DNA from: Mycobacteriales bacterium
Lineage (GTDB): Bacteria; Actinomycetota; Actinomycetes; Mycobacteriales; SCTD01
Assembly (NCBI GenBank): GCA_038235705.1
Contig: JBBSTR010000001.1
Location: 43,541-107,540, forward strand
Reading direction: 5' to 3'
Length of the DNA: 64,000 nt
Shown: piece by piece, positions 1 to 64,000 of the stretch
Position numbering within the stretch: position 1 is the stretch's first letter
How the letters are laid out: each line of letters begins with the position of its first letter
Translations under genes and position numbers: made by a program
The notes under the pieces: model-generated
What the model was told of the DNA's origin: nothing
What the model saw: only the letters and a program-made list of their open reading frames with translations
Database searches by the model: none

Positions 1-236
1 CCGGACTTCGTCAAGCTGGCGGAGGCGATGGGCTGCGTCGGTCTGCGGTGCGAGAAGGCCGAGGACGTCGACGCCACGATCCGCCAGGCCATGGCGGTCA
101 CCGATTCGCCGGTCGTGATCGACTTCATCGTCGGCGAGGACGCCATGGTGTGGCCGATGGTGCCCGCCGGGACCAGCAACGACGAGATCCTCGCCGCGCG
201 GGACACCCGCCCGGTCTGGGGCGAGGAGGACGTCTG

Positions 237-237
<1 letters not shown>
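1..237 (+). CDS. ilvB: Acetolactate synthase large subunit, C-terminal fragment (5' end outside window)
   Basis: Frame 1 is open from base 1 ([23 protein letters not shown]...[19 protein letters not shown]), resembling the C-terminus of AHAS catalytic subunits. It is followed directly by ilvN and ilvC. Confidence 0.8.
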
Positions 238-1833
<1,596 letters not shown>

Positions 1834-1842
1834 CCGCAGCGA

Positions 1843-1891
1843 CGACGCCGAAGGCCCGGCCCCCGAGCGGGGGACCGGGCCTTCGGCGTCG
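1843..1891. terminator. Bidirectional stem-loop between convergent ilvC and protease gene
   Basis: Perfect 17-bp arms CGACGCCGAAGGCCCGG (1843-1859) / CCGGGCCTTCGGCGTCG (1875-1891), with inner CCCCC-GAGC-GGGGG. Lies between the ilvC stop (1833) and the minus-strand stop (1896). Confidence 0.7.
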
Positions 1892-1895
1892 AGGC

Positions 1896-3653
1896 TCAGC
1901 CCGGGATGCGGTTCTGCGCCCGCGCGACGTACTCCTGGCTGGAGGCCAGGAACGCCGCCAGCTCGAGGTCACCCCGGGCGCGTACCACCGGCGGCCACGT
2001 CGACAGCCCGGACGGGTCGGCGTCCCGGGTCAGGAAGAACTTGTACAGATCGTTGACCCGGCGCCGCAGCGACTCGTTCGACGCGTAGAACTGCGTGGCG
2101 ACGTAGACCCGGCCACGGCTGCGCGCCTGCGTCACCCAGCCGGCCTTGCCGGCAGGGTCGGAGGTGCGGCCGAGCAGCTTGGCGTAGAGGTCCTCGACCC
2201 ACGTCGCGTCGGTGTTGCCGCCGAGCCGCTGGTAGTACTCGGGGCTGGCGTAGAAGGCGGCGGCCACCTCGGCGACCGGCTTGCCGGCCCGCAGCGCGTT
2301 GCGCCAGTTGTCGAGGCCACCCTGGTCGGGGTCGCGCCCGAGGGTGTTGCGGTAGAAGCCCGTGACCACCTTGCGCAGGTATTCGTCGGAGGTCGCCAGC
2401 TCCAGGGAGAGCGCCTTGCGCGAGACCTGGTTGCGGTCGAGCCGACCCGCGGCGGCGTCCCGTTCCGAGCTGCTCGGCACTCGGCCGAGGAAGTCCTGGT
2501 AGAGAGCCGTGACGTACTTCTGGGAGACGCTCAGCCCGGTCGACGGGGTAGAGGCGGTCCCGCCGTAGCCCATGTCCCGGAGCATCGCCAGTGCCAGCGG
2601 GCCGGGGTCACGGATCACCTCGCCCGCGGTCAGGAACGGCGTCATGAGCGCGTCCCGGCTGCCCGGCGGGTAGGTGTCCTCGTCCAGGTGGGAACCGCTG
2701 GAGCCCAGCTCGTACGGCACCGGGGCGTAGAGCCGCGGCCGGACGCCGCCGTTCGCAGCGATCGCCTGCGGACCGGTCCAGTAGAGGCGGTTGCTCTGCA
2801 GAGCGGCACCGAGCGCGTGAGAGCCGTCCGCGAGCGACTCGAGCGGGGTGACCGTGCTCCCCTGGACCGTCGCGGTGAAGTCGTCGAACGGGTAGTAGAT
2901 GTAGGCGTTGCCGGCGCTGTCGGCGAACCCGAGACGGCCCTCGTCGTCGTTCGGGTCGTTGTCGTTGGGACCGAAGGGGTCGACGTCGTCCGAGCCGATG
3001 AAGCCCAGGCCGTGACCCAGCTCGTGGAGCACGACCGTGGAGAGGTCGACCTGGTTGGGGCCGGGCGTCCCGGTCCCGAAATACCACCGGTTGCCCAGCG
3101 TCGAGCTGAAGGACGCCACGATGTCAGGCCGGGTGGCGTTGAAGGACCGTCCCGTCCGCGCCTCGTAGAGCGCGACGGCGGACAGGTCCGAGCCGGACTC
3201 GACGTTCTCCGCGGGACCGGCGGACCCGAGGGCGCCGGGGTCCATCGTTTCCCAGTCGGCGCTGACCCGGATGACCTGTGACGAGCTGATCTTGGAGGAC
3301 CACACAGCGACCGCGCGACCGAAGGCGGTCTTGGCCTCGGCGGGGAACGCCGAGTTGTAGGTCACCTCCCAGGTCGAGGCGGCCCCGGTGATCTGGACGC
3401 CGGCCTGCCGGGGGGTCGTTCGGACCCGCGGGGTCGGCGCCGGCGCCGGGGTCGTCGTCACCTGTCCGGGAGCAAGGTAGGTGACGGTGCGCTCGGCTGC
3501 GACGCGGCGCGGCGCCGGGCTCGCTCCGGCGGTGGTGGCCGACGCAGGCAGGGCCGGGGCGACGGCGGCCAGCATGACCGCGGCGACGACGCCGGACAGG
3601 CCGACGGCGGCGCGCGACCGGGAGGACGGCGCGGCGGGGAACAAGCTCATCAA
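1896..3653 (-). CDS. Secreted zinc-metalloprotease-like protein (HExxH) with four C-terminal DUF4214-type repeats
   Basis: N-terminal signal-like segment (AAVMLAAVAPALPASA). Motifs VVLHELGHGLGF, later SHLDE and ALMTPF. Four repeats of the LY..LLGR..D..G...W pattern. The RBS GGAG sits in the 9-bp gap to the upstream paralog. Confidence 0.7.
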   Translation of the reverse strand: MMSLFPAAPSSRSRAAVGLSGVVAAVMLAAVAPALPASATTAGASPAPRRVAAERTVTYLAPGQVTTTPAPAPTPRVRTTPRQAGVQITGAASTWEVTYNSAFPAEAKTAFGRAVAVWSSKISSSQVIRVSADWETMDPGALGSAGPAENVESGSDLSAVALYEARTGRSFNATRPDIVASFSSTLGNRWYFGTGTPGPNQVDLSTVVLHELGHGLGFIGSDDVDPFGPNDNDPNDDEGRLGFADSAGNAYIYYPFDDFTATVQGSTVTPLESLADGSHALGAALQSNRLYWTGPQAIAANGGVRPRLYAPVPYELGSSGSHLDEDTYPPGSRDALMTPFLTAGEVIRDPGPLALAMLRDMGYGGTASTPSTGLSVSQKYVTALYQDFLGRVPSSSERDAAAGRLDRNQVSRKALSLELATSDEYLRKVVTGFYRNTLGRDPDQGGLDNWRNALRAGKPVAEVAAAFYASPEYYQRLGGNTDATWVEDLYAKLLGRTSDPAGKAGWVTQARSRGRVYVATQFYASNESLRRRVNDLYKFFLTRDADPSGLSTWPPVVRARGDLELAAFLASSQEYVARAQNRIPG

Positions 3654-3662
3654 GGCTCCAGA

Positions 3663-5441
3663 TCAGGGGGCGGTGGGGCGCTTCTGGGCACGCTCCCAGA
3701 AATCGGGCGTCGAAGCGAGCGACGCGGCGAGGACCGTGTCGCCGTTCGTCTGCAGCGCCGCCGGCCAGGTGGCGAGGCCGGACGGGTCGGCCGGACGGTC
3801 CACCAGTGTGCGGTAGAGCCGGACCACGCGCCGTCGCAGGGCCTCGTCGCTGGTGTAGAGGCCGCGGGCCAGCCCCGGACGGTCGCCGGCCTGGGCCACG
3901 TTGATCGCACGTCCAGGCTGGTCGGCGGGGCGTCCGAGGACGTCGCGGTAGAGCGCGTCCACCCAGGCGCCGTCGGTGCCGCCGGCCTGCGCGTAGTACT
4001 GGGGACCCGCCAGGAACGCGGCTGCCACCCCGTTCGGGTTGCCATCCTTGGCCAGCTGCTCCGACCAGCCGGCCAGCTCGGCGGCGCTGGGGGCCGGACC
4101 GCCCACCCCGGGGCGCTGGAGCAGGTCGACGTACAGCTGGCGGACGACCTGATTGCGGTGCTCCGCGCTGCGGGTCAGTGCGAGCGCGAATCCCTGCCGG
4201 GTGAGGGTGCGGTTGCGGACCCGGTCCCGCCACGCGGCCGTTCCCTCCGGGTCGGCGGGCCGGCCCAGCAGGGCGCGGTAGGCCGCGTCGACGTACCGGG
4301 CGTCCTTGTTCGGGAACCAGCCCAGGTCGGCGAGCATGCCGATCGCGATCGAGCCCGGAGCGCTGATGCGCTCGCCCGAGCCGATGAAGGGCGTCATGAG
4401 CGCGTTGGGGTCGCCGGGCGGGTAGGTCTGCTCGTCGAGGTGGGAGAAGCTCGACCCGTCCTCGAAGCCTGGCCGGGTCGGCGCGAACAGCTTCGGCCGC
4501 ACGCCCCCGGCCCCACGCACCCCCAGTGGCCCGTCCCAGAACAGCTCGTCGCTCTGCAGCGCCGTGCTGAGCGGGGTGGAGGGGTTTGCGTACGAGGTCA
4601 GCAAGTCGGTCCCGCGGCTGCTCGTCCGCACCACGTTGACGTCCCAGTGGCTGAGCAGCCGGCTGCCGCCGGACCCCGGGAAGCCGAGGGTGAGCGGCGC
4701 GGACGGGGTGTCTTGGCCGGCCGAGCCGAGGAAACCGAGCCCGTGCGCCAGCTCGTGGAGCACGATCGTCTCGAAGTCGATCCGGTCCGGCGGCGGCGGC
4801 TCGGCGTCGAACCACCAGCCGCGCTGCGCCCGGTTGAAGCCGGAGTCGATGTCGGCGGCACCGCGGTTGATGTCGGTGTGCTCGCGAGCCTCCACGAGCG
4901 CGATGGCCGAGACGAAGCCGGGGGCGGAGTCCTCGGTCACCAGGCCGCCGGGGCCCGCGAACCCGAGCAGCCCGGGGTCGGGCGGCGAGCCCGGGGGCAG
5001 CTGCTCCCAGGCGGCCGTGACGTCGATCTCCTGGTCCGACGGCATGATCGCGGCCCAGCGGGCGACCGCGCGCAGGTAGGCGTCCTTGGCCTGCTGCGGG
5101 AACGGCACGGCGCCGGGGTGGGCGGGGGTGCCGCCGGTGAGGAAGGTGACGGCCCAGGTGGACTGCGACCCGGTGACCCGGACCAAACCGGGGCCTGTCA
5201 CCGCCAGGGCGCTTCGGGGGACCGGTTCGCTGCGCAGGCCCGCAGCGGTGCGGGGGACCGGGCCGCCCGGTGCGAGGTGCACGCTCACCAGCCGCGCGGG
5301 CAGGATCGTCCGGGCCGGCGACTTTTGCGCTCCTGCCGGGGCCTGCACCAGCTGCACCGGGGCGGCCTGTGCCGGGCCGGTCAGCACCAGCGCGAGCGGC
5401 AGCAGGGCAGCCACCAAGCTCGCCCGCCGGGTCGACGTCAT
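3663..5441 (-). CDS. Secreted zinc-metalloprotease-like protein (HExxH) with four DUF4214-type repeats; paralog of 1896-3653
   Basis: Signal peptide MTSTRRASLVAALLPLALVLTGPAQA (RR-containing). Motifs IVLHELAHGLGF, SHLDE, ALMTPF and four LY..LLGRP.D repeats. Architecture is collinear with the downstream gene. Confidence 0.7.
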   Translation of the reverse strand: MTSTRRASLVAALLPLALVLTGPAQAAPVQLVQAPAGAQKSPARTILPARLVSVHLAPGGPVPRTAAGLRSEPVPRSALAVTGPGLVRVTGSQSTWAVTFLTGGTPAHPGAVPFPQQAKDAYLRAVARWAAIMPSDQEIDVTAAWEQLPPGSPPDPGLLGFAGPGGLVTEDSAPGFVSAIALVEAREHTDINRGAADIDSGFNRAQRGWWFDAEPPPPDRIDFETIVLHELAHGLGFLGSAGQDTPSAPLTLGFPGSGGSRLLSHWDVNVVRTSSRGTDLLTSYANPSTPLSTALQSDELFWDGPLGVRGAGGVRPKLFAPTRPGFEDGSSFSHLDEQTYPPGDPNALMTPFIGSGERISAPGSIAIGMLADLGWFPNKDARYVDAAYRALLGRPADPEGTAAWRDRVRNRTLTRQGFALALTRSAEHRNQVVRQLYVDLLQRPGVGGPAPSAAELAGWSEQLAKDGNPNGVAAAFLAGPQYYAQAGGTDGAWVDALYRDVLGRPADQPGRAINVAQAGDRPGLARGLYTSDEALRRRVVRLYRTLVDRPADPSGLATWPAALQTNGDTVLAASLASTPDFWERAQKRPTAP

Positions 5442-5947
5442 GAGGTGGGGGCTCCGCTCGGGGTGACAGGGGCAGACGGACGAGGCGACAGACCCGGCCG
5501 CCGAACGGGAGACGTATGAACCGGCTCAGGCGTTCGCCGTGACCCCGCCTGTCTGGACGCTATCCCGCACGCCCCTGCCGGCCCACGCGTCGTCACGGAT
5601 CCTCGTCAGATCGTCATGTCTGGTCCCGGTCGCGCCGGTCGACCGGTCGAGTCCCGTCTCGACCGGGGCCGGGTGTTCCTTGAGGGTTGCGCACGGCTGG
5701 GCCGAAAGCTGGCCGGGGTGGGTTCGGACCACATGACGTGACGAGAACGCTTGACTTGGTCGGCCTCGACGCGGAAGGTCTTCGACGGGCCAGTTTCGTG
5801 GGCCATCAGATTTCCGCTGACCGTGGAGGCTGTTCACGTGCGCGAAGGACCGATCCGACTCGAGTCGGCATACCGAAAGCGCCGCACGGCCGACCCCACG
5901 AACAATGGCCGCCATGAACATTTCACGCCGGCACCCAGGAACGACAG

Positions 5948-7396
5948 ATGGTGAGCCGCGGGACCGACGCGCCGGGCATGGCCGTCGCCGGCATGTTTCG
6001 TCGCAAGCCGATCAGCAAGGAGGTCGACGACTCGCTGGAGCGCAGCATCGGGCTCTGGCAGCTGACCGCGATCGGGCTCGGCGCCATCATCGGCGCAGGC
6101 ATCTTCGCGCTGGCCGGCCCGGTGGCCAAGGCGGACGCCGGCCCTGCGGTGTCGCTCTCGTTCCTGCTCGCCGGGTTTGCCAGCGCCTGCGCAGCCTTGT
6201 CCTACGCGGAGTTCGGCGGCCTGATCCCGCAGGCGGGCTCTGCCTACACCTACGGGTACGCCGTGCTCGGCGAGGTGGTCGGCTGGTTCATCGGATGGGA
6301 CCTGCTGCTGGAATACACCGCGATCGTCGCGGTCGTCGCGATCGGGGTCTCGCAGTACATCTCGTTCCTGCTCATCGCGTTGGGCGTCAACCTGCCCGCC
6401 TGGATGCTGGGCGCGCCGGGAAGCGGCGACGGCCACCGGGTGGACCTGTTCGCGATCCTGCTCTGCCTGGGGGTGGCGTGGCTTCTCAACCGGGGCATCA
6501 AGACCAGCGCGCGGATCGAGACCTACCTGGTGTTCGTGAAGATTGCGATCGTGATCGCAGTGATCGTCGTCGGCTTCTTCTACGTCAAGTCCGATAATCT
6601 CGCACCGTACGTCCCGTTCGGCTTCAGCGGGGTCGCGACCGGGGCGGCGACGGTGTTCTTCGCGGTGTTCGGGTACGACGCGATGAGCACCGCCGCGGAG
6701 GAATCGAAAGAGGCTGAGCGCAACCTTCCTAAGGCCATCTTGATCTCGCTCGGCATCGCCATGGTGCTCTATCTGCTCGCCGCCACCGTCCTCACCGGGA
6801 TGGTGAAGTACACCGACCTGTCGGACAACGCGGCGTTCAGCGAAGCGTTCAGCGCGGTGGGCCGACCGGAGTTTGCGAAAGTCGTCGCCGTCGGGGCGAT
6901 CGTCGGCATCATCACGGTGCTGTTCTCGTTCACGCTCGGCGCCTCCCGGATCTGGTATTCGATCAGCCGCGACGGGCTGCTGCCGGCCTGGTTCGCGGTC
7001 ACGAACAAGCGGCACTCGCCGAGCCGACCGGTGTGGATCGTCGGCATCGTCGCGGCGGCGATCGCCGGGGTCGTCCCCATCGGTACGGCCGCCGAGCTCA
7101 CCAACATCGGGATCTTGCTGGCCTTCGTGGTCGTCTGCGCAGCGGTCATCGTGCTGCGCTATCGCTCACCCGACCTGCCCCGCACCTTCCGGGTGCCGTT
7201 CATGCCGGTCGTCCCGCTGCTCGGCATCGGGTTCTCGCTGTATCTCACCAGTCAGCTCATGTGGGAGACGTGGGTCCGGTTCGCCATCTGGTTCCTGCTC
7301 GGTGCCGTCGTCTACGCCTCCTACGGCTACCGGCACAGCAAGCTCGGCCGCGGCGAGGCCGTGGCGGGCGACCCGGAGCGGGAGCTCAACGGCTAG
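5948..7396 (+). CDS. APC-superfamily amino acid permease (cationic amino-acid transporter-like)
   Basis: Multi-TM protein with N-terminus FRRKPISKEV...LWQLTAIGLGAIIGAGIFALAG, typical of YfnA/CAT-type permeases. The start is uncertain; in-frame ATGs also occur at 5978 and 5993. Confidence 0.8.
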   Translation: MVSRGTDAPGMAVAGMFRRKPISKEVDDSLERSIGLWQLTAIGLGAIIGAGIFALAGPVAKADAGPAVSLSFLLAGFASACAALSYAEFGGLIPQAGSAYTYGYAVLGEVVGWFIGWDLLLEYTAIVAVVAIGVSQYISFLLIALGVNLPAWMLGAPGSGDGHRVDLFAILLCLGVAWLLNRGIKTSARIETYLVFVKIAIVIAVIVVGFFYVKSDNLAPYVPFGFSGVATGAATVFFAVFGYDAMSTAAEESKEAERNLPKAILISLGIAMVLYLLAATVLTGMVKYTDLSDNAAFSEAFSAVGRPEFAKVVAVGAIVGIITVLFSFTLGASRIWYSISRDGLLPAWFAVTNKRHSPSRPVWIVGIVAAAIAGVVPIGTAAELTNIGILLAFVVVCAAVIVLRYRSPDLPRTFRVPFMPVVPLLGIGFSLYLTSQLMWETWVRFAIWFLLGAVVYASYGYRHSKLGRGEAVAGDPERELNG

Positions 7397-7460
7397 ACGT
7401 GGGGATGGCCTGGCGCCCTACTAGCGTGACCTGGCCCACTCCCGCGCAGCAAGGAAGCCT

Positions 7461-9053
7461 GTGACTCGACGCCCCGTCGTCCTGATCGCCGAAGAGCTCG
7501 CCCCGTCCGTGCTCGCCGTGCTCGGAGCCGGGGTCGACGTGCGACACGTGGACGGGGCCAACCGGTCTGCCCTGCTGCCGGCCCTCGCCGACGCCGAGGC
7601 GCTGCTCGTGCGCAGCGCCACCCGGGTCGACGCCGAGGCGCTCGGTGCGGCGCCGCGGCTCACCGTGGTCGCGCGGGCGGGGATCGGCCTCGACAACGTG
7701 GACGTCGCGGCTGCGACCGCCCGGGGCGTGATGGTGGTCAACGCGCCCCAGAGCAACATCGTCAGTGCCGCCGAGCAGGCGGTGAACCTGCTGCTGGCCT
7801 GCGCCCGAAACACGGCGGCCGCCGACCGGTCGCTGCGTGAGGGGCAGTGGCAGCGTGCGCGCTGGACCGGGGTCGAGGTGTCCGACAAGACGGTCGGCGT
7901 CGTCGGGCTCGGTCGGATCGGCGTGCTGTTCGCCCAGCGGATGGCGGCTTTCGGCGTGCACCTGGTCGCCTACGACCCGTACGTCGCGCCCGCGCGTGCC
8001 GCGCAGCTGGGGGTGCGGCTGGTCTCCCTGGAGGAGCTGATGAGCGTCAGCGACTTCGTCTCGATCCACCTGCCGAAGACGCCGGAGACCACCGGGCTGA
8101 TCGACGCCGGGATGCTGAAGCTCTGCAAGCCGTCCGTCAGGATCATCAATGCCGCCCGCGGAGGTCTGCTGGACGAGGACGCGCTCGCCGACGCGCTCGC
8201 AGCAGGCACCGTGGCCGGCGCCGGGCTCGACGTGTTCGCCGTCGAACCGACGACGTCCTCACGGCTGTTCGCTTTCGACTCGGTCGTCGTCGCCCCGCAC
8301 CTGGGTGCGTCCACGGTCGAGGCGCAGGACAAGGCCGGGATCGCGGTCGCGCACTCGGTGCTGCTGGCGCTGTCCGGCGAGTTCGTGCCGGACGCGGTCA
8401 ACGTCCAAGCCGCGGGCGTCGTGGTGGAAGAGGTCCGTCCGGCGCTGCCGCTCGTCGAACGGCTCGGCCGGATCTTCACCGCGCTCGCCGACGGACCGGT
8501 GTCGCGCCTGGAGGTCGTGGTGCGGGGCGAGCTGGCGGCGTACGACGTCTCGGTCCTGCAGCTGGCGGCGCTCAAGGGGGCCTTCTACGACGTCGTCGAG
8601 GAGCAGGTGACCTTCGTCAACGCGCCGGCGCTGGCGGCTGAGCGCGGCATGGAGGTCTCGTTGGTGACGTACGCCGAGAGCCCGGACTACCGCAGCCTCG
8701 TCCGGGTGCACGGGGTGCACGCGGACGGTCGCACCGTCTCGGTCTCCGGGACGCTTGCCGGGAGCCGTCAGGTGGAGAAGCTGATCGAGGTGGACGGCTT
8801 CGACGTCGACCTGCAGCCGGCGGAGCACCTGGTCTTCCTGAGCTATGAGGACCGGCCGGGGGTCGTCGGTACGGTCGGGGCAGCCCTCGGCGAGGCCGGG
8901 GTCAACATCGCCGGTGCGCAGGTCGCCAGGACCTCGCAGGGAGGAGGCGCGCTCATGACGCTCACCGTGGACTCGGCGGTCCCGCCGGACGTGCTGGCGA
9001 GGATCGGCACGGCGATCGGTGCCAGCCGCGCGCGGACGGCGGACCTGTCATGA
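7461..9053 (+). CDS. serA: D-3-phosphoglycerate dehydrogenase (long form with ACT domain)
   Basis: 530 aa with a GTG start preceded by AAGGAAG. NAD motif VGVVGLGRIG and C-terminal ASB/ACT-like region. Conserved position after ilvC in actinobacteria. Confidence 0.9.
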   Translation: MTRRPVVLIAEELAPSVLAVLGAGVDVRHVDGANRSALLPALADAEALLVRSATRVDAEALGAAPRLTVVARAGIGLDNVDVAAATARGVMVVNAPQSNIVSAAEQAVNLLLACARNTAAADRSLREGQWQRARWTGVEVSDKTVGVVGLGRIGVLFAQRMAAFGVHLVAYDPYVAPARAAQLGVRLVSLEELMSVSDFVSIHLPKTPETTGLIDAGMLKLCKPSVRIINAARGGLLDEDALADALAAGTVAGAGLDVFAVEPTTSSRLFAFDSVVVAPHLGASTVEAQDKAGIAVAHSVLLALSGEFVPDAVNVQAAGVVVEEVRPALPLVERLGRIFTALADGPVSRLEVVVRGELAAYDVSVLQLAALKGAFYDVVEEQVTFVNAPALAAERGMEVSLVTYAESPDYRSLVRVHGVHADGRTVSVSGTLAGSRQVEKLIEVDGFDVDLQPAEHLVFLSYEDRPGVVGTVGAALGEAGVNIAGAQVARTSQGGGALMTLTVDSAVPPDVLARIGTAIGASRARTADLS

Positions 9054-9889
9054 GGTTCTCCTCCTACGACGGGACGCAGCTCGAGGTGACCGAGCTCGGA
9101 TCCGGTCCGCCGCTGGTGTGCGTCCCCGGGGGACCTGGGCGGGCCGCCGCCTACTTCGAGGACCTGGCCGGGCTCTCAGAGGTCCGGACGCTCCTGCGCC
9201 TGGACCCGCGGGCCACCGGTCGCTCGGAGGTGCCGGCCGACCCGTCCAGCATGCGGTTCGATCGTCAGGCCGCCGACGTCGAGGCGCTGCGCGAACACCT
9301 CGGACTCGCGACCCTGGACGTCCTCGGTCACTCGGCCGGCTGCATCGTCGCCCAGTGCTGGGCCTCGCAGCACCCCACCTCGGTCGGTCGGCTTTTGCTG
9401 CTCACGCCGTCGGACGTGCTCCAGGGCGGGCGTCGGTCCGACACGGCGCAGATCCGGGAGAGCTTCTCGGCCGAGCCCTGGTACGCGGATGCCGCCGAGG
9501 CCCTCGACGCGGTGCGGACGGCCCCGCCGGCGCAGCAGCAGTCCCTCGTGCGGGCGACCCGCCCGTTCATGTATTCGCGGTGGGACGCGCGCACGCAGGA
9601 GCACGCCGCCGGGGCCGACACCCAGAGCAGCAAGCGCGCCGAGCTGGGGTTCGCGACCGGCAAGGAAGAGGTCGACAAGGCCGCTCTGGTGGCCGGGCTC
9701 GCTGCGGTCACCGCACCGGTGCTGGTCGTCGGCGCGGAGCGGGACACGATGACCGGGCTCGCGTCGGTCGACCTGGTCGCCGCGTCGTTCCCGGGTGCGC
9801 AGACCGCGGTCATCCCCGGCGCCGGCCACTTCCCGTGGGTGGACGCCCCGGAGGGTTTTCGCGCTGCGGTCGACCCGTTCCTCTCGTGA
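9050..9889 (+). CDS. Alpha/beta-fold hydrolase
   Basis: ATGA overlap with the serA stop. Nucleophile elbow VLGHSAGC (GxSxG) and C-terminal GAGHFPW motif. Confidence 0.7.
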   Translation: MRFSSYDGTQLEVTELGSGPPLVCVPGGPGRAAAYFEDLAGLSEVRTLLRLDPRATGRSEVPADPSSMRFDRQAADVEALREHLGLATLDVLGHSAGCIVAQCWASQHPTSVGRLLLLTPSDVLQGGRRSDTAQIRESFSAEPWYADAAEALDAVRTAPPAQQQSLVRATRPFMYSRWDARTQEHAAGADTQSSKRAELGFATGKEEVDKAALVAGLAAVTAPVLVVGAERDTMTGLASVDLVAASFPGAQTAVIPGAGHFPWVDAPEGFRAAVDPFLS

Positions 9890-12648
<2,759 letters not shown>

Positions 12649-12657
12649 CCTGACTGC

Positions 12658-13680
12658 ATGACAGACACGACCAGGCTTGCAGTCATCGGTGGGGACGGGA
12701 TCGGCCCGGAGGTGGTGGCCGAGGGGCTCAAGATCCTCGACGCCGTGCTGCCGGGGGTGGAGCGCACCGACTACGACCTGGGCGCCACCGCCTACCGGCG
12801 CACCGGAGAGGCGCTCCCGGACTCCGTGCTCGACGAGCTGGGGCAGCACGACGCGATCCTGCTCGGCGCGATCGGCGACCCGTCCGTCCCGCCCGGCGTG
12901 CTCGAGCGCGGGCTGCTGCTCCGCCTGCGGTTCGCGCTCGACCACCACGTCAACCTGCGCCCGGTGCGGCTGCTGCCCGGCGTGACCTCCCCGCTCGGCG
13001 ACGTCCCGATCGACATGGTCGTCGTCCGTGAGGGCACCGAGGGGCCCTACGTCGGCAACGGCGGTCGCCTGCGTGAGGGCACCCCGCACGAGGTCGCCAC
13101 CGAAGTGAGCCTCAACACCGCGTACGGCGTCGAGCGCGTCGTCCGCGAGGCGTTCCGGCGGGCTTCCGCACGGCCGCGCAAACACCTGACCCTGGTGCAC
13201 AAGACCAACGTGCTGGTGCACGCCGGCGGGCTCTGGAAGCGGGTCACCGACGAGGTGGCGGTGGACTTCCCGGACGTCTCCGTGGACTACCAGCACGTCG
13301 ACGCAGCCTCGATGTTCTTCGTCACCGACCCGGGCCGGTTCGACGTGGTCGTCACCGACAACCTGTTCGGCGACATCCTCACCGACATCGGCGCGGCGAT
13401 CGGCGGCGGCATCGGGCTCGCCGCCAGCGGCAACCTCGACGTCTCGCGCGTGCACCCGTCGATGTTCGAGCCGGTGCACGGGAGCGCTCCGGACATCGCC
13501 GGTCAGGGGATCGCCGACCCCACCGCGACCGTGCTGTCGGTGGCGTTGCTGCTGGAGCACCTGGGCCACACCGACCAGGCCGCGCGGGTCGAGGCCGCGG
13601 TCGCGGCCGACCTCGTCGAGCGTGACGGAGCACGGCTCACGAGCGAGGTCGGGGACGCGATCCTCGCGCGTCTGTCGTGA
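12658..13680 (+). CDS. leuB: 3-isopropylmalate dehydrogenase
   Basis: 340 aa with [14 protein letters not shown] and [25 protein letters not shown] signature. Confidence 0.92.
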
Positions 13681-13708
13681 CGGCGGGCCGGGGGTTTACC
13701 GTCAGGGC

Positions 13709-14803
13709 ATGACGCTCGCGACCGACCTCCTCGCCCTGAACCTCAGCACCACCCGGGTGCCCGACGCCGACCGGATCGCCGCGATGGCCGACCCTGGGTT
13801 CGGCAAGGTGCACACCGACCACATGGTGAGCGTCCGCTGGACCGCGGAGGACGGCTGGCACGACGGACAGCTGACCGCGTACGCGCCGCTGCAGCTCGAC
13901 CCGTCGGCGATGGTGCTCCACTACGGCCAGGCCATCTTCGAGGGGCTCAAGGCCTACCAGCAGGACGGCGGCGGCGTCGCGGTGTTCCGCCCGGAGGAGA
14001 ACGCGCGGCGCTTCAACCGCTCGGCTCAGCGGCTCGCGATGCCCGAGCTGCCGGAGGAGCTGTTCGTCGCCGCGGTCGACGCGCTGGTGACCGCCGACGC
14101 TGCCTGGGTGCCGTCGCCGGAGGGTCAGAGCCTCTACCTCCGGCCGTTCATGATCGCGACCGAGGCAGCGGTCGGGATGCGTCCCGCGAACGAGTACCAG
14201 TTCTTGCTCATCGCGTTCCCGGTCGCCCCGTTCTTCTCCGGCGGGCTCCGGCCGCTGACGGTCTGGCTGTCCACCGAGTATGTCCGGGCAGCCGTCGGCG
14301 GCACCGGCGAGGCCAAGTGTGCCGGCAACTACGCAGGAAGCCTGCTGGCCCAGCGCCAGGCCGCCGAGGAGGGCTGCGACCAGGTGGTGTGGCTCGATGC
14401 CGTCGAGCGACGCTGGGTCGAGGAGATGGGCGGCATGAACCTGTTCTTCGTCTACGACGACGGACGGCTGCTCACCCCGGCGTTGACCGGCACCCTGCTG
14501 CCCGGGATCGTCCGCGACTCGCTGCTGGCGATCGCCCCGGAGCTGGGCCTGACGATCGAGGAGGGAAGGATCTCCCGCGACCAGTGGCGCGACGACTGCG
14601 CCTCGGGTCGGCTCGTCGAGGTGTTCGCCTGCGGCACCGCCGCTGTGATCGCGCCGGTCGGGCAGGTGCGCAGCGCCGAGGGCGGCTGGACCGTCGGTGA
14701 CGGGCAGCCCGGCCCGACCACGACCCGCCTGCGGCAGGCGCTGCTGGACCTGCAGTCCGGCAAGGCCGAGGACCCGCGCGGGTGGATGCACCCGATCGGC
14801 TGA
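13709..14803 (+). CDS. ilvE: Branched-chain amino acid aminotransferase
   Basis: 364 aa from the ATG at 13709 (the upstream part of the ORF-track entry overlaps leuB). Motifs FGKVHTDHMV, LHYGQAIFEGLKAY and GEAKCAGNYA (PLP-lysine region). Confidence 0.9.
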   Translation: MTLATDLLALNLSTTRVPDADRIAAMADPGFGKVHTDHMVSVRWTAEDGWHDGQLTAYAPLQLDPSAMVLHYGQAIFEGLKAYQQDGGGVAVFRPEENARRFNRSAQRLAMPELPEELFVAAVDALVTADAAWVPSPEGQSLYLRPFMIATEAAVGMRPANEYQFLLIAFPVAPFFSGGLRPLTVWLSTEYVRAAVGGTGEAKCAGNYAGSLLAQRQAAEEGCDQVVWLDAVERRWVEEMGGMNLFFVYDDGRLLTPALTGTLLPGIVRDSLLAIAPELGLTIEEGRISRDQWRDDCASGRLVEVFACGTAAVIAPVGQVRSAEGGWTVGDGQPGPTTTRLRQALLDLQSGKAEDPRGWMHPIG

Positions 14804-14891
14804 GCTAGAGACCGCCGCGGCCGAGCCCACCTCCGCTTTCGCGCCCCGCCCGGAGGTGCCGGAGCCGTCGTCCTCAGACCGGTGCGCCCAC

Positions 14892-14956
14892 CATGATCAG
14901 CAGGGACTGGACGTCGTGACACACCGGCGTGTCACGACGACGTCACACTCTTGATC
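14892..14956 (+). repeat. Hairpin repeat element, copy A (50-nt core 14892-14941)
   Basis: The core is 44/50 identical to 30438-30487. Inner perfect 10-bp stem GTCGTGACAC/GTGTCACGAC (14913-14922/14929-14938) and outer stem GATCAG/TTGATC. Overlaps the last codons and stop of the Gfo-family gene. Confidence 0.75.
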
Positions 14957-16026
14957 TTGCCGGCCGGATCCGTCCGCGTCTCGAGCACCCCGCTGCGGGC
15001 GCTGCGGTAGAGCAGGTCCAGGGTCTCGACGGTGCGGGCCCCGAGCTCGCCGGGGGCACTGTTGACGGACGTGTCTCCTCGAGCGACGTCGACCAGCGCG
15101 TTCGCCGGTCCGGACATGACGTAGTCGCCAGCGCCTGGTGCGAGCTCGAGGCGCTCGTCCACCTCGCCCGGACGGTAGAGCCAGACCAGGTCCCGGTGGA
15201 CGTCGACGATCAGCTGGCCGGCGGAGCCGATGGCACGGACCTCCAGCTCGTGCTTGTTGCCCCAGGCGCCGAGGTGGTTCGAGCCCCCGGAGAGGGTGCC
15301 GATGCCTCCGCCGTCGAAGCGCAGGGCCACGGCGTCGTGCAGCTCGACGGGGGAGCCGAGCCGGTTCTCGGTGAGTGCGAAGACCGACCGGACGCGCTCG
15401 GGCACCAGGTGCAGCGCGAGCCCCAGCGCGTGGCTGAGCTGCGCCTGGCCGTAGCCGCCTCCCGAGACGCTCGGGTCGGTCCAGGTGGACTGCTCCGGGA
15501 CCGTCTCCGCTGACGCGTCGGGATAGGCCCCGGTGTTGCTGAGCAGCTCGCGGGTGGCCGAGGACATGTGGATGCTCATGTGCTCCAGGTCGCCGATCCC
15601 TCCGTGCCGCGCCAGCAGTGCCACAGCGTCCCGAACGATCGGCATGTAGTTCCAGCCGAAGCTGACCAGCAGCTGCCGGTCGACCTTCGTGGCGGTGTCG
15701 ACGAGGTCCCAGGCCCTCGCCGGGTCGATCGTCATCGGCTTCTCGCACAGCACGTGCGCCCCGGACTCCAGGGCTGCCTTGGCCTGCTCGTGGTGGACCG
15801 CGGACGGCGAGGACACCACGATCGCGTCGAGCTGCTGCGACACGACGTCCTGCCAGTCTTCGCTGGCGTGCGCAAAGCCGAAACGGTCCTTGATGCGCCC
15901 CAGCATGTCGTCACCGTGGCGGCACACCGCCACCAGCTCGACGTCGTCGCGGGCGGCGAGCGCGGGCAGGTGGGCGGCGACCGCCCAGGAACCGGCACCG
16001 ATCACGCCGACACGGGTCTTGTTCAT
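14932..16026 (-). CDS. Gfo/Idh/MocA-family NAD(P)-dependent oxidoreductase
   Basis: 364 aa with N-terminal Rossmann motif RVGVIGAGSWAVAAHLPAL and EKP motif (LCEKPM). Confidence 0.8.
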   Translation of the reverse strand: MNKTRVGVIGAGSWAVAAHLPALAARDDVELVAVCRHGDDMLGRIKDRFGFAHASEDWQDVVSQQLDAIVVSSPSAVHHEQAKAALESGAHVLCEKPMTIDPARAWDLVDTATKVDRQLLVSFGWNYMPIVRDAVALLARHGGIGDLEHMSIHMSSATRELLSNTGAYPDASAETVPEQSTWTDPSVSGGGYGQAQLSHALGLALHLVPERVRSVFALTENRLGSPVELHDAVALRFDGGGIGTLSGGSNHLGAWGNKHELEVRAIGSAGQLIVDVHRDLVWLYRPGEVDERLELAPGAGDYVMSGPANALVDVARGDTSVNSAPGELGARTVETLDLLYRSARSGVLETRTDPAGKIKSVTSS

Positions 16027-16059
16027 GGCTCCTCCTGGTGTGTGGATGGGGGTTGTGGT

Positions 16060-17130
16060 TCAGGGTGCCCAAGGGAGCAGCAGGATGCGCGTGCTCCCGC
16101 CGTCCCGGAGCCGCTGGAAGGCGACTGCGACGTCGGCCAGTGGCACCTGGTCGGCAAGGAGGTGATCAAGGTCGAGGAGCCCGGACAGGTACAGGTTCTG
16201 GACCGCGCTGATGTCTTCGGTGGTGTAGCCGCGGGAGCCCGTGATCGAGACCTCCTTCCAGATGAGGTCGACCGATCGCAGACCGAGCGGTACGGCGGAC
16301 GCAGCCACCTGGACGACTCGCCCGCGCGGGCGGGCGCAGGCCACCGCGAGGGAAGCAGCCTGCGGTGCCTCCGTGCAGACGACGACCAGGTCGGCGCCGC
16401 CGTCGCTGAGCGCCTCGACCTCGTGCGCGGTGCTGCTGGTCACCTCCAGGACGTGGTCAGCCCCGATCCGCTCGGCGATCGTGCGGCTGCGCCGGCTACG
16501 ACCTACGGCGATCACTTCGGCACCCGCGGCCGCGGCCAGCTGGACGGCGCCGGAGCCGATGCCCCCGAGGCCCAGCACCACCACGTGCTCCCCGGGCTGG
16601 ACCCCGCCGACGCTGTGCAAGGCGTGGTGGGGCGTGGCCAGCGCATCGGTGAGGACGGCGAGCCGGTCGGCCGGGATGTGGCTGCGTGGGCGGACCAGGG
16701 TGCGGGCCGGTCTCACGACGAACCTCGCCAGCGCTCCGTCGACGTCGACGCCCATCCGGGTGACCGGTCCGAGGTGCGGCCAACCGCGCCGTGACCACCG
16801 ACCCTCGGGATCGCTGTCCAGGTAGTGCAGTGCTACCGGATCATCGATCCGCAGGTCGCTGTCGTCCGGCTGTTCGGGACCGAACCCGACCACCCGGCCC
16901 GCCGCCTCGTGCCCGGGGACCACGGGGAAGACGTCGAGGCCGAAGCCGCCGTCCTGCAGCAGCCGATCGGACCCGCACAGCCCGCATGCCTCGACCCGGA
17001 CGAGCACCTCGCCGGGACCGGGCTCCGGGCACGGCCGACCTTCCAGTCGCGGTGCCTCGCCCGGTCCGGCCAGCACGGCGACCAGGTTCTCTGCGCCGTC
17101 CGCACCGCCGGGGCAGGCCGTGTCAGTCAA
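16060..17130 (-). CDS. Zinc-dependent medium-chain alcohol dehydrogenase family protein
   Basis: Motifs CGLCGSDRLL and PGHEAAGRVV (catalytic Zn ligands) and GLGGIGSGAVQLA (NAD fold). The TTG start per the ORF track overlaps the upstream SDR stop by 8 nt, so the start is uncertain. Confidence 0.75.
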   Translation of the reverse strand: MTDTACPGGADGAENLVAVLAGPGEAPRLEGRPCPEPGPGEVLVRVEACGLCGSDRLLQDGGFGLDVFPVVPGHEAAGRVVGFGPEQPDDSDLRIDDPVALHYLDSDPEGRWSRRGWPHLGPVTRMGVDVDGALARFVVRPARTLVRPRSHIPADRLAVLTDALATPHHALHSVGGVQPGEHVVVLGLGGIGSGAVQLAAAAGAEVIAVGRSRRSRTIAERIGADHVLEVTSSTAHEVEALSDGGADLVVVCTEAPQAASLAVACARPRGRVVQVAASAVPLGLRSVDLIWKEVSITGSRGYTTEDISAVQNLYLSGLLDLDHLLADQVPLADVAVAFQRLRDGGSTRILLLPWAP

Positions 17131-17845
17131 TGAGGAAGCCCCCGTTGACGTCCATGACCTCGCCGGTGATGAACGACGCGTGCTCGGAGCAGAGGAACGC
17201 TACGGCGTGCGCGACTTCTGACGGCCTGCCGAGCCGTCCGACCGGGATGCTCGTGACCAGGTCACGCATGCCGTCGATCATGGGAGTGTCGATCATCGCC
17301 GGGGCCAGCGCATTGACGGTGATGCCGTGCGCCGCGTACTCCTTGGCGAGGCTCTTGGTGAGAGCCATGGCCCCGGCCTTGGCTGCGGCGTAGGCGCCCA
17401 CGTGCTTGGCGCCGCCGGTCTTGCCGGCGCTGGAACCGATCTCGACGATCCTGCCGTAGCCCTGGGACACCATGGCCGGCAGAGCCCTCTGCACCGTGAG
17501 AAACATTCCGGTGAGATTGACGTCGAGCACGCGTGACCAGGTGTCCAGCGACATGGTCTCGACGCTCTCGACGTGAAAGACCCCGGCCGCGCAGATCAGC
17601 AGCTCGACGCCGCCCAGCTGTCGTTCAACGAGCTCGAAGGCCGACGCGATGCTCTCTGAACTGGTCACATCCATCGTGACACCGACGAGGTCGTCCACCA
17701 CCGGCGGTCGTAGGTCGCCCACCGCAACTCTCGCGCCGTGGGCAGCGAGCAGTCGCGCGACCGATGCGCCGATCGCACCTCCCGCTCCGGTCACGAGGGC
17801 GACGCGTCCCGACAAGCCGCTGGAGATGTCTACGTCCGCTAGCAT
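17123..17845 (-). CDS. Short-chain dehydrogenase/reductase (SDR)
   Basis: 240 aa from the ATG at 17845. Motifs VALVTGAGGAIGASVA (TGxxxGxG) and YAAAKAGAMALTKSLA (YxxxK). The upstream 97 codons of the ORF-track entry are non-protein-like and were trimmed. Confidence 0.8.
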   Translation of the reverse strand: MLADVDISSGLSGRVALVTGAGGAIGASVARLLAAHGARVAVGDLRPPVVDDLVGVTMDVTSSESIASAFELVERQLGGVELLICAAGVFHVESVETMSLDTWSRVLDVNLTGMFLTVQRALPAMVSQGYGRIVEIGSSAGKTGGAKHVGAYAAAKAGAMALTKSLAKEYAAHGITVNALAPAMIDTPMIDGMRDLVTSIPVGRLGRPSEVAHAVAFLCSEHASFITGEVMDVNGGFLID

Positions 17846-17887
17846 GTGGAAACGATACCAGCCGTGGATCGACCAAGCGGAGGACCT

Positions 17888-18622
17888 GTGCCGAACCTGC
17901 CCGTCGTCGACCTGCAGGGCAAGCGTCTGCTCGTGACCGGGGCGGCCGGCGGGATCGGCCGGGCCGTGGCGTTGCGCGCCCGCGCTGCAGGCGCCCAGGT
18001 CTGGGCCACCGACGTGCGCGCCGGCGGGGCCGACGGGCTCACCGTGACGCCGTACGACCTGCGGGACGTTGATGGGCTCGACGAGCTGTGCCGGGGTGCC
18101 GCCCGCGAGATGGGCGGCCTGGACGGCCTCGTGCACGTGGCCGGGGTGATCGTGCGCCGCGACTCCATCGAGGAGGTCACCGAGGCGGACTGGGACCTGC
18201 AGACCGACGTCAACCTCAAGGCCACGTTCTTCCTGGACCGGGCCGCGGCCCGGGTGCTGGCCGAGGGCGGCGGGGGAGCGATCGTGAACTTTGCCTCTCA
18301 GGGCTGGTGGACCGGTGGCTTCGACGGGTCCGTCGTCTACTCGGCCGGCAAGGGCGGGGTGGTGTCCCTGACCCGCGGCCTGGCCCGTTCGCTGGCTCCG
18401 CAGGGGATCCGCGTCAACGCGGTGGCTCCTGGAGCGGTCGACACGGCCATGATGGAAGGTCTCAGCGACGAGGCCCTGGACGCCTTCTTGGCTCAGGTCC
18501 CGCTCGGGCGCATGGGGACCGCGGACGAGGTCGCCGCCACGGCGCTGTTCCTGGTCTCCGACGCCGCTGCCTACGTCACCGGGGCGACTCTGAACGTCAG
18601 CGGCGGACAGCTCATGTACTGA
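17888..18622 (+). CDS. Short-chain dehydrogenase/reductase (SDR), divergent from 17123-17845
   Basis: Motifs LLVTGAAGGIGRAVA and YSAGKGGVVSLTRGLA. The GTG at 17888 is preceded by GGAGGA (17879-17884). The ORF-track start at 17846 would leave no intergenic space. Confidence 0.75.
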   Translation: MPNLPVVDLQGKRLLVTGAAGGIGRAVALRARAAGAQVWATDVRAGGADGLTVTPYDLRDVDGLDELCRGAAREMGGLDGLVHVAGVIVRRDSIEEVTEADWDLQTDVNLKATFFLDRAAARVLAEGGGGAIVNFASQGWWTGGFDGSVVYSAGKGGVVSLTRGLARSLAPQGIRVNAVAPGAVDTAMMEGLSDEALDAFLAQVPLGRMGTADEVAATALFLVSDAAAYVTGATLNVSGGQLMY

Positions 18623-20039
18623 CCGGGCGAGGCGTCACGACGACGCCCTCGATCTCCAGGTGCTCGGCGACCTGCAGCAGCTCGTCGCCGACATGTCCGC
18701 GTACGAGGCAGGAGTGGTGCCCGGCGCCGGCCAGCACCCAGGCTCGCCAGACATCGGGTCCGGGCGTACCGCGAAAACGCAGCCAGGCGCTCGTCGCACC
18801 GGTGTGAAGGCGCTCGTCGCCGGTGACGTCTGCCTCCGCGGCGACGAGACGATGACCGTTGCGGGTGCGGCGCAGCGCTAGCACCGTGCAGGGCCCGACG
18901 GCCAGGTGGTGACGCGCGTTCAGGGAACCGGCCCACCAGGGGCTCGGGCCGACGACCGTCCTTCCCTGCGCCCATCTGAGGTCGTGCTCGCCGGAGTTCG
19001 CGAGGACCCAGAGATCGCTGATCGGGTCGTGGGTCTCGATCTCGTGATACCAGGAGGTGCCGGTCAGCAGCGAGCCGACGAGCATCGCGATGCTCGTCAG
19101 GATGTCGCCGGTACAGGTCCAGGGACAGCCGTGGCTCGTCGCGCTACCGAGTGCCAGGCACGGGGCGATCCCGATCGACGCCGAGCCTCGCACCTCGGGC
19201 GCGTGACAGCTGAGGCTCCCGGCGTCCAGCTCGTGGCGGCTCATCAGGGTCTGCAGGGCGACAGCCGCCCGTACGGCCCGGGGGGCGTCGTCGCTCTTCG
19301 TCTCGGGCCAGTCGTACGCCGCACCCTGCACCGACATCCAGGCCTCGACCTCAGGCCCGGTGACGTCGTCCATGCTGGAGCCCAGGGCAGACGCTGGCAG
19401 ACGCACCACCTCGAGCCCCAGACCCCGGTGCAGGTGGGCGTCGCTGTCATCGACGCTGGTGTAGCCGGGCATCGGCTCGCCGAGCCGGCCCACCCGTGCA
19501 CGACGCACGCGCGTCGCCACGGCCGCCGGACGCAGCGCTCCGGCCAGCTGCCCGTGCGTCGCAGCCGCAGCCGGGTCGCCCAGGACCAGGGCGAAGGGCC
19601 GGCCAGCGCTCACCAGGTCGCTGGTGACCATGGGGGTGCCGACGCTGGTGCCTCGTTGCACGATCTCGGCCTCGGTGACGGCCCCTTCGAGCTCGGACGA
19701 GCGCTCGCAGGACCAGACGACCACCGACACAGCCGGCAGAGCGGCCAGCAGCAGACCTGCCGCAGACGGGGGAGCAGCCATCGTCAGCAGCAGGAGCAGG
19801 ACGTCCGGCCGGGCTTGCTCCACCGACTCCCGTGCGGCGACGACCCCGTCGGGACCTTCCAGCACCTCGGCTGCCACCACGGCCCCGTGGTGGGACAGGG
19901 CCTGGACCGCGTCAGCGAGCAGGCGTTCCCGGTCGGCGCGCAGGTCGATGCCGGAGGCTGCCTCGAAGAAGTTCCAGTAGGGCATGACGACGGCGATCCG
20001 TGGAGTGATCGCGTCAGGCCCGTTCCCTCTGCCGTTCAC
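18612..20039 (-). CDS. L-arabinose/L-fucose isomerase-family protein (AraA-like)
   Basis: The C-terminus AWVLAGAGHHSCLVRG...LLQVAEHLEIE parallels E. coli AraA AWILAGGAHHTVFSHA...FAEMHDIE (from memory). The GTG at 20039 forms a GTGA overlap with the mutarotase stop; alternative GTG at 20051. Confidence 0.6.
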   Translation of the reverse strand: MNGRGNGPDAITPRIAVVMPYWNFFEAASGIDLRADRERLLADAVQALSHHGAVVAAEVLEGPDGVVAARESVEQARPDVLLLLLTMAAPPSAAGLLLAALPAVSVVVWSCERSSELEGAVTEAEIVQRGTSVGTPMVTSDLVSAGRPFALVLGDPAAAATHGQLAGALRPAAVATRVRRARVGRLGEPMPGYTSVDDSDAHLHRGLGLEVVRLPASALGSSMDDVTGPEVEAWMSVQGAAYDWPETKSDDAPRAVRAAVALQTLMSRHELDAGSLSCHAPEVRGSASIGIAPCLALGSATSHGCPWTCTGDILTSIAMLVGSLLTGTSWYHEIETHDPISDLWVLANSGEHDLRWAQGRTVVGPSPWWAGSLNARHHLAVGPCTVLALRRTRNGHRLVAAEADVTGDERLHTGATSAWLRFRGTPGPDVWRAWVLAGAGHHSCLVRGHVGDELLQVAEHLEIEGVVVTPRPVST

Positions 20040-20350
20040 CGAAGGTGCCACACCTCGGCGGCTCGAAGCAGGGCGCCGTCCGGGCCGGTCATGGTGTCGA
20101 TGATGTCGCCGAAGGACTCGGTCCAGCGCGCCCCGACCTCGGCCTCACCCATGCGCGCGAACACGGTGGCGACGTCCGGGACGCATTCCGCGTACCCGAC
20201 GACCAGCAGGTCTTTGCGGAACAGGGTGTAGTTCGTGTATCCGGCGGCACTGACCGCGTCGGCCATGTCGGGCCAGATCTCGTCGTGGCGCCGTTCGTAC
20301 TCCTGTTCCTGACCGGGCTTGAGGTGGATGAAGAAGCACAGGCGTTCCAT
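20036..20350 (-). CDS. L-rhamnose mutarotase-like protein (RhaM/DUF718 family)
   Basis: 104 aa, MERLCFFIHLKPGQEQEYERRHDEIWPDM...YTLFRKD, typical of RhaM-type mutarotases. ATGA overlap with the upstream gene stop. The rest of ORF 20036-20917 is R/P-rich and was trimmed. Confidence 0.75.
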   Translation of the reverse strand: MERLCFFIHLKPGQEQEYERRHDEIWPDMADAVSAAGYTNYTLFRKDLLVVGYAECVPDVATVFARMGEAEVGARWTESFGDIIDTMTGPDGALLRAAEVWHLR

Positions 20351-21438
20351 CAGCTGTTCTCCGTCTCGGGCGCGGGGGGTGAGGGGTTGCCACCGCAGGC
20401 GCGGGAGCCGATGGCCGCAGGACGCTGCAGGCCGACCCGTTCGTAGTAGGAGTCCGGTACGGCTGCCGGATCTTTGAACACCGTCCACGAGCACTTCTGT
20501 GGTGCCTCGCCGTCGGGGACGGGCCGGGGCGGGTCGACGGCTCGGACGGGATAGCCGAAGGCTCGCATCGGCATGATCTCGGTCAGCACGATGCAGTGCG
20601 CGCAGTAGTTGCAGACGCCGGGCTCGAAGTGGTTCCACGGCGCGGGTTCTTGCGTGAGCGGCCACTCGTACGGCGCCTGGTCGCGTGGCGGCGTCCCCTC
20701 GATGTCGTCGCCACGGACCTGCCGGCCGCCGGAGCCGCACGGGTCGAAGCGGAGGACGACCCGGTCGTCGGTCTCGGTCCACTCGATGTCGCCCCGGCGT
20801 CCGGGGCCGCAGAGGTGGCCGCGCATCGCCTCGAACGCGACGGTGAGGTTGAGCTTCATGGCGTCGGCCCAGTCGTGCTGATCGACGTCGAACACCGAGT
20901 AGCGGGCGTCGAACCACGGACGGAGGATCACGTCGTACATGTCACCGATCGCGCTCTCGCCGTGCCGGACGACGACCTCGTTCATCAGACCGCCGATGTG
21001 GTCGACGTCGCGATCGTGACACTGCCGCCACTGCTCGACGAGCTCGTCGACCGTCGCGGCCGAAGGATCCTCGATGACGCGGTCCGCGTGCGTGCGGACC
21101 CGGGCCCACTGCGTCGCGTGGTCCCAGGTGCGACCGTCCGGGTGGACCAGCAGATCGGTCAACCTGCGGTCGAGATCGGCGAGCGCCTCGGTCGACATCC
21201 CCCAGTCGACGAGCAGCGTACGAAGATCGCCGCTCCACTGGCGGTAAAGGTCGTAGCAGACCTTGGCCTCGACCAGGAAGTACTCGGTGAGTGCGGTGAG
21301 CCCAGGTCGATCCTCCGCGTCGACGGCACGCTGCATCAGGTGGTAGGTCGCCTCGGACTGCTCGTGCCAGCCGCCCTCGCGGACGGCCCGCCCGAGCACG
21401 TCCTGCCAGACGAACGGTCCCTCCAGCGGGGTCGTCAC
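20350..21438 (-). CDS. Uncharacterised protein with CxxCxxC motif (possible Fe-S or zinc protein)
   Basis: 362-aa ORF with GTGA and ATGA overlaps to both neighbours. Helical N-terminal half and Cys-containing C-terminal half (HLCGPG, FDPCGSGG, GVCNYCAHC, QKCSW). I recognised no family. Confidence 0.6.
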   Translation of the reverse strand: MTTPLEGPFVWQDVLGRAVREGGWHEQSEATYHLMQRAVDAEDRPGLTALTEYFLVEAKVCYDLYRQWSGDLRTLLVDWGMSTEALADLDRRLTDLLVHPDGRTWDHATQWARVRTHADRVIEDPSAATVDELVEQWRQCHDRDVDHIGGLMNEVVVRHGESAIGDMYDVILRPWFDARYSVFDVDQHDWADAMKLNLTVAFEAMRGHLCGPGRRGDIEWTETDDRVVLRFDPCGSGGRQVRGDDIEGTPPRDQAPYEWPLTQEPAPWNHFEPGVCNYCAHCIVLTEIMPMRAFGYPVRAVDPPRPVPDGEAPQKCSWTVFKDPAAVPDSYYERVGLQRPAAIGSRACGGNPSPPAPETENS

Positions 21439-22208
21439 GCCACCACCCCGCCGGGGTGCCGCTCGGCCACCGCGCTCTCGTACAGGGGCAGGACGATGTC
21501 GGCCTCACGCCGCAGCCGTGCATAGGTCGCCATGGCCTCGGCGTAGCTCTCACCGATGCCGAGGGCGATGTTGTCCTCCACGTTCTTGTAGGAGAAGGCG
21601 GAGTCGGTCGCGACGACCGTGCCGGCCGCGGTGTCGAACGTGACGGCGAGGGAGGAGCGGTGGTGCACCAGTGACTCCCACACCGAGCAACCGGGCACGA
21701 TCTGCTCGTCGCCCACGAGTCGCACGCGGTCCCGGGCCTCGAACAGCAGGAAGCGCAGGACGTCGTCAGGGACGAAGACCTCTCGCGGCAGGTGATGCGC
21801 GTGAGGGGGGGCCATGACGTCCTCGATCCAGCCCCGCCGGGACAGGACGATCTCGGCGTTCGGGAACAGGTGCAAGCCACCGAGGGTGTAGACCACGGTG
21901 GGAGTGAGGATCACGTGCGTGACCTCTTCCGGTGTGATCCCGAACCGTTCGAGGACCGCCGCGACCTGTTCGTCGTCGTCACGGGTGTACTGGACCCGGC
22001 CGCTCGGGTGGAACTGTGCCCATCCCGCGTTGAGCGTGCTGAGGTCTGCCGGCGGGCCGGTGTTCACCAGGATCGTGTGCTCACCGTTTCGGGCCAGCAC
22101 CATCCAGAACGTGCCGTCGAACCACTGCTCCCAGCCCGTCATCCAGAACACCTCTGGTGCGGGCATGGGCATCCGGCCCATGCTGGCGACGTTCACCGAG
22201 AAGGCCAT
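21435..22208 (-). CDS. Metallo-beta-lactamase-fold (AHL-lactonase-like) protein lacking the HxHxDH motif
   Basis: 257 aa from the ATG at 22208. EEVTHVILTPTVVYTLGGLHLFPNAEIVL aligns to the MBL pattern D.VilTHlHfDHaGG..fP.A with TPTVVY replacing HxHxDH. The upstream part of ORF 21435-23366 overlaps the permease gene in another frame and was trimmed. Confidence 0.65.
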   Translation of the reverse strand: MAFSVNVASMGRMPMPAPEVFWMTGWEQWFDGTFWMVLARNGEHTILVNTGPPADLSTLNAGWAQFHPSGRVQYTRDDDEQVAAVLERFGITPEEVTHVILTPTVVYTLGGLHLFPNAEIVLSRRGWIEDVMAPPHAHHLPREVFVPDDVLRFLLFEARDRVRLVGDEQIVPGCSVWESLVHHRSSLAVTFDTAAGTVVATDSAFSYKNVEDNIALGIGESYAEAMATYARLRREADIVLPLYESAVAERHPGGVVA

Positions 22209-22237
22209 GCGTCCTTCCTTTCCGTAACTTTGCGCGA

Positions 22238-23293
22238 TCACGAGCCGGCGCTGAAGCGCTGGCGCAGCTGGTCGAACGAGACGGCCAGGATGAGCAGCGT
22301 CCCGCGGGCGACGTCCTGCCAGAAGCTGTTGACGTTGAGCAGGACGAGGCCGTTGTTGAGCACCCCGATCAGCACTAGGCCCAGGACGGTCCCGAGCACC
22401 GTCCCGCGACCGCCGGAAAGGCTCGCCCCTCCGAGGACCACCGCGGTGACGACGGTGAGCTCGAGCCCGGTGGCGGCGACCGGTGAGGCCGCTGACAGCT
22501 GGGAGGTAAGGATGAGCCCGGAGACGGCCACCGCCAGCCCGGACAGCACGAACGTGATGATGAGCACGCGGCGGGTGCGGATGCCGACCAGCCGGGCCGC
22601 CACCGGGTTGGCCCCGATCGCGTACAGCGACCGGCCGAAGACGGTGAAGCGCATGCAGAGCGCACCGACCGCGACGATCAGGGCAAAGATGATCACCGAC
22701 AGCGGGATGCTCAGGAACGGTCGAGACGTCCCCAGGGCCGAGAACCCGGTGACGATCGTCGTCTGTCCGTCTGCGAGCAGCTGGGTCAGGCCGCGGAGGA
22801 CGGCAAGCGTCCCCAGGGTGGTGATCAGGGAGTTCACGCCGACGACGTTGATGAAGAAGCCGTTCACCGCCCCGATCGCGAGCCCTGCCACCACCGCCAG
22901 CACGATCGCCAGACCGAGACCGCGTGGCGCCACCTGCGTCGCCAGCAGGACACCGCAGAAGGCCGCGCCCGAACCCACCGACAGGTCGACCTGACCGGCG
23001 ACGAGCAGCATCGTCGCCGGCACGGCGATGATCCCGGTCACCGCGATCGCGGACAGGATGTTGAGGATGTTGTTGGTGGTCAGGAAGTAGGGGCTCTTGA
23101 CCGCGAACAGCACGACGAGCGCTGCGAGAACCACCAGCAGACCGGCCAGCTCGGGCACGCTGCGACCACGGGGCGCCGGGTTGACGACGGCCCCCCCGGC
23201 CGTGGTCGACGGGGACGGGTCGACCCGGCCGGTGGCCGGGGCCTCTTTGGACAGCTGCACCGTTCCGCCGTCGTCCTGGGATGCCTGGGTCAT
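22238..23293 (-). CDS. Sugar ABC transporter permease (RbsC/AraH-like)
   Basis: 351 aa from the ATG at 23293 (ATGA overlap with the ATPase stop). Multi-TM with FLTTNNILNILSAIAVTGIIA... typical of the monosaccharide (CUT2) permease family. Confidence 0.85.
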   Translation of the reverse strand: MTQASQDDGGTVQLSKEAPATGRVDPSPSTTAGGAVVNPAPRGRSVPELAGLLVVLAALVVLFAVKSPYFLTTNNILNILSAIAVTGIIAVPATMLLVAGQVDLSVGSGAAFCGVLLATQVAPRGLGLAIVLAVVAGLAIGAVNGFFINVVGVNSLITTLGTLAVLRGLTQLLADGQTTIVTGFSALGTSRPFLSIPLSVIIFALIVAVGALCMRFTVFGRSLYAIGANPVAARLVGIRTRRVLIITFVLSGLAVAVSGLILTSQLSAASPVAATGLELTVVTAVVLGGASLSGGRGTVLGTVLGLVLIGVLNNGLVLLNVNSFWQDVARGTLLILAVSFDQLRQRFSAGS

Positions 23294-24786
23294 GCGACGT
23301 CGCCTCCTGAGGCCGAGGTGAGAGCGGCCGAGGTGACCCCGGCGCCGGTGAGGTGGTCGACGACACGTCCGCGTGCCATCACCAGGACACGGTCCGCCAG
23401 CTGGACGACCTCTTCGTAGTCCGAGGTGGCGATCAGCACCGCGAGCGACTCGTGCTCGGCGAACCGACGCAGGGTGCGGTAGATGTCGGAACGGGCGCCG
23501 ACGTCGACGCCGCGGGTCGGCTCCACGAGCAGCAGCACCCGTGAGCCACGCTCGAACCAGCGCGCGAGCAGGACCTTCTGCTGGTTGCCCCCTGACAACG
23601 TCGCGATGGGCTGTCCCGGCTCGTCTCTCGACCGGATGGAGAGCGCCTCTCTCCACCGCGACCAGGCGGCCCGCTCCGCCTTGTGCCCCAGGAAGCCTCC
23701 GCGCGACATCCTCGGCCAGGAAGGTGCGGCCAGGTTCTCCGCGACCGGGCGGATCGCGAGGAGCCCGGACTGCTTGCGATCGGCCGGGAGGAAGCCCAGC
23801 CCTTGATCGACCGCTGTCGCGGGCCCGTCAGGTCGGTAGTCGACGCCGTCGAGGCGCATCGTGCCGGCGGTGATCGGGTGCAGCCCGAACGCTGCCTCGA
23901 CGACCTCGGCGGTGCCCGAACCGATCTTGCCGTAGAGCGCGACGACCTCGCCCGCGCGGACCTCGAGGTCGACGTCGTCGAACAGGGCGCCAGAGCTCAG
24001 ACCGTGCACCTCGAGCATGCTCGGCCCAAGGCCCTCCGGGGCATTCGGCCGGGTCACCCCGTCGGCCTCGCGGCCGATCATCGCGGTGACCATCTGCGTC
24101 CTGCTCACCTCGCTCACGGCGGAGTCGAGCACCCCGACGCCGTCACGGAGCACCTGGACACGGTCCGCGATCGCCGTCACCTCGTCCAGCCGGTGGGTGA
24201 TGTAGATCATCGCCACCCCGCGGGAGCGCATCTGCTCCATGGCCCGGAACAGCTGGTCGACCTCGCTGCTCGACAGGGCCGCCGTGGGTTCGTCCAGGAT
24301 GAGGATGCGTGCCTCGTCGGAGAGGGCTCGCGCGATCTCGACGAGCTGACGCTCGCCGATCCGGAGGGACTCCACCGTCCGGCTCACGTCGAACTCCGCC
24401 CCCAGCTGCGCGAGAGCCGCCTCGGCCCGCTTTCGCATGCTCGACCAGGACACCAGCCCGCGACGCGCCGACCAGCGCCCCAGCGAGATGTTCTCGGCGA
24501 CGGTGAGCGGACCGGCGTCGTTGAGCTCCTGGAAGATCATTCTGATGCCGAGGGCACGCGCCTGGACGGGGTCGTGCTGACGGACCGGCTCACCTTCGAC
24601 CAGCACGGCCCCGTCGTCGGCGGTGTAGTCACCGGCGATGATCTTGACCAGCGTGGACTTGCCCGCCCCGTTCTCCCCGAGCAGCGCCAGGACTTCGCCC
24701 TGGTCGATGTGCAGGTCGACGCCGTGCAGGACCGGTACGCCCGCGAAGCCCTTCCGCACCGACTGCAGCTCGAGGAGGGACGGCAT
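23290..24786 (-). CDS. Sugar ABC transporter ATP-binding protein (fused two-domain, RbsA-like)
   Basis: 498 aa from the ATG at 24786 (ATGA overlap with the SBP stop). Walker A GENGAGKSTL, a second degenerate P-loop GKIGSGTAE, and signature LSGGNQQKVLLARW. Confidence 0.9.
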   Translation of the reverse strand: MPSLLELQSVRKGFAGVPVLHGVDLHIDQGEVLALLGENGAGKSTLVKIIAGDYTADDGAVLVEGEPVRQHDPVQARALGIRMIFQELNDAGPLTVAENISLGRWSARRGLVSWSSMRKRAEAALAQLGAEFDVSRTVESLRIGERQLVEIARALSDEARILILDEPTAALSSSEVDQLFRAMEQMRSRGVAMIYITHRLDEVTAIADRVQVLRDGVGVLDSAVSEVSRTQMVTAMIGREADGVTRPNAPEGLGPSMLEVHGLSSGALFDDVDLEVRAGEVVALYGKIGSGTAEVVEAAFGLHPITAGTMRLDGVDYRPDGPATAVDQGLGFLPADRKQSGLLAIRPVAENLAAPSWPRMSRGGFLGHKAERAAWSRWREALSIRSRDEPGQPIATLSGGNQQKVLLARWFERGSRVLLLVEPTRGVDVGARSDIYRTLRRFAEHESLAVLIATSDYEEVVQLADRVLVMARGRVVDHLTGAGVTSAALTSASGGDVA

Positions 24787-25925
24787 CACGAGCAGTTCTG
24801 GCCGGCGGTCGGGTAGAAGTCGGTGATGTTCTTGCTGTCCAGCACCTGGTGCGGGACGAGCAGCTCCTTCGGGATGGTCTTCCCCTTCGCCGCGTCGATG
24901 AGGTAGGGGACGCCGATCTTCCCGTACTTCTCGGGGAAGTAGGCCGTGTCGGCGACCCAGTTCGGGTTGTTCTTGATCTCGCACCACGAGGACGGGTCGG
25001 CCCCCTGCCCGGAGACGAAGATGCTGTCGCCGCGGTTCGCCGTCTTGGCGGCCGCCACGGCCCCGAGGATCGAGTCGTCGTTGATGCCGACCACGATGAT
25101 CTTCTTGGCGCCCGGCAGCGAGGTGAGGACGTCGGCGAACTTGGTCCGCGCACCGTCGAGCGCTCCTCCACCGTCCACGACGCGGGCGTTCGTGATCTCG
25201 CCGCAGACCTCGCTGAAGCCCTTGCGGTAGCCGCCCATGCGCGCGTCGTTGACGGCGCCTGCAGCCGGCTGCTCCATCGAGACGTAGGCGTCGTACTTGC
25301 AGTCGAACTTTGCCTTGGCGTAGTCGCCCACGGCCTTGCCGGCGAGGTAGCCGGCGCGGTCGTTGCTGGCACCCATGAACGCGATCTGACAAGGCTGCTG
25401 CTCGATGTCCACCGCGATCACGGGCACCTGCGGACCCTGGGCGCAGATGGCCGAGGAGACCTTCGCGTCGACCTGGAAGTTCAGGTAGGCCTGAACGCCC
25501 TGGGTCTTGAAGCTCTGGGCGCAGGCGAGCGCCTTGGCGCCGTCGAGCGCGGAGTCGCAGACGATCAGATCGGCGCCTGCGCCCTTCGCCTCGGCCTTCA
25601 TCGAGTCGGTCACCAGCTTGGAGAACGGGACCTGCGAGTCGCCGAGGGCGATGAAGCCCAGCTTGAGCCCGTCGCCGCTGCCGGGGACCGCGTCTCGGAA
25701 CGCCACCGTGCCCGGCGCGTCAGCGCCGGCTGCGTCGGGGCTCGCGGAGGACGAGGGTGTGGCGGAGGTGCTGGGCGCCTCCGAAGACGGCACCGACGGC
25801 GCCGACGTGGCGGGCGTCGCGGTCGTCCCGGCACTGCTCCCGCAGGCGGCCAGGACGGCCACCCCGGTCAGGAGCGCGAGCCCTCGGGCCCCGGGCAGCA
25901 GCGCCCGTGCACGGCTGAGCGACAT
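24786..25925 (-). CDS. Sugar ABC transporter substrate-binding lipoprotein
   Basis: The ATG at 25925 is preceded by AAGGA. Signal plus lipobox LLTGVAVLAAC, a Ser/Thr/Ala/Pro linker, then a periplasmic-binding-protein type I-like fold. Confidence 0.8.
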   Translation of the reverse strand: MSLSRARALLPGARGLALLTGVAVLAACGSSAGTTATPATSAPSVPSSEAPSTSATPSSSASPDAAGADAPGTVAFRDAVPGSGDGLKLGFIALGDSQVPFSKLVTDSMKAEAKGAGADLIVCDSALDGAKALACAQSFKTQGVQAYLNFQVDAKVSSAICAQGPQVPVIAVDIEQQPCQIAFMGASNDRAGYLAGKAVGDYAKAKFDCKYDAYVSMEQPAAGAVNDARMGGYRKGFSEVCGEITNARVVDGGGALDGARTKFADVLTSLPGAKKIIVVGINDDSILGAVAAAKTANRGDSIFVSGQGADPSSWCEIKNNPNWVADTAYFPEKYGKIGVPYLIDAAKGKTIPKELLVPHQVLDSKNITDFYPTAGQNCS

Positions 25926-25945
25926 GGTGATCGTCCTTTCTCTCG

Positions 25946-25965
25946 GACTGGAATGCTTTCCAGTC
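25946..25965. promoter_or_regulatory. Candidate LacI-family operator (palindrome) in SBP 5' leader
   Basis: GACTGGAA-TGCT-TTCCAGTC has 8-bp perfect arms. The inner TGGAATGCTTTCCA resembles the generic LacI-family TGNAANCGNTTNCA except for a GC centre. Confidence 0.4.
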
Positions 25966-26140
25966 ACGGCCAGTCCTAGTGCCTTGCGTCACGTGTGTCA
26001 ACCACCCGAGTCGTGTCGTGTCGTCGCAGTCACCCTTCTGACGCGCGAGTTCGGGGAGCGTGTCAGGGCGCCTTTTCGCGAGGTGCCCTGGCGGGGTAGC
26101 GCATCATCCACCGAACGGCTAGGGTCGCGGCAACCGATCC

Positions 26141-26154
26141 CGGAAGCGTTACCA
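26141..26154. promoter_or_regulatory. Candidate LacI-family operator upstream of the dehydratase gene
   Basis: CGGAAGCGTTACCA matches TGNAANCGNTTNCA at 8 of 10 fixed positions. It lies 22 nt upstream of the ATG at 26176, just 5' of the AGGAG RBS. Confidence 0.35.
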
Positions 26155-26175
26155 GGACGTCCTCAGGAGTTGTCG

Positions 26176-27345
26176 ATGACAGTCAGCGACCAGACGCAGC
26201 CGTCCGTCCCGTCAGGGTCCTCTCGTGGTGCCGGTGGGCTGACCATCACCCGGCTCGAGACGATCGGGATGGTCGCGCCGCTGGGCCGGACGTTCCAGGG
26301 CAGCCACTACCGGATGACCCACCGGGCGACGTTGATCATCCGGCTCCACACCGCCGAGGGCATCGTTGGCGAGGCCTACGTGGGGGACGAGGACGCCTCG
26401 CTCGCCGCGATCACGGCGATCGTGGAGAACGAGATCGCCCCGGTTGTGGTGGGCGAGGACGCGTTCGGTGTCGAGCGCTGCTGGCAGCTCGCGTACGGCG
26501 TCACCTTCGACATCCTGCGCGACCGCCGGCTGGGCCTGGTCGCGCTGGCGGCCCTCGACACCGCGATCTGGGACGCGATCGGCAAAGCGCTGGGACAGCC
26601 GTTGTGGCGCCTGTGGGGCGGCTACCGCCGCAGCCTGCCGATGATCGCGATCGGGGGCTACTACGGGGAACCGCTCGGCGCGATCGCGGACGAGATGCAG
26701 TCGTACCGGCAGCTGGGTCTGGCCGGCGTCAAGTTCAAGGTCGGTGGAGCGTCGCCGGCTGTCGACGCCGACCGGGTCCAGCGGGCCCGGGAGGCAGCCG
26801 GGGACGACTTCATCCTGGCGATCGACGCGAACCAGGGCTACACGGTGGCCCAGGCCGTGGAGCTCTGCCGACGGCTCGACGGGGTCGGGGTCCGTTGGTT
26901 CGAGGAGCCGGTCCTGTGGCACAACGACCGGCGCGACCTGCGCGACGTGCGCCAGCAGGGCGGGATCCCGGTGTGCGCCGGGCAGAGCGAGGTGAGCCCC
27001 AGCGGCTGTCGTGACCTGATGGAAGCCGGAGCCATCGACGTCTGCAACTTCGACGCGTCCTGGTCCGGCGGCCCGACCGCCTGGCGTCGTGCTGCTGCCC
27101 TGGCCACGACCTACAACGTGCAGATGGGCCACCACGAGGAGCCACAGGTGTCCTCCCACCTGCTGGCCAGCCAGGCGCACGGCACCTACGCCGAGTGCTT
27201 CCACCCGGAGCGGGACCCGTTCTGGTGGAACCTGATCGCTAACCGTCCTCCGCTCGTCGACGGGCAGATCACCCTGTCCGACGCTCCCGGTCTGGGCTGG
27301 CAGCTGGACTGGGACTACGTCGACAGATGGCGCGTTCGCGCGTGA
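26176..27345 (+). CDS. Enolase-superfamily (mandelate racemase subgroup) acid-sugar dehydratase
   Basis: 389 aa from the ATG at 26176 (RBS AGGAG). Motifs KFKVGG (KxK) and metal-ligand motifs AIDANQGY, WFEEP and CAGQSE. The upstream part of ORF 25507-27345 is antisense to the SBP gene and was trimmed. Confidence 0.8.
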   Translation: MTVSDQTQPSVPSGSSRGAGGLTITRLETIGMVAPLGRTFQGSHYRMTHRATLIIRLHTAEGIVGEAYVGDEDASLAAITAIVENEIAPVVVGEDAFGVERCWQLAYGVTFDILRDRRLGLVALAALDTAIWDAIGKALGQPLWRLWGGYRRSLPMIAIGGYYGEPLGAIADEMQSYRQLGLAGVKFKVGGASPAVDADRVQRAREAAGDDFILAIDANQGYTVAQAVELCRRLDGVGVRWFEEPVLWHNDRRDLRDVRQQGGIPVCAGQSEVSPSGCRDLMEAGAIDVCNFDASWSGGPTAWRRAAALATTYNVQMGHHEEPQVSSHLLASQAHGTYAECFHPERDPFWWNLIANRPPLVDGQITLSDAPGLGWQLDWDYVDRWRVRA

Positions 27346-27371
27346 GGGTGCTGCTGCGAGACCATGCGTCC

Positions 27372-28403
27372 ATGACCCCGTCCCCGAGCTCCCTGCGCAC
27401 GCCGACCAGCCGTCCGGTGATGAAGCAGGTGGCCGACCGCGCGGGCGTGGCCCTGTCGTCGGTCTCCCGGGTGCTGTCCGGGCACCCGGACGTCAGTGCG
27501 GTGATGCGCAACCGGGTGCTCGACGCCGTGGCCGCGCTCGGCTACGAGCCGGACCGGTTGGCACAGAGCCTGCGCACCGGGGCCACCATGAGCGTCGGGG
27601 TGGTCGTCGGTGACATCAGCAACCCGTTGATGGCCCAGATCGTCCTGGGGGCCGAGATGCGGCTGCGGGACGGGGGCTACTCCTCGCTGCTGACCAACTC
27701 CGGGAGCGACCCCCGACTGGACGTCGAGCACGTGCGTCTGCTGCAGCAGCGCCGGGTGGACGGGATGCTCCTCTCGCTCAGCGACGAGGAGGACCCAGGT
27801 GTCGCCGACGCCGTCGGTCGCCTGGACGTGCCCATCGTCCTGCTCGACCGGCAGCTTGCCGGACAGGGATCGGCGGCGGCGCTGTCCGACCATGCGGCGG
27901 GGATCCAGGCCGCAGCGCAGGAGCTCGCCGACCTGGGGCACCGGCGCGTCGGCCTGGTCAACGGCAGCCCTCGGGTCAGGCCCTCCCGGGAGCGGGCGAC
28001 GGCTCTGCGCAAGGTCTGTCGGTCGACGGACATGCAGTGCCGCGTCCGTGCAGCGGCCTACACCGCCGAGCACGGCTACCAGGCGACGATCGACCTGATG
28101 CGCGCCGAGGACGCACCCACCGCGCTCATCGCCGGCGGCAACCAGATCCTCGTCGGGGTGCTGCGCGCCCTGCGCGAGCTCGGCCTCACGGTTCCTGGTG
28201 ACGTCAGCCTGGTCGCCTGCGACGACGTGCCGCTGGCGAGCTATCTCGACCCACCGATCGCCACGATCAGGCGCGAACCCGGCCAGATCGGCCGGGTTGC
28301 TGCCGAGCTGCTGCTCGAGCAGCTGCGCGGGGAACCGGTCCGTTCCCAGACCCTGCCCACCACCTTCGCGAAGACCGAGAGCGTCAGGCCCCCGCGCGCC
28401 TGA
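27372..28403 (+). CDS. LacI-family transcriptional regulator
   Basis: HTH KQVADRAGVALSSVSRVLSG followed by a periplasmic-binding-like effector domain. The start is uncertain (ATGs at 27327, 27372 and 27420, none with a strong SD). Confidence 0.8.
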   Translation: MTPSPSSLRTPTSRPVMKQVADRAGVALSSVSRVLSGHPDVSAVMRNRVLDAVAALGYEPDRLAQSLRTGATMSVGVVVGDISNPLMAQIVLGAEMRLRDGGYSSLLTNSGSDPRLDVEHVRLLQQRRVDGMLLSLSDEEDPGVADAVGRLDVPIVLLDRQLAGQGSAAALSDHAAGIQAAAQELADLGHRRVGLVNGSPRVRPSRERATALRKVCRSTDMQCRVRAAAYTAEHGYQATIDLMRAEDAPTALIAGGNQILVGVLRALRELGLTVPGDVSLVACDDVPLASYLDPPIATIRREPGQIGRVAAELLLEQLRGEPVRSQTLPTTFAKTESVRPPRA

Positions 28404-28436
28404 GCTCTGCCCAGACCACCACCGGAAGGATTCGAC

Positions 28437-29426
28437 GTGACCACCAACCAGGAACGACTGACGCTCCAGCAGGGTGCGCCGCCGGACGCGGAGGCCCTGC
28501 TCGCGTCGATGCTGCGGATCCGGCTGTTCGAAGACGAGATCATGGGCCTGTTCACCAAGCAGCTCGTCCGCGGCAGCACCCATCTGTGCCAAGGGCAGGA
28601 GGCGGTGACGGTCGGCGTTGCCTCGAGCCTGCGCGACGGCGACACCGTTGTGTGCACCTACCGCGGTCACGGTGCGGTCCTCGCCATGGGTGCTGAGCTG
28701 GACGCCAGCTTCGGGGAGATCATGGGTCGCAGCGGGGGGCTCTGCAAGGGGCGCGGCGGATCGATGCACCTCACTGATGTCGCCCGCGGCGTCCTCGGCT
28801 CGAACGCGATCGTCGGCGCGCACCTGCCGATCGCCGTCGGCGCGGCCCTGTCGGCCCAGCACCTGGGCACCGGCGCGGTCAGCGTCGCGTTCTTCGGCGA
28901 CGGAGCCACGAACATCGGTGCCTTCCACGAGAGTCTCAACATGGCCGGGATCTGGAAGCTGCCGGTGCTGTTCGTCATCGAGAACAACCAGTACGGGGAA
29001 TACAGCCCGATCGCGTCGACCACGCCGATCGCACGGCTCGCCGACCGCGCCGCGTCCTACGGGATGCCCGGGGTGCAGGTCGACGGCAACGACGTCGTGG
29101 CCGTGCGCGAGGCCGCTCGCGAGGCGGTGGACAGGGCCACGGGCGGGGAGGGCCCGACGCTGCTCGAAGCACTGACCTACCGGCACGGCGGCCACTCCCG
29201 CGCCGATCCCGGCGCCTACCGGCCGCCGGGCGAGCTGGACAGCTGGTTGGAGCGCGACCCGATCACGGCGCTGGAGCGGGCGATGCGAGCCGGTGGAGGA
29301 GCCGCCGAGACGCGCATCGAGCAGGTGCGTGAGGCCGTCCGGACCGACGTGGCCCAGGCCCTCGAACGGGCGCTGAGCTGGCCGGAACCCGACGCCGAAG
29401 AACGCTTCGAGGACGTGTACGCATGA
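28437..29426 (+). CDS. TPP-dependent 2-oxoacid/acetoin dehydrogenase E1 component, alpha subunit
   Basis: 329 aa with TPP-binding motif FFGDGATNIGAFHESLNMAGIWKLPVLFVIENNQYG. Confidence 0.85.
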   Translation: MTTNQERLTLQQGAPPDAEALLASMLRIRLFEDEIMGLFTKQLVRGSTHLCQGQEAVTVGVASSLRDGDTVVCTYRGHGAVLAMGAELDASFGEIMGRSGGLCKGRGGSMHLTDVARGVLGSNAIVGAHLPIAVGAALSAQHLGTGAVSVAFFGDGATNIGAFHESLNMAGIWKLPVLFVIENNQYGEYSPIASTTPIARLADRAASYGMPGVQVDGNDVVAVREAAREAVDRATGGEGPTLLEALTYRHGGHSRADPGAYRPPGELDSWLERDPITALERAMRAGGGAAETRIEQVREAVRTDVAQALERALSWPEPDAEERFEDVYA

Positions 29427-30406
29427 GCGAAAAGATCAACTACCGGCAGGTCATCGCGCGCGCGCTCGCCGACGCGATGGACGAGGACCCGACCGTCCTG
29501 CTCCTCGGTGAGGACGTGGGTGCCGCAGGCGGCGCGTTCAAGACGACGGCAGGTCTGTTCGAACGGTTCGGCCCGACCCGGGTCCGTGACACGCCCATCT
29601 CCGAGCAGGCGATCGTCGGTGCGGCGCTGGGCGCCGCCATGACGGGACTGCGACCGGTCGCCGACATCATGTTCGCCGACTTCGCGGGCGTCTGCTTCGA
29701 CCAGATCGTCAACCAGGTGGCCAAGCAGCGCTACATGTCCGCCGGGCAGGTCACCGTCCCGCTGGTGATCCGGATGGCCAACGGGGCGGGGGCAGGTTTC
29801 GCGGCCCAGCACTCGCAGGCCACGGAAAACTGGTTCCTCAACGTGCCCGGACTCAAGGTGGTCGTCCCCGGCACCGTGGAAGACCTCTACGGTCTGCTCC
29901 GCTCGGCGGTCCGGGACGACAACCCGGTGATCGTCTGTGAGCACAAGAACCTGTTTGCGCTCAAGGGCGTCGTTCCCACGGGCGACGCGGCGTTCGTCCC
30001 GATCGGGAAGGCGAGCGTCGTACGCCGGGGCAAGGACCTGACGATCGTCGCCACGCAGCAGATGCGGCACCGTGCGGTGGAGGCCGCCGAGATGCTCGCG
30101 GAGGAGGGGATCGAGGCGACCGTGATCGACCCACGCACGCTGATCCCGTTCGACGACGCCACCGTGGTCGCGAGCCTCTCGGAGACCTCTCGTCTGCTGG
30201 TGGTGCAGGAGTCCCCGCCCGGCGGCAGCTGGGGCGCGAGCCTGGTCTCACGCATGGTCACGGAGCACTTCGAGGTGTTCGACGCGCCCCCCGCCCTGCT
30301 CAGCGCCGACGAGACGCCGGTGCCGTACGCCGCCGTCCAGGAGGCCGCTTGGCTGCCCACCGCAGAACGCATCGCCGACCAGGCGCGCCGGCTGGTCGCC
30401 TACTGA
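29423..30406 (+). CDS. TPP-dependent 2-oxoacid/acetoin dehydrogenase E1 component, beta subunit
   Basis: 327 aa with ATGA overlap to the alpha subunit. RVRDTPISEQAIVGAALGAAMTGLRPV is typical of E1-beta. Confidence 0.85.
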   Translation: MSEKINYRQVIARALADAMDEDPTVLLLGEDVGAAGGAFKTTAGLFERFGPTRVRDTPISEQAIVGAALGAAMTGLRPVADIMFADFAGVCFDQIVNQVAKQRYMSAGQVTVPLVIRMANGAGAGFAAQHSQATENWFLNVPGLKVVVPGTVEDLYGLLRSAVRDDNPVIVCEHKNLFALKGVVPTGDAAFVPIGKASVVRRGKDLTIVATQQMRHRAVEAAEMLAEEGIEATVIDPRTLIPFDDATVVASLSETSRLLVVQESPPGGSWGASLVSRMVTEHFEVFDAPPALLSADETPVPYAAVQEAAWLPTAERIADQARRLVAY

Positions 30407-30437
30407 CGGGGTGATCTCTGAGGTCCGGCGCCCCGGT

Positions 30438-30502
30438 CATGATCAACAGGGACTGGGCGTCGTGACACGCCGGCGAGTCGTGACGACTCTTTCCTGTTGA
30501 TC
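30438..30502 (+). repeat. Hairpin repeat element, copy B (50-nt core 30438-30487)
   Basis: 44/50 identical to 14892-14941. Outer 10-bp stem GATCAACAGG (30441-30450) / CCTGTTGATC (30493-30502). The inner stem is retained with G-U pairs when read as + strand RNA. Confidence 0.75.
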
Positions 30503-30544
30503 TCCGCGGGGGTCACTCTTTCCTGTTGATCTCCGCGGGGGTCA
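30487..30544. repeat. Perfect 29-bp tandem duplication (2 units)
   Basis: CTCTTTCCTGTTGATCTCCGCGGGGGTCA occurs at 30487-30515 and again at 30516-30544. The second unit ends in the TCA that is the stop codon (minus strand) of the SDR gene. Confidence 0.9.
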
Positions 30545-31324
30545 GTAGCCGCCCATCGCCGGTGCGTTCTGGCCGCCGTCCACGACGACCTCGGTGCCGT
30601 TGACCCAGGAGGCCCTCGGGCTGAGCAGGAAGGCAGCGACGTCGGCCACCTCGTCCGACCGGCCGAGCCGGCCCATCGGCAGCTCGGCGTCGAGGAACGC
30701 CTGGAAGGACTCCGGGTCGTCCTGCTGGCGCCGGGCCCAGCTGCCACCCTCGAAGAGCGTGGACCCGGGCGACAGCGCGTTGACCCGGATGCCGTCGGGT
30801 CCGAGCTCACGACCCAGCGAACGCGCGATCGAGATCTGCGCAGCCTTGGCTGCGGCGTACTGCGCCTTGGGCTGCGGACGAGAGCCCGAGACCGAAGCGA
30901 TGATCAGCGCGGCGGCGTGCTCGGAACGGCGCAGGTGGGGGAGCGCGGCGGTGACCAGGGTCGCGGCGTGCGTCGCGTTCAGGTCGAAGGTCTCGCGCCA
31001 GTCGTGCGCCGAGGTCTCTGCGAGCGCCGCGGCGCCGTGCCCTCCGCCGGCGTTGGCGACGACCAGGTCCAGCCCGCCGAGCGCCCCGGCGGCGGCCCCG
31101 ACGAACAGCGCCAGGTCGCTCGCTCTCGTCACGTCCACCGCGTCGCCGTACGTCGTGACGCCGGCCGCCCTCAGCTCGACCAGCCGCTGCTGCACCGCCT
31201 CGGGGTCACGGGCACAGAACGCGACCGCACAGCCCTGCTCGGCGAGGCGGTCGACGATCGCCGCGCCGATGCCCCGGGTGCCGCCGGTGACCAGGGCCCG
31301 GAGGCCGGTGAGCTGGAGGTCCAT
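30542..31324 (-). CDS. Short-chain dehydrogenase/reductase (SDR)
   Basis: 260 aa from the ATG at 31324. Motifs ALVTGGTRGIGAAIVDRLA and YAAAKAAQISIARSLG. Confidence 0.8.
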   Translation of the reverse strand: MDLQLTGLRALVTGGTRGIGAAIVDRLAEQGCAVAFCARDPEAVQQRLVELRAAGVTTYGDAVDVTRASDLALFVGAAAGALGGLDLVVANAGGGHGAAALAETSAHDWRETFDLNATHAATLVTAALPHLRRSEHAAALIIASVSGSRPQPKAQYAAAKAAQISIARSLGRELGPDGIRVNALSPGSTLFEGGSWARRQQDDPESFQAFLDAELPMGRLGRSDEVADVAAFLLSPRASWVNGTEVVVDGGQNAPAMGGY

Positions 31325-31359
31325 GCAGCGCCCGTGCCCCACCTGGGACACTGCACACC

Positions 31360-32964
31360 GTGACGACCACTGCGGGCCCCGTTCCTGACGACTTCCACGT
31401 CTACGACACCACGCTGCGCGACGGCTCACAGGGTGAAGGGTTGTCGCTGTCGGTCAACGACAAGCTGTCGATCGCCCGCCACCTCGACAGCCTCGGCGTC
31501 GGCTTCATCGAGGGCGGCTGGCCGGGCGCCAACCCGAAGGACACCGAGTTCTTCCGTCGGGCACGCACCGAGCTGAGCCTCTCGACCGCGCAGCTCGCCG
31601 CGTTCGGCTCGACCCGTCGGCCCGGGGGAGATGTCGCTCATGATCTCGCACCGCTGCGAGAATCGGGTGCCGGAGTTGTGACCCTGGTCGCCAAGAGCGA
31701 CGTCCGCCACGTCGAGCGGGCCCTGCGCACGACCCCAGCGGAGAACCTCGCGATGATCGCCGACAGCGTCGCGCACCTGCGTGCCAACGGGCAGCGGGTC
31801 TTCCTCGACGCGGAGCACTTCTTCGACGGCTACCGCGCCGACCCGGCCTATGCGATGGAGGTCCTGCGCACGGCTGCGGAATCGGGCGCCGACGTGCTGG
31901 TGCTGTGCGACACCAACGGCGGCATGCTCCCGACCCGGCTCCAGGACGTGGTCGGCGAGGTGGCCGCGACGGGGCTTCGGGTCGGCATCCACGCGCACGA
32001 CGACACCGCGTGCGCGGTCGCCAACTCGCTCGCTGCGATCGAGGCAGGCGCGACTCACGTGCAGGGCACGGCGAACGGCTACGGGGAGCGCAGCGGCAAC
32101 GCCGACCTGTTCGGGGTGGTCGCAGCGCTGGAGGTCAAGCTCGGTCGCACGGTGCTGCCGCCGGGCAGGCTCGCCGAGCTGACCCGGGTGGCGCACGCCG
32201 TGGCTGAGGTCGCCAACGTGACCCCTTCTCCCGGGCAGGCCTGGGTCGGGTCCAGCGCGTTCGCGCACAAGGCAGGCCTGCACGTCAGCGCCATCAAGGC
32301 CGACCCCGACCTCTATCAGCACTGCGACCCCGCGGTGGTCGGCAACGACATGCGCCTCTTGGTCTCCGAGCTGGCCGGCCGAGCCACCATCGAGCTGAAG
32401 GGGCAGGCGCTGGGGCTCTCGCCCGACCGCGACACCGTCGCGCGGGTGCTCGAGCGCATCAAGACCCTGGAGAGCGTCGGGTGGTCGTTCGAAGCGGCCG
32501 AGGCGAGCTTCGAGCTGCTGCTGCGCGAGGAGATGGGGGAGCGGCCAGTGCTGTTCGACCTGGAGTCCTGGCGGGTCATCGTCGAGCAACGGGGCGCCGA
32601 GGTGGTCAGCGAGGCGACCGTCAAGCTGCGCGCCCGGGGGGAGACGGGACCGGGTGAGCGGCTCGTCGCGACGGGCGAGGGCAACGGCCCGGTCAACGCG
32701 CTCGACAACGCGCTCCGCGGGGCGCTCGGACAGCTTCACCCGGGGCTCGCGGGGCTCGAGCTGGTCGACTACAAGGTGCGGATCGTGGCCGGCGCGCACG
32801 GCACCGACGCCGTCACGCGGGTGCTGGTCGAGACCTCTGACGGGGTCACCGAGTGGGGGACCGTCGGGGTCCACGAGAACGTCATCGCTGCCTCCTGGCA
32901 GGCGCTGGAGGACGCTTATACGGCGGGGCTCTCCCGGACGCCGTCGCAGCAGGGGCCCCGGTAG
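31360..32964 (+). CDS. cimA: Citramalate synthase-like LeuA-family enzyme
   Basis: 534 aa with a GTG start. Motifs VYDTTLRDGSQGEGLS and HAHDDTACAVANSLAAIEAGATHVQGTANGYGERSGN, plus a C-terminal LeuA-dimer-like domain. It is distinct from the long leuA at 10037. Confidence 0.75.
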   Translation: MTTTAGPVPDDFHVYDTTLRDGSQGEGLSLSVNDKLSIARHLDSLGVGFIEGGWPGANPKDTEFFRRARTELSLSTAQLAAFGSTRRPGGDVAHDLAPLRESGAGVVTLVAKSDVRHVERALRTTPAENLAMIADSVAHLRANGQRVFLDAEHFFDGYRADPAYAMEVLRTAAESGADVLVLCDTNGGMLPTRLQDVVGEVAATGLRVGIHAHDDTACAVANSLAAIEAGATHVQGTANGYGERSGNADLFGVVAALEVKLGRTVLPPGRLAELTRVAHAVAEVANVTPSPGQAWVGSSAFAHKAGLHVSAIKADPDLYQHCDPAVVGNDMRLLVSELAGRATIELKGQALGLSPDRDTVARVLERIKTLESVGWSFEAAEASFELLLREEMGERPVLFDLESWRVIVEQRGAEVVSEATVKLRARGETGPGERLVATGEGNGPVNALDNALRGALGQLHPGLAGLELVDYKVRIVAGAHGTDAVTRVLVETSDGVTEWGTVGVHENVIAASWQALEDAYTAGLSRTPSQQGPR

Positions 32965-32974
32965 GTTCGCGTCC

Positions 32975-33781
32975 ATGCGTCTGGCTCGTTACGTCCTGCC
33001 CACCGGCGAGGTCACCTTCGGGGCGGTCGAGGGCCCCGCGGGTGCCTCTCCCGACTCCCCGGAGCTCGTCGTCGCCGCGATCTCCGGCCATCCCTTCGAG
33101 GCGTTCGCCTTCACCGGCGACCGGCACCCGCTGGCTTCCGTCCGGCTCCTCGCGACGATCGTGCCCATGAAGGTCGTCTGCATCGGGAAGAACTATGCCG
33201 ACCACGTGGCGGAGATGGGTGGCCCCTCGTCCGGTGACCAGCTTCCTGCCGACCCGGTGATGTTCCTCAAGCCGTCGACCTCGGTGATCGGCCCTGGCGA
33301 CGCGATCCGGCTCCCGGCCGACAGCGACCGGGTCGACCACGAGGCTGAGCTGGCCGTCGTGATCGGCAAGACCTGTCGCGACGTGAGCCCTGAGCGCGCG
33401 CTCGAGCACGTGCTCGGCTGGACGATCGCCAACGACGTCACGGCGCGCGACCAGCAGAAGGCCGACGGACAGTGGACCCGGGGCAAGGGGCACGACACGT
33501 TCTGCCCGGTCGGACCGTGGATCGAGACCGACCTGGACGTACGCGACCTCCGCGTCTCGTGCGAGGTGAACGGCGAGGTGCGCCAGGACGGCCGTACGTC
33601 GCAGCTGCTGCACGACGTGCCCGCGATCCTTGCGTGGATCAGCCGCTGCATGACCTTGCTGCCCGGTGACCTGATCCTGACCGGGACGCCCGCCGGGGTC
33701 GGTCCGCTCGCGCACGGGGACGTGGTGTCCTGCGCGGTCGAGGGGATCGGCACGCTGACGAACCCGGTCGTGTCACGATGA
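32975..33781 (+). CDS. Fumarylacetoacetate hydrolase (FAH)-family protein
   Basis: 268 aa from the ATG at 32975. Motifs KVVCIGKNYADH and DHEAELAVVIGK. Its stop overlaps the gltX start (ATGA). Confidence 0.8.
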   Translation: MRLARYVLPTGEVTFGAVEGPAGASPDSPELVVAAISGHPFEAFAFTGDRHPLASVRLLATIVPMKVVCIGKNYADHVAEMGGPSSGDQLPADPVMFLKPSTSVIGPGDAIRLPADSDRVDHEAELAVVIGKTCRDVSPERALEHVLGWTIANDVTARDQQKADGQWTRGKGHDTFCPVGPWIETDLDVRDLRVSCEVNGEVRQDGRTSQLLHDVPAILAWISRCMTLLPGDLILTGTPAGVGPLAHGDVVSCAVEGIGTLTNPVVSR

Positions 33782-35232
33782 CCGTCCGCCTTCGGGTCGC
33801 CCCGAGCCCGACCGGCGACCCGCACGTCGGTACGGCCTACATGGCGCTGTTCAACCTTGCCTTCGTCCGACAGCAGGGCGGGGCGTTCGTGCTCCGCGTC
33901 GAGGACACCGACCGGGCGCGCTTCCAGGCCGACAGCGAGCAGCAGGTGAAAGACATGCTGCACTGGCTCGGGCTCGACTGGGACGAGGGGCCGGACATCG
34001 GCGGCCCGTACGCGCCCTACCGGCAGTCTGAGCGGCTCGACACCTACCGACCGTACGTCGAGCAGCTGGTCGCTTCCGGGAACGCGTACGAGTGCTGGTG
34101 CAGCAGCGAGCGGCTCGCCCAGATGCGGGCGCAGCAGCAGGCAGCCAAGCTGCCGACCGGATACGACCGACGTTGTCTCGGGCTGACCCGGGAGCAGCGC
34201 GCTGAGCTGGACGGTTTCACCGAGACCCCGGTCGTGCGTCTGCTGGTGCCCGAGGACCCGCCGCTGCACTTCGCCGACCTGATCCGCGGCGAGGTGAACG
34301 CCCCGCGTCCCGACGACCAGGTGCTCCTGAAGGCGGACGGCTTCCCGACCTACCACCTGGCGGTCGTCGTCGACGACCACCTGATGGGGATCACCCACGT
34401 CGTCCGGGGGGAAGAGTGGATCTCCTCCACCCCGAAGCACCTGCTGGTCTACGACGCGCTCGGTTGGGACCGTCCTGCGTACGCGCACATGCCTCTGCTC
34501 AGGAACACCGACAAGAGCAAGATCTCCAAGCGCAAGAACCCGGCGGCCCGCCTGACCTGGTTCGGCGAGCAGGGCTACCTGCCGGAGGCACTGGTCAACT
34601 TCCTCGGGCTGCTCGGCTACAGCCAGCCCGACGGGACCGAGGTGTTCGACTTTGCGCAGATGTCGCGAGACTTCGACTGGTCGCGGGTCAGCACGGTCGG
34701 GCCGGTCTTCGACCTCGAGAAGCTCGGCTGGCTCAACGGGGAGTACGTACGGGCGTTGGCCCCAGACGACTTCGCTGCGCGCGGGATGCCGTTCCTGCAG
34801 TCGGCGGGCCTGGTCGCCGATCCGGCCTCAGACGACGAGCGGGCCACGCTCGACGCCCTGGTGCCGCTCGTGCAGACCCGGGTGGCGTTGCTCACCGAGC
34901 TGCCGGCGCTGGTGCGCTGCTTCTTCGTGCCGGAGGAGGCGTTCTCGATCGAGGAGGCTGCAGCGGCCAAGGTCACCGGGTCAGGGACGGTGCTGACAGC
35001 CGCCGCGGACGCCTTGGAGACCCTGACAGACTGGAGCACCGAGACCGTCCAGGCGGCGATGGACGCCGCTCTGATCGACGGTCTGGGTCTCAAGCGAGGC
35101 AAGGCGTACGCGCCGGTGCGGGTAGCGGTCTGCGGCGCGTCGGTGGCACCGCCGCTGCCGGAGTCGATGGCGGTGCTCGGCAAGGAGCGGGTGCTGCGTC
35201 GCCTGCGGGTGGCGGCGACGACACTGGGCTGA
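33778..35232 (+). CDS. gltX: Glutamate--tRNA ligase
   Basis: 484 aa with RVAPSPTGDPHVGTAY (HIGH-type) and KISKRK (KMSKS-type) motifs. Confidence 0.92.
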   Translation: MTVRLRVAPSPTGDPHVGTAYMALFNLAFVRQQGGAFVLRVEDTDRARFQADSEQQVKDMLHWLGLDWDEGPDIGGPYAPYRQSERLDTYRPYVEQLVASGNAYECWCSSERLAQMRAQQQAAKLPTGYDRRCLGLTREQRAELDGFTETPVVRLLVPEDPPLHFADLIRGEVNAPRPDDQVLLKADGFPTYHLAVVVDDHLMGITHVVRGEEWISSTPKHLLVYDALGWDRPAYAHMPLLRNTDKSKISKRKNPAARLTWFGEQGYLPEALVNFLGLLGYSQPDGTEVFDFAQMSRDFDWSRVSTVGPVFDLEKLGWLNGEYVRALAPDDFAARGMPFLQSAGLVADPASDDERATLDALVPLVQTRVALLTELPALVRCFFVPEEAFSIEEAAAAKVTGSGTVLTAAADALETLTDWSTETVQAAMDAALIDGLGLKRGKAYAPVRVAVCGASVAPPLPESMAVLGKERVLRRLRVAATTLG

Positions 35233-35310
35233 ACCCGGTTTCTGGGCCGGGCCGACGTCCGCTAGAGTGCTCTCCGGCGCACGGCCCGGCCAGACCGGTG
35301 ACGTGACCCT

Positions 35311-35382
35311 TGGGGTATGGGGTAATTGGCAGCCCGACGGTTTCTGGTTCCGTTAGTCTTGGTTCGAGTCCAGGTACCCCAG
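35311..35382 (+). tRNA. tRNA-Gln (anticodon CUG)
   Basis: Hand-folded cloverleaf with acceptor TGGGGTA/TACCCCA (U1-A72), anticodon stem ACGGT/TCCGT, loop TTCTGGT and T-arm CTTGG-TTCGAGT-CCAGG. No encoded CCA. Confidence 0.88.
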
Positions 35383-35427
35383 CGCACGACATTCCGATAT
35401 ACGTTGTCGGGAACACTTGAAAAGTGC

Positions 35428-35500
35428 GGCCCCGTCATCTAGCGGCCAAGGATACCGCCCTCTCACGGCGGGTACGGGGGTTCGAATCCCCTCGGGGCTA
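35428..35500 (+). tRNA. tRNA-Glu (anticodon CUC)
   Basis: Acceptor GGCCCCG/CGGGGCT (G1-U72), anticodon stem CCGCC/GGCGG with loop CTCTCAC, and T-arm GGGGG-TTCGAAT-CCCCT. The ends are +/-1 nt uncertain. Confidence 0.88.
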
Positions 35501-35531
35501 CATCAAGCGGACAGGCGAGAAAGATGCCGTC

Positions 35532-35945
35532 CTAGATAAAAATTCTTAGCGCAGAGCACGTTCTCTCGTCGTACGGCACGAGAAGCTCGCCGGCGAAGGC
35601 CAGCTTGTCGGCCATTCGCTGTCCTTTCGGCTGAGCGGTCGACCACAGTTCGAGGTTGTCAAGCCGGTCACCGTTGCGGTGGTAGCCGTAGCTGAGCGAG
35701 CCCTGGACGGGCGCCTGGGTCCGGGCGCCGCCGCCGGCCTGCGCGTCCCCGTACTTCTGGACCCGTCGTGCATGGCTGCGACACCACCCCGAGGACTGTG
35801 CGCCGCGCCGGAGCAGTTGTCGGTAGTGGCGTTCGCAGGGGTGTCGGGCGTAGACGGACCGGTCGCAGCCGGGGGCTTCGCAGAGGGTCGGGATGGGCGT
35901 CGGTGTGGCTGTCATGGGGCTCATCCTGCCCCCGACCTCTGACAT
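35532..35945 (-). CDS. HNH-endonuclease-like protein, probably degenerate
   Basis: 137 aa with CEAPGCDRSVYARHPCERHYRQLLRRG and a second truncated WCRSHARRVQKYGD repeat, then YHRNGDRLDNLELW (a compressed HNH motif). The 3' end is AT-rich (CTAGATAAAAATTCTTAG). Adjacent to tRNA-Glu. Confidence 0.5.
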   Translation of the reverse strand: MSEVGGRMSPMTATPTPIPTLCEAPGCDRSVYARHPCERHYRQLLRRGAQSSGWCRSHARRVQKYGDAQAGGGARTQAPVQGSLSYGYHRNGDRLDNLELWSTAQPKGQRMADKLAFAGELLVPYDERTCSALRIFI

Positions 35946-35980
35946 TCTCGGGCGAGAAATACCCTTCTGAACAGGACTTT

Positions 35981-36673
35981 CTAGTGGGATCCTAGGGCTG
36001 CGGCGGCGGCCAGAACGGCGGCGGCGTGCAGACGCCCCGGCGCCCGGCCGAGGCGCTCCAGCGGACCCGAGACGCTGATCGCGGCGACCACCCCGCCGCC
36101 GGTCGCACGGACCGGCGCGGAGACCGACACCACGCCTGCCTCCCGCTCAGCGACCGACTGCGCCCAGCCGCGTCGGCGCACCTCGGCGAGCACCCGCGGG
36201 CCGAAGGCGGCCGAGGCCGCGAGCGGGTCGTGCGGGGCCCAGGCGAGCAGCACCTGCGCCGCCGAGCCTGCGGTCATCGGCAGGGCGGAGCCGACCGGCA
36301 CGGTGTCACGCAGCCCGCTGCGTCGCTCGGACGCGGCGACGCAGATGCGTGCCGCACCTCGGCGCCGGTAGAGCTGCGCGCTCTCGCCGGTGTCGTCCCG
36401 CAGGCGGGCGAGCACCGGGCCGGCGGCTTGGACGAGCGGGTCGGTCGCCGCGAGCCCGGCCAGCTCGGCCGGGCGCGGTCCGACCTGCCAGCGGCCGGAG
36501 GTGTCACGGGTCAGGAGCCGGTGCACCTCCAACGCGACGGCCAGGCGGTGGGTGGTGGCACGGGAGAGCCCGGTCCGGTCGGTGAGCTCCTGCAGCGTCG
36601 AGGCGCCCCCCTGGACCGCCTCGAGCACGAGGACGGCCTTGTCAAGCACGCCCACTCCGCTAACCTGTTCCAT
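35981..36673 (-). CDS. IclR-family transcriptional regulator divergent from leuCD (LtbR-like position)
   Basis: 230 aa from the ATG at 36673. [27 protein letters not shown] plus an IclR effector domain. The rest of ORF 35981-38035 is antisense to leuC and was trimmed. Confidence 0.85.
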
Positions 36674-36688
36674 GAGGTGATACTTGCA

Positions 36689-36703
36689 TCTCAGCATCTG
36701 AGA
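36689..36703. promoter_or_regulatory. Palindrome in the 45-bp IclR-leuC intergenic region (candidate operator)
   Basis: TCTCAG-CAT-CTGAGA (36689-36703) is embedded in the only AT-rich stretch (GATACTTGCATCTCAGCATCTGAGAAACAAGGAGA) between the two divergent start codons. Confidence 0.35.
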
Positions 36704-36718
36704 AACAAGGAGACGGGC

Positions 36719-38122
36719 ATGGGGCGCACGCTGACCGAGAAGGTGTGGGACGCGCACGTGGTGCGCCGGGCCGAGGGAGAGCCCGACCTGCTCTACATCG
36801 ACCTGCACCTCGTCCACGAGGTGACGAGTCCGCAGGCCTTCGACGGCCTCCGCCTCGCCGACCGACCCGTGCGCCGCCCGGACCTGACGCTGGCCACCGA
36901 GGACCACAACGTCCCCACCGACGCGCTGATCATCGTCGACCCGGTCAGCCGCACCCAGGTCGAGACGCTGCGACGCAACTGCGCGGACTTCGGCGTGCGG
37001 CTGCTCCCCATGGGTGACGCCGGTCAGGGGATCGTGCACGTGATCGGCCCGCAGCTGGGGGTCACCCAGCCCGGCACGACGATCGTGTGCGGTGACAGCC
37101 ACACCAGCACGCACGGCGCGTTCGGGGCCCTGGCGTTCGGGATCGGCACCAGCGAGGTCGAGCACGTCCTCGCCACGCAGACCCTGCCGCTCGCCCGGCC
37201 GCAGACCATGGCCGTCACGGTCGAGGGGGCGTTGGAGCCGGGCGTCACCGCGAAGGACCTCGTCCTCGCACTGATCGCCCAGGTCGGCACCGGCGGCGGC
37301 CAGGGCCACGTCGTGGAATACCGCGGTGAGGCGATCCGGGCGCTGTCCATGGAGGGCCGCATGACGGTCTGCAACATGAGCATCGAGTGGGGTGCCCGCG
37401 CCGGCCTGATCGCCCCGGACGAGACGACGTACGCCTACCTGCGCGGCCGTGCGCACGCCCCCGAGGACTGGGACGCGGCCGTCGCGCACTGGAAGACGCT
37501 GCGCACCGACGACGACGCCACGTTCGACAAGGAGGTCGTCCTCGACGCCTCCGCCGTCACCCCCTTCGTCACCTGGGGCACCAACCCGGGTCAGGGCGTG
37601 CCGCTCGGCGACGCCGTCCCGGACCCCGAGGCGCTGCCGGCCGGCAACGAGCGCGACGCCGCACGACGAGCGCTCGACTACATGGGGCTGGTCGCCGGGA
37701 CGCCGATGCGTGAGGTCACCGTCGACACGGTCTTCCTGGGGTCGTGCACCAACGGACGGATGGAAGACCTGCGGGCCGCCGCGGACGTCCTGCGTGGACG
37801 CACCGTCAAGCCTGGTCTTCGCGCCCTGGTCGTCCCGGGCTCGGCGGCCGTCAAGCTTGCGGCCGAGGCAGAAGGCCTGCACGAGGTCTTCACCGCGGCG
37901 GGCTTCGAGTGGCGCAACGCCGGCTGCTCGATGTGCCTCGGCATGAACCCCGACACGCTCTCGCAGGGGGAGCGATGCGCCTCCACGTCCAACCGCAACT
38001 TCGAGGGGCGTCAGGGCCGTGGCGGGCGTACGCACCTCGTCTCACCCCAGGTCGCCGCGGCCACCGCTGTGCTCGGCCGGCTCGCCTCACCCGCCGACCT
38101 CCCCAAGACTCAGGAGCGCTAG
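36719..38122 (+). CDS. leuC: 3-isopropylmalate dehydratase large subunit
   Basis: 467 aa from the ATG at 36719 (RBS AAGGAGA). Motifs [23 protein letters not shown] and the CSMCLGMN Fe-S ligand region. Confidence 0.95.
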
Positions 38123-38704
38123 ATGGATGCCTTCACCACCCACACCGGCACGGCTGTCCCGCTCCGCAGGAGCGACGTCGACACCGATCAGATCATCCCG
38201 AGCGACTGGCTCAAGCGGGTCGAGCGCACCGGCTTCGGCGCCGGTCTGTTCAGCCAGTGGCGCGAAGACCCGGACTTCGTGCTCCACCGCTACCCGGGCG
38301 CCAGTGTGCTGCTCGCCGGCGAGAACTTCGGGACCGGGTCCTCGCGCGAGCACGCGGTCTGGGCGCTGCAGGACTTCGGGTTCCGCGCGGTCGTGAGCAG
38401 CCGGTTCGCCGACATCTTCCGCGGCAACAGCCTCAAGGGCGGGCTGCTGCCCGTACAGCTGCCCGCGGACACCGTCGCCGCGCTCATGGACGCGGTAGAG
38501 GCCGACCCGGCCACCCTGATCACCGTGGACCTGGAGGCTCGCGAGGTGCGCTGCGGTGACCTGACGGCGTCCTTCGCGCTGGACGACTTCACCCGCTGGC
38601 GTCTCCTGGAAGGTCTCGACGACATCGGCCTGACCCTGCGCCACGAGCCGGACATCACGGCGTTCGAGCAGAGGCGCCCGGGCTTCCTGCCGGTCGCCCG
38701 GTGA
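38123..38704 (+). CDS. leuD: 3-isopropylmalate dehydratase small subunit
   Basis: 193 aa with the ATG immediately after the leuC stop. Motif [20 protein letters not shown]. Confidence 0.95.
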
Positions 38705-38916
38705 CCGAGCAGCAGGAGGCCGACCGGCTGGCCGACCGGCTACTGGAGGCCCACCGACGGGTACGGACGGCGGAGCTGGAGCCCGAGGACAAGGCCAGGG
38801 TCAGCCGACGGCTGATCGCGCTCACCGACGCCAGCAAGCACGACGTGGCCCGCGCGGCAACCCGGCTCGACGCCCTGCTGGCCGATCTCGACGCCGGTCG
38901 GGTCAGCCCCGACTGA
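38701..38916 (+). CDS. Small hypothetical protein (71 aa)
   Basis: GTGA overlap with the leuD stop. About 90% of codons end in G/C by hand count. Predicted helical and charged, with no recognised family. The 3' end overlaps convergent mutT1 by 14 nt. Confidence 0.45.
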
Positions 38917-39826
38917 GGGTACGAGCCACCGCGGGTGGCGGCCTCAAATCGGCTGCCACCAGCACGCCGTCCTTGATCGTGAGCACCCAGGTGGCCGCTT
39001 TGCGCAGGTGCGCGTCTTTGACGTGAAGACCGCCGTCGCTGCGACCGAGCGCATCGACCAGCCGAGGGACTGCCCCGCCCTGGCTGCACACGAACAGCGC
39101 TCCGGGCACTCCTTCGCCCTCGTATGCGAGCTCGAGCAGGCGCGTCGTCGAGAGCGCCTCGTCGTAGCCGTCGTCCCCGAGCAGCGGCTCCAGATCGAGC
39201 TGCAGACCGGCGGTCTCGGCCAGCGGCAGGGCCGTGGCGCGACAACGCAGCGGGGGCGCGCTCACGACCCGACGGGGGGCGTACGGCGCGAGCAGCTCGC
39301 ACAGCGCGAGGGCCTGCACCACCCCCCGCTCGTCGAGGGGCCGTTCCGTGTCCGACCCCTTCCAGCGCGAACGGCTGCCCGCGCTCGCGTGTCGCACCAG
39401 GACGACCGTGGTGCTCCCGACCAGGTCGAGCGCGGCGCGCAGGGGTGCCCGGTCACGCCCGGCGGTGACCAGCCGCTCGGCCTCGTCGGGGGAGCACCAG
39501 CGCAGCGCATCGACCTCGCTGTCGGCCTCGAAGGCGCCCCCTACGTGTTGCATCGACCACCAGGTGACGCGCTTGGGCACCGCGACGCCGTCCTGCGGGA
39601 CGTCGTAGCGGCTGGTGCCCACCATCGCTCCTGGGACGGCCTGGCTGCCGGTCTCCTCCCGGACCTCGCGCAGGGCGCCGGCGAGCGCGTCCTCACCGGG
39701 GTCGAGCTTGCCCTTGGGCAGCGACCAGTCGTCGTAGCGGGGACGGTGCACGAGGGCGACCTCGGTGCCGTCCGGCCCGTGACGCCACAGGACGCCGCCG
39801 GCCGCTTCCACCCGGGTCGCCCCCAT
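38903..39826 (-). CDS. mutT1: NUDIX hydrolase fused to histidine-phosphatase domain (MutT1-type)
   Basis: 307 aa with Nudix box GKLDPGEDALAGALREVREETG and a C-terminal VVLVRHASAG (RHG-type) phosphatase domain. ATGA overlap with the ppk stop. Same adjacency as M. tuberculosis mutT1-ppk1. Confidence 0.8.
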   Translation of the reverse strand: MGATRVEAAGGVLWRHGPDGTEVALVHRPRYDDWSLPKGKLDPGEDALAGALREVREETGSQAVPGAMVGTSRYDVPQDGVAVPKRVTWWSMQHVGGAFEADSEVDALRWCSPDEAERLVTAGRDRAPLRAALDLVGSTTVVLVRHASAGSRSRWKGSDTERPLDERGVVQALALCELLAPYAPRRVVSAPPLRCRATALPLAETAGLQLDLEPLLGDDGYDEALSTTRLLELAYEGEGVPGALFVCSQGGAVPRLVDALGRSDGGLHVKDAHLRKAATWVLTIKDGVLVAADLRPPPAVARTLSRG

Positions 39827-42012
39827 CAGCCCCGCTCGCCGGCGCGCACCATGAGCTCGGCCTGCACGTCGCGGCCGCGGCCGTCCTCGGGGAACTGGCT
39901 CCAGCACCCGTCGCTGCCGAGCTGCCACCGGCGCACGTCCGGCGCGAGCATCCGGTCGAACAGCGCGTCCAGCTGGGTCGAGACGTGCGGGTGCTTGACA
40001 CGGACCAGGGTCTCCACCCGCCGGTCGAGGTTTCGGTGCATGAGGTCCGCGCTGCCCATCCAGTGCTCGGTGGCGCCGTCGGCCACGCTGCGGTCCGGAT
40101 GGCCGAACACGAACACCCGGCTGTGCTCGAGGAACCGTCCCACGATGCTCGAGACGGTGATCGTCTCCGACATCCCCGGCACCCCTGGCCGTAGCGCGCA
40201 GATCCCGCGCACGACCAGCTCGACCGGGACGCCGTCGCGACTGGCCCGGTAGAGGGCGTCGATGATCTGCTCGTCCACGATCGAGTTGGCCTTCATCCGC
40301 ACCCGTGCCGGCCGGCCGGCACGGGCGTGCGCCGCCTCGGCCTCGATGCGCTCCACGATCCCGGTACGCACCCCGTTCGGCGCGACCATGAGCGTGCGGT
40401 AGTCCTTCTGCCGGCTGTATCCGGTCAGCGCGTTGAACAGGTCGGTCAGGTCGGCGCCGACCTCCGGGTCGGCGGTGAGCAGCCCGAAGTCCTCGTACAG
40501 CCGGGCGGTCTTCGGGTTGTAGTTGCCGGTGCCGAGGTGGGCGTAGCGCCGCAGGTGACCCTGCTCCTGGCGTACGACCAGGCAGGTCTTGCAGTGCGTC
40601 TTGAGCCCGACCAGCCCGTAGACGACGTGGCAGCCGGCCTTCTCCAGCGCACGTGCCCACCGGATGTTGGCGGTCTCGTCGAAGCGGGCGGTGATCTCGA
40701 CGAGCACCACGACCTGCTTGCCGGCCTGCGCCGCGTCGATGAGCGCGTCGACGATCGGGGAGTCGCCGGAGGTGCGGTAGAGGGTCTGCTTGATCGCCAG
40801 CACCTGCGGGTCGGCCGCTGCCTGCTCGACGAACCGCTGCACGGAGGTGGCGAACGAGTCGTACGGATGGTGCACCAGCACGTCCCCCTCGCGCAGGGCC
40901 GCGAAGACGTCTGCGGCCTTCTCGCCCTCGGCGAGCCGCGGGTGCGTCGACGGTACGAACGCCTCGTCCTTCAGCTCGAGGCGGTCGAGCGCGTAGAGCT
41001 GCCACAGCGAGGACAGGTCGAGCAGACCCGGGACCTCGACCACGTCGGCGTCGGTGATCTCCAGCTCGCGCACGAGCAGGTCGAGCACGTGCGGGTCCAT
41101 GCTGGAGCCGACCTCCAGGCGTACGGCAGGGCCGAACCGTCGTCGGGCGAGCTCGCGCTCGAGCGCCTGCAGCAGGTCCTCGTCGCGGTCCTCCTCGACC
41201 TCCACGTCAGCGTTGCGGGTGACCCGGAAGGCGTGGTGCGACGTCACCTCGAGCCCCGGGAACAGCTGCTGCAGGTGTGCCCCGATCAGCTCCTCGAGAG
41301 GGAGGAAGGTGCTGTCGGTGCCCACCTGCACGAACCGGTCGACGTTGTCGGGCACCTTGACCCGGGCGAAGTGCTCGGTGTCCACCACCGGGTCGCGCAC
41401 GATCACCGCGAGATTGAGCGAGAGCCCGGAGATGTAGGGGAAGGGGTGGGCCGGGTCCACGGCGAGCGGGGTGAGCACCGGGAACAGCCGGCTGCGGAAG
41501 TAGTCGCGCAGCCCCACCCGTTGCTCCTCGGCCAGGTCGGCCCACAGCACGATCCGGATCCCTTCGCGCTGCAGCGCGGGCCGCACGTCGCGCAGGAACA
41601 GCTCGGCGTGCTCGCGCGAGAGAGCGGCGGACTTCTCCGCGATCAGCGCCAGCTGACGACGGGTGCTGAGCCCGTCGGCGCTGCGCACCCCGAGGCCGGT
41701 GCTCTGCCGGCGCTTGAGCCCGGCGACGCGGACCATGAAGAACTCGTCCAGGTTGCTGGCGAAGATCGCGAGAAACTTGGCCCGTTCCAGCAACGGCGTC
41801 TTGGGGTCGCGGGCCAGCGCGAGGACGCGAGCGTTGAAGTCGAGCCAGGACACCTCCCGGTTGAGGAAGCGGTCTGCGCCGAGGCCGTCGTCGGTCTCCC
41901 CCCCGGGCACGGACGGAGGAGCGACGACCTCGAGCGTGGATCCCTCCTCGGCGTCGTTCGCTGAGCTGGGTCCGGGGGCGAGAGGAGCGGGGTCGGTCAG
42001 GCTGCCGGTCAT
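39826..42012 (-). CDS. ppk: Polyphosphate kinase 1
   Basis: About 727 aa from the ATG at 42012 (alternatives 42030 and 42033). Motif [16 protein letters not shown] and full-length PPK1-like sequence. Confidence 0.92.
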
Positions 42013-42016
42013 GCGG

Positions 42017-42694
42017 TCATCCTCTCGCATCATGGTGAACGGCCGTGATGCCGGCGACGACGGCGACGGTCCGCCGCCCGACGCCGAGGCCGAGCGCCTC
42101 CTGCAGGTCTTCCCACGTGTCGACGTCGCGGGCCAGCGTGGCGGGGGCCGACAGGCGTACCGCGCCGGAGGCTTCGTGGCGGGACGCGGACCCGGGGCCG
42201 AACGCCGGCAGCAGCGCTCGCCCGGCGGCGGCGGCCAGCAGCGTCGTGCCGGTACCAGGGGTGTCGGCGACGAAGGCCCGGTCGTGCACCTGACCCAGCG
42301 CTGCCGTGAGGTCACCGGGCCGGAGGCACGGGAGGTCGGCGGTCACGGCCGCGACGGCCAGCGTCGGCGACATCTGCGCCGCGCCGTGGACGAAGGCTGC
42401 GTCCAGGCCGCCGCCCGGGTCTGCGACGACCAGGACCCCGTCCTGGGCCAGCGTGGCAGCCGCGTGCGGATCGCTGGTGACCAGCACGACCCGGGAGACG
42501 ACCGGGCAGTCGAGCGCGGCGTCGAGGGCGTCGGCGGCGAACGCGAGCGCCAGGTCGGCGCGCACCAGGTCGGTCAGCGGCCGCAGTCGCGACTTCGCGA
42601 GCGGTAGCAGCTTCACGGCAAGCACCACCCCCCACCCCTGAGCCCCGGGCGGGAGTCCTGGCTCCGGCGCGAGGAGTCCGTGCTCGGCTGCCAC
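42017..42694 (-). CDS. cofC: 2-phospho-L-lactate/phosphoenolpyruvate guanylyltransferase (F420 biosynthesis, CofC/FbiD)
   Basis: 225 aa with [15 protein letters not shown] and [10 protein letters not shown] motifs. Adjacent to ppk, as fbiD is in mycobacteria. GTG start without a clear SD, so the start is uncertain. Confidence 0.75.
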
Positions 42695-42810
42695 GTCGAC
42701 CAGTCTGAGGCCCGGCGGCGGGGCGGCTCGACACCGGGCCGTGACGCAGGCGACACTCGAGCCCCGGGACGACCGTCGTCGACCGGCTCGGTCCGTGGTG
42801 GGAGGTCGTC

Positions 42811-43608
42811 GTGCGTGAGCCGGGAAGTGCCGAGCGTCCCGAGGCTTCCCGTCCCGAGGACCCGCGTCCCGAGGCCTCGCGTGCGCAGCCGCCGCGTCGG
42901 CGTGGACCCTTCGGGCCGTGGTTCACGTTCGCCTGCGGCGTTCTCAAGCCGGCCGTGACCCTGACCAGCCGGACCACGTGGACCGGGCTCGACAACGTCC
43001 CCGCCGAGGGCGGCATCATCGTCGCGGCCAACCACACCAGCCTGGTCGACCCGGTCCTGCTCGCCGACCTGGTCGTCTACGGGATGGGGGCGCTGCCGCG
43101 CTTCCTGGCCAAGGACGCCATGTTCCGTGGGAACGGTCTGGTCGCCAGGGTGATGCGGGGCGCCCAGCAGATCCCGGTCAACCGCGGGGCTGCGGACGCC
43201 AGCGCAGCTCTCGGAGCGGCCGTGGAGGCGCTCCGGCAGGGCGAGTGCGTCGTCATCTACCCGGAGGGCACGACGACCCGCGACCCTGAGCTGTGGCCGA
43301 TGCAGGCCCGCACGGGGGTGGCCCGGCTCGCGCTGCTGTCCGGGGCTCCCGTCCTGCCGGTGGCCCAGTGGGGTGCTCACCGCATCCACCGACGGGGCTC
43401 GCGCCGGGTGCACGTCCTGCCCCGCAGCCCGGTCCTGCTCCGGGTCGGCCCGCCGGTGGACCTCTCAGCCTGGCAGGGGCGTCCGCTGGACGCGCAGGTG
43501 CTGCGCGAGGCGACCGCCGCCGTCATGTCCGCGGTGACCGACGAGCTGGAGCGCCTGCGCGCCGAGCAGCGACCTTCCGAGGTGTACGTGCACCTGAGGT
43601 CGGTGTGA
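42811..43608 (+). CDS. plsC: 1-acyl-sn-glycerol-3-phosphate acyltransferase
   Basis: The GTG at 42811 is preceded by GGAGG (42801-42805). Motifs [11 protein letters not shown] (HxxxxD) and [10 protein letters not shown]. Confidence 0.8.
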
Positions 43609-44600
43609 CCAGGGCTGCGGTCCTGGGGACCGGCTCCTGGGGCACCGCCTTCGCCAAGGTGCTGGCCGACGCGGGCAACGACGTGACCCTCTGGGCGCGC
43701 CGGGAGGAGGTCGCCCGGGCGGTGCGCGAGCAGCGCGAGAACCCGGACTACCTGCCGGGTATCCGGCTGCCGGACCGGGTCACCGCCACGACCGACGCAG
43801 CCGAGGCGGTGGCCGGTGCACAGCTCGTCGTGCTGGCGGTCCCGTCCCAGACGCTCCGGGCGAACCTCTGCGAGCTGGCCCCCCGGCTGGCACCCGACGC
43901 CGTTCTCGTGAGCTTGCTCAAAGGGGTCGAGGTCGGCACCTGCCAGCGGATGAGCGAGGTGGTTCGCGAGGTGACCGGCGCCGACGCCGACCGGGTCGCG
44001 GTGGTGAGCGGGCCCAACCTCGCGAAGGAGATCGCGCTCGGTCAGCCGGCGGCCACGGTCGTGGCCTGCACCGACCCGGACACGGTCCGGTGGTTGCAGA
44101 AGGTCACCATGACGTCGTACTTCCGGCCGTACACCAACCACGACGTGATCGGGTGCGAGCTCGGCGGAGCCGTGAAGAACGTCATCGCGCTGGCGACCGG
44201 CATCGCGGAGGGGTTGGGCTACGGCGACAACACCAAGGCCTCGATCATCACGCGCGGGCTCGCCGAGACCGCCCGGCTCGGGATCGCGCTCGGCGCCGAC
44301 CCGATGACCTTCGCGGGCCTGGCGGGCATGGGCGACCTGGTCGCGACCTGCAGCTCACCGCTCTCGCGCAACCGGACGTTCGGCGAGCGGCTCGGCCGTG
44401 GCGAGACGCTCGCCGAGATCGAGGCGCAGCCCCATCAGACCGCCGAGGGGGTCAAGAGCTGCTGGTCCGTGCTGGAGCTGGCCCGCCGGCACGGCGTGGA
44501 GATGCCGATCACCGAGCAGGTCTCGGCGGTCTGCCACGACGGGCAGCCCCCGTCCGGGGTCGTCGGTGCCCTGATGGCGCGCGACGCCTGCGCGGAGTGA
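43605..44600 (+). CDS. gpsA: NAD(P)H-dependent glycerol-3-phosphate dehydrogenase
   Basis: 331 aa with the GTG at 43605 overlapping the plsC stop (GTGTGA). Motif [18 protein letters not shown]. The upstream part of the ORF-track entry overlaps plsC and was trimmed. Confidence 0.92.
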
Positions 44601-45334
44601 CCGACCTCGTTCCGATCGACCTTGCCCGGGTCGCGCGCACGCTCCTTGCGCACTACGGCGAAGAGCCCTGGTGGATGCCACGCCTCGTCCCGGAGATCAG
44701 CGTGCACGACGAGCTGCTGCTCGGCATCGTCCTCTGCCAGCAGAGCCGGTGGGAGCGGGTCGAGCAGGTGCTGCTCCGACTGCGTGAGGCCGACCTGGTC
44801 TCGTGGCACGCGCTCGCCGGGGCCGACCCTGACCTGCTCGCCCCGCTGTTGCGCGGCGCGGCCTACCCGGCCGTGCGTTCCCGGCGCCTGCCGGTCCTCG
44901 CCGCCGCCGTGCGGGACGCCGGTGGGTTGGCGGCGTTGCTGGCCGGACCCGACCCGCGGCGTGCCCTGCTGGCCCTGCCCCAGGTCGGTCCGGAGACCGC
45001 CGACACGATGCTCGCCCTCACCGGCACGAGCGTGCCCGTGGTGGACGCGTACCTGCGACGGGTCCTCGGGCGACTCGGTCTCGTCGACCCCGCGGCGTCC
45101 TACGCCACCCTGCGGGGCCGCCTTGCGGCGCAGGACACCGGTGGCGTGCCGTGGGGGGTGCTGCACGCCCTGATCGTCGAGCACGGGCTGCACCACTGCC
45201 TCACCGGACGGCCGCGTTGCGCGGGGCCCGCCGCGCCGCGTCGCGACTACGCCGAGCCCCGCAAGTGCGCCAGCCACTGCCCGCCGTGCGGCGGCTGCCC
45301 CTTCGTGACGGTCTGCCCTTCCTCGCAGGTGTAG
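44597..45334 (+). CDS. Endonuclease III-related HhH-GPD family protein with Cys-rich C-terminus
   Basis: 245 aa with GTGA overlap to the gpsA stop. Hh[17 protein letters not shown] and C-terminal CLTGRPRC...[17 protein letters not shown]. Confidence 0.65.
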
Positions 45335-45362
45335 TGCGACCGGTCTCGGCAAGGAGACGCTC

Positions 45363-46757
45363 ATGACCTCACCTGACCCCGAGGAACGCTTCGACGTCGT
45401 CGTGCTCGGCGCCGGCTCGGCCGGTGAGAACGTGGCCACCGCACTGGCCGACGCCGGGCGCTCGGTGGCGCTCGTCGAGCAGCACCGGGTCGGCGGCGAG
45501 TGCGCCTACGTCGCGTGCATCCCGAGCAAGGCGATGCTCCGCTCGGCCCAGGTCCGCCACGAGTCCACCGAGCGACGGCGGCTCGGGGCGAGCAGCACCG
45601 AGGCCGAGCTCGACGAGGACGACGTCGCGTTCGCGCAGGCGGCGCGGCGGCGCGACGAGATCTCCCAGCAACGGAACGACCGGGCGTCGGCCGACGACGT
45701 CCAGCAACGGGGGGTGACGCTGGTCCGCGGCCACGGTGAGATCACCGCGCCGGGGCTCGTCACGGTGCACGGTCGTGGGCTCGGATGCTCCGATCTCGTG
45801 GTCGCGACCGGTTCGACGCCACAGGTCCCGCCGATCGACGGCCTCGACGGTGCGCCGACCTGGACGAGCGACGAGGCCCTGTCGGCCCCGGACCGCCCGT
45901 CGTCCCTGCTGGTCCTGGGCGGCGGCGCGGTCGGGTGCGAGCAGGCGCAGACGTTCGCCCGGTTCGGCGTACGGGTGGTGCTCGTCGAGCCGGCCGACCA
46001 GCTGCTTGGCGCGGAGGAGCCGTCGGTGGCCGCGTACCTTGCCGAGGTGCTGCGGGCGGACGGCGTCGACGTGCGGCTCGGGGTGGAGCCGGAGCGGGCC
46101 GACGGTGGCTCCGTACGGCTGTCGGACGGCAGCACGGTGACGGTCGAGCGGATCCTCGTCGCCACCGGGCGCACGCCGTCCACCGAGGGGATCGGGCTCG
46201 AGGTCCTGGGGCTCCCGGTCGACCAGCCGCTCGAGGTCGACAAGCACTGCCGGGTGGTCAGGGACGGCGAGCCGCTCCCGCACGTGTGGGGGGCCGGTGA
46301 CGTGACCGGGGACGCGCCGTACACGCACACCGCCAGCTATCGCGCGCGCGTCATCGTCGCGAACCTGCTCGGTGAGGACCGGGTCGCCGACCTGCGGGCG
46401 ATCCCGCGGGTGGTCTACACCGAGCCGCCGGTCGCGAGCGTCGGGCTCGACGCCGACCATGCCCGCGAGCAGGGGCTCGACCCGGTCACCGCGACCGTGG
46501 ACCTCGCGGAAGTCCCGCGCGCCAAGACCGAGGGTGCGCGGGGCGGGCGCCTCGTGCTGACGCTGGACCGCGCGACGCGTGTGCTTCTCGGCGCCTCCGC
46601 GGTCGGCCCGATGGCCGACCACTGGCTCGGCGAGGCCGTGCTGGCGGTCCGGGCGCAGCTGCCGCTGTCGGTCCTGCTGGACACCGTGCACGCCTTCCCG
46701 ACGTTCAGCACCGCTTACGAGCAGGGTCTGCAAGACCTCGCCGGCCAGCTCCGGTGA
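45363..46757 (+). CDS. Pyridine nucleotide-disulfide oxidoreductase (class I flavoprotein disulfide reductase family)
   Basis: 464 aa with FAD motif VVVLGAGSAGENVA, redox-active GGECAYVACIPSK (CxxxxC), NAD motif LLVLGGGAVGCE and a C-terminal dimerisation domain. Confidence 0.8.
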   Translation: MTSPDPEERFDVVVLGAGSAGENVATALADAGRSVALVEQHRVGGECAYVACIPSKAMLRSAQVRHESTERRRLGASSTEAELDEDDVAFAQAARRRDEISQQRNDRASADDVQQRGVTLVRGHGEITAPGLVTVHGRGLGCSDLVVATGSTPQVPPIDGLDGAPTWTSDEALSAPDRPSSLLVLGGGAVGCEQAQTFARFGVRVVLVEPADQLLGAEEPSVAAYLAEVLRADGVDVRLGVEPERADGGSVRLSDGSTVTVERILVATGRTPSTEGIGLEVLGLPVDQPLEVDKHCRVVRDGEPLPHVWGAGDVTGDAPYTHTASYRARVIVANLLGEDRVADLRAIPRVVYTEPPVASVGLDADHAREQGLDPVTATVDLAEVPRAKTEGARGGRLVLTLDRATRVLLGASAVGPMADHWLGEAVLAVRAQLPLSVLLDTVHAFPTFSTAYEQGLQDLAGQLR

Positions 46758-48619
46758 GCCTGGACCCGACGGGTCCGGGGCACGCCCCGCCGATCTCCGC
46801 GCACCGGTTGCTGGGGGACGGGCAGTCGACCGCGCTACTCCGGCCCGGCGGCGAGGTGGACTGGTGGTGCGCCCCGAGCATGGACTCCCCGCCCCTGCTC
46901 TGGTCTCTGCTCGACGCTTCGGGTGCGGCTTCGCGCTGGCTCGGCGTGCGCGCGATGGTCGGATCGGGGCGCGCCGCCGGGTCCGCGCTCACGACGGTGC
47001 TGCAGACCGGACGGGGCCGGGTCGAGTGCCTGGACGGCCTGCTGCGCGACGGTGACGACCACAGCTCGCTCGTACGCCTGGTGCGTGCGCTCGACGACGA
47101 CCTGGACCTCGGGCACGAGCTGGCGCTCGGTGGCTTCGACCAGCCGTGGGCGGACTGGGACGGTCAGGAGGCCAGCGTGGCAGGGCTGCGGCTGCGGCTC
47201 CTGGGGGCCACCGGCCGTACCGAGGACGGCTGGTGGCGCGGTCGCGTGCGGGCCCCTCGGCACACCTGGGCCGGCCTGTGCGTCACCCTGGACCCGGGAG
47301 CGGCCGGCGGCCCAGAGGACTGGCTGGCCGCCTGCCAGGTCAATGTGCGCGAGGACGACGAGTTCCTCGAAGGGGCACGGATGCCGTCCTGGGGCCGGCA
47401 CCGGGTCGAGGACGCTCTGCGGGTGCTGCGGCAGTGCACGTTCACCCAGACCGGCGCCGTGGTCGCCTCGCCCACCACCTCGCTGCCGGAGGCTCCGGGC
47501 CACGACCGGCAGTTCGACTACCGCTACACCTGGCTGCGCGATGCCTCGTTGGCGGTGTCGGTGGCCGCGCTCCTGGGCCGGTCGGACATGGCGGCCCGCT
47601 ACCTGGGCTTCGTGGTCGACCAGACCTCCTCGCGCCAGATGCCGAGCGGACCGATGACCGACCTGCGCGGGCAGCAGGTGCCGGAGGAGCGGGAGGTGCC
47701 CGGCGTCGCCGGCTGGGGTGGTTCGCTGCCGGTGCGGGTGGGCAACGGAGCGTCCGACCAGAAGCAGTACGACGCCTTCGGACTGCTGCTGGAGTCCGTC
47801 GCGGTCTACCTGCAGCAGGGCGGCTCGCTGACCCGACCGGTCTGGACCCTGGTGAAGGACGTCGCCGACGACCTCGCCGACGACGGTCTGTCCCGAAGCA
47901 CCTCCGGCATCTGGGAGCTGCGCGACCCGGCTGACCTGGTCTCGGCCGACATCGGCGTGTGGATCGCCCTGGACCGCGCGATCGGCATCGCGCGGTGGCG
48001 GCGACCCCTCACCCGTACCGGAGGATGGAAGCGCGCGCGGGCCCGCGCCAAGGACCGCGTCGTCGGTGCGCTGCAGGAGGACGGCGGACTCCCGCAGGCC
48101 CACGGTGACGGTGCGCGCAGCGCCGACGCCAGCGCTCTGATGGCGGTGATCTTCCGCCTGTTCGAGGGTGACGACCCGCGAGCCTCGCGACTGGTCGACG
48201 CGACCCTGGCCCGGCTGGACGTGGCGCCGTTCCTCTACCGCTACGAGCCGGCCGGCCCGGTGCCCGCGCTGCGCGACGACGGGTTCACCGGGACCGAGGG
48301 GGCGTTCCTGCCGACCTCGTGGTGGGTGGTCTCCGCCCTCGCCGCCTGCGGCCGCGTCGACGAGGCGCGGACCCGGGCCGTGGCCCTGGACGCGGCCCTC
48401 CCGGCCCTTCTCGCCGAGGAGATCGACCCGGAGAGCAGGCAGGGTCTTGGCAACACCCCGCTGGTCTGGTCGCACATGGAGGCAGCCCGTGCGATGTACC
48501 TGCTGGACGCGGCCGCCCTGCGTGAGCGCCGCGGGAGCCTCGTGCTGGGCCTGCGCAGGGTCCTGCACTGGGCGCAGTCGCGACGCAGCCGGCTCGCCCG
48601 CGCCCGCGCGGCCGGATGA
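46754..48619 (+). CDS. Glycoside hydrolase family 15 protein (glucoamylase/trehalase-like)
   Basis: 621 aa with GTGA overlap to the upstream stop. Motifs LLGDGQSTALLRPGGEVDWWCAPSMDSPPLLWSLLD and YRYTWLRDAS are typical of bacterial GH15. Confidence 0.8.
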   Translation: MSLDPTGPGHAPPISAHRLLGDGQSTALLRPGGEVDWWCAPSMDSPPLLWSLLDASGAASRWLGVRAMVGSGRAAGSALTTVLQTGRGRVECLDGLLRDGDDHSSLVRLVRALDDDLDLGHELALGGFDQPWADWDGQEASVAGLRLRLLGATGRTEDGWWRGRVRAPRHTWAGLCVTLDPGAAGGPEDWLAACQVNVREDDEFLEGARMPSWGRHRVEDALRVLRQCTFTQTGAVVASPTTSLPEAPGHDRQFDYRYTWLRDASLAVSVAALLGRSDMAARYLGFVVDQTSSRQMPSGPMTDLRGQQVPEEREVPGVAGWGGSLPVRVGNGASDQKQYDAFGLLLESVAVYLQQGGSLTRPVWTLVKDVADDLADDGLSRSTSGIWELRDPADLVSADIGVWIALDRAIGIARWRRPLTRTGGWKRARARAKDRVVGALQEDGGLPQAHGDGARSADASALMAVIFRLFEGDDPRASRLVDATLARLDVAPFLYRYEPAGPVPALRDDGFTGTEGAFLPTSWWVVSALAACGRVDEARTRAVALDAALPALLAEEIDPESRQGLGNTPLVWSHMEAARAMYLLDAAALRERRGSLVLGLRRVLHWAQSRRSRLARARAAG

Positions 48620-48692
48620 CCGCGTCGCTCGACCGATCGCGACGCCGGTGTGGCTGGCCGGACCTGAGACCGGCGGCCACTAGGGTCGCGCC

Positions 48693-49754
48693 GTGACGCG
48701 CACCCGGCTGGTCCTGCTGTTCGGCGGCCGCAGCACCGAGCACGCGATCTCCTGCCTGTCGGCCGGCAGCGTCCTGGCGACGCTGGACCCCGCGCGCTAC
48801 GACGTGGTCGCGGTGGGCATCACCCCCGAGGGGCGCTGGGTGCTCGGCCCGACCGATCCCCGGTCGCTCCGGCTGCAGGGCCGCAGGCTCCCCACGATCA
48901 CCGACGGCACCCCGGCCGTGCTCGCCGGCGACCCGAGCTCCGGGGGCCTGCGGGTCCGGGAGGGTGCCAGAGAGGTCCTGCACAGCGCCGACGTCGTCTG
49001 GCCGCTGCTGCACGGTCCTTACGGCGAGGACGGAACCGTCCAGGGCCTGCTCGAGCTGGCCGACGTCCCGTACGTGGGCAGCGGGGTGCTCGCCAGCGCC
49101 GCGGCGATGGACAAGGCGATCGCCAAGGTGCTGCTGCGCGACGCCGGGCTGCCGGTCGCCGATGCCGTCGTGCTGCGCCGCGGCGACGACCTGACCGTGG
49201 TCGAACGGCTGGGCATGCCGGTGTTCGTCAAGCCGGCCCGGGGTGGGTCGAGCATCGGCATCACGCGGGTGGACGAGACCGGCGCGCTGGTGGCCGCGCT
49301 CGAGACCGCCTGGGCAGCCGACCCGAAGGCGCTCGTCGAGTCCTCGGTGGTCGGCCGCGAGATCGAGTGCGGCGTGCTGGACGGGCCGGCCGGGCCCGAG
49401 GCCTCGCTGCCCGCCGAGATCCACCCCCCGCCCGGCGGCTTCTACGACTTCGACACCAAGTACCTCGACGGGGCGCGCCTCGACGTGCCTGCGGACCTGC
49501 CCGAGGCGACCGTGCACCAGGTGCAGAAGATGGCGGTCGCGGCCTTTCGCGCCCTCGGGTGCGAGGGGCTTGCACGGGTCGACTTCTTCGTGCCGCAGCA
49601 GGGCCTGCCAACCGTCAACGAGGTCAACACGATGCCCGGGTTCACCCCCACGTCGATGTTCCCGCGGATGTGGGCCGCGTCCGGCCTCGCGTACGAGGAC
49701 CTGGTGGACCGGCTCGTGCAGACGGCGCTGACCCGTCCCGTCGGGCTGCGCTGA
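48693..49754 (+). CDS. ddl: D-alanine--D-alanine ligase
   Basis: 353 aa with LLFGGRSTEHAISCLSA at the N-terminus and an ATP-grasp domain (EVNTMPGFTPTSMFP). Confidence 0.92.
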   Translation: MTRTRLVLLFGGRSTEHAISCLSAGSVLATLDPARYDVVAVGITPEGRWVLGPTDPRSLRLQGRRLPTITDGTPAVLAGDPSSGGLRVREGAREVLHSADVVWPLLHGPYGEDGTVQGLLELADVPYVGSGVLASAAAMDKAIAKVLLRDAGLPVADAVVLRRGDDLTVVERLGMPVFVKPARGGSSIGITRVDETGALVAALETAWAADPKALVESSVVGREIECGVLDGPAGPEASLPAEIHPPPGGFYDFDTKYLDGARLDVPADLPEATVHQVQKMAVAAFRALGCEGLARVDFFVPQQGLPTVNEVNTMPGFTPTSMFPRMWAASGLAYEDLVDRLVQTALTRPVGLR

Positions 49755-49773
49755 CCTGCCTCCTCGGGCAGTG

Positions 49774-50271
49774 CTAACCGGGTGCAGGAGCTTTCGGCAG
49801 GGTGTCCAGCAAGGGGACGAGGAAGCGCTGGATGACGGTGGCGTCGTCGCCGTCGGGCACCAGGACCGAGACGGTGACGGCGGTCCCGCGGCTCGTGAAC
49901 AGCGTGGCTGCCCCGAGGTCGTCCTGCTCGAAGCCGAGCAGCCGGTCGTCGTTCGGTGGCCCGAGGACGAACGGCTCCCCGTTCTGCCCGGCCGGCCCCG
50001 CGGCAGGGACACCGCAGGTGAGGACCACGGCCGGGTCGCCCCAGGCCGCCACCCTGGTCGGGTCGGCCGTGACCGCCCGTCGTCCGAGCTTCCCGCCGAG
50101 CGTCTGCGGGAGCAGCGGCGCGAGCCGGGCGCAGACCGCTGCGCCGGCGGCGTCGACCGGGGGCGGGGTGACACTGACGGGACCGGGGGCCGGCTGGTCG
50201 CTGCCGGAGCAGCCGCTGAGGACGAGCGCGGCCAGCAGCAGGAGCGCCGTCAGAGGTTGATGACCGGGCAC
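49774..50271 (-). CDS. DUF3515-like lipoprotein
   Basis: 165 aa with lipobox LVLSGC. The CARLAPLLP...AAWGDPAVVLTCGVP pattern recalls DUF3515 proteins found next to ddl in actinobacteria. The GTG start overlaps the upstream gene by 22 nt. Confidence 0.6.
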   Translation of the reverse strand: MPGHQPLTALLLLAALVLSGCSGSDQPAPGPVSVTPPPVDAAGAAVCARLAPLLPQTLGGKLGRRAVTADPTRVAAWGDPAVVLTCGVPAAGPAGQNGEPFVLGPPNDDRLLGFEQDDLGAATLFTSRGTAVTVSVLVPDGDDATVIQRFLVPLLDTLPKAPAPG

Positions 50272-50480
50272 GTCACGGTCCGGGTGATGCCCTCGACGGC
50301 CTGGATGCCCTCGGCCACGAGCCGGCCGAGCTCGTCGACATCGGTCGCGGACACCTTCGTGATGACGTCATAGCCGCCGGTGAGCACCTCGGAGCTGTCG
50401 ACCCCGGGCAGTGCCGCCGTCTCGCGGGCCACCTCGGCTGACCGACCGATCTCGGTCTGGATGAGGATGTACGCCTGCAC
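50250..50480 (-). CDS. Lrp/AsnC ligand-binding (RAM) domain-only protein
   Basis: 76 aa, MQAYILIQTEIGRSAEVARETAALPGVDSSEVLTGGYDVITKV..., a stand-alone RAM domain without an HTH. Confidence 0.7.
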   Translation of the reverse strand: MQAYILIQTEIGRSAEVARETAALPGVDSSEVLTGGYDVITKVSATDVDELGRLVAEGIQAVEGITRTVTCPVINL

Positions 50481-50531
50481 CGCGATGGTCGCGCTCCGCT
50501 CGGGTCCGCCCCCATCGGGTAGGGGGCTGTC

Positions 50532-51524
50532 GTGACCACGCTAGGGCAAGACGACGACCCAGGGGATGCCCGGACGCTCGGTGAGGCAGGGGAGCCGGAC
50601 GTCGTGAGGCGGGTGACTGCGCGGTTGCTCCGCCCTGGTAGCCGGGCCGAGGTCGGGCCCGGCGACGACGCTGCTGTTGTGCCGGCACCGGACGGCCGGG
50701 TGGTCGCTACGACGGACGTGCTGGTCGAGGGCGTCCACTTTCGGCAAGACTGGTCGAGCCCGCGGGACGTCGGGCACAAGGCTGCTGCGGCCAACCTCGC
50801 GGACGTCGCGGCGATGGGTGCCACCCCGACCGCTCTGCTCGTCGGTCTCGCGGCGCCGGCCGGCCTGACCCTGGACTGGGCGCTCGAGCTGGCCGAGGGG
50901 CTGGCCGCCGAGGCGGCCCTGGTCGGGGCGGAGGTGGTCGGTGGCGACACCGTCAGCTCCGGCCACTACGGGAGTGACACCGACGGCTCGCACGCCGTCG
51001 GCCCCGTGATGGTGTCGGTGACCGCGCTCGGAGACCTCGACGGTCGCCGTCCCGTGCTGCGCAGCGGGGCCCGACCGGGAGACCTGCTCGTCCACGCCGG
51101 CCTGCTCGGCTGGTCCGCGGCCGGACTGGCCGCCCTGCGAGCCGGTCGCCGGTCCGGGCCGACCGTGGACGCGCACCGCAGGCCGGCTCCGCCGTACGCC
51201 TTGGGGGTGGTCCTTGCCCGGCTCGGGGCCACGGCGATGATGGACGTCAGCGACGGGCTGGTGCAGGACCTCGCGAGGCTCGCCACCGCCTCCGAGGTCG
51301 GGATCGAGCTGGACACCGCGCTGCTGCCCGAGGACGAGGAGGTCGACGTGCAGGACCAGCTGACCGGGGGCGAGGATCACGGCCTGGTCGCCACCGTGCC
51401 CTCGGGGGTCGTCCTGCCCGACGGTGTGCGGCTGCTCGGGACGGTCACGCCGCCCGGCCGGCACGGACCTGGCCTGCGGATCCTCGGGACGCAGCCGCAG
51501 GGTCAAGGCTGGACGCACTGGTGA
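50532..51524 (+). CDS. thiL: Thiamine-monophosphate kinase
   Basis: 330 aa with a GTG start. AIR-synthase-like fold with DDAAVV and [12 protein letters not shown] motifs. Confidence 0.85.
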
Positions 51525-52306
51525 AGCGTGTCCTCACGATCGCCGGGTCCGACTCCGGTGGGGGCGCCGGCATCCAGGCCGACCTCAAGACGATGCTGGC
51601 CCTCGGCGTGCACGGCATGAGCGTCATCACGGCGGTGACGGCCCAGAACACCCTGGGTGTCCAGGGGGCGTGGCAGCTGTCGGTCGAGGCGGTACGCGCC
51701 CAGCTCGCGAGCGTGCTCGACGACATCGGCGTGGACGCCGTGAAGACCGGCATGCTGTCCGGGGCCGAGGTCGTCGTCACCGTCGCCGACGGCCTCGCGC
51801 AGGTTACGGCGCCGATCGTGGTCGACCCCGTCTGCGTGAGCACCCACGGCGACGTCCTGCTCGCCCCGGTGGCCCTCGAGGTGATGATCGACCGGCTGCT
51901 CCCGCTGGCGACGGTCGTCACGCCCAACCTGCCCGAGCTGGCGCTGCTCACCGGCGTTCAGGTGCAGACCGAGCACGACCTGCGGCGCGGCGCGGACGCG
52001 CTGCTGACGCTGGGCCCGACCTGGGCGCTCGTGAAGGGCGGCCACCTCGCCGGCGACGCCGTGGACCTGCTCACCGACGGCACCACCGAGCTGCTCCTGC
52101 GGGGACCGCGACTGTCCCGCAGGCACACGCACGGGACGGGCTGCACGCTGGCGAGCGCGCTCGCCAGCCGCCTCGCGCGGGGAGACGACGTGCCGGCCGC
52201 CGCTCGGGAGGCCAAGGCCTACGTCACAGGGGCCATCGACGCCGGCTTCGCGCTCGGGTCAGGGACCGGGCCGGTCCATCACGGGTGGCGGCTACCTGCG
52301 GGATGA
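51521..52306 (+). CDS. thiD: Hydroxymethylpyrimidine/phosphomethylpyrimidine kinase
   Basis: 261 aa with GTGA overlap to thiL. Motifs [21 protein letters not shown] and [12 protein letters not shown]. Confidence 0.88.
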
Positions 52307-52334
52307 TGCAGCGCAGGCACCCGGGTCACACAGC

Positions 52335-52508
52335 TCAGGCGTTGTCGAGACGGTCGCGCTCGTCCTCGGCCGCGGTGCGCTCGGCCGCCAGCTCGAGCGC
52401 CCGCTCGGCCTGCTCCCGGGTGTCGTACGGACCCAGCCGGTCCTTCGGGACGGTCGGCCCGGAGTCGTCCTCGGCCTGGTTCCTGGTCAACGACCACCAC
52501 CACGCCAT
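52335..52508 (-). CDS. Small hypothetical protein (57 aa), not in ORF track (below size cut-off)
   Basis: The ATG at 52508 is preceded by GGAGG with a 5-nt spacer. Translation is MAWWWSLTRNQAEDDSGPTVPKDRLGPYDTREQAERALELAAERTAAEDERDRLDNA. 55 of 57 codons end in G/C. Lies 32 nt downstream of rpmB on the same strand. Confidence 0.55.
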   Translation of the reverse strand: MAWWWSLTRNQAEDDSGPTVPKDRLGPYDTREQAERALELAAERTAAEDERDRLDNA

Positions 52509-52540
52509 GCCGACCTCCGGTTCTTGCTGCCTCGCTGGGC

Positions 52541-52738
52541 TCAGGCCCGGGCGACCTTGCCGGCCTTGATGCAGGACGTGCAGACGTCGAGCTTCATCGG
52601 CTGCTTGCCGGACTTGCCGGACAGCGCCCGAACCGTCTGGATGTTCGGGTTCCAGCGCCGGGGGGTGCGGCGGTGGGAGTGGCTGACCGACATCCCGAAG
52701 CCGGGTCCCTTGCCGCAGACGTCGCAGTGGGCAGACAC
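52541..52738 (-). CDS. rpmB: 50S ribosomal protein L28
   Basis: 65 aa, [34 protein letters not shown]..., a canonical L28 sequence. Confidence 0.92.
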
Positions 52739-52909
52739 GGGGAGCTCCTCGATCGAACGGTCAGGGGGGCCGCACGCCGACAGCGGCAGGCACAGCGGAT
52801 GACGTTAGCAGCACGGCTACGGTCAACCGCACCACCGCCGCCTCGCGGACCAGGGACCGACAGGGAGACCGACGTGCCGTCCGCCGCCCCGACGCCTGCG
52901 GGCCTTGAG

Positions 52910-55048
52910 ATGACCGCGCCCCTGACCGACGCGCTCGGGAGCAAGACGGCGAAGGTGCTGGGGGAGGGCCTCGGTCTGCGGACGGTCGCCGACCTCGTCC
53001 ACCACTGGCCTCGGCGTTACGCCGAGCGGGGCGCACTCACCCCGCTGTCGGACCTGGTGGAAGGTGAGCACGTGACGGTCCGGGCCCGGGTCGCGAGCAC
53101 GTCGGTCCGCAGCGTTCACGGCCGCGGCAAGAGCGCGCAGGTCCGGATGGCGGAGGTCGTCATCACCGACGGCCGCAGCCGGCTGACCCTGGTCTGGTTC
53201 CGGCAGGGCGACTACCACGCGGGTCGGCTGCCAGAGGGCACCGAGGGGCTGTTCGCCGGCAAGGTCAGCCGGTTCGGTCAGAAGCTGCAGCTGATGCACC
53301 CGGAGGCGCAGCTCGACGAGGAGCTGGACGCGGCCGGCTTCGCGGGCCGCCTCGTGCCGCTCTACCCGGCTACGGCGAAGATGCCGACCTGGAACATCGC
53401 GAAGGCCGTCGGCACGGTCCTCGACATCCTGGACGTCGGTCCGGACCCGCTCCCGGTCCGCGTCCGAGAGCAGCACGCCCTCCTGGACCTCCGCGAGGCG
53501 CTCGAGGGCATCCACCGGCCGGTCGACCCCGCGCAGCGCGACCAGGCCCGCCGGCGCTTGGTCTGGGACGAGGCGACCGTGCTCCAGGTGGTGCTCGCCC
53601 AGCGCCGCGCGGCAGCCCGCGCCGAGCCGGGCCGTCCCAGGCCCGGTCGCAAGCAGGGGCTCCTGGCCGCGTTCGACGCGGCGAGCCCCTTCACGCTCAC
53701 CGACGGCCAGCGGACGGTCGGCGAGACGCTGGCGGCCGAGCTGACCCGCCCCGAGCCGATGCACCGGCTGCTGCAGGGTGAGGTCGGGTCGGGCAAGACC
53801 CTCGTCGCCCTGCGGGCGATGCTTCAGGTCGTCGACAGTGGCGGCCAGGCGGCGCTGCTCGCCCCGACCGAGGTGCTCGCCCAGCAGCACGCCCGGTCGC
53901 TGCGTGCGCTGCTCGGGCCGGCAGGTCGCGCGGGCGAGCTGGACGCGGCGGAGACCGCGACCTCGGTGGCGCTGCTCACCGGCTCCTTGACCTCGGTGGC
54001 TCGGCGCGATGCCCGGGCCGCCGTCGCGGACGGCTCGGCGGGCATCGTCGTCGGCACCCACGCCCTGCTCAGCGAGGGCGTCGACTTCGCCGACCTCGGT
54101 CTCGTCGTGGTCGACGAGCAGCACCGGTTCGGCGTCGAGCAGCGCGAGGTGCTGCGAGCCAAGGGCGCCGCCCCGCACGTGCTCGTGATGACCGCGACCC
54201 CGATCCCGCGGACGGTCGCGATGACCGTGTACGGCGACCTCGAGGCACTCACCCTGACCGGGCTCCCGGCCGGGCGGCAACCTCTGGTCACGCACGTGGT
54301 CCCGCTGGCCGAGCACCGCGACTGGATGGCTCGCACCTGGGCCCGGGTGCAGGAAGCGGTGGCGCAAGGCCACCAGGCGTTCGTCGTGTGCCCCCAGGTC
54401 GACCCGGCCGACGAGCCTGCCGAACGCGGCGGCCGTCACCCGGCCGCGGCGCTGGAGGTCGCCCCCCGCCTGTCCGCCCGCGAGCTGGCCGGGCTCCGGG
54501 TCGAGGTGCTCCACGGCCGGATGCGCCCCGACGACAAGGAGGACGTGATGGCCCGCTTCACCGGTGGCGTCACGGAGGTGCTCGTCGCGACGACCGTCAT
54601 CGAGGTCGGCGTCGACGTGCCGAACGCCACCGTGATGGTGGTCCTGGACGCCGACCGGTTCGGCGTCAGCCAGCTGCACCAGCTGCGCGGCCGGGTCGGC
54701 CGGGGCTCGGCCGCAAGCCTCTGCCTGCTGGTCACGGAGGCACCGGCCGGCAGCACGGCGCGCGCCCGGGTCGAGGCGGTCGCGGCCACGTCCGACGGCT
54801 TCGCGCTCGCCCGTGTCGACCTCGAGCAGCGACGCGAGGGCAACGTCCTCGGCACCGAGCAGTCCGGGGGGCGTACGTCGGTCAAGCTGCTGCGCCTGCT
54901 CGAGGACGAGGACGTCATCGTGGCCGCCCGGGTCCTGGCCGAGCGGGTCGTCGCGGACGACCCGACGCTCGCGGCCCACCCGGGCCTCGCGGTCGCGGTC
55001 GCCGCCGTGCTGCGCCCCGACGACGCGGCTTACCTGGAACGCGGATGA
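52910..55048 (+). CDS. recG: ATP-dependent DNA helicase RecG
   Basis: Walker A GEVGSGKTLVAL, VVDEQHRFGV (DEQH) and helicase C motifs. The ATG at 52910 was chosen to clear divergent rpmB (alternatives 52874 and 52799). Confidence 0.9.
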   Translation: MTAPLTDALGSKTAKVLGEGLGLRTVADLVHHWPRRYAERGALTPLSDLVEGEHVTVRARVASTSVRSVHGRGKSAQVRMAEVVITDGRSRLTLVWFRQGDYHAGRLPEGTEGLFAGKVSRFGQKLQLMHPEAQLDEELDAAGFAGRLVPLYPATAKMPTWNIAKAVGTVLDILDVGPDPLPVRVREQHALLDLREALEGIHRPVDPAQRDQARRRLVWDEATVLQVVLAQRRAAARAEPGRPRPGRKQGLLAAFDAASPFTLTDGQRTVGETLAAELTRPEPMHRLLQGEVGSGKTLVALRAMLQVVDSGGQAALLAPTEVLAQQHARSLRALLGPAGRAGELDAAETATSVALLTGSLTSVARRDARAAVADGSAGIVVGTHALLSEGVDFADLGLVVVDEQHRFGVEQREVLRAKGAAPHVLVMTATPIPRTVAMTVYGDLEALTLTGLPAGRQPLVTHVVPLAEHRDWMARTWARVQEAVAQGHQAFVVCPQVDPADEPAERGGRHPAAALEVAPRLSARELAGLRVEVLHGRMRPDDKEDVMARFTGGVTEVLVATTVIEVGVDVPNATVMVVLDADRFGVSQLHQLRGRVGRGSAASLCLLVTEAPAGSTARARVEAVAATSDGFALARVDLEQRREGNVLGTEQSGGRTSVKLLRLLEDEDVIVAARVLAERVVADDPTLAAHPGLAVAVAAVLRPDDAAYLERG

Positions 55049-55076
55049 CGACCCTGTCGGGCCGGGGGGAACGCGG

Positions 55077-55718
55077 ATGACCCGGATCATCGCCGGTGCG
55101 CACCGGGGCAGGCGGCTCCAGGTGCCCCCCGGGGACGGGACCCGACCGACGTCCGACCGTGCGCGGGAGGGCCTGTTCAGCTCGCTGCAGAGCCTGCTGG
55201 ACCTGGACGGCGCGAGCGTCCTCGAGCTGTACGCAGGCTCCGGAGCGCTCGGGCTCGAGGCGCGCTCCCGCGGCGCCGGACCGGTGACCCTGGTCGAGCG
55301 AGACCCGGCGGCGCTGGCAGCGCTGCGGGCCAACGCGGCGCTGCTCGGCGAGCCGGTCCTGGTCGTCGCGGCCGACGTGGACACCTTTCTCGCGAGGCCG
55401 TCCCAGCCGTACGACCTGGTGCTCGCCGACCCCCCGTACGCCCTGGACGTGGACGAGGTGCTCGCCGCGGTCCGGGACCGGGTGTGCCCCGGCGGCGTGG
55501 TCGTGCTGGAACGAGCGACCCGCGGGCCGGCGCCGACCTGGCCCCCGGGGCTCGTGCCGGTCCGGTCCCGTCGGTACGGCGAAGCCACGCTGCACTACGC
55601 CCTGCGAGACGACGCCGAGAGGCCCGGGACGGACGCACGTGGAGGAGCGACCCCGGTCGAGCGTCTAGGCTCCGCGGCCATGACGGGTACCCCAGTCCCA
55701 GCGGGTGAGATCGCATGA
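55077..55718 (+). CDS. rsmD: 16S rRNA (guanine966-N2)-methyltransferase
   Basis: 213 aa from the ATG at 55077. Motifs IIAGAHRGRRL, VLELYAGSGALGLEA and LADPPY. The stop overlaps the coaD start (ATGA). Confidence 0.85.
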   Translation: MTRIIAGAHRGRRLQVPPGDGTRPTSDRAREGLFSSLQSLLDLDGASVLELYAGSGALGLEARSRGAGPVTLVERDPAALAALRANAALLGEPVLVVAADVDTFLARPSQPYDLVLADPPYALDVDEVLAAVRDRVCPGGVVVLERATRGPAPTWPPGLVPVRSRRYGEATLHYALRDDAERPGTDARGGATPVERLGSAAMTGTPVPAGEIA

Positions 55719-56200
55719 GGAAGGCGGTCTGCCCCGGCTCCTTCGACCCGGTGACCCTCGGCCACCTGGACATCGTCGGTCGCGCCAGCGCGATCTACGA
55801 CGAGGTCACCGTCGCGGTGCTGGTGAACCAGAAGAAGAGCTCGCTGTTCACCGTCGAGGAGCGCATCGCGATGCTGCGCGAGGTGACCGCTGACTACGGC
55901 AACGTGGTCGTGAGCAGCTTCCGTGGACTGCTCGTCGACTGGTGCCGCGCGAACGACGTGCCGGTCATCGTCAAGGGGCTGCGGGCGATCAGCGACTTCG
56001 ACTACGAGCTGCAGATGGCGCAGATGAACCACGGGCTCGCCGGCGTCGAGACGCTGTTCATGACGACCAACCCGCTGTTCTCCTTCCTGTCCAGCAGCCT
56101 CGTCAAGGAGGTCGCGACGTACGGCGGCAACGTCGAGAACCTGGTCCCCGACCTGGTGCGGCGTCGGCTGACGGACCGGCTGTCCGAGCAGGCGGGGTAG
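55715..56200 (+). CDS. coaD: Phosphopantetheine adenylyltransferase
   Basis: 161 aa with VCPGSFDPVTLGHLDIV (T/HxGH) and full-length PPAT-like sequence. Confidence 0.93.
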   Translation: MRKAVCPGSFDPVTLGHLDIVGRASAIYDEVTVAVLVNQKKSSLFTVEERIAMLREVTADYGNVVVSSFRGLLVDWCRANDVPVIVKGLRAISDFDYELQMAQMNHGLAGVETLFMTTNPLFSFLSSSLVKEVATYGGNVENLVPDLVRRRLTDRLSEQAG

Positions 56201-56209
56201 TCAGGTCTC

Positions 56210-56866
56210 ATGGCTGAGCCGAGCACGGACCCCGAGACGACCCCTGACGGGGACGCAATCCTCACCGGCGAGGCGGGTGGCGAGCTGGACCGGGTGCAGG
56301 ACACCCTGCTGCGCCTCACCCAGCTGGTCGAGGGCGCACGTTCGATGCCGCTGTCCGCCTCGTGCGTGCTCAACCGCAGCGAGGTGCTGGGGCTGCTCGA
56401 CGAGCTGAGGGTCGGTCTGCCCAGCGCGATCGGCGAGGCACGCGAGCTGCTCGGCGACCGCGTCGGGGTGGTGGCGGCCGGACGTCGTCAGGCCGGTGAG
56501 CTGCTCGAGCAGGCGCGCGCCGAGCGGGAGCGCCTCGTGTCGGAGGCGACGGTGCTTGATGAGGCCGAGCAGCGGGCGGAGCAGCTGCTCGAGGTCAGCC
56601 ACGAGCAGGCCGAGGCGATGCGGCGCGAGGTCGAGGACTACGTGGACGGCAAGCTCGCGACGTTCGAGGTCGTGCTGACCAAGACCCTGGAGGCGGTGCA
56701 CCGTGGCCGGTCCCAGCTCGACGGGTCGAGCAGCATGACGTCGCTGGCCCCCGAGGTGCCCGCAAGAAGCCTGGGGGAGACCGACTACCCGGAGGACGCC
56801 CCTCGCACCGGCTCGGAGCGTGAGGACGAGGACGACCGCGAGGATCCCGCGGACAGCAGCCGCTAG
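56210..56866 (+). CDS. Conserved coiled-coil protein with acidic C-terminal tail (function unknown)
   Basis: 218 aa. Long heptad-like region (ELLEQARAERERLVSEATVLDEAEQRAEQLLEVSHEQAEAMRREVEDYV) and a D/E-rich tail. Confidence 0.6.
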   Translation: MAEPSTDPETTPDGDAILTGEAGGELDRVQDTLLRLTQLVEGARSMPLSASCVLNRSEVLGLLDELRVGLPSAIGEARELLGDRVGVVAAGRRQAGELLEQARAERERLVSEATVLDEAEQRAEQLLEVSHEQAEAMRREVEDYVDGKLATFEVVLTKTLEAVHRGRSQLDGSSSMTSLAPEVPARSLGETDYPEDAPRTGSEREDEDDREDPADSSR

Positions 56867-56912
56867 GGTTGTCGACGGTCTGCCCGCAGCGGCCCCTACC
56901 CCTCGGCACAGA

Positions 56913-57503
56913 ATGGACAGGAACCAGACGCCCCGCCTCGATCCCCGACGACCTCTCGTGCTCGACACGCGTGAGCTGGGCCGTCGCCCCGGATCGATGC
57001 GGGAGACCCGTCTCAGCGCCCCGGCCCCCGAGGGCTTCGGGATCGCCGACATCATCGGCGTCCCGACCGGCGCCTCGCTCGACCTGGCGCTCCGGCTGGA
57101 GAGCGTCATGGAGGGCGTGCTCGTCACCGGTGAGGTCACCGCCCCGGTCAGCGGGCAGTGCGGCCGTTGCCTGGAGCCGATCAGCGACACCGTGACGGTG
57201 GGGTTCCAGGAGCTGTACGTCTACCCCGAGGCCGGCAGCGGCACGGACGACGACGCCGACGAGAGCCACGTGGTCGGTGATCTGCTCGACCTGGAGCCGG
57301 CGCTGCGCGACGCGGTGGTCCTCACACTGCCCCTGACCCCCCTGTGCGAGCCCGGCTGCGAAGGCCTCTGCGTCACGTGCGGAGAGCGCTGGGCCGTGCT
57401 GCCGGACGAGCACACCCACGACGTCGTCGACCCCCGGTGGTCGGCGTTGCAGGACCTGATGCCCGCTCACGGGCAGCAGGCGACCGGAACCGAGGAGAAC
57501 TGA
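56913..57503 (+). CDS. yceD: YceD/DUF177 family protein
   Basis: 196 aa from the ATG at 56913. CGRCLEP ... [13 protein letters not shown] motifs and the position immediately upstream of rpmF are characteristic. Confidence 0.8.
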
Positions 57504-57505
57504 CG

Positions 57506-57676
57506 ATGGCCGTCCCGAAGCGCAAGATGTCCCGCAGCAACACCCGCTCGCGTCGCTCGCAGTGGAAGACCTCCCTCCCCGTGCTGGTCACCTGCGACCG
57601 CGGGCACACCACCCGGCCGCACACGGTCTGCCCGGAGTGCGGTCGCTACGACAAGCGCACCGTCGTCGTCGTCTGA
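57506..57676 (+). CDS. rpmF: 50S ribosomal protein L32
   Basis: 56 aa, [21 protein letters not shown]..., with a CxxC...CPEC zinc-ribbon. The ORF-track entry 57344-57676 is N-terminally over-extended. Confidence 0.92.
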
Positions 57677-57690
57677 GCCACCCCGCTGCC

Positions 57691-57963
57691 ATGCCCGACG
57701 CGGACGACCTGCTGGCGATCCTCCAGCAGGCCTGCGCGCTCGTGCTGGGGGTCGACCCCTCCTCGGTGACCTGCAGCTCCCGGTTCGCCGAGGACCTGGG
57801 GGCCGACAGCCTCGCCCTGGTCGAGATCGTGGAGATCGTCGAAGCGCGGCTCGCCGTCCTGCACGGCCCGGGGCTGCGGATCGAGGACGAGCAGCTCGAC
57901 GGGCTGCGTACGGTCGACGAGGCGGTCGGGCTCGCCGCCGAGCTGCTGGAGCGGCGAGGGTGA
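57691..57963 (+). CDS. Acyl carrier protein-like protein
   Basis: 90 aa from the ATG at 57691. Phosphopantetheine-attachment motif [15 protein letters not shown]. The stop overlaps the rnc start (GTGA). Confidence 0.7.
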
Positions 57964-58709
57964 GCTCCTACACCTGGCTGGAAGCCTCGCTCGGGGTCGG
58001 TCTTCCGGCCTCCTCCTGGGAGCAGGCGCTGACGCATCGGTCCTATGCGTACGAGAACGGGGGACTGCCCACCAACGAGCGGCTGGAGTTCCTCGGCGAC
58101 GCCGTCCTGGGGTTGGTCGTCACCGACGCGATCTACCGCGCCTACCCCGAGCTGGCCGAGGGCCAGCTCGCCAAGATGCGCGCTGCGGTCGTCAGCACGC
58201 GCGCGCTCGCCGGGATCGCTCGCACGCTCGGGCTGGGCCGGTGGCTGCGTCTGGGCAAGGGCGAGGACAGCAGCGGTGGACGCGACAAGGACTCGATCCT
58301 CGCCGACACGACCGAGGCCCTGCTCGGTGCGATCTTCCTGGAGCGGGGGCTGTCCGGCGCCGAGGCTGTGGTCATGCGCCTGGTCGGGCCGTTGCTCGCT
58401 GGTGCGGGTGCAGGCACCACCCAGGCCGACTGGAAGACGACGCTGCAGGAGGCCACGGCGGCCGCCGGGCTAGGCGTCCCGGAGTACGTGCTGCACGGCT
58501 CCGGACCGGACCACGCCCGGCACTTCGAGGCCGAGGTGACGGTTGCCGGACGTCCGCTCGGCGCCGGGTCGGGAGCCACCAAGAAGGCGGCCGAGCAGGT
58601 CGCGGCGGAGCTGGCGTGCGGGGTGCTGGCCCTCGACCTGCCCTGCGCCGACCCGGCGCCCGTGGCCGAGCCCGTGGTGACAGTGCCCACGGTGGAGGGG
58701 AGCGGCTGA
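57960..58709 (+). CDS. rnc: Ribonuclease III
   Basis: 249 aa with signature [15 protein letters not shown] and a C-terminal dsRBD. Confidence 0.92.
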
Positions 58710-59561
58710 GTGCCGGAGCTGCCCGAGGTCGAGGTCGTCCGGCTCGGTCTCGAGCGGGGGGTGGTCGGACGCACGATCGCCTCGGCGACGGTGTCGCACC
58801 CTCGCGCCGTACGACGGCACGAGGCGGGGGCCCGTGACTTTGCAGCGCTCCTGGCCGGACGAACCGTGCTGGCCGCTCGTCGTCGCGGCAAGTATCTGTG
58901 GCTGCCGCTGGACAGCGGGGACGCGCTGACCGGGCACCTCGGGATGAGCGGGCAGCTGCTCGTCGTCCCGCCGGACAAGCCCGACGAGGTGCACCTGCGG
59001 ATCCGGTTCGCCTTCACCGACGGTCGCCGCGAGCTGCGGTTCGTCGACCAGCGCACCTTCGGCGGGATGGCGGTGTCGGCCGGCGGGGCCGAGCTGCCGG
59101 GGGCCTACGCGCACGTCGCCCGCGATCCGCTGGACCCCGGGTTCGACGACGACGCGTTCGTCCGCGGGCTGCGGGCCAAGCGCACCGGGGTGAAGCGAGC
59201 GCTGCTGGACCAGACGCTGGTCAGCGGGATCGGCAACATCTACGCGGACGAGTCGCTGTGGCGGGCACAGCTGCACGGCGGGCGGGCGACCGAGGTGGTG
59301 ACGAGGCCTAAGGCCCGTGCGCTGCTCGGGCACGTCCGGGAGGTGCTGATCGCGTCGCTGGCTGCCGGCGGGACCAGCTTCGACGCGCTGTACGTGTCGA
59401 CCGAGGGAGTGAGCGGGCTGTTCGCGCGCGAGCTGTCCGCGTACGGGCGCGAGGGCTTGCCGTGCCTTCGGTGCGGCACGCAGATCCGCCGGGAGACGTT
59501 CATGAACCGCAGCTCGTTCAGCTGCCCGGCCTGTCAGCCTCGTCCCCGCTACCCGCGATGA
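58710..59561 (+). CDS. mutM: Formamidopyrimidine-DNA glycosylase
   Basis: 283 aa with N-terminal (M)PELPEVE and C-terminal zinc finger [24 protein letters not shown]. Confidence 0.92.
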
Positions 59562-59836
59562 TCCCTGGCGCGAACGTGCGGCTGACGGCTCGGGTCGAGG
59601 GTCGCGTGCAAGGGGTGGGGTTCCGCTGGTGGACCCGCTCCCGGGCACTGGAGCTGGGCCTGGTCGGCAGCGCCACGAACCTGCCCGGCGGCCGCGTCGA
59701 GGTGGTGGCGGAGGGTTCCCGCGATGTCTGCGAGGCGTTGCTGGCCCTGCTGACGGACGGTCCTGGCCGGGTCGACCGGGTCGGCCACTGGTGGAGCGAC
59801 CCGCGCGGGGACGTGAGCGGCTTCGCGGAGCGCTGA
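59558..59836 (+). CDS. acyP: Acylphosphatase
   Basis: 92 aa with ATGA overlap to mutM. Motif [13 protein letters not shown]. Confidence 0.85.
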
Positions 59837-60004
59837 TGCGCAGGCTCCTTGACCGATCCGTGACCTCCGTGTCATCCTCGGAGGGTCGAGATGGTGACGA
59901 GAGCCCTGCCGCCCCCCTGGGTGCGTGAGGGAGTTCCGCCCTCCGGTCTCGCCCCGTCCCGGTGCAGCCGTCGCTGCGCCTCCTCAGCGTGGAGGAACAT
60001 TCTC

Positions 60005-60190
60005 ATGGCCAAGGCCCTTCTCGGACACGTCGGCAACGGAGTCGACCTGCGACTCGTCGCAGAGGTGCGTCGGCTGCGGGCCCGGGTCGTCGAGCTGGAG
60101 GCCGACCTCACCCTTGCGCACGAGCAGCTCGCCGCGTCCGTCACCGTCGAGGACGACCTGAGCACGCTGCACGCGCCCGTCTTCAGCTAG
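60005..60190 (+). CDS. Small coiled-coil hypothetical protein (61 aa)
   Basis: The ATG at 60005 is preceded by GGAGGA. Translation is MAKALLGHVGNGVDLRLVAEVRRLRARVVELEADL.... The upstream part of ORF 59891-60190 lacks coding character and was trimmed. Confidence 0.5.
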   Translation: MAKALLGHVGNGVDLRLVAEVRRLRARVVELEADLTLAHEQLAASVTVEDDLSTLHAPVFS

Positions 60191-60195
60191 ACCTG

Positions 60196-60232
60196 CGGCG
60201 TCTCTCCCACCGGGAGGGGCGCCGTTCTCCTT
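60196..60232 (+). terminator. Candidate intrinsic terminator after the 61-aa ORF
   Basis: 13-bp stem 60196-60208/60212-60224 (CGGCGTCTCTCCC-ACC-GGGAGGGGCGCCG, with two G-U pairs) followed by TTCTCCTT. Confidence 0.4.
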
Positions 60233-60278
60233 GACCGCGAGTTACTCGGTATGCATACTCAGGACACCTACCGAGTAA
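60231..60278 (+). promoter_or_regulatory. Candidate PadR promoter with overlapping inverted-repeat operator
   Basis: TTGACC (60231-60236), a 17-nt spacer, then CATACT (60254-60259). Perfect 10-bp inverted repeat TTACTCGGTA (60242-60251) / TACCGAGTAA (60269-60278). Inner palindrome GTATGCATAC (60249-60258). Confidence 0.4.
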
Positions 60279-60288
60279 GGGGTTCACG

Positions 60289-60852
60289 ATGTCCGTACGC
60301 CACGGGTTGCTTGCGCTGCTCGCCGAGACGCCACGCCACGGCTACGAGCTGAAGAGCGAGTTCGAACGTCGGACCGGCGCCACTCTCAACGTCGGGCAGG
60401 TCTACACGACGCTGGCCCGGCTCGAGCGTGACGGTGCGGTCGTCGCGGGGGAGCCCGACGTGCACGGCCGCAGCGTTCACGCGATCACGGTCGAGGGGCT
60501 GGACGAGCTGCGACGGTGGTTCTCCACCCCGGTCCGTCGGGAGGACCGGCCGCGCGACGAGCTGGCGATCAAGCTGGCGCTCGCGGTCGACGCACCGGAC
60601 GTCGACGTCCCGGCCGTGCTGCAGACCCAGCGCACCGACAGCCTGCGGGCGCTGCAGGACTACACGAGGCTGCGTCAGCGCGCCGACGAGTCCGGCGACC
60701 TGGCCTGGCTGCTGGTGCTGGACCTGATGATGTTCCAGACCGAGGCCGAGGTGCGGTGGCTGGACCACTGCGAGGCGCGGCTCGTCCGCGCCCGTCACGC
60801 CGCCGCCCCGGGCCCCGCCGTCACGCCGGCCCGTACGCAGGTGCGGTCATGA
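60289..60852 (+). CDS. PadR-family transcriptional regulator
   Basis: 187 aa with winged-helix LLALLAETPRHGYELKSEFERRTG...VYTTLARLERDG and a C-terminal extension (PadR subfamily with a dimerisation domain). Confidence 0.85.
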   Translation: MSVRHGLLALLAETPRHGYELKSEFERRTGATLNVGQVYTTLARLERDGAVVAGEPDVHGRSVHAITVEGLDELRRWFSTPVRREDRPRDELAIKLALAVDAPDVDVPAVLQTQRTDSLRALQDYTRLRQRADESGDLAWLLVLDLMMFQTEAEVRWLDHCEARLVRARHAAAPGPAVTPARTQVRS

Positions 60853-61568
60853 CCGCTGTCCTCGAGCTGCGGGGCGTCTCCCGCTCGCACGGGTCGGGCG
60901 AGACCGCCGTGCGGGCCCTGGCCACCGTCTCCCTGCAGATCCGGGCCGGTGAGCTGGTGGCGGTGATGGGCCCGAGCGGATCGGGCAAGTCCACCCTGCT
61001 GCACCTGGCCGGTGGGCTCGACACCCCTTCTGCGGGCGAGGTGCTCGTCGAGGGCACCGCGCTGGGCGGGCTGTCCCGCAAGCAGCTTGCTCAGCTGCGT
61101 CGCCGCAGCGTCGGTTACGTCTTCCAGGACCTGAACCTGGTGCCCGCCCTGACCGCCGCCGAGAACGTCGCGCTGCCACGCGAGCTCGACGGCGTGCGTG
61201 CCCGTGCCGCCCGCAAGGAGGCGTTCGTCGCGTTGGAGGAGGTCGGCATCGGTGAGCTGGCGGACCGGTTCCCCGACGACATGAGCGGTGGGCAGCAGCA
61301 GCGGGTCGCGATCGCCCGTGCCCTGGTCGGCGAGCGACGCCTGGTGCTGGCCGACGAGCCGACCGGCGCTCTGGACTCGACCACCGGTGAGTCGGTGATG
61401 GCGCTGCTCCGCGCTCGCTGCGACGCCGGCGCGGCCGGGATGCTCGTCACGCACGACGCCCGGCACGCCGCCTGGGCCGACCGGATCGTCTTCCTGCGCG
61501 ACGGTCACGTGGTCGACGAGTCCGTCTACGTCTCGCCGGAGGCAGCCCTGTCGGACACCCCCCGATGA
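60849..61568 (+). CDS. ABC transporter ATP-binding protein (MacB/FtsE-type)
   Basis: 239 aa with ATGA overlap to the PadR stop. Walker A GPSGSGKSTLLHL, signature MSGGQQQRVAIARAL and Walker B LVLADEPTGALD. Confidence 0.9.
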   Translation: MTAVLELRGVSRSHGSGETAVRALATVSLQIRAGELVAVMGPSGSGKSTLLHLAGGLDTPSAGEVLVEGTALGGLSRKQLAQLRRRSVGYVFQDLNLVPALTAAENVALPRELDGVRARAARKEAFVALEEVGIGELADRFPDDMSGGQQQRVAIARALVGERRLVLADEPTGALDSTTGESVMALLRARCDAGAAGMLVTHDARHAAWADRIVFLRDGHVVDESVYVSPEAALSDTPR

Positions 61569-64000
61569 GTTCTCGAGGCGCAACCCTGCGGATCGCCCGC
61601 CGGGGTGCCCTGCGTCACAAGGGCCGCAGCGCGCTGGTGATCGCCATGATCGGGCTGCCGGTGCTCGGGGTGACCGCCATCGACGTGACCGCCCGGACCT
61701 ACCAGCTCGACGACCAGCAGAAGGCTGAGCGTTCGATCGGGCAGGCTGATGCCGCGCTGTCGGACTCCGGCTCCACGGCGATCACGCAGAACAACGCCGG
61801 CTATTACGACGTCAAGGACGGGGTCGGCTACGACCAGGCCCGTCGGATCGACCTCGCGGCCGGTCTGCCCGCCGGCAGCCGCACGCTGACCGACCGGAGG
61901 GCAGCGGCGAAGGTGCGCAGCGGTGACCGGACCGTGTCCGTGCAGGGCCGCGAGCTGGCGTACAGCGACCCGCTGGCCCGTGGGATCTACGTTCAGGCAG
62001 ACGGTCGGGCGCCTCGCGGCCCGGACGAGACCGCCCTGACGGTCACGCTCGCCGACCGCCTCGGCGTGCGGCCCGGGGACCGGGTGGCCCTCGACGACCG
62101 TGACGTCACGGTCGTCGGGACGGTGGACAGCCGCACGTCCTACGACGCGGAGGACGCCCTGGTCGGTCCCGGCGGTCTGTCCGCCCAGAAGAACGTCTCC
62201 GAGCGGCTGCTGGTGGACCTGCCGGGCACGGCGGATCTCGCCTTCGTGCAGAGCGAGAACGCACGTGGCGTTCAGGTCAGGCCCGCCGTCCCGGTGGTCG
62301 GGCTGCCCGACCCCGTCGGCGGCAGCGGCGGCTCCGACACCACCGTCATCGCCGCGCTGGTGCTCGTCGTCGGGATGGCGCTGCTGGAGGTGGTCCTGCT
62401 CGCCGGTCCGGCGTTCGCCGTCGGCGCCAAGCGTCAGGCTCGTCAGCTCGCCCTGCTGGCGGCCACCGGCGCCGAGCGCAAGGACGTACGTCGCACCGTG
62501 CTCGGCGAGGGACTCATCCTCGGCGCGGTAGGCGGTGTGGTCGGCCTCGCCGGCGGCATCGGGCTCGGTGCGCTCGCTCCGACCCTGCTCCGGCGGTTCG
62601 ACGGCAGCGTGCCGGGCCCGCTCGACCTGCGGCCGGAGCTGCTGCTGATCGTCGCGCTCGGCGTCGTCACTGCCCTGCTCGCCGCGATCCTGCCCGCCCG
62701 CGCCGCCGCCCGTCAGGACGTGGTGGCCGCGCTGACCGGGCGTCGCGGCACGACCCGCGGCAGCCGGGTCTTGCCGGTGGTCGGCCTGGTCATGGCGGCT
62801 GCCGGGACGGCGATCGCCCTGCTCGGCGCGAGCAGCTCCGAGGCGACGGTGATCCTGGCCGGTTCGGTCGTCGCCGAGCTGGGGCTGGTCGCCACGACCC
62901 CGTTCCTGGTCGGCGTGGCCGGCCGCCTCGGCCCCCGGCTGCCGCTGGCTCCGCGACTGGCTCTGCGGGACGCCAGCCGCAACCGGTCGAGAACCGCGCC
63001 GGCCGTGGCCGCCATCCTCGCTGCCGTTGCCGGGTCGGTGGCGATCGGGACCTACGTCGCGAGCACCAGCGCTCACGACCGGGCGACGTACACCGCGCAG
63101 GCCGTCCCGGGGACCGCCATTGTGCTCCTTCCGCAGGAGACGGACGAGGCCGGGGTGGGACGGGCTGCCCGGACGCTGACGGACCTCCCGGTCCAGGAAT
63201 CCGTCCCGCTGCGGGGCATGGCCTATGAAGGCAACCACCTGGAGGTCGTCCCGCCCGGGACGTGCACCGTGGACTGCGACGTCGAACGATCGTTCGGGGG
63301 TGGCTACGTGAGCGGTCCCGTGGAAGACGGTCCTGGTGTCCTGGCCGCGGCCACCGGTGCCGACGACCCTGCCCTGCACAGAGTGCTCGACGCGGGCGGC
63401 GCGGTGGTCCCGGTCGACGGTCTGAGCCCCGACGGCACGGTGACGCTGCGGACCGTCGACCAGAACGGCAACCCGGTCGGACCCGCCCGGACGGTGCCGG
63501 GGGCGGGGCTGCCCCCTGACGCGCGGCAGGTCGTCGTGCTGGCCCCCCAGCTACTCGTGGAGGAGGGGGTGCAGACCCGGCTCGAGGCGTTGGCGTTGCG
63601 GCTGACGCGGCTGCCCACGAGCGACGAGTCCGACCGTGCGCAGTCCGCTCTGGCTGACGCCGGGTTCGACCAGAGCACCACGCTCTACGTCGAGCGCGGC
63701 TACGTCGACAACTATCAGATCGGGCTGCTCGCGCTGGTCGGTGGCAGCGCGCTGCTGGTGCTCGGGGCCTCCAGCATCGCGACCGGCCTGGCCGCTGCCG
63801 ACGGGGTCGCCGACCTCGCCACCCTCGCCGCGGTCGGCGCGACCCCCGGGCTGCGGCGCGTGCTGGCCGCCTTCCAGTCGTACGTGACCGCGATCCTCGG
63901 CACGGTGCTGGGCGCGCTGGCAGGGCTCGTGCCCGCGGTGGCGCTGATCCGGGCGACCCAGACCGGGCAAGGCGCCGGCCTGCCGCTCACCCTGCCGTGG
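61565..64000 (+). CDS. ABC transporter permease with two FtsX-type domains (3' end outside window)
   Basis: Hand translation from the ATG at 61565 (ATGA overlap with the ATPase stop) is open for all 812 codons to base 64000. This is why it is missing from the ORF track. FtsX-like motifs LLAATGAERKDVRRTVLGEGLILG and TLAAVGATPGLRRVLAAFQSYVTAILG are present. Confidence 0.8.
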   Translation, partial: MSSRGATLRIARRGALRHKGRSALVIAMIGLPVLGVTAIDVTARTYQLDDQQKAERSIGQADAALSDSGSTAITQNNAGYYDVKDGVGYDQARRIDLAAGLPAGSRTLTDRRAAAKVRSGDRTVSVQGRELAYSDPLARGIYVQADGRAPRGPDETALTVTLADRLGVRPGDRVALDDRDVTVVGTVDSRTSYDAEDALVGPGGLSAQKNVSERLLVDLPGTADLAFVQSENARGVQVRPAVPVVGLPDPVGGSGGSDTTVIAALVLVVGMALLEVVLLAGPAFAVGAKRQARQLALLAATGAERKDVRRTVLGEGLILGAVGGVVGLAGGIGLGALAPTLLRRFDGSVPGPLDLRPELLLIVALGVVTALLAAILPARAAARQDVVAALTGRRGTTRGSRVLPVVGLVMAAAGTAIALLGASSSEATVILAGSVVAELGLVATTPFLVGVAGRLGPRLPLAPRLALRDASRNRSRTAPAVAAILAAVAGSVAIGTYVASTSAHDRATYTAQAVPGTAIVLLPQETDEAGVGRAARTLTDLPVQESVPLRGMAYEGNHLEVVPPGTCTVDCDVERSFGGGYVSGPVEDGPGVLAAATGADDPALHRVLDAGGAVVPVDGLSPDGTVTLRTVDQNGNPVGPARTVPGAGLPPDARQVVVLAPQLLVEEGVQTRLEALALRLTRLPTSDESDRAQSALADAGFDQSTTLYVERGYVDNYQIGLLALVGGSALLVLGASSIATGLAAADGVADLATLAAVGATPGLRRVLAAFQSYVTAILGTVLGALAGLVPAVALIRATQTGQGAGLPLTLPW

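Follow-up and report, generated by a model that had tools for sequence, protein, structure and literature searches.

The window, that is, the whole stretch of 64,000 nucleotides that was analysed, carries a set of sugar-related genes around one 362-aa ORF, hereafter the target, which was delimited from the ORF list and its translation (Table 1). The target touches both neighbors. At the upstream junction, a GTGA combines its GTG (21438-21436) with the TGA stop (21437-21435) of the 257-aa gene, and at the downstream junction its own TGA (20352-20350) and the ATG of the RhaM gene (20350-20348) share one A, which gives a 1-nt TGATG overlap. An earlier sequence-only reading of this DNA had described an ORF of this size overlapping its neighbors at both ends; the ORF and the GTGA start are as described, but the stop is TGATG and not ATGA. 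The same reading placed the target between an MBL-fold gene and a RhaM-like mutarotase. The mutarotase is confirmed by its Pfam family, whereas the label 'MBL-fold' goes back only to weak lactonase similarity of the 257-aa product. The complete sugar ABC importer that it saw upstream is indeed there, with binding protein, ATPase and permease all present. Scans of this high-GC DNA for promoters and terminators gave nothing informative.

Table 1. Positions in the window of the target, of the genes around it and of the codons for its conserved residues
Feature	Position	Strand	Remark
Target gene	20350-21438	-	362 aa, GTG start
RhaM-family mutarotase-like gene	20036..20350	-	104 aa; PF05336 6e-20; TIGR02625 2e-12, below cutoff
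Gene upstream of target	21435..22208	-	257 aa; no Pfam match; AiiA/AttM-lactonase-like, weak (2e-9)
AraA/FucI-superfamily isomerase-like gene	18612..20051	-	479 aa; weak PF11762 (Arabinose_Iso_C)
SDR	17846-18622	+	
SDR	17123-17845	-	
Zn-dependent medium-chain alcohol dehydrogenase	16060..17130	-	Pfam ADH_N + ADH_zinc_N
Gfo/Idh/MocA dehydrogenase	14932-16026	-	
Ribose-type sugar ABC importer	22238..25967	-	
Importer permease	22238-23293	-	AraH-like, 1e-65
Importer ATPase	23290-24786	-	AraG-like, 4.7e-134
Importer binding protein	24786-25967	-	Peripla_BP_4
Divergent unit	26176..30406	+	
Enolase-superfamily acid-sugar dehydratase-like gene	26176-27345	+	
LacI regulator	27327-28403	+	
TPP-dependent E1 alpha	28437-29426	+	
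TPP-dependent E1 beta	29423-30406	+	
Region coding the conserved putative metal site	20491..20739	-	
C234 codon	20737-20739	-	
C276 codon	20611-20613	-	
Y278 codon	20605-20607	-	
C279 codon	20602-20604	-	
H281 codon	20596-20598	-	
C282 codon	20593-20595	-	
C316 codon	20491-20493	-	

The names of the neighboring genes should be read at superfamily level. The best NCBIfam model for the 479-aa isomerase-like protein is the sulfoquinovose isomerase SftI (3e-13; 49 bits, cutoff 700), followed by AraA (2e-6; 27 bits, cutoff 622), so that by its sequence the protein is a distant relative of the AraA/FucI superfamily only. The Zn-dependent alcohol dehydrogenase (Zn-ADH) is closest to IolM, scyllo-inosose 3-dehydrogenase, again below the cutoff. 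Similarities of the transporter, lactonase and RhaM genes to RbsB, AraG, AraH, L-fucono-lactonase and RhaM are likewise sub-threshold and single out no substrate sugar. The E1 alpha/beta pair of the divergent unit is not accompanied by an E2.

Long chance ORFs are frequent in high-GC DNA, and several overlap the target in other frames; the target itself might then be a spurious or decaying ORF. However, at least 500 full-length homologues with 46-90% identity were found across phyla, and they share its motifs. Its fold is predicted with confidence, its operon position and coupling are conserved, and the antisense ORFs that overlap it cluster merely as its shadows. This conservation refutes a chance origin, to which we leave a practically negligible probability, and the target gene is real.

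The family to which it belongs is large and was previously unannotated. It comprises 818 clusters at 50% identity (E <= 1e-3), mainly from Actinomycetota and Chloroflexota, and every source name in it is 'hypothetical protein'. A profile search of genome contigs found a close relative encoded in about 320 of 185,579 species genomes. Among the carriers are Spongiactinospora sp. 9N601 and MAGs placed in Microcella and Gulosibacter. The target matches no family of Pfam or NCBIfam at E <= 10, and thus no characterised housekeeping family. Against PDB sequences the single sequence likewise had no match at E <= 10; with a profile, the sole hits were de novo helical repeat designs, which were discarded as compositional noise. 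When 44 diverse family members were compared with Pfam, just single unrelated matches appeared (E >= 0.012). The earlier description of the protein as uncharacterised therefore stands. Many subfamilies exist, together with short and tandem forms, and 17 of 85 loci carry two paralogues, a diversification typical of enzymes.

The structure predicted by AlphaFold (AF2) for the whole target is confident (pLDDT 91.9, pTM 0.90), and the C-domain modeled separately reached pLDDT 83.9. Two domains are predicted, a helical N-domain (residues ~24-207), as had been expected for the first ~200 residues, and a small Cys/His-rich C-domain (~210-350). In Foldseek searches of both models against the PDB, no fold relative was found (TM < 0.3), the best matches being a de novo design (E = 4.7e-3) and one at E = 1.0. 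The predicted shape is unlike any solved structure. One helix, with the motif WRxCHDRDVDH, had suggested an HD-domain or diiron protein. The motif of HD-domain hydrolases and oxygenases such as MIOX, H...HD...D, is not matched: the target has just H141-D142 and D146, all in one helix, and the orthologue alignment holds no invariant His upstream of H141-D142. Since, in addition, Pfam gave no HD match and Foldseek returned no structure of an HD-domain protein or of MIOX, this idea was rejected.

All four Cys motifs pointed out from the sequence (HLCGPG, FDPCGSGG, GVCNYCAHC and QKCSW) are present in the target, and they differ in conservation. Alignment of 26 orthologues (46-74% identity) gave 83 invariant columns, in which Arg, Asp, His, Tyr and Trp are frequent. 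In a diverse alignment of 44 sequences, C234 and Y278 are conserved in 100%, H281 and C316 in 95%, H208 and D142 in 93%, C282 in 89% and C279 in 86%. The conserved set thus consists of C234, C279, C282 and C316 together with H281, H208, Y278 and H141/D142, and it contains just one CxxC. Within the Cys cluster, conservation is lowest at C276, with which CxxCxxC begins (75% Cys); among 202 sequences this position is variable, replaced by P, S, G, L, H, K or A in many lineages. In the same 202 sequences, residue patterns indicate that C279 and C282 were lost jointly in about seven lineages. Most homologues have V, S or F in place of C210 (HLCGPG).

These patterns bear on whether the target could be an Fe-S redox protein with a [4Fe-4S] or [2Fe-2S] cluster, acting as an electron shuttle with neighboring dehydrogenases or in the manner of an Fe-S hydro-lyase. 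The sequence-only reading had taken CxxCxxC plus a remote Cys as a [4Fe-4S] ligand pattern. This argument is weakened by the variable C276 and does not hold for the family: C210 is not conserved either, and neither Fer4 nor any other Fe-S Pfam model matches at E <= 10. In the close subfamily, five clustered Cys including C-x2-C-x2-C are retained, and this much is shared with the ferredoxin-type [4Fe-4S] motif (CxxCxxC...CP), but the target family has no CP motif and no matching fold. Further support for a redox role comes from the neighbors. Dehydrogenases are the most constant ones family-wide, FixABCX/ETF genes follow immediately after a distant short form, another short form shares its locus with ferredoxin-domain proteins, and one tandem form adjoins DUF362. 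On the other side, the ETF context was seen only once and the hosts are mostly aerobes, although the latter is a weak argument. In the AF2 model, C234 (FDPCGSGG) follows a beta-hairpin, C279 and C282 (YCxHC) lie at the start of a long helix, and C316 lies at the start of a strand. A motif at the N-terminus of a helix, placed after a beta-hairpin Cys, is common in Zn sites of zinc-finger architectures. On balance we regard an Fe-S protein as unlikely, and a Zn site with four Cys ligands could suit the conserved Cys set no less well than an Fe-S cluster. Known zinc sites (PF08882, treble-clef/zinc-ribbon) combine a hairpin Cys, a CxxC at a helix N-terminus and a remote Cys; the secondary structure around the four conserved Cys of the target would suit such a site, and their arrangement may be comparable, as judged from the model. 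However, the target has just one CxxC knuckle and a far larger, conserved helical domain than these modules, and neither PF08882 nor zinc-finger models match it at E <= 10, nor does Foldseek.

An indication of function is given by gene neighborhoods in other genomes. In total, 87 loci were compared; 57 long loci were searched for AraA-like genes by tblastn, and ORF clusters were counted in the 42 loci with full flanks. Of the 57 long loci, 53 have an AraA-like gene within 10 kb of the target homologue; in 30 loci it is the immediate neighbor, in divergent orientation. By ORF clusters, the AraA/FucI-like isomerase is the most constant partner (37/42), followed by Zn-ADH (32/42), which is often encoded directly downstream of the target homologue. 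SDR (29/42), RhaM (24/42), MR_MLE (20/42) and E1 (13/42) follow. A lactonase is found in 27 of the 42, as one of three alternating, non-homologous types: an Amidohydro_2 protein similar to L-fucono-1,5-lactonase (1e-31), a PTE-like protein or an AiiA-like protein. No aldolase, kinase or FAH-family protein is among the recurrent neighbor clusters. Co-occurrence with sugar genes, which the sequence-only reading had put forward as a check, is thus borne out, with a shift in the ranking of partners: the AraA-like gene, together with Zn-ADH, is the strongest, whereas the mutarotase is weaker and the 257-aa MBL-like gene is present in only ~3-5 of the 87 loci and lies next to the target homologue in a few (L001 and L007). 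The near-constant isomerase-like and alcohol dehydrogenase neighbors suggest that the target probably performs a step in sugar breakdown.

The tight AraA-like pairing can also be read in favor of a non-catalytic accessory. Such a protein might deliver metal to the AraA/FucI-like isomerase or, more generally, to neighboring metalloenzymes, help to assemble them, form a structural part of them or regulate them. Nearly all recurrent neighbors are metalloenzymes (AraA-like, Zn-ADH and the PTE, Amidohydro_2 or MBL lactonases), and the short forms have MetE-like and acetone-carboxylase-like metalloenzymes beside them. Moreover, a metal fully ligated by four Cys has no open coordination site, so that the Cys cluster may be purely structural, a point that also counts against the enzyme reading given below. 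Against this stands the lack of an AraA-like gene near all short forms and in four full-flank long loci, which weakens the idea of a dedicated subunit. Known metallochaperones are usually small or GTPases, and the target has no nucleotide-binding motif and no such family match in Pfam or NCBIfam. For a regulator it lacks a DNA-binding domain, and the locus already has one of the LacI family. The 83 invariant positions over 360 aa, the subfamilies and the paralogue pairs are also more enzyme-like. An accessory role is, in our estimate, slightly less probable still than an Fe-S protein.

The reading we prefer, at a probability of about 0.42, is that the target is a metalloenzyme of a new family acting on a keto-sugar or keto-acid intermediate. 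Metal binding, an enzymatic role, a substrate class and a type of reaction are what we infer in this proposal. The target would be a soluble metalloprotein in which the long helical N-domain carries the small C-domain. C234, C279, C282 and C316 may jointly ligate a single metal centre of the Zn(Cys)4 or the Fe-S type. Next to it, H281, H208, Y278 and H141/D142, together with many invariant Arg, may make up a pocket that accepts an anionic substrate with a carbonyl group, to judge from their conservation. The enzyme would work in an oxidative, non-phosphorylative (deoxy)sugar pathway with the AraA/FucI-like isomerase, Zn-ADH and lactonase, and its substrate would be a keto-sugar or keto-aldonate made by a dehydrogenase or the isomerase. 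Such a pathway would otherwise lack a kinase, an aldolase and a FAH-type hydrolase. The enzyme might decarboxylate a beta-keto acid, dehydrate its substrate or cleave a C-C bond; in about half of the loci a dehydratase role is less necessary, since enolase-superfamily dehydratases are already encoded there. No similarity to a characterised enzyme that would support catalysis was found in Pfam, NCBIfam or the PDB. Of the earlier suggestion of an unassigned, possibly metal- or Fe-S-dependent step in a sugar pathway, the sugar-gene context and the lack of a known family remain, without the Fe-S motif argument.

Known systems offer partial parallels. The trios of hexuronate catabolism (UxaC/UxaB/UxaA and UxuB/UxuA) place an aldose-ketose isomerase and an NAD-dependent dehydrogenase beside a protein that needs a metal, UxaA being Fe/Mn dependent, and the present module, with its isomerase-like gene and its putative metalloprotein, resembles them, but this is an analogy of pathway logic only. 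Neither the sequence nor the fold of the target resembles UxaA, UxuA or UxaC, the isomerase of its operon is AraA/FucI-like and not UxaC, and the module continues with neither a KDG kinase nor an aldolase. Non-phosphorylative L-fucose/L-rhamnose pathways use a dehydrogenase, an Amidohydro_2 lactonase, an enolase-superfamily dehydratase, an SDR and a FAH hydrolase or aldolase. RhaM, SDRs, a lactonase-type gene and an MR_MLE dehydratase also occur in the window and in many related loci, but FAH hydrolase and aldolase are missing among the recurrent neighbors of target loci. To our knowledge, the known pathways of this kind contain no AraA-like isomerase, Zn-ADH or protein of the target family.

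If the target has enzymatic activity, a widespread sugar-catabolic module, whose carriers are soil, freshwater and sponge-associated Actinomycetota and Chloroflexota, contains a reaction that has yet to be assigned, and enzymes would gain a new fold for metal binding. The set of AraA-like protein, target, Zn-ADH and lactonase is a small system that can be tested directly in vitro.

A more specific version of the metalloenzyme proposal draws on the relatives outside this module. Family variants are spread over diverse catabolic operons, in nearly every case next to dehydrogenase genes, and short forms are found in carboxylase, ETF and MetE-like operons. A short form lies within two types of ATP-dependent carboxylase operon, which hints at beta-keto-acid or ketone chemistry; the carboxylase link consists of two to three independent observations, and the short forms differ among themselves in their surroundings. 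The target family might then be a new fold class of metalloenzyme that catalyses carboxy-lyase-type or other C-C/C-O cleavage on beta-keto (3-oxo) acids or keto-sugars in a so far undescribed, kinase- and aldolase-free (deoxy)hexose route, while the short relatives serve ketone-carboxylase systems. The route would run from aldose via lactone, aldonate and keto-aldonate to a chain-shortened ketose, which would then meet the AraA-like isomerase. We consider this version doubtful, and less probable than either the Fe-S protein or the accessory. In acetophenone carboxylase of Aromatoleum aromaticum, ApcE (epsilon) is a 34-kDa, poorly conserved extra subunit (PMC5214803); the gene order there differs from that of the carboxylase operon holding the short form. 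If the target proved to be an enzyme, several hundred 'hypothetical proteins', including the forms in carboxylase and ETF operons, would gain an annotation. One short member is encoded directly beside a gene for the acetone carboxylase gamma subunit (Acetone_carb_G, PF08882) and between Hydantoinase A and B genes, a link that is genomic only.

The target, a protein with a Cys/His-rich C-domain, gave zero matches at E <= 10 against Pfam, NCBIfam and PDB sequences. Across 5.8 billion proteins, a search through a word index still found at least 500 homologues over the full length, with 46-90% identity, every one of them unnamed or 'hypothetical' and none with a Pfam domain. When 1.84 billion cluster representatives were searched exhaustively with a profile, 818 clusters matched at E <= 1e-3, 142 of them also at E <= 1e-30. 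A profile made from 44 diverse members found no PDB relatives, only de novo helical designs, and a Pfam scan of all 44 gave scattered noise only. By the tests run, the target is also outside the ferredoxin, HD-domain, zinc-finger and acetone-carboxylase-gamma families. Its description as uncharacterised in the sequence-only reading is thus upheld, and as far as the searches here can see, the family is categorically new at the levels of both protein family and fold. A chance ORF is excluded.

The target gene is tightly coupled to its neighbours on both sides, as had been claimed. Its GTG overlaps the TGA of the upstream gene (GTGA), and its TGA has one base in common with the ATG of a 104-aa RhaM-family gene; the latter junction reads TGATG, so that the ATGA given earlier was slightly off. 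Upstream on the same strand is a complete ribose-type ABC importer (Peripla_BP_4 binding protein, AraG-like ATPase and AraH-like permease). Downstream are RhaM, the AraA/FucI-like gene, SDR, Zn-dependent alcohol dehydrogenase (Zn-ADH) and a Gfo/Idh/MocA oxidoreductase. In a divergent unit are genes for an enolase-superfamily dehydratase-like protein, for a LacI regulator and for the TPP-dependent subunits E1 alpha and E1 beta, with no E2 gene. Two SDR genes stand back to back on opposite strands, and their assigned start codons abut at 17845/17846. Such an arrangement would give no room for a promoter between them. One of the two starts may be mis-assigned.

Coordinates of the target and neighbouring genes in the window
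Feature	Position	Strand	Remarks
Target ORF	20350-21438	minus	362 aa, GTG start
257-aa gene, upstream of target	21435-22208	minus	no Pfam match; weakly AiiA/AttM-like
AraA/FucI-like 479-aa gene, downstream of target	18612-20051	minus	
SDR gene	17123-17845	minus	start as assigned
SDR gene	17846-18622	plus	start as assigned
TPP-dependent E1 alpha and beta genes	28437-30406	plus	divergent unit

Related loci were taken from exact-protein look-ups with precomputed Pfam calls (7 loci) and from one genome per species (80 loci). The one-genome-per-species scan found 320 stretches encoding a relative. Carriers belong to the Acidimicrobiia, Thermoleophilia (Gaiellales, Solirubrobacterales), Actinomycetes and Chloroflexota (Limnocylindria), and in a few cases to Burkholderiales and Acidobacteria; several are sponge symbionts. 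In tblastn with the window's proteins as queries, 53 of the 57 loci that are 15 kb or longer have an AraA-like gene within 10 kb, and it adjoins the target with divergent transcription in 30 loci. Unbiased clustering of all ORFs, counted over the 42 loci that have 8 kb or more of flank on both sides, found AraA-like genes in 37, Zn-ADH in 32 (often immediately next to the target), SDR and ABC ATPase in 29 each, any lactonase-type gene in 27, RhaM in 24, MR_MLE in 20, AP_endonuc_2 in 19, Gfo/Idh/MocA in 18, and E1 alpha and E1 beta in 13 each. Co-occurrence with sugar genes in other genomes, the absence of which had been named beforehand as a refutation, was thus found. The sugar-pathway link proposed for the target holds, and weight moves from the mutarotase and MBL-like genes to the isomerase-like gene and Zn-ADH. 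Three unrelated families alternate as the lactonase, namely Amidohydro_2 (similar to L-fucono-1,5-lactonase, 1e-31), PTE-like and the AiiA-like 257-aa protein, which is a classic mark of a conserved reaction step. The smallest recurring set, in Acidimicrobiia, is a divergent AraA-like gene, the target, Zn-ADH and PTE-lactonase. Aldolases, sugar kinases and FAH hydrolases do not appear among the recurrent neighbour families from ORF clustering. Two target paralogues, sometimes adjacent, occur in 17 of 85 loci (L007, L008, L011, L019, L025, L035, L057 and L074 among them), and it is possible that they form heteromers or have two specificities. In L007, copies of 374 and 347 aa stand on either side of the 257-aa gene.

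The 257-aa protein is weakly like AiiA/AttM MBL-fold lactonases (2e-9, far under cutoff). By eye, its expected HxHxDH region reads THVILTPTVVYTLGG, and the canonical metal motif seems to be absent. Among the loci examined, its homologues adjoin the target only in L001 and L007. The AraA/FucI-like protein is likewise uncharacterised. About 68 related loci encode homologues of it, most without a Pfam call. In NCBIfam it scores best with the sulfoquinovose isomerase SftI, at 49 bits where the cutoff is 700; its kinship with AraA and SftI is distant and at superfamily level only.

Among 26 orthologues of 46-74% identity, 83 columns are invariant, including C61, H141-D142-R143, D146, H208, C234, N269-H270, C276, Y278, C279, H281, C282 and many Arg (target numbering), and C316 is Cys in all except one. 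C210, the Cys of the HLCGPG motif listed in the sequence-only reading, is variable there. In the diverse 44-sequence alignment, conservation is 100% for C234 and Y278, 95% for H281 and C316, 93% for H208 and D142, 89% for C282, 86% for C279 and H141, and 75% for C276. Residue patterns in 202 sequences agree; at position 276, Cys gives way to P, S, G, L, H, K or A, and C279 and C282 are lost jointly in about seven lineages that keep C234 and C316. Thus, the family hallmark is C234, YCxHC (C279, H281, C282) and C316, not CxxCxxC, and the conservation pattern does not back the specific [4Fe-4S] argument made earlier. Metal dependence itself is probable from the conserved Cys/His motif. One Cys is right behind a hairpin, the CxxC is at a helix N-terminus, and one Cys is at a strand start, a setting common in many Zn(Cys)4 sites. 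We infer that C234, C279, C282 and C316 bind a metal, as a Zn(Cys)4 or four-Cys Fe-S site.

Short forms of about 250 aa are without one inserted helical segment and retain the LGRxxR hairpin, HD helix, E...H208, FDPCGSGGR, YCxHC and CxW. Their profile gave 688 further proteins, all hypothetical and without Pfam match. Their contexts are unlike those of the long form. One is immediately 5' of FixABCX/ETF genes (L088, 967-5246). This context, together with the five Cys found in the target's close subfamily, would suit an Fe-S redox or electron-transfer protein, a role that we consider unlikely for the target; the conservation pattern does not back its CxxCxxC form. Another is flanked by acetone-carboxylase gamma and Hydantoinase_B genes, behind Hydantoinase_A (contig of family protein P0218), and a third is right behind BCCP, biotin carboxylase and PYC_OADA carboxyltransferase genes, preceded by two SDRs (L173, 5601-9747). 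In 10 metagenomic loci, a short form is immediately 5' of a MetE-like gene (Meth_synt_2, 8e-25); the MetE-like protein is stand-alone, and its gene starts about 5 bp behind (L136-L138, L143, L145, L150, L151 and others). SDR adjoins the short form in 26 of 80 loci, and other neighbours are class-III aminotransferases, acyl-CoA dehydrogenases and E1/E2/E3 genes. Tight pairing with the AraA-like gene and closed Cys4 coordination would also be expected of a non-catalytic accessory or metal-delivery factor for AraA-like and other metalloenzymes, a role that we likewise find unlikely. A dehydrogenase neighbour is the sole constant across contexts, and the family's behaviour is that of diversified catabolic enzymes, not of one protein's dedicated partner.

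The window operon has mutarotase, SDRs, lactonase and enolase-superfamily dehydratase in common with non-phosphorylative L-fucose/L-rhamnose pathways. However, their terminal aldolase or FAH hydrolase is missing, and the AraA-like isomerase, Zn-ADH and target are extra. UxaC/UxaB/UxaA has a similar logic of isomerase, dehydrogenase and third metalloprotein, without homology. The target has a confident predicted fold, a clustered Cys4, His and Tyr motif and many invariant Arg, Asp and His, and its loci almost always pair it with isomerase-like and alcohol dehydrogenase genes in operons that import sugar and hydrolyse lactone. Tentatively, with a probability of roughly 40%, we take it to be a metalloenzyme of the pathway acting on a keto intermediate. 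A putative polar pocket adjacent to the metal site would transform a carbonyl-bearing, probably anionic intermediate from the dehydrogenase or isomerase. Any single reaction type is much less probable. Decarboxylation of a 3-keto-aldonate would fit the short forms in two kinds of ketone/oxo-acid carboxylase operon; dehydration is another candidate; and retro-aldol or hydrolytic C-C cleavage would supply the missing bond-breaking step. The epsilon subunit of acetophenone carboxylase is poorly conserved (PMC5214803), and its relation to the target is possible.

Tandem-duplicated forms of 500-560 aa are among the family representatives. Such forms (P0169, 498 aa; P0195, 549 aa, adjoining a DUF362 gene; P0260, 564 aa; loci L090 and L091) have two complete core modules per chain, which suggests that the functional unit is a dimer. 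The AraA/FucI-like gene is doubled in L029, L030, L036, L047, L053, L058, L067 and L076. E1 alpha/beta genes (acetoin/pyruvate dehydrogenase-like) recur in the window, L001, L004, L007 and others, and E2 is missing beside them in the window and L001; this suggests that an alpha-hydroxyketone or oxo-acid intermediate is cleaved in a TPP-dependent step. A Pfam-free protein of about 505 aa, a further unannotated part of the sugar clusters, adjoins an enolase-superfamily gene in 9 related loci (e.g., L002, 4189-5706, minus; L004, 935-2458, plus). In L045 (14637-19696), from a sponge-associated Acidimicrobiia genome, genes for a full corrinoid methyltransferase set (URO-D-like, B12-binding, RACo activator and pterin-binding proteins) come after the target/Zn-ADH/PTE module.
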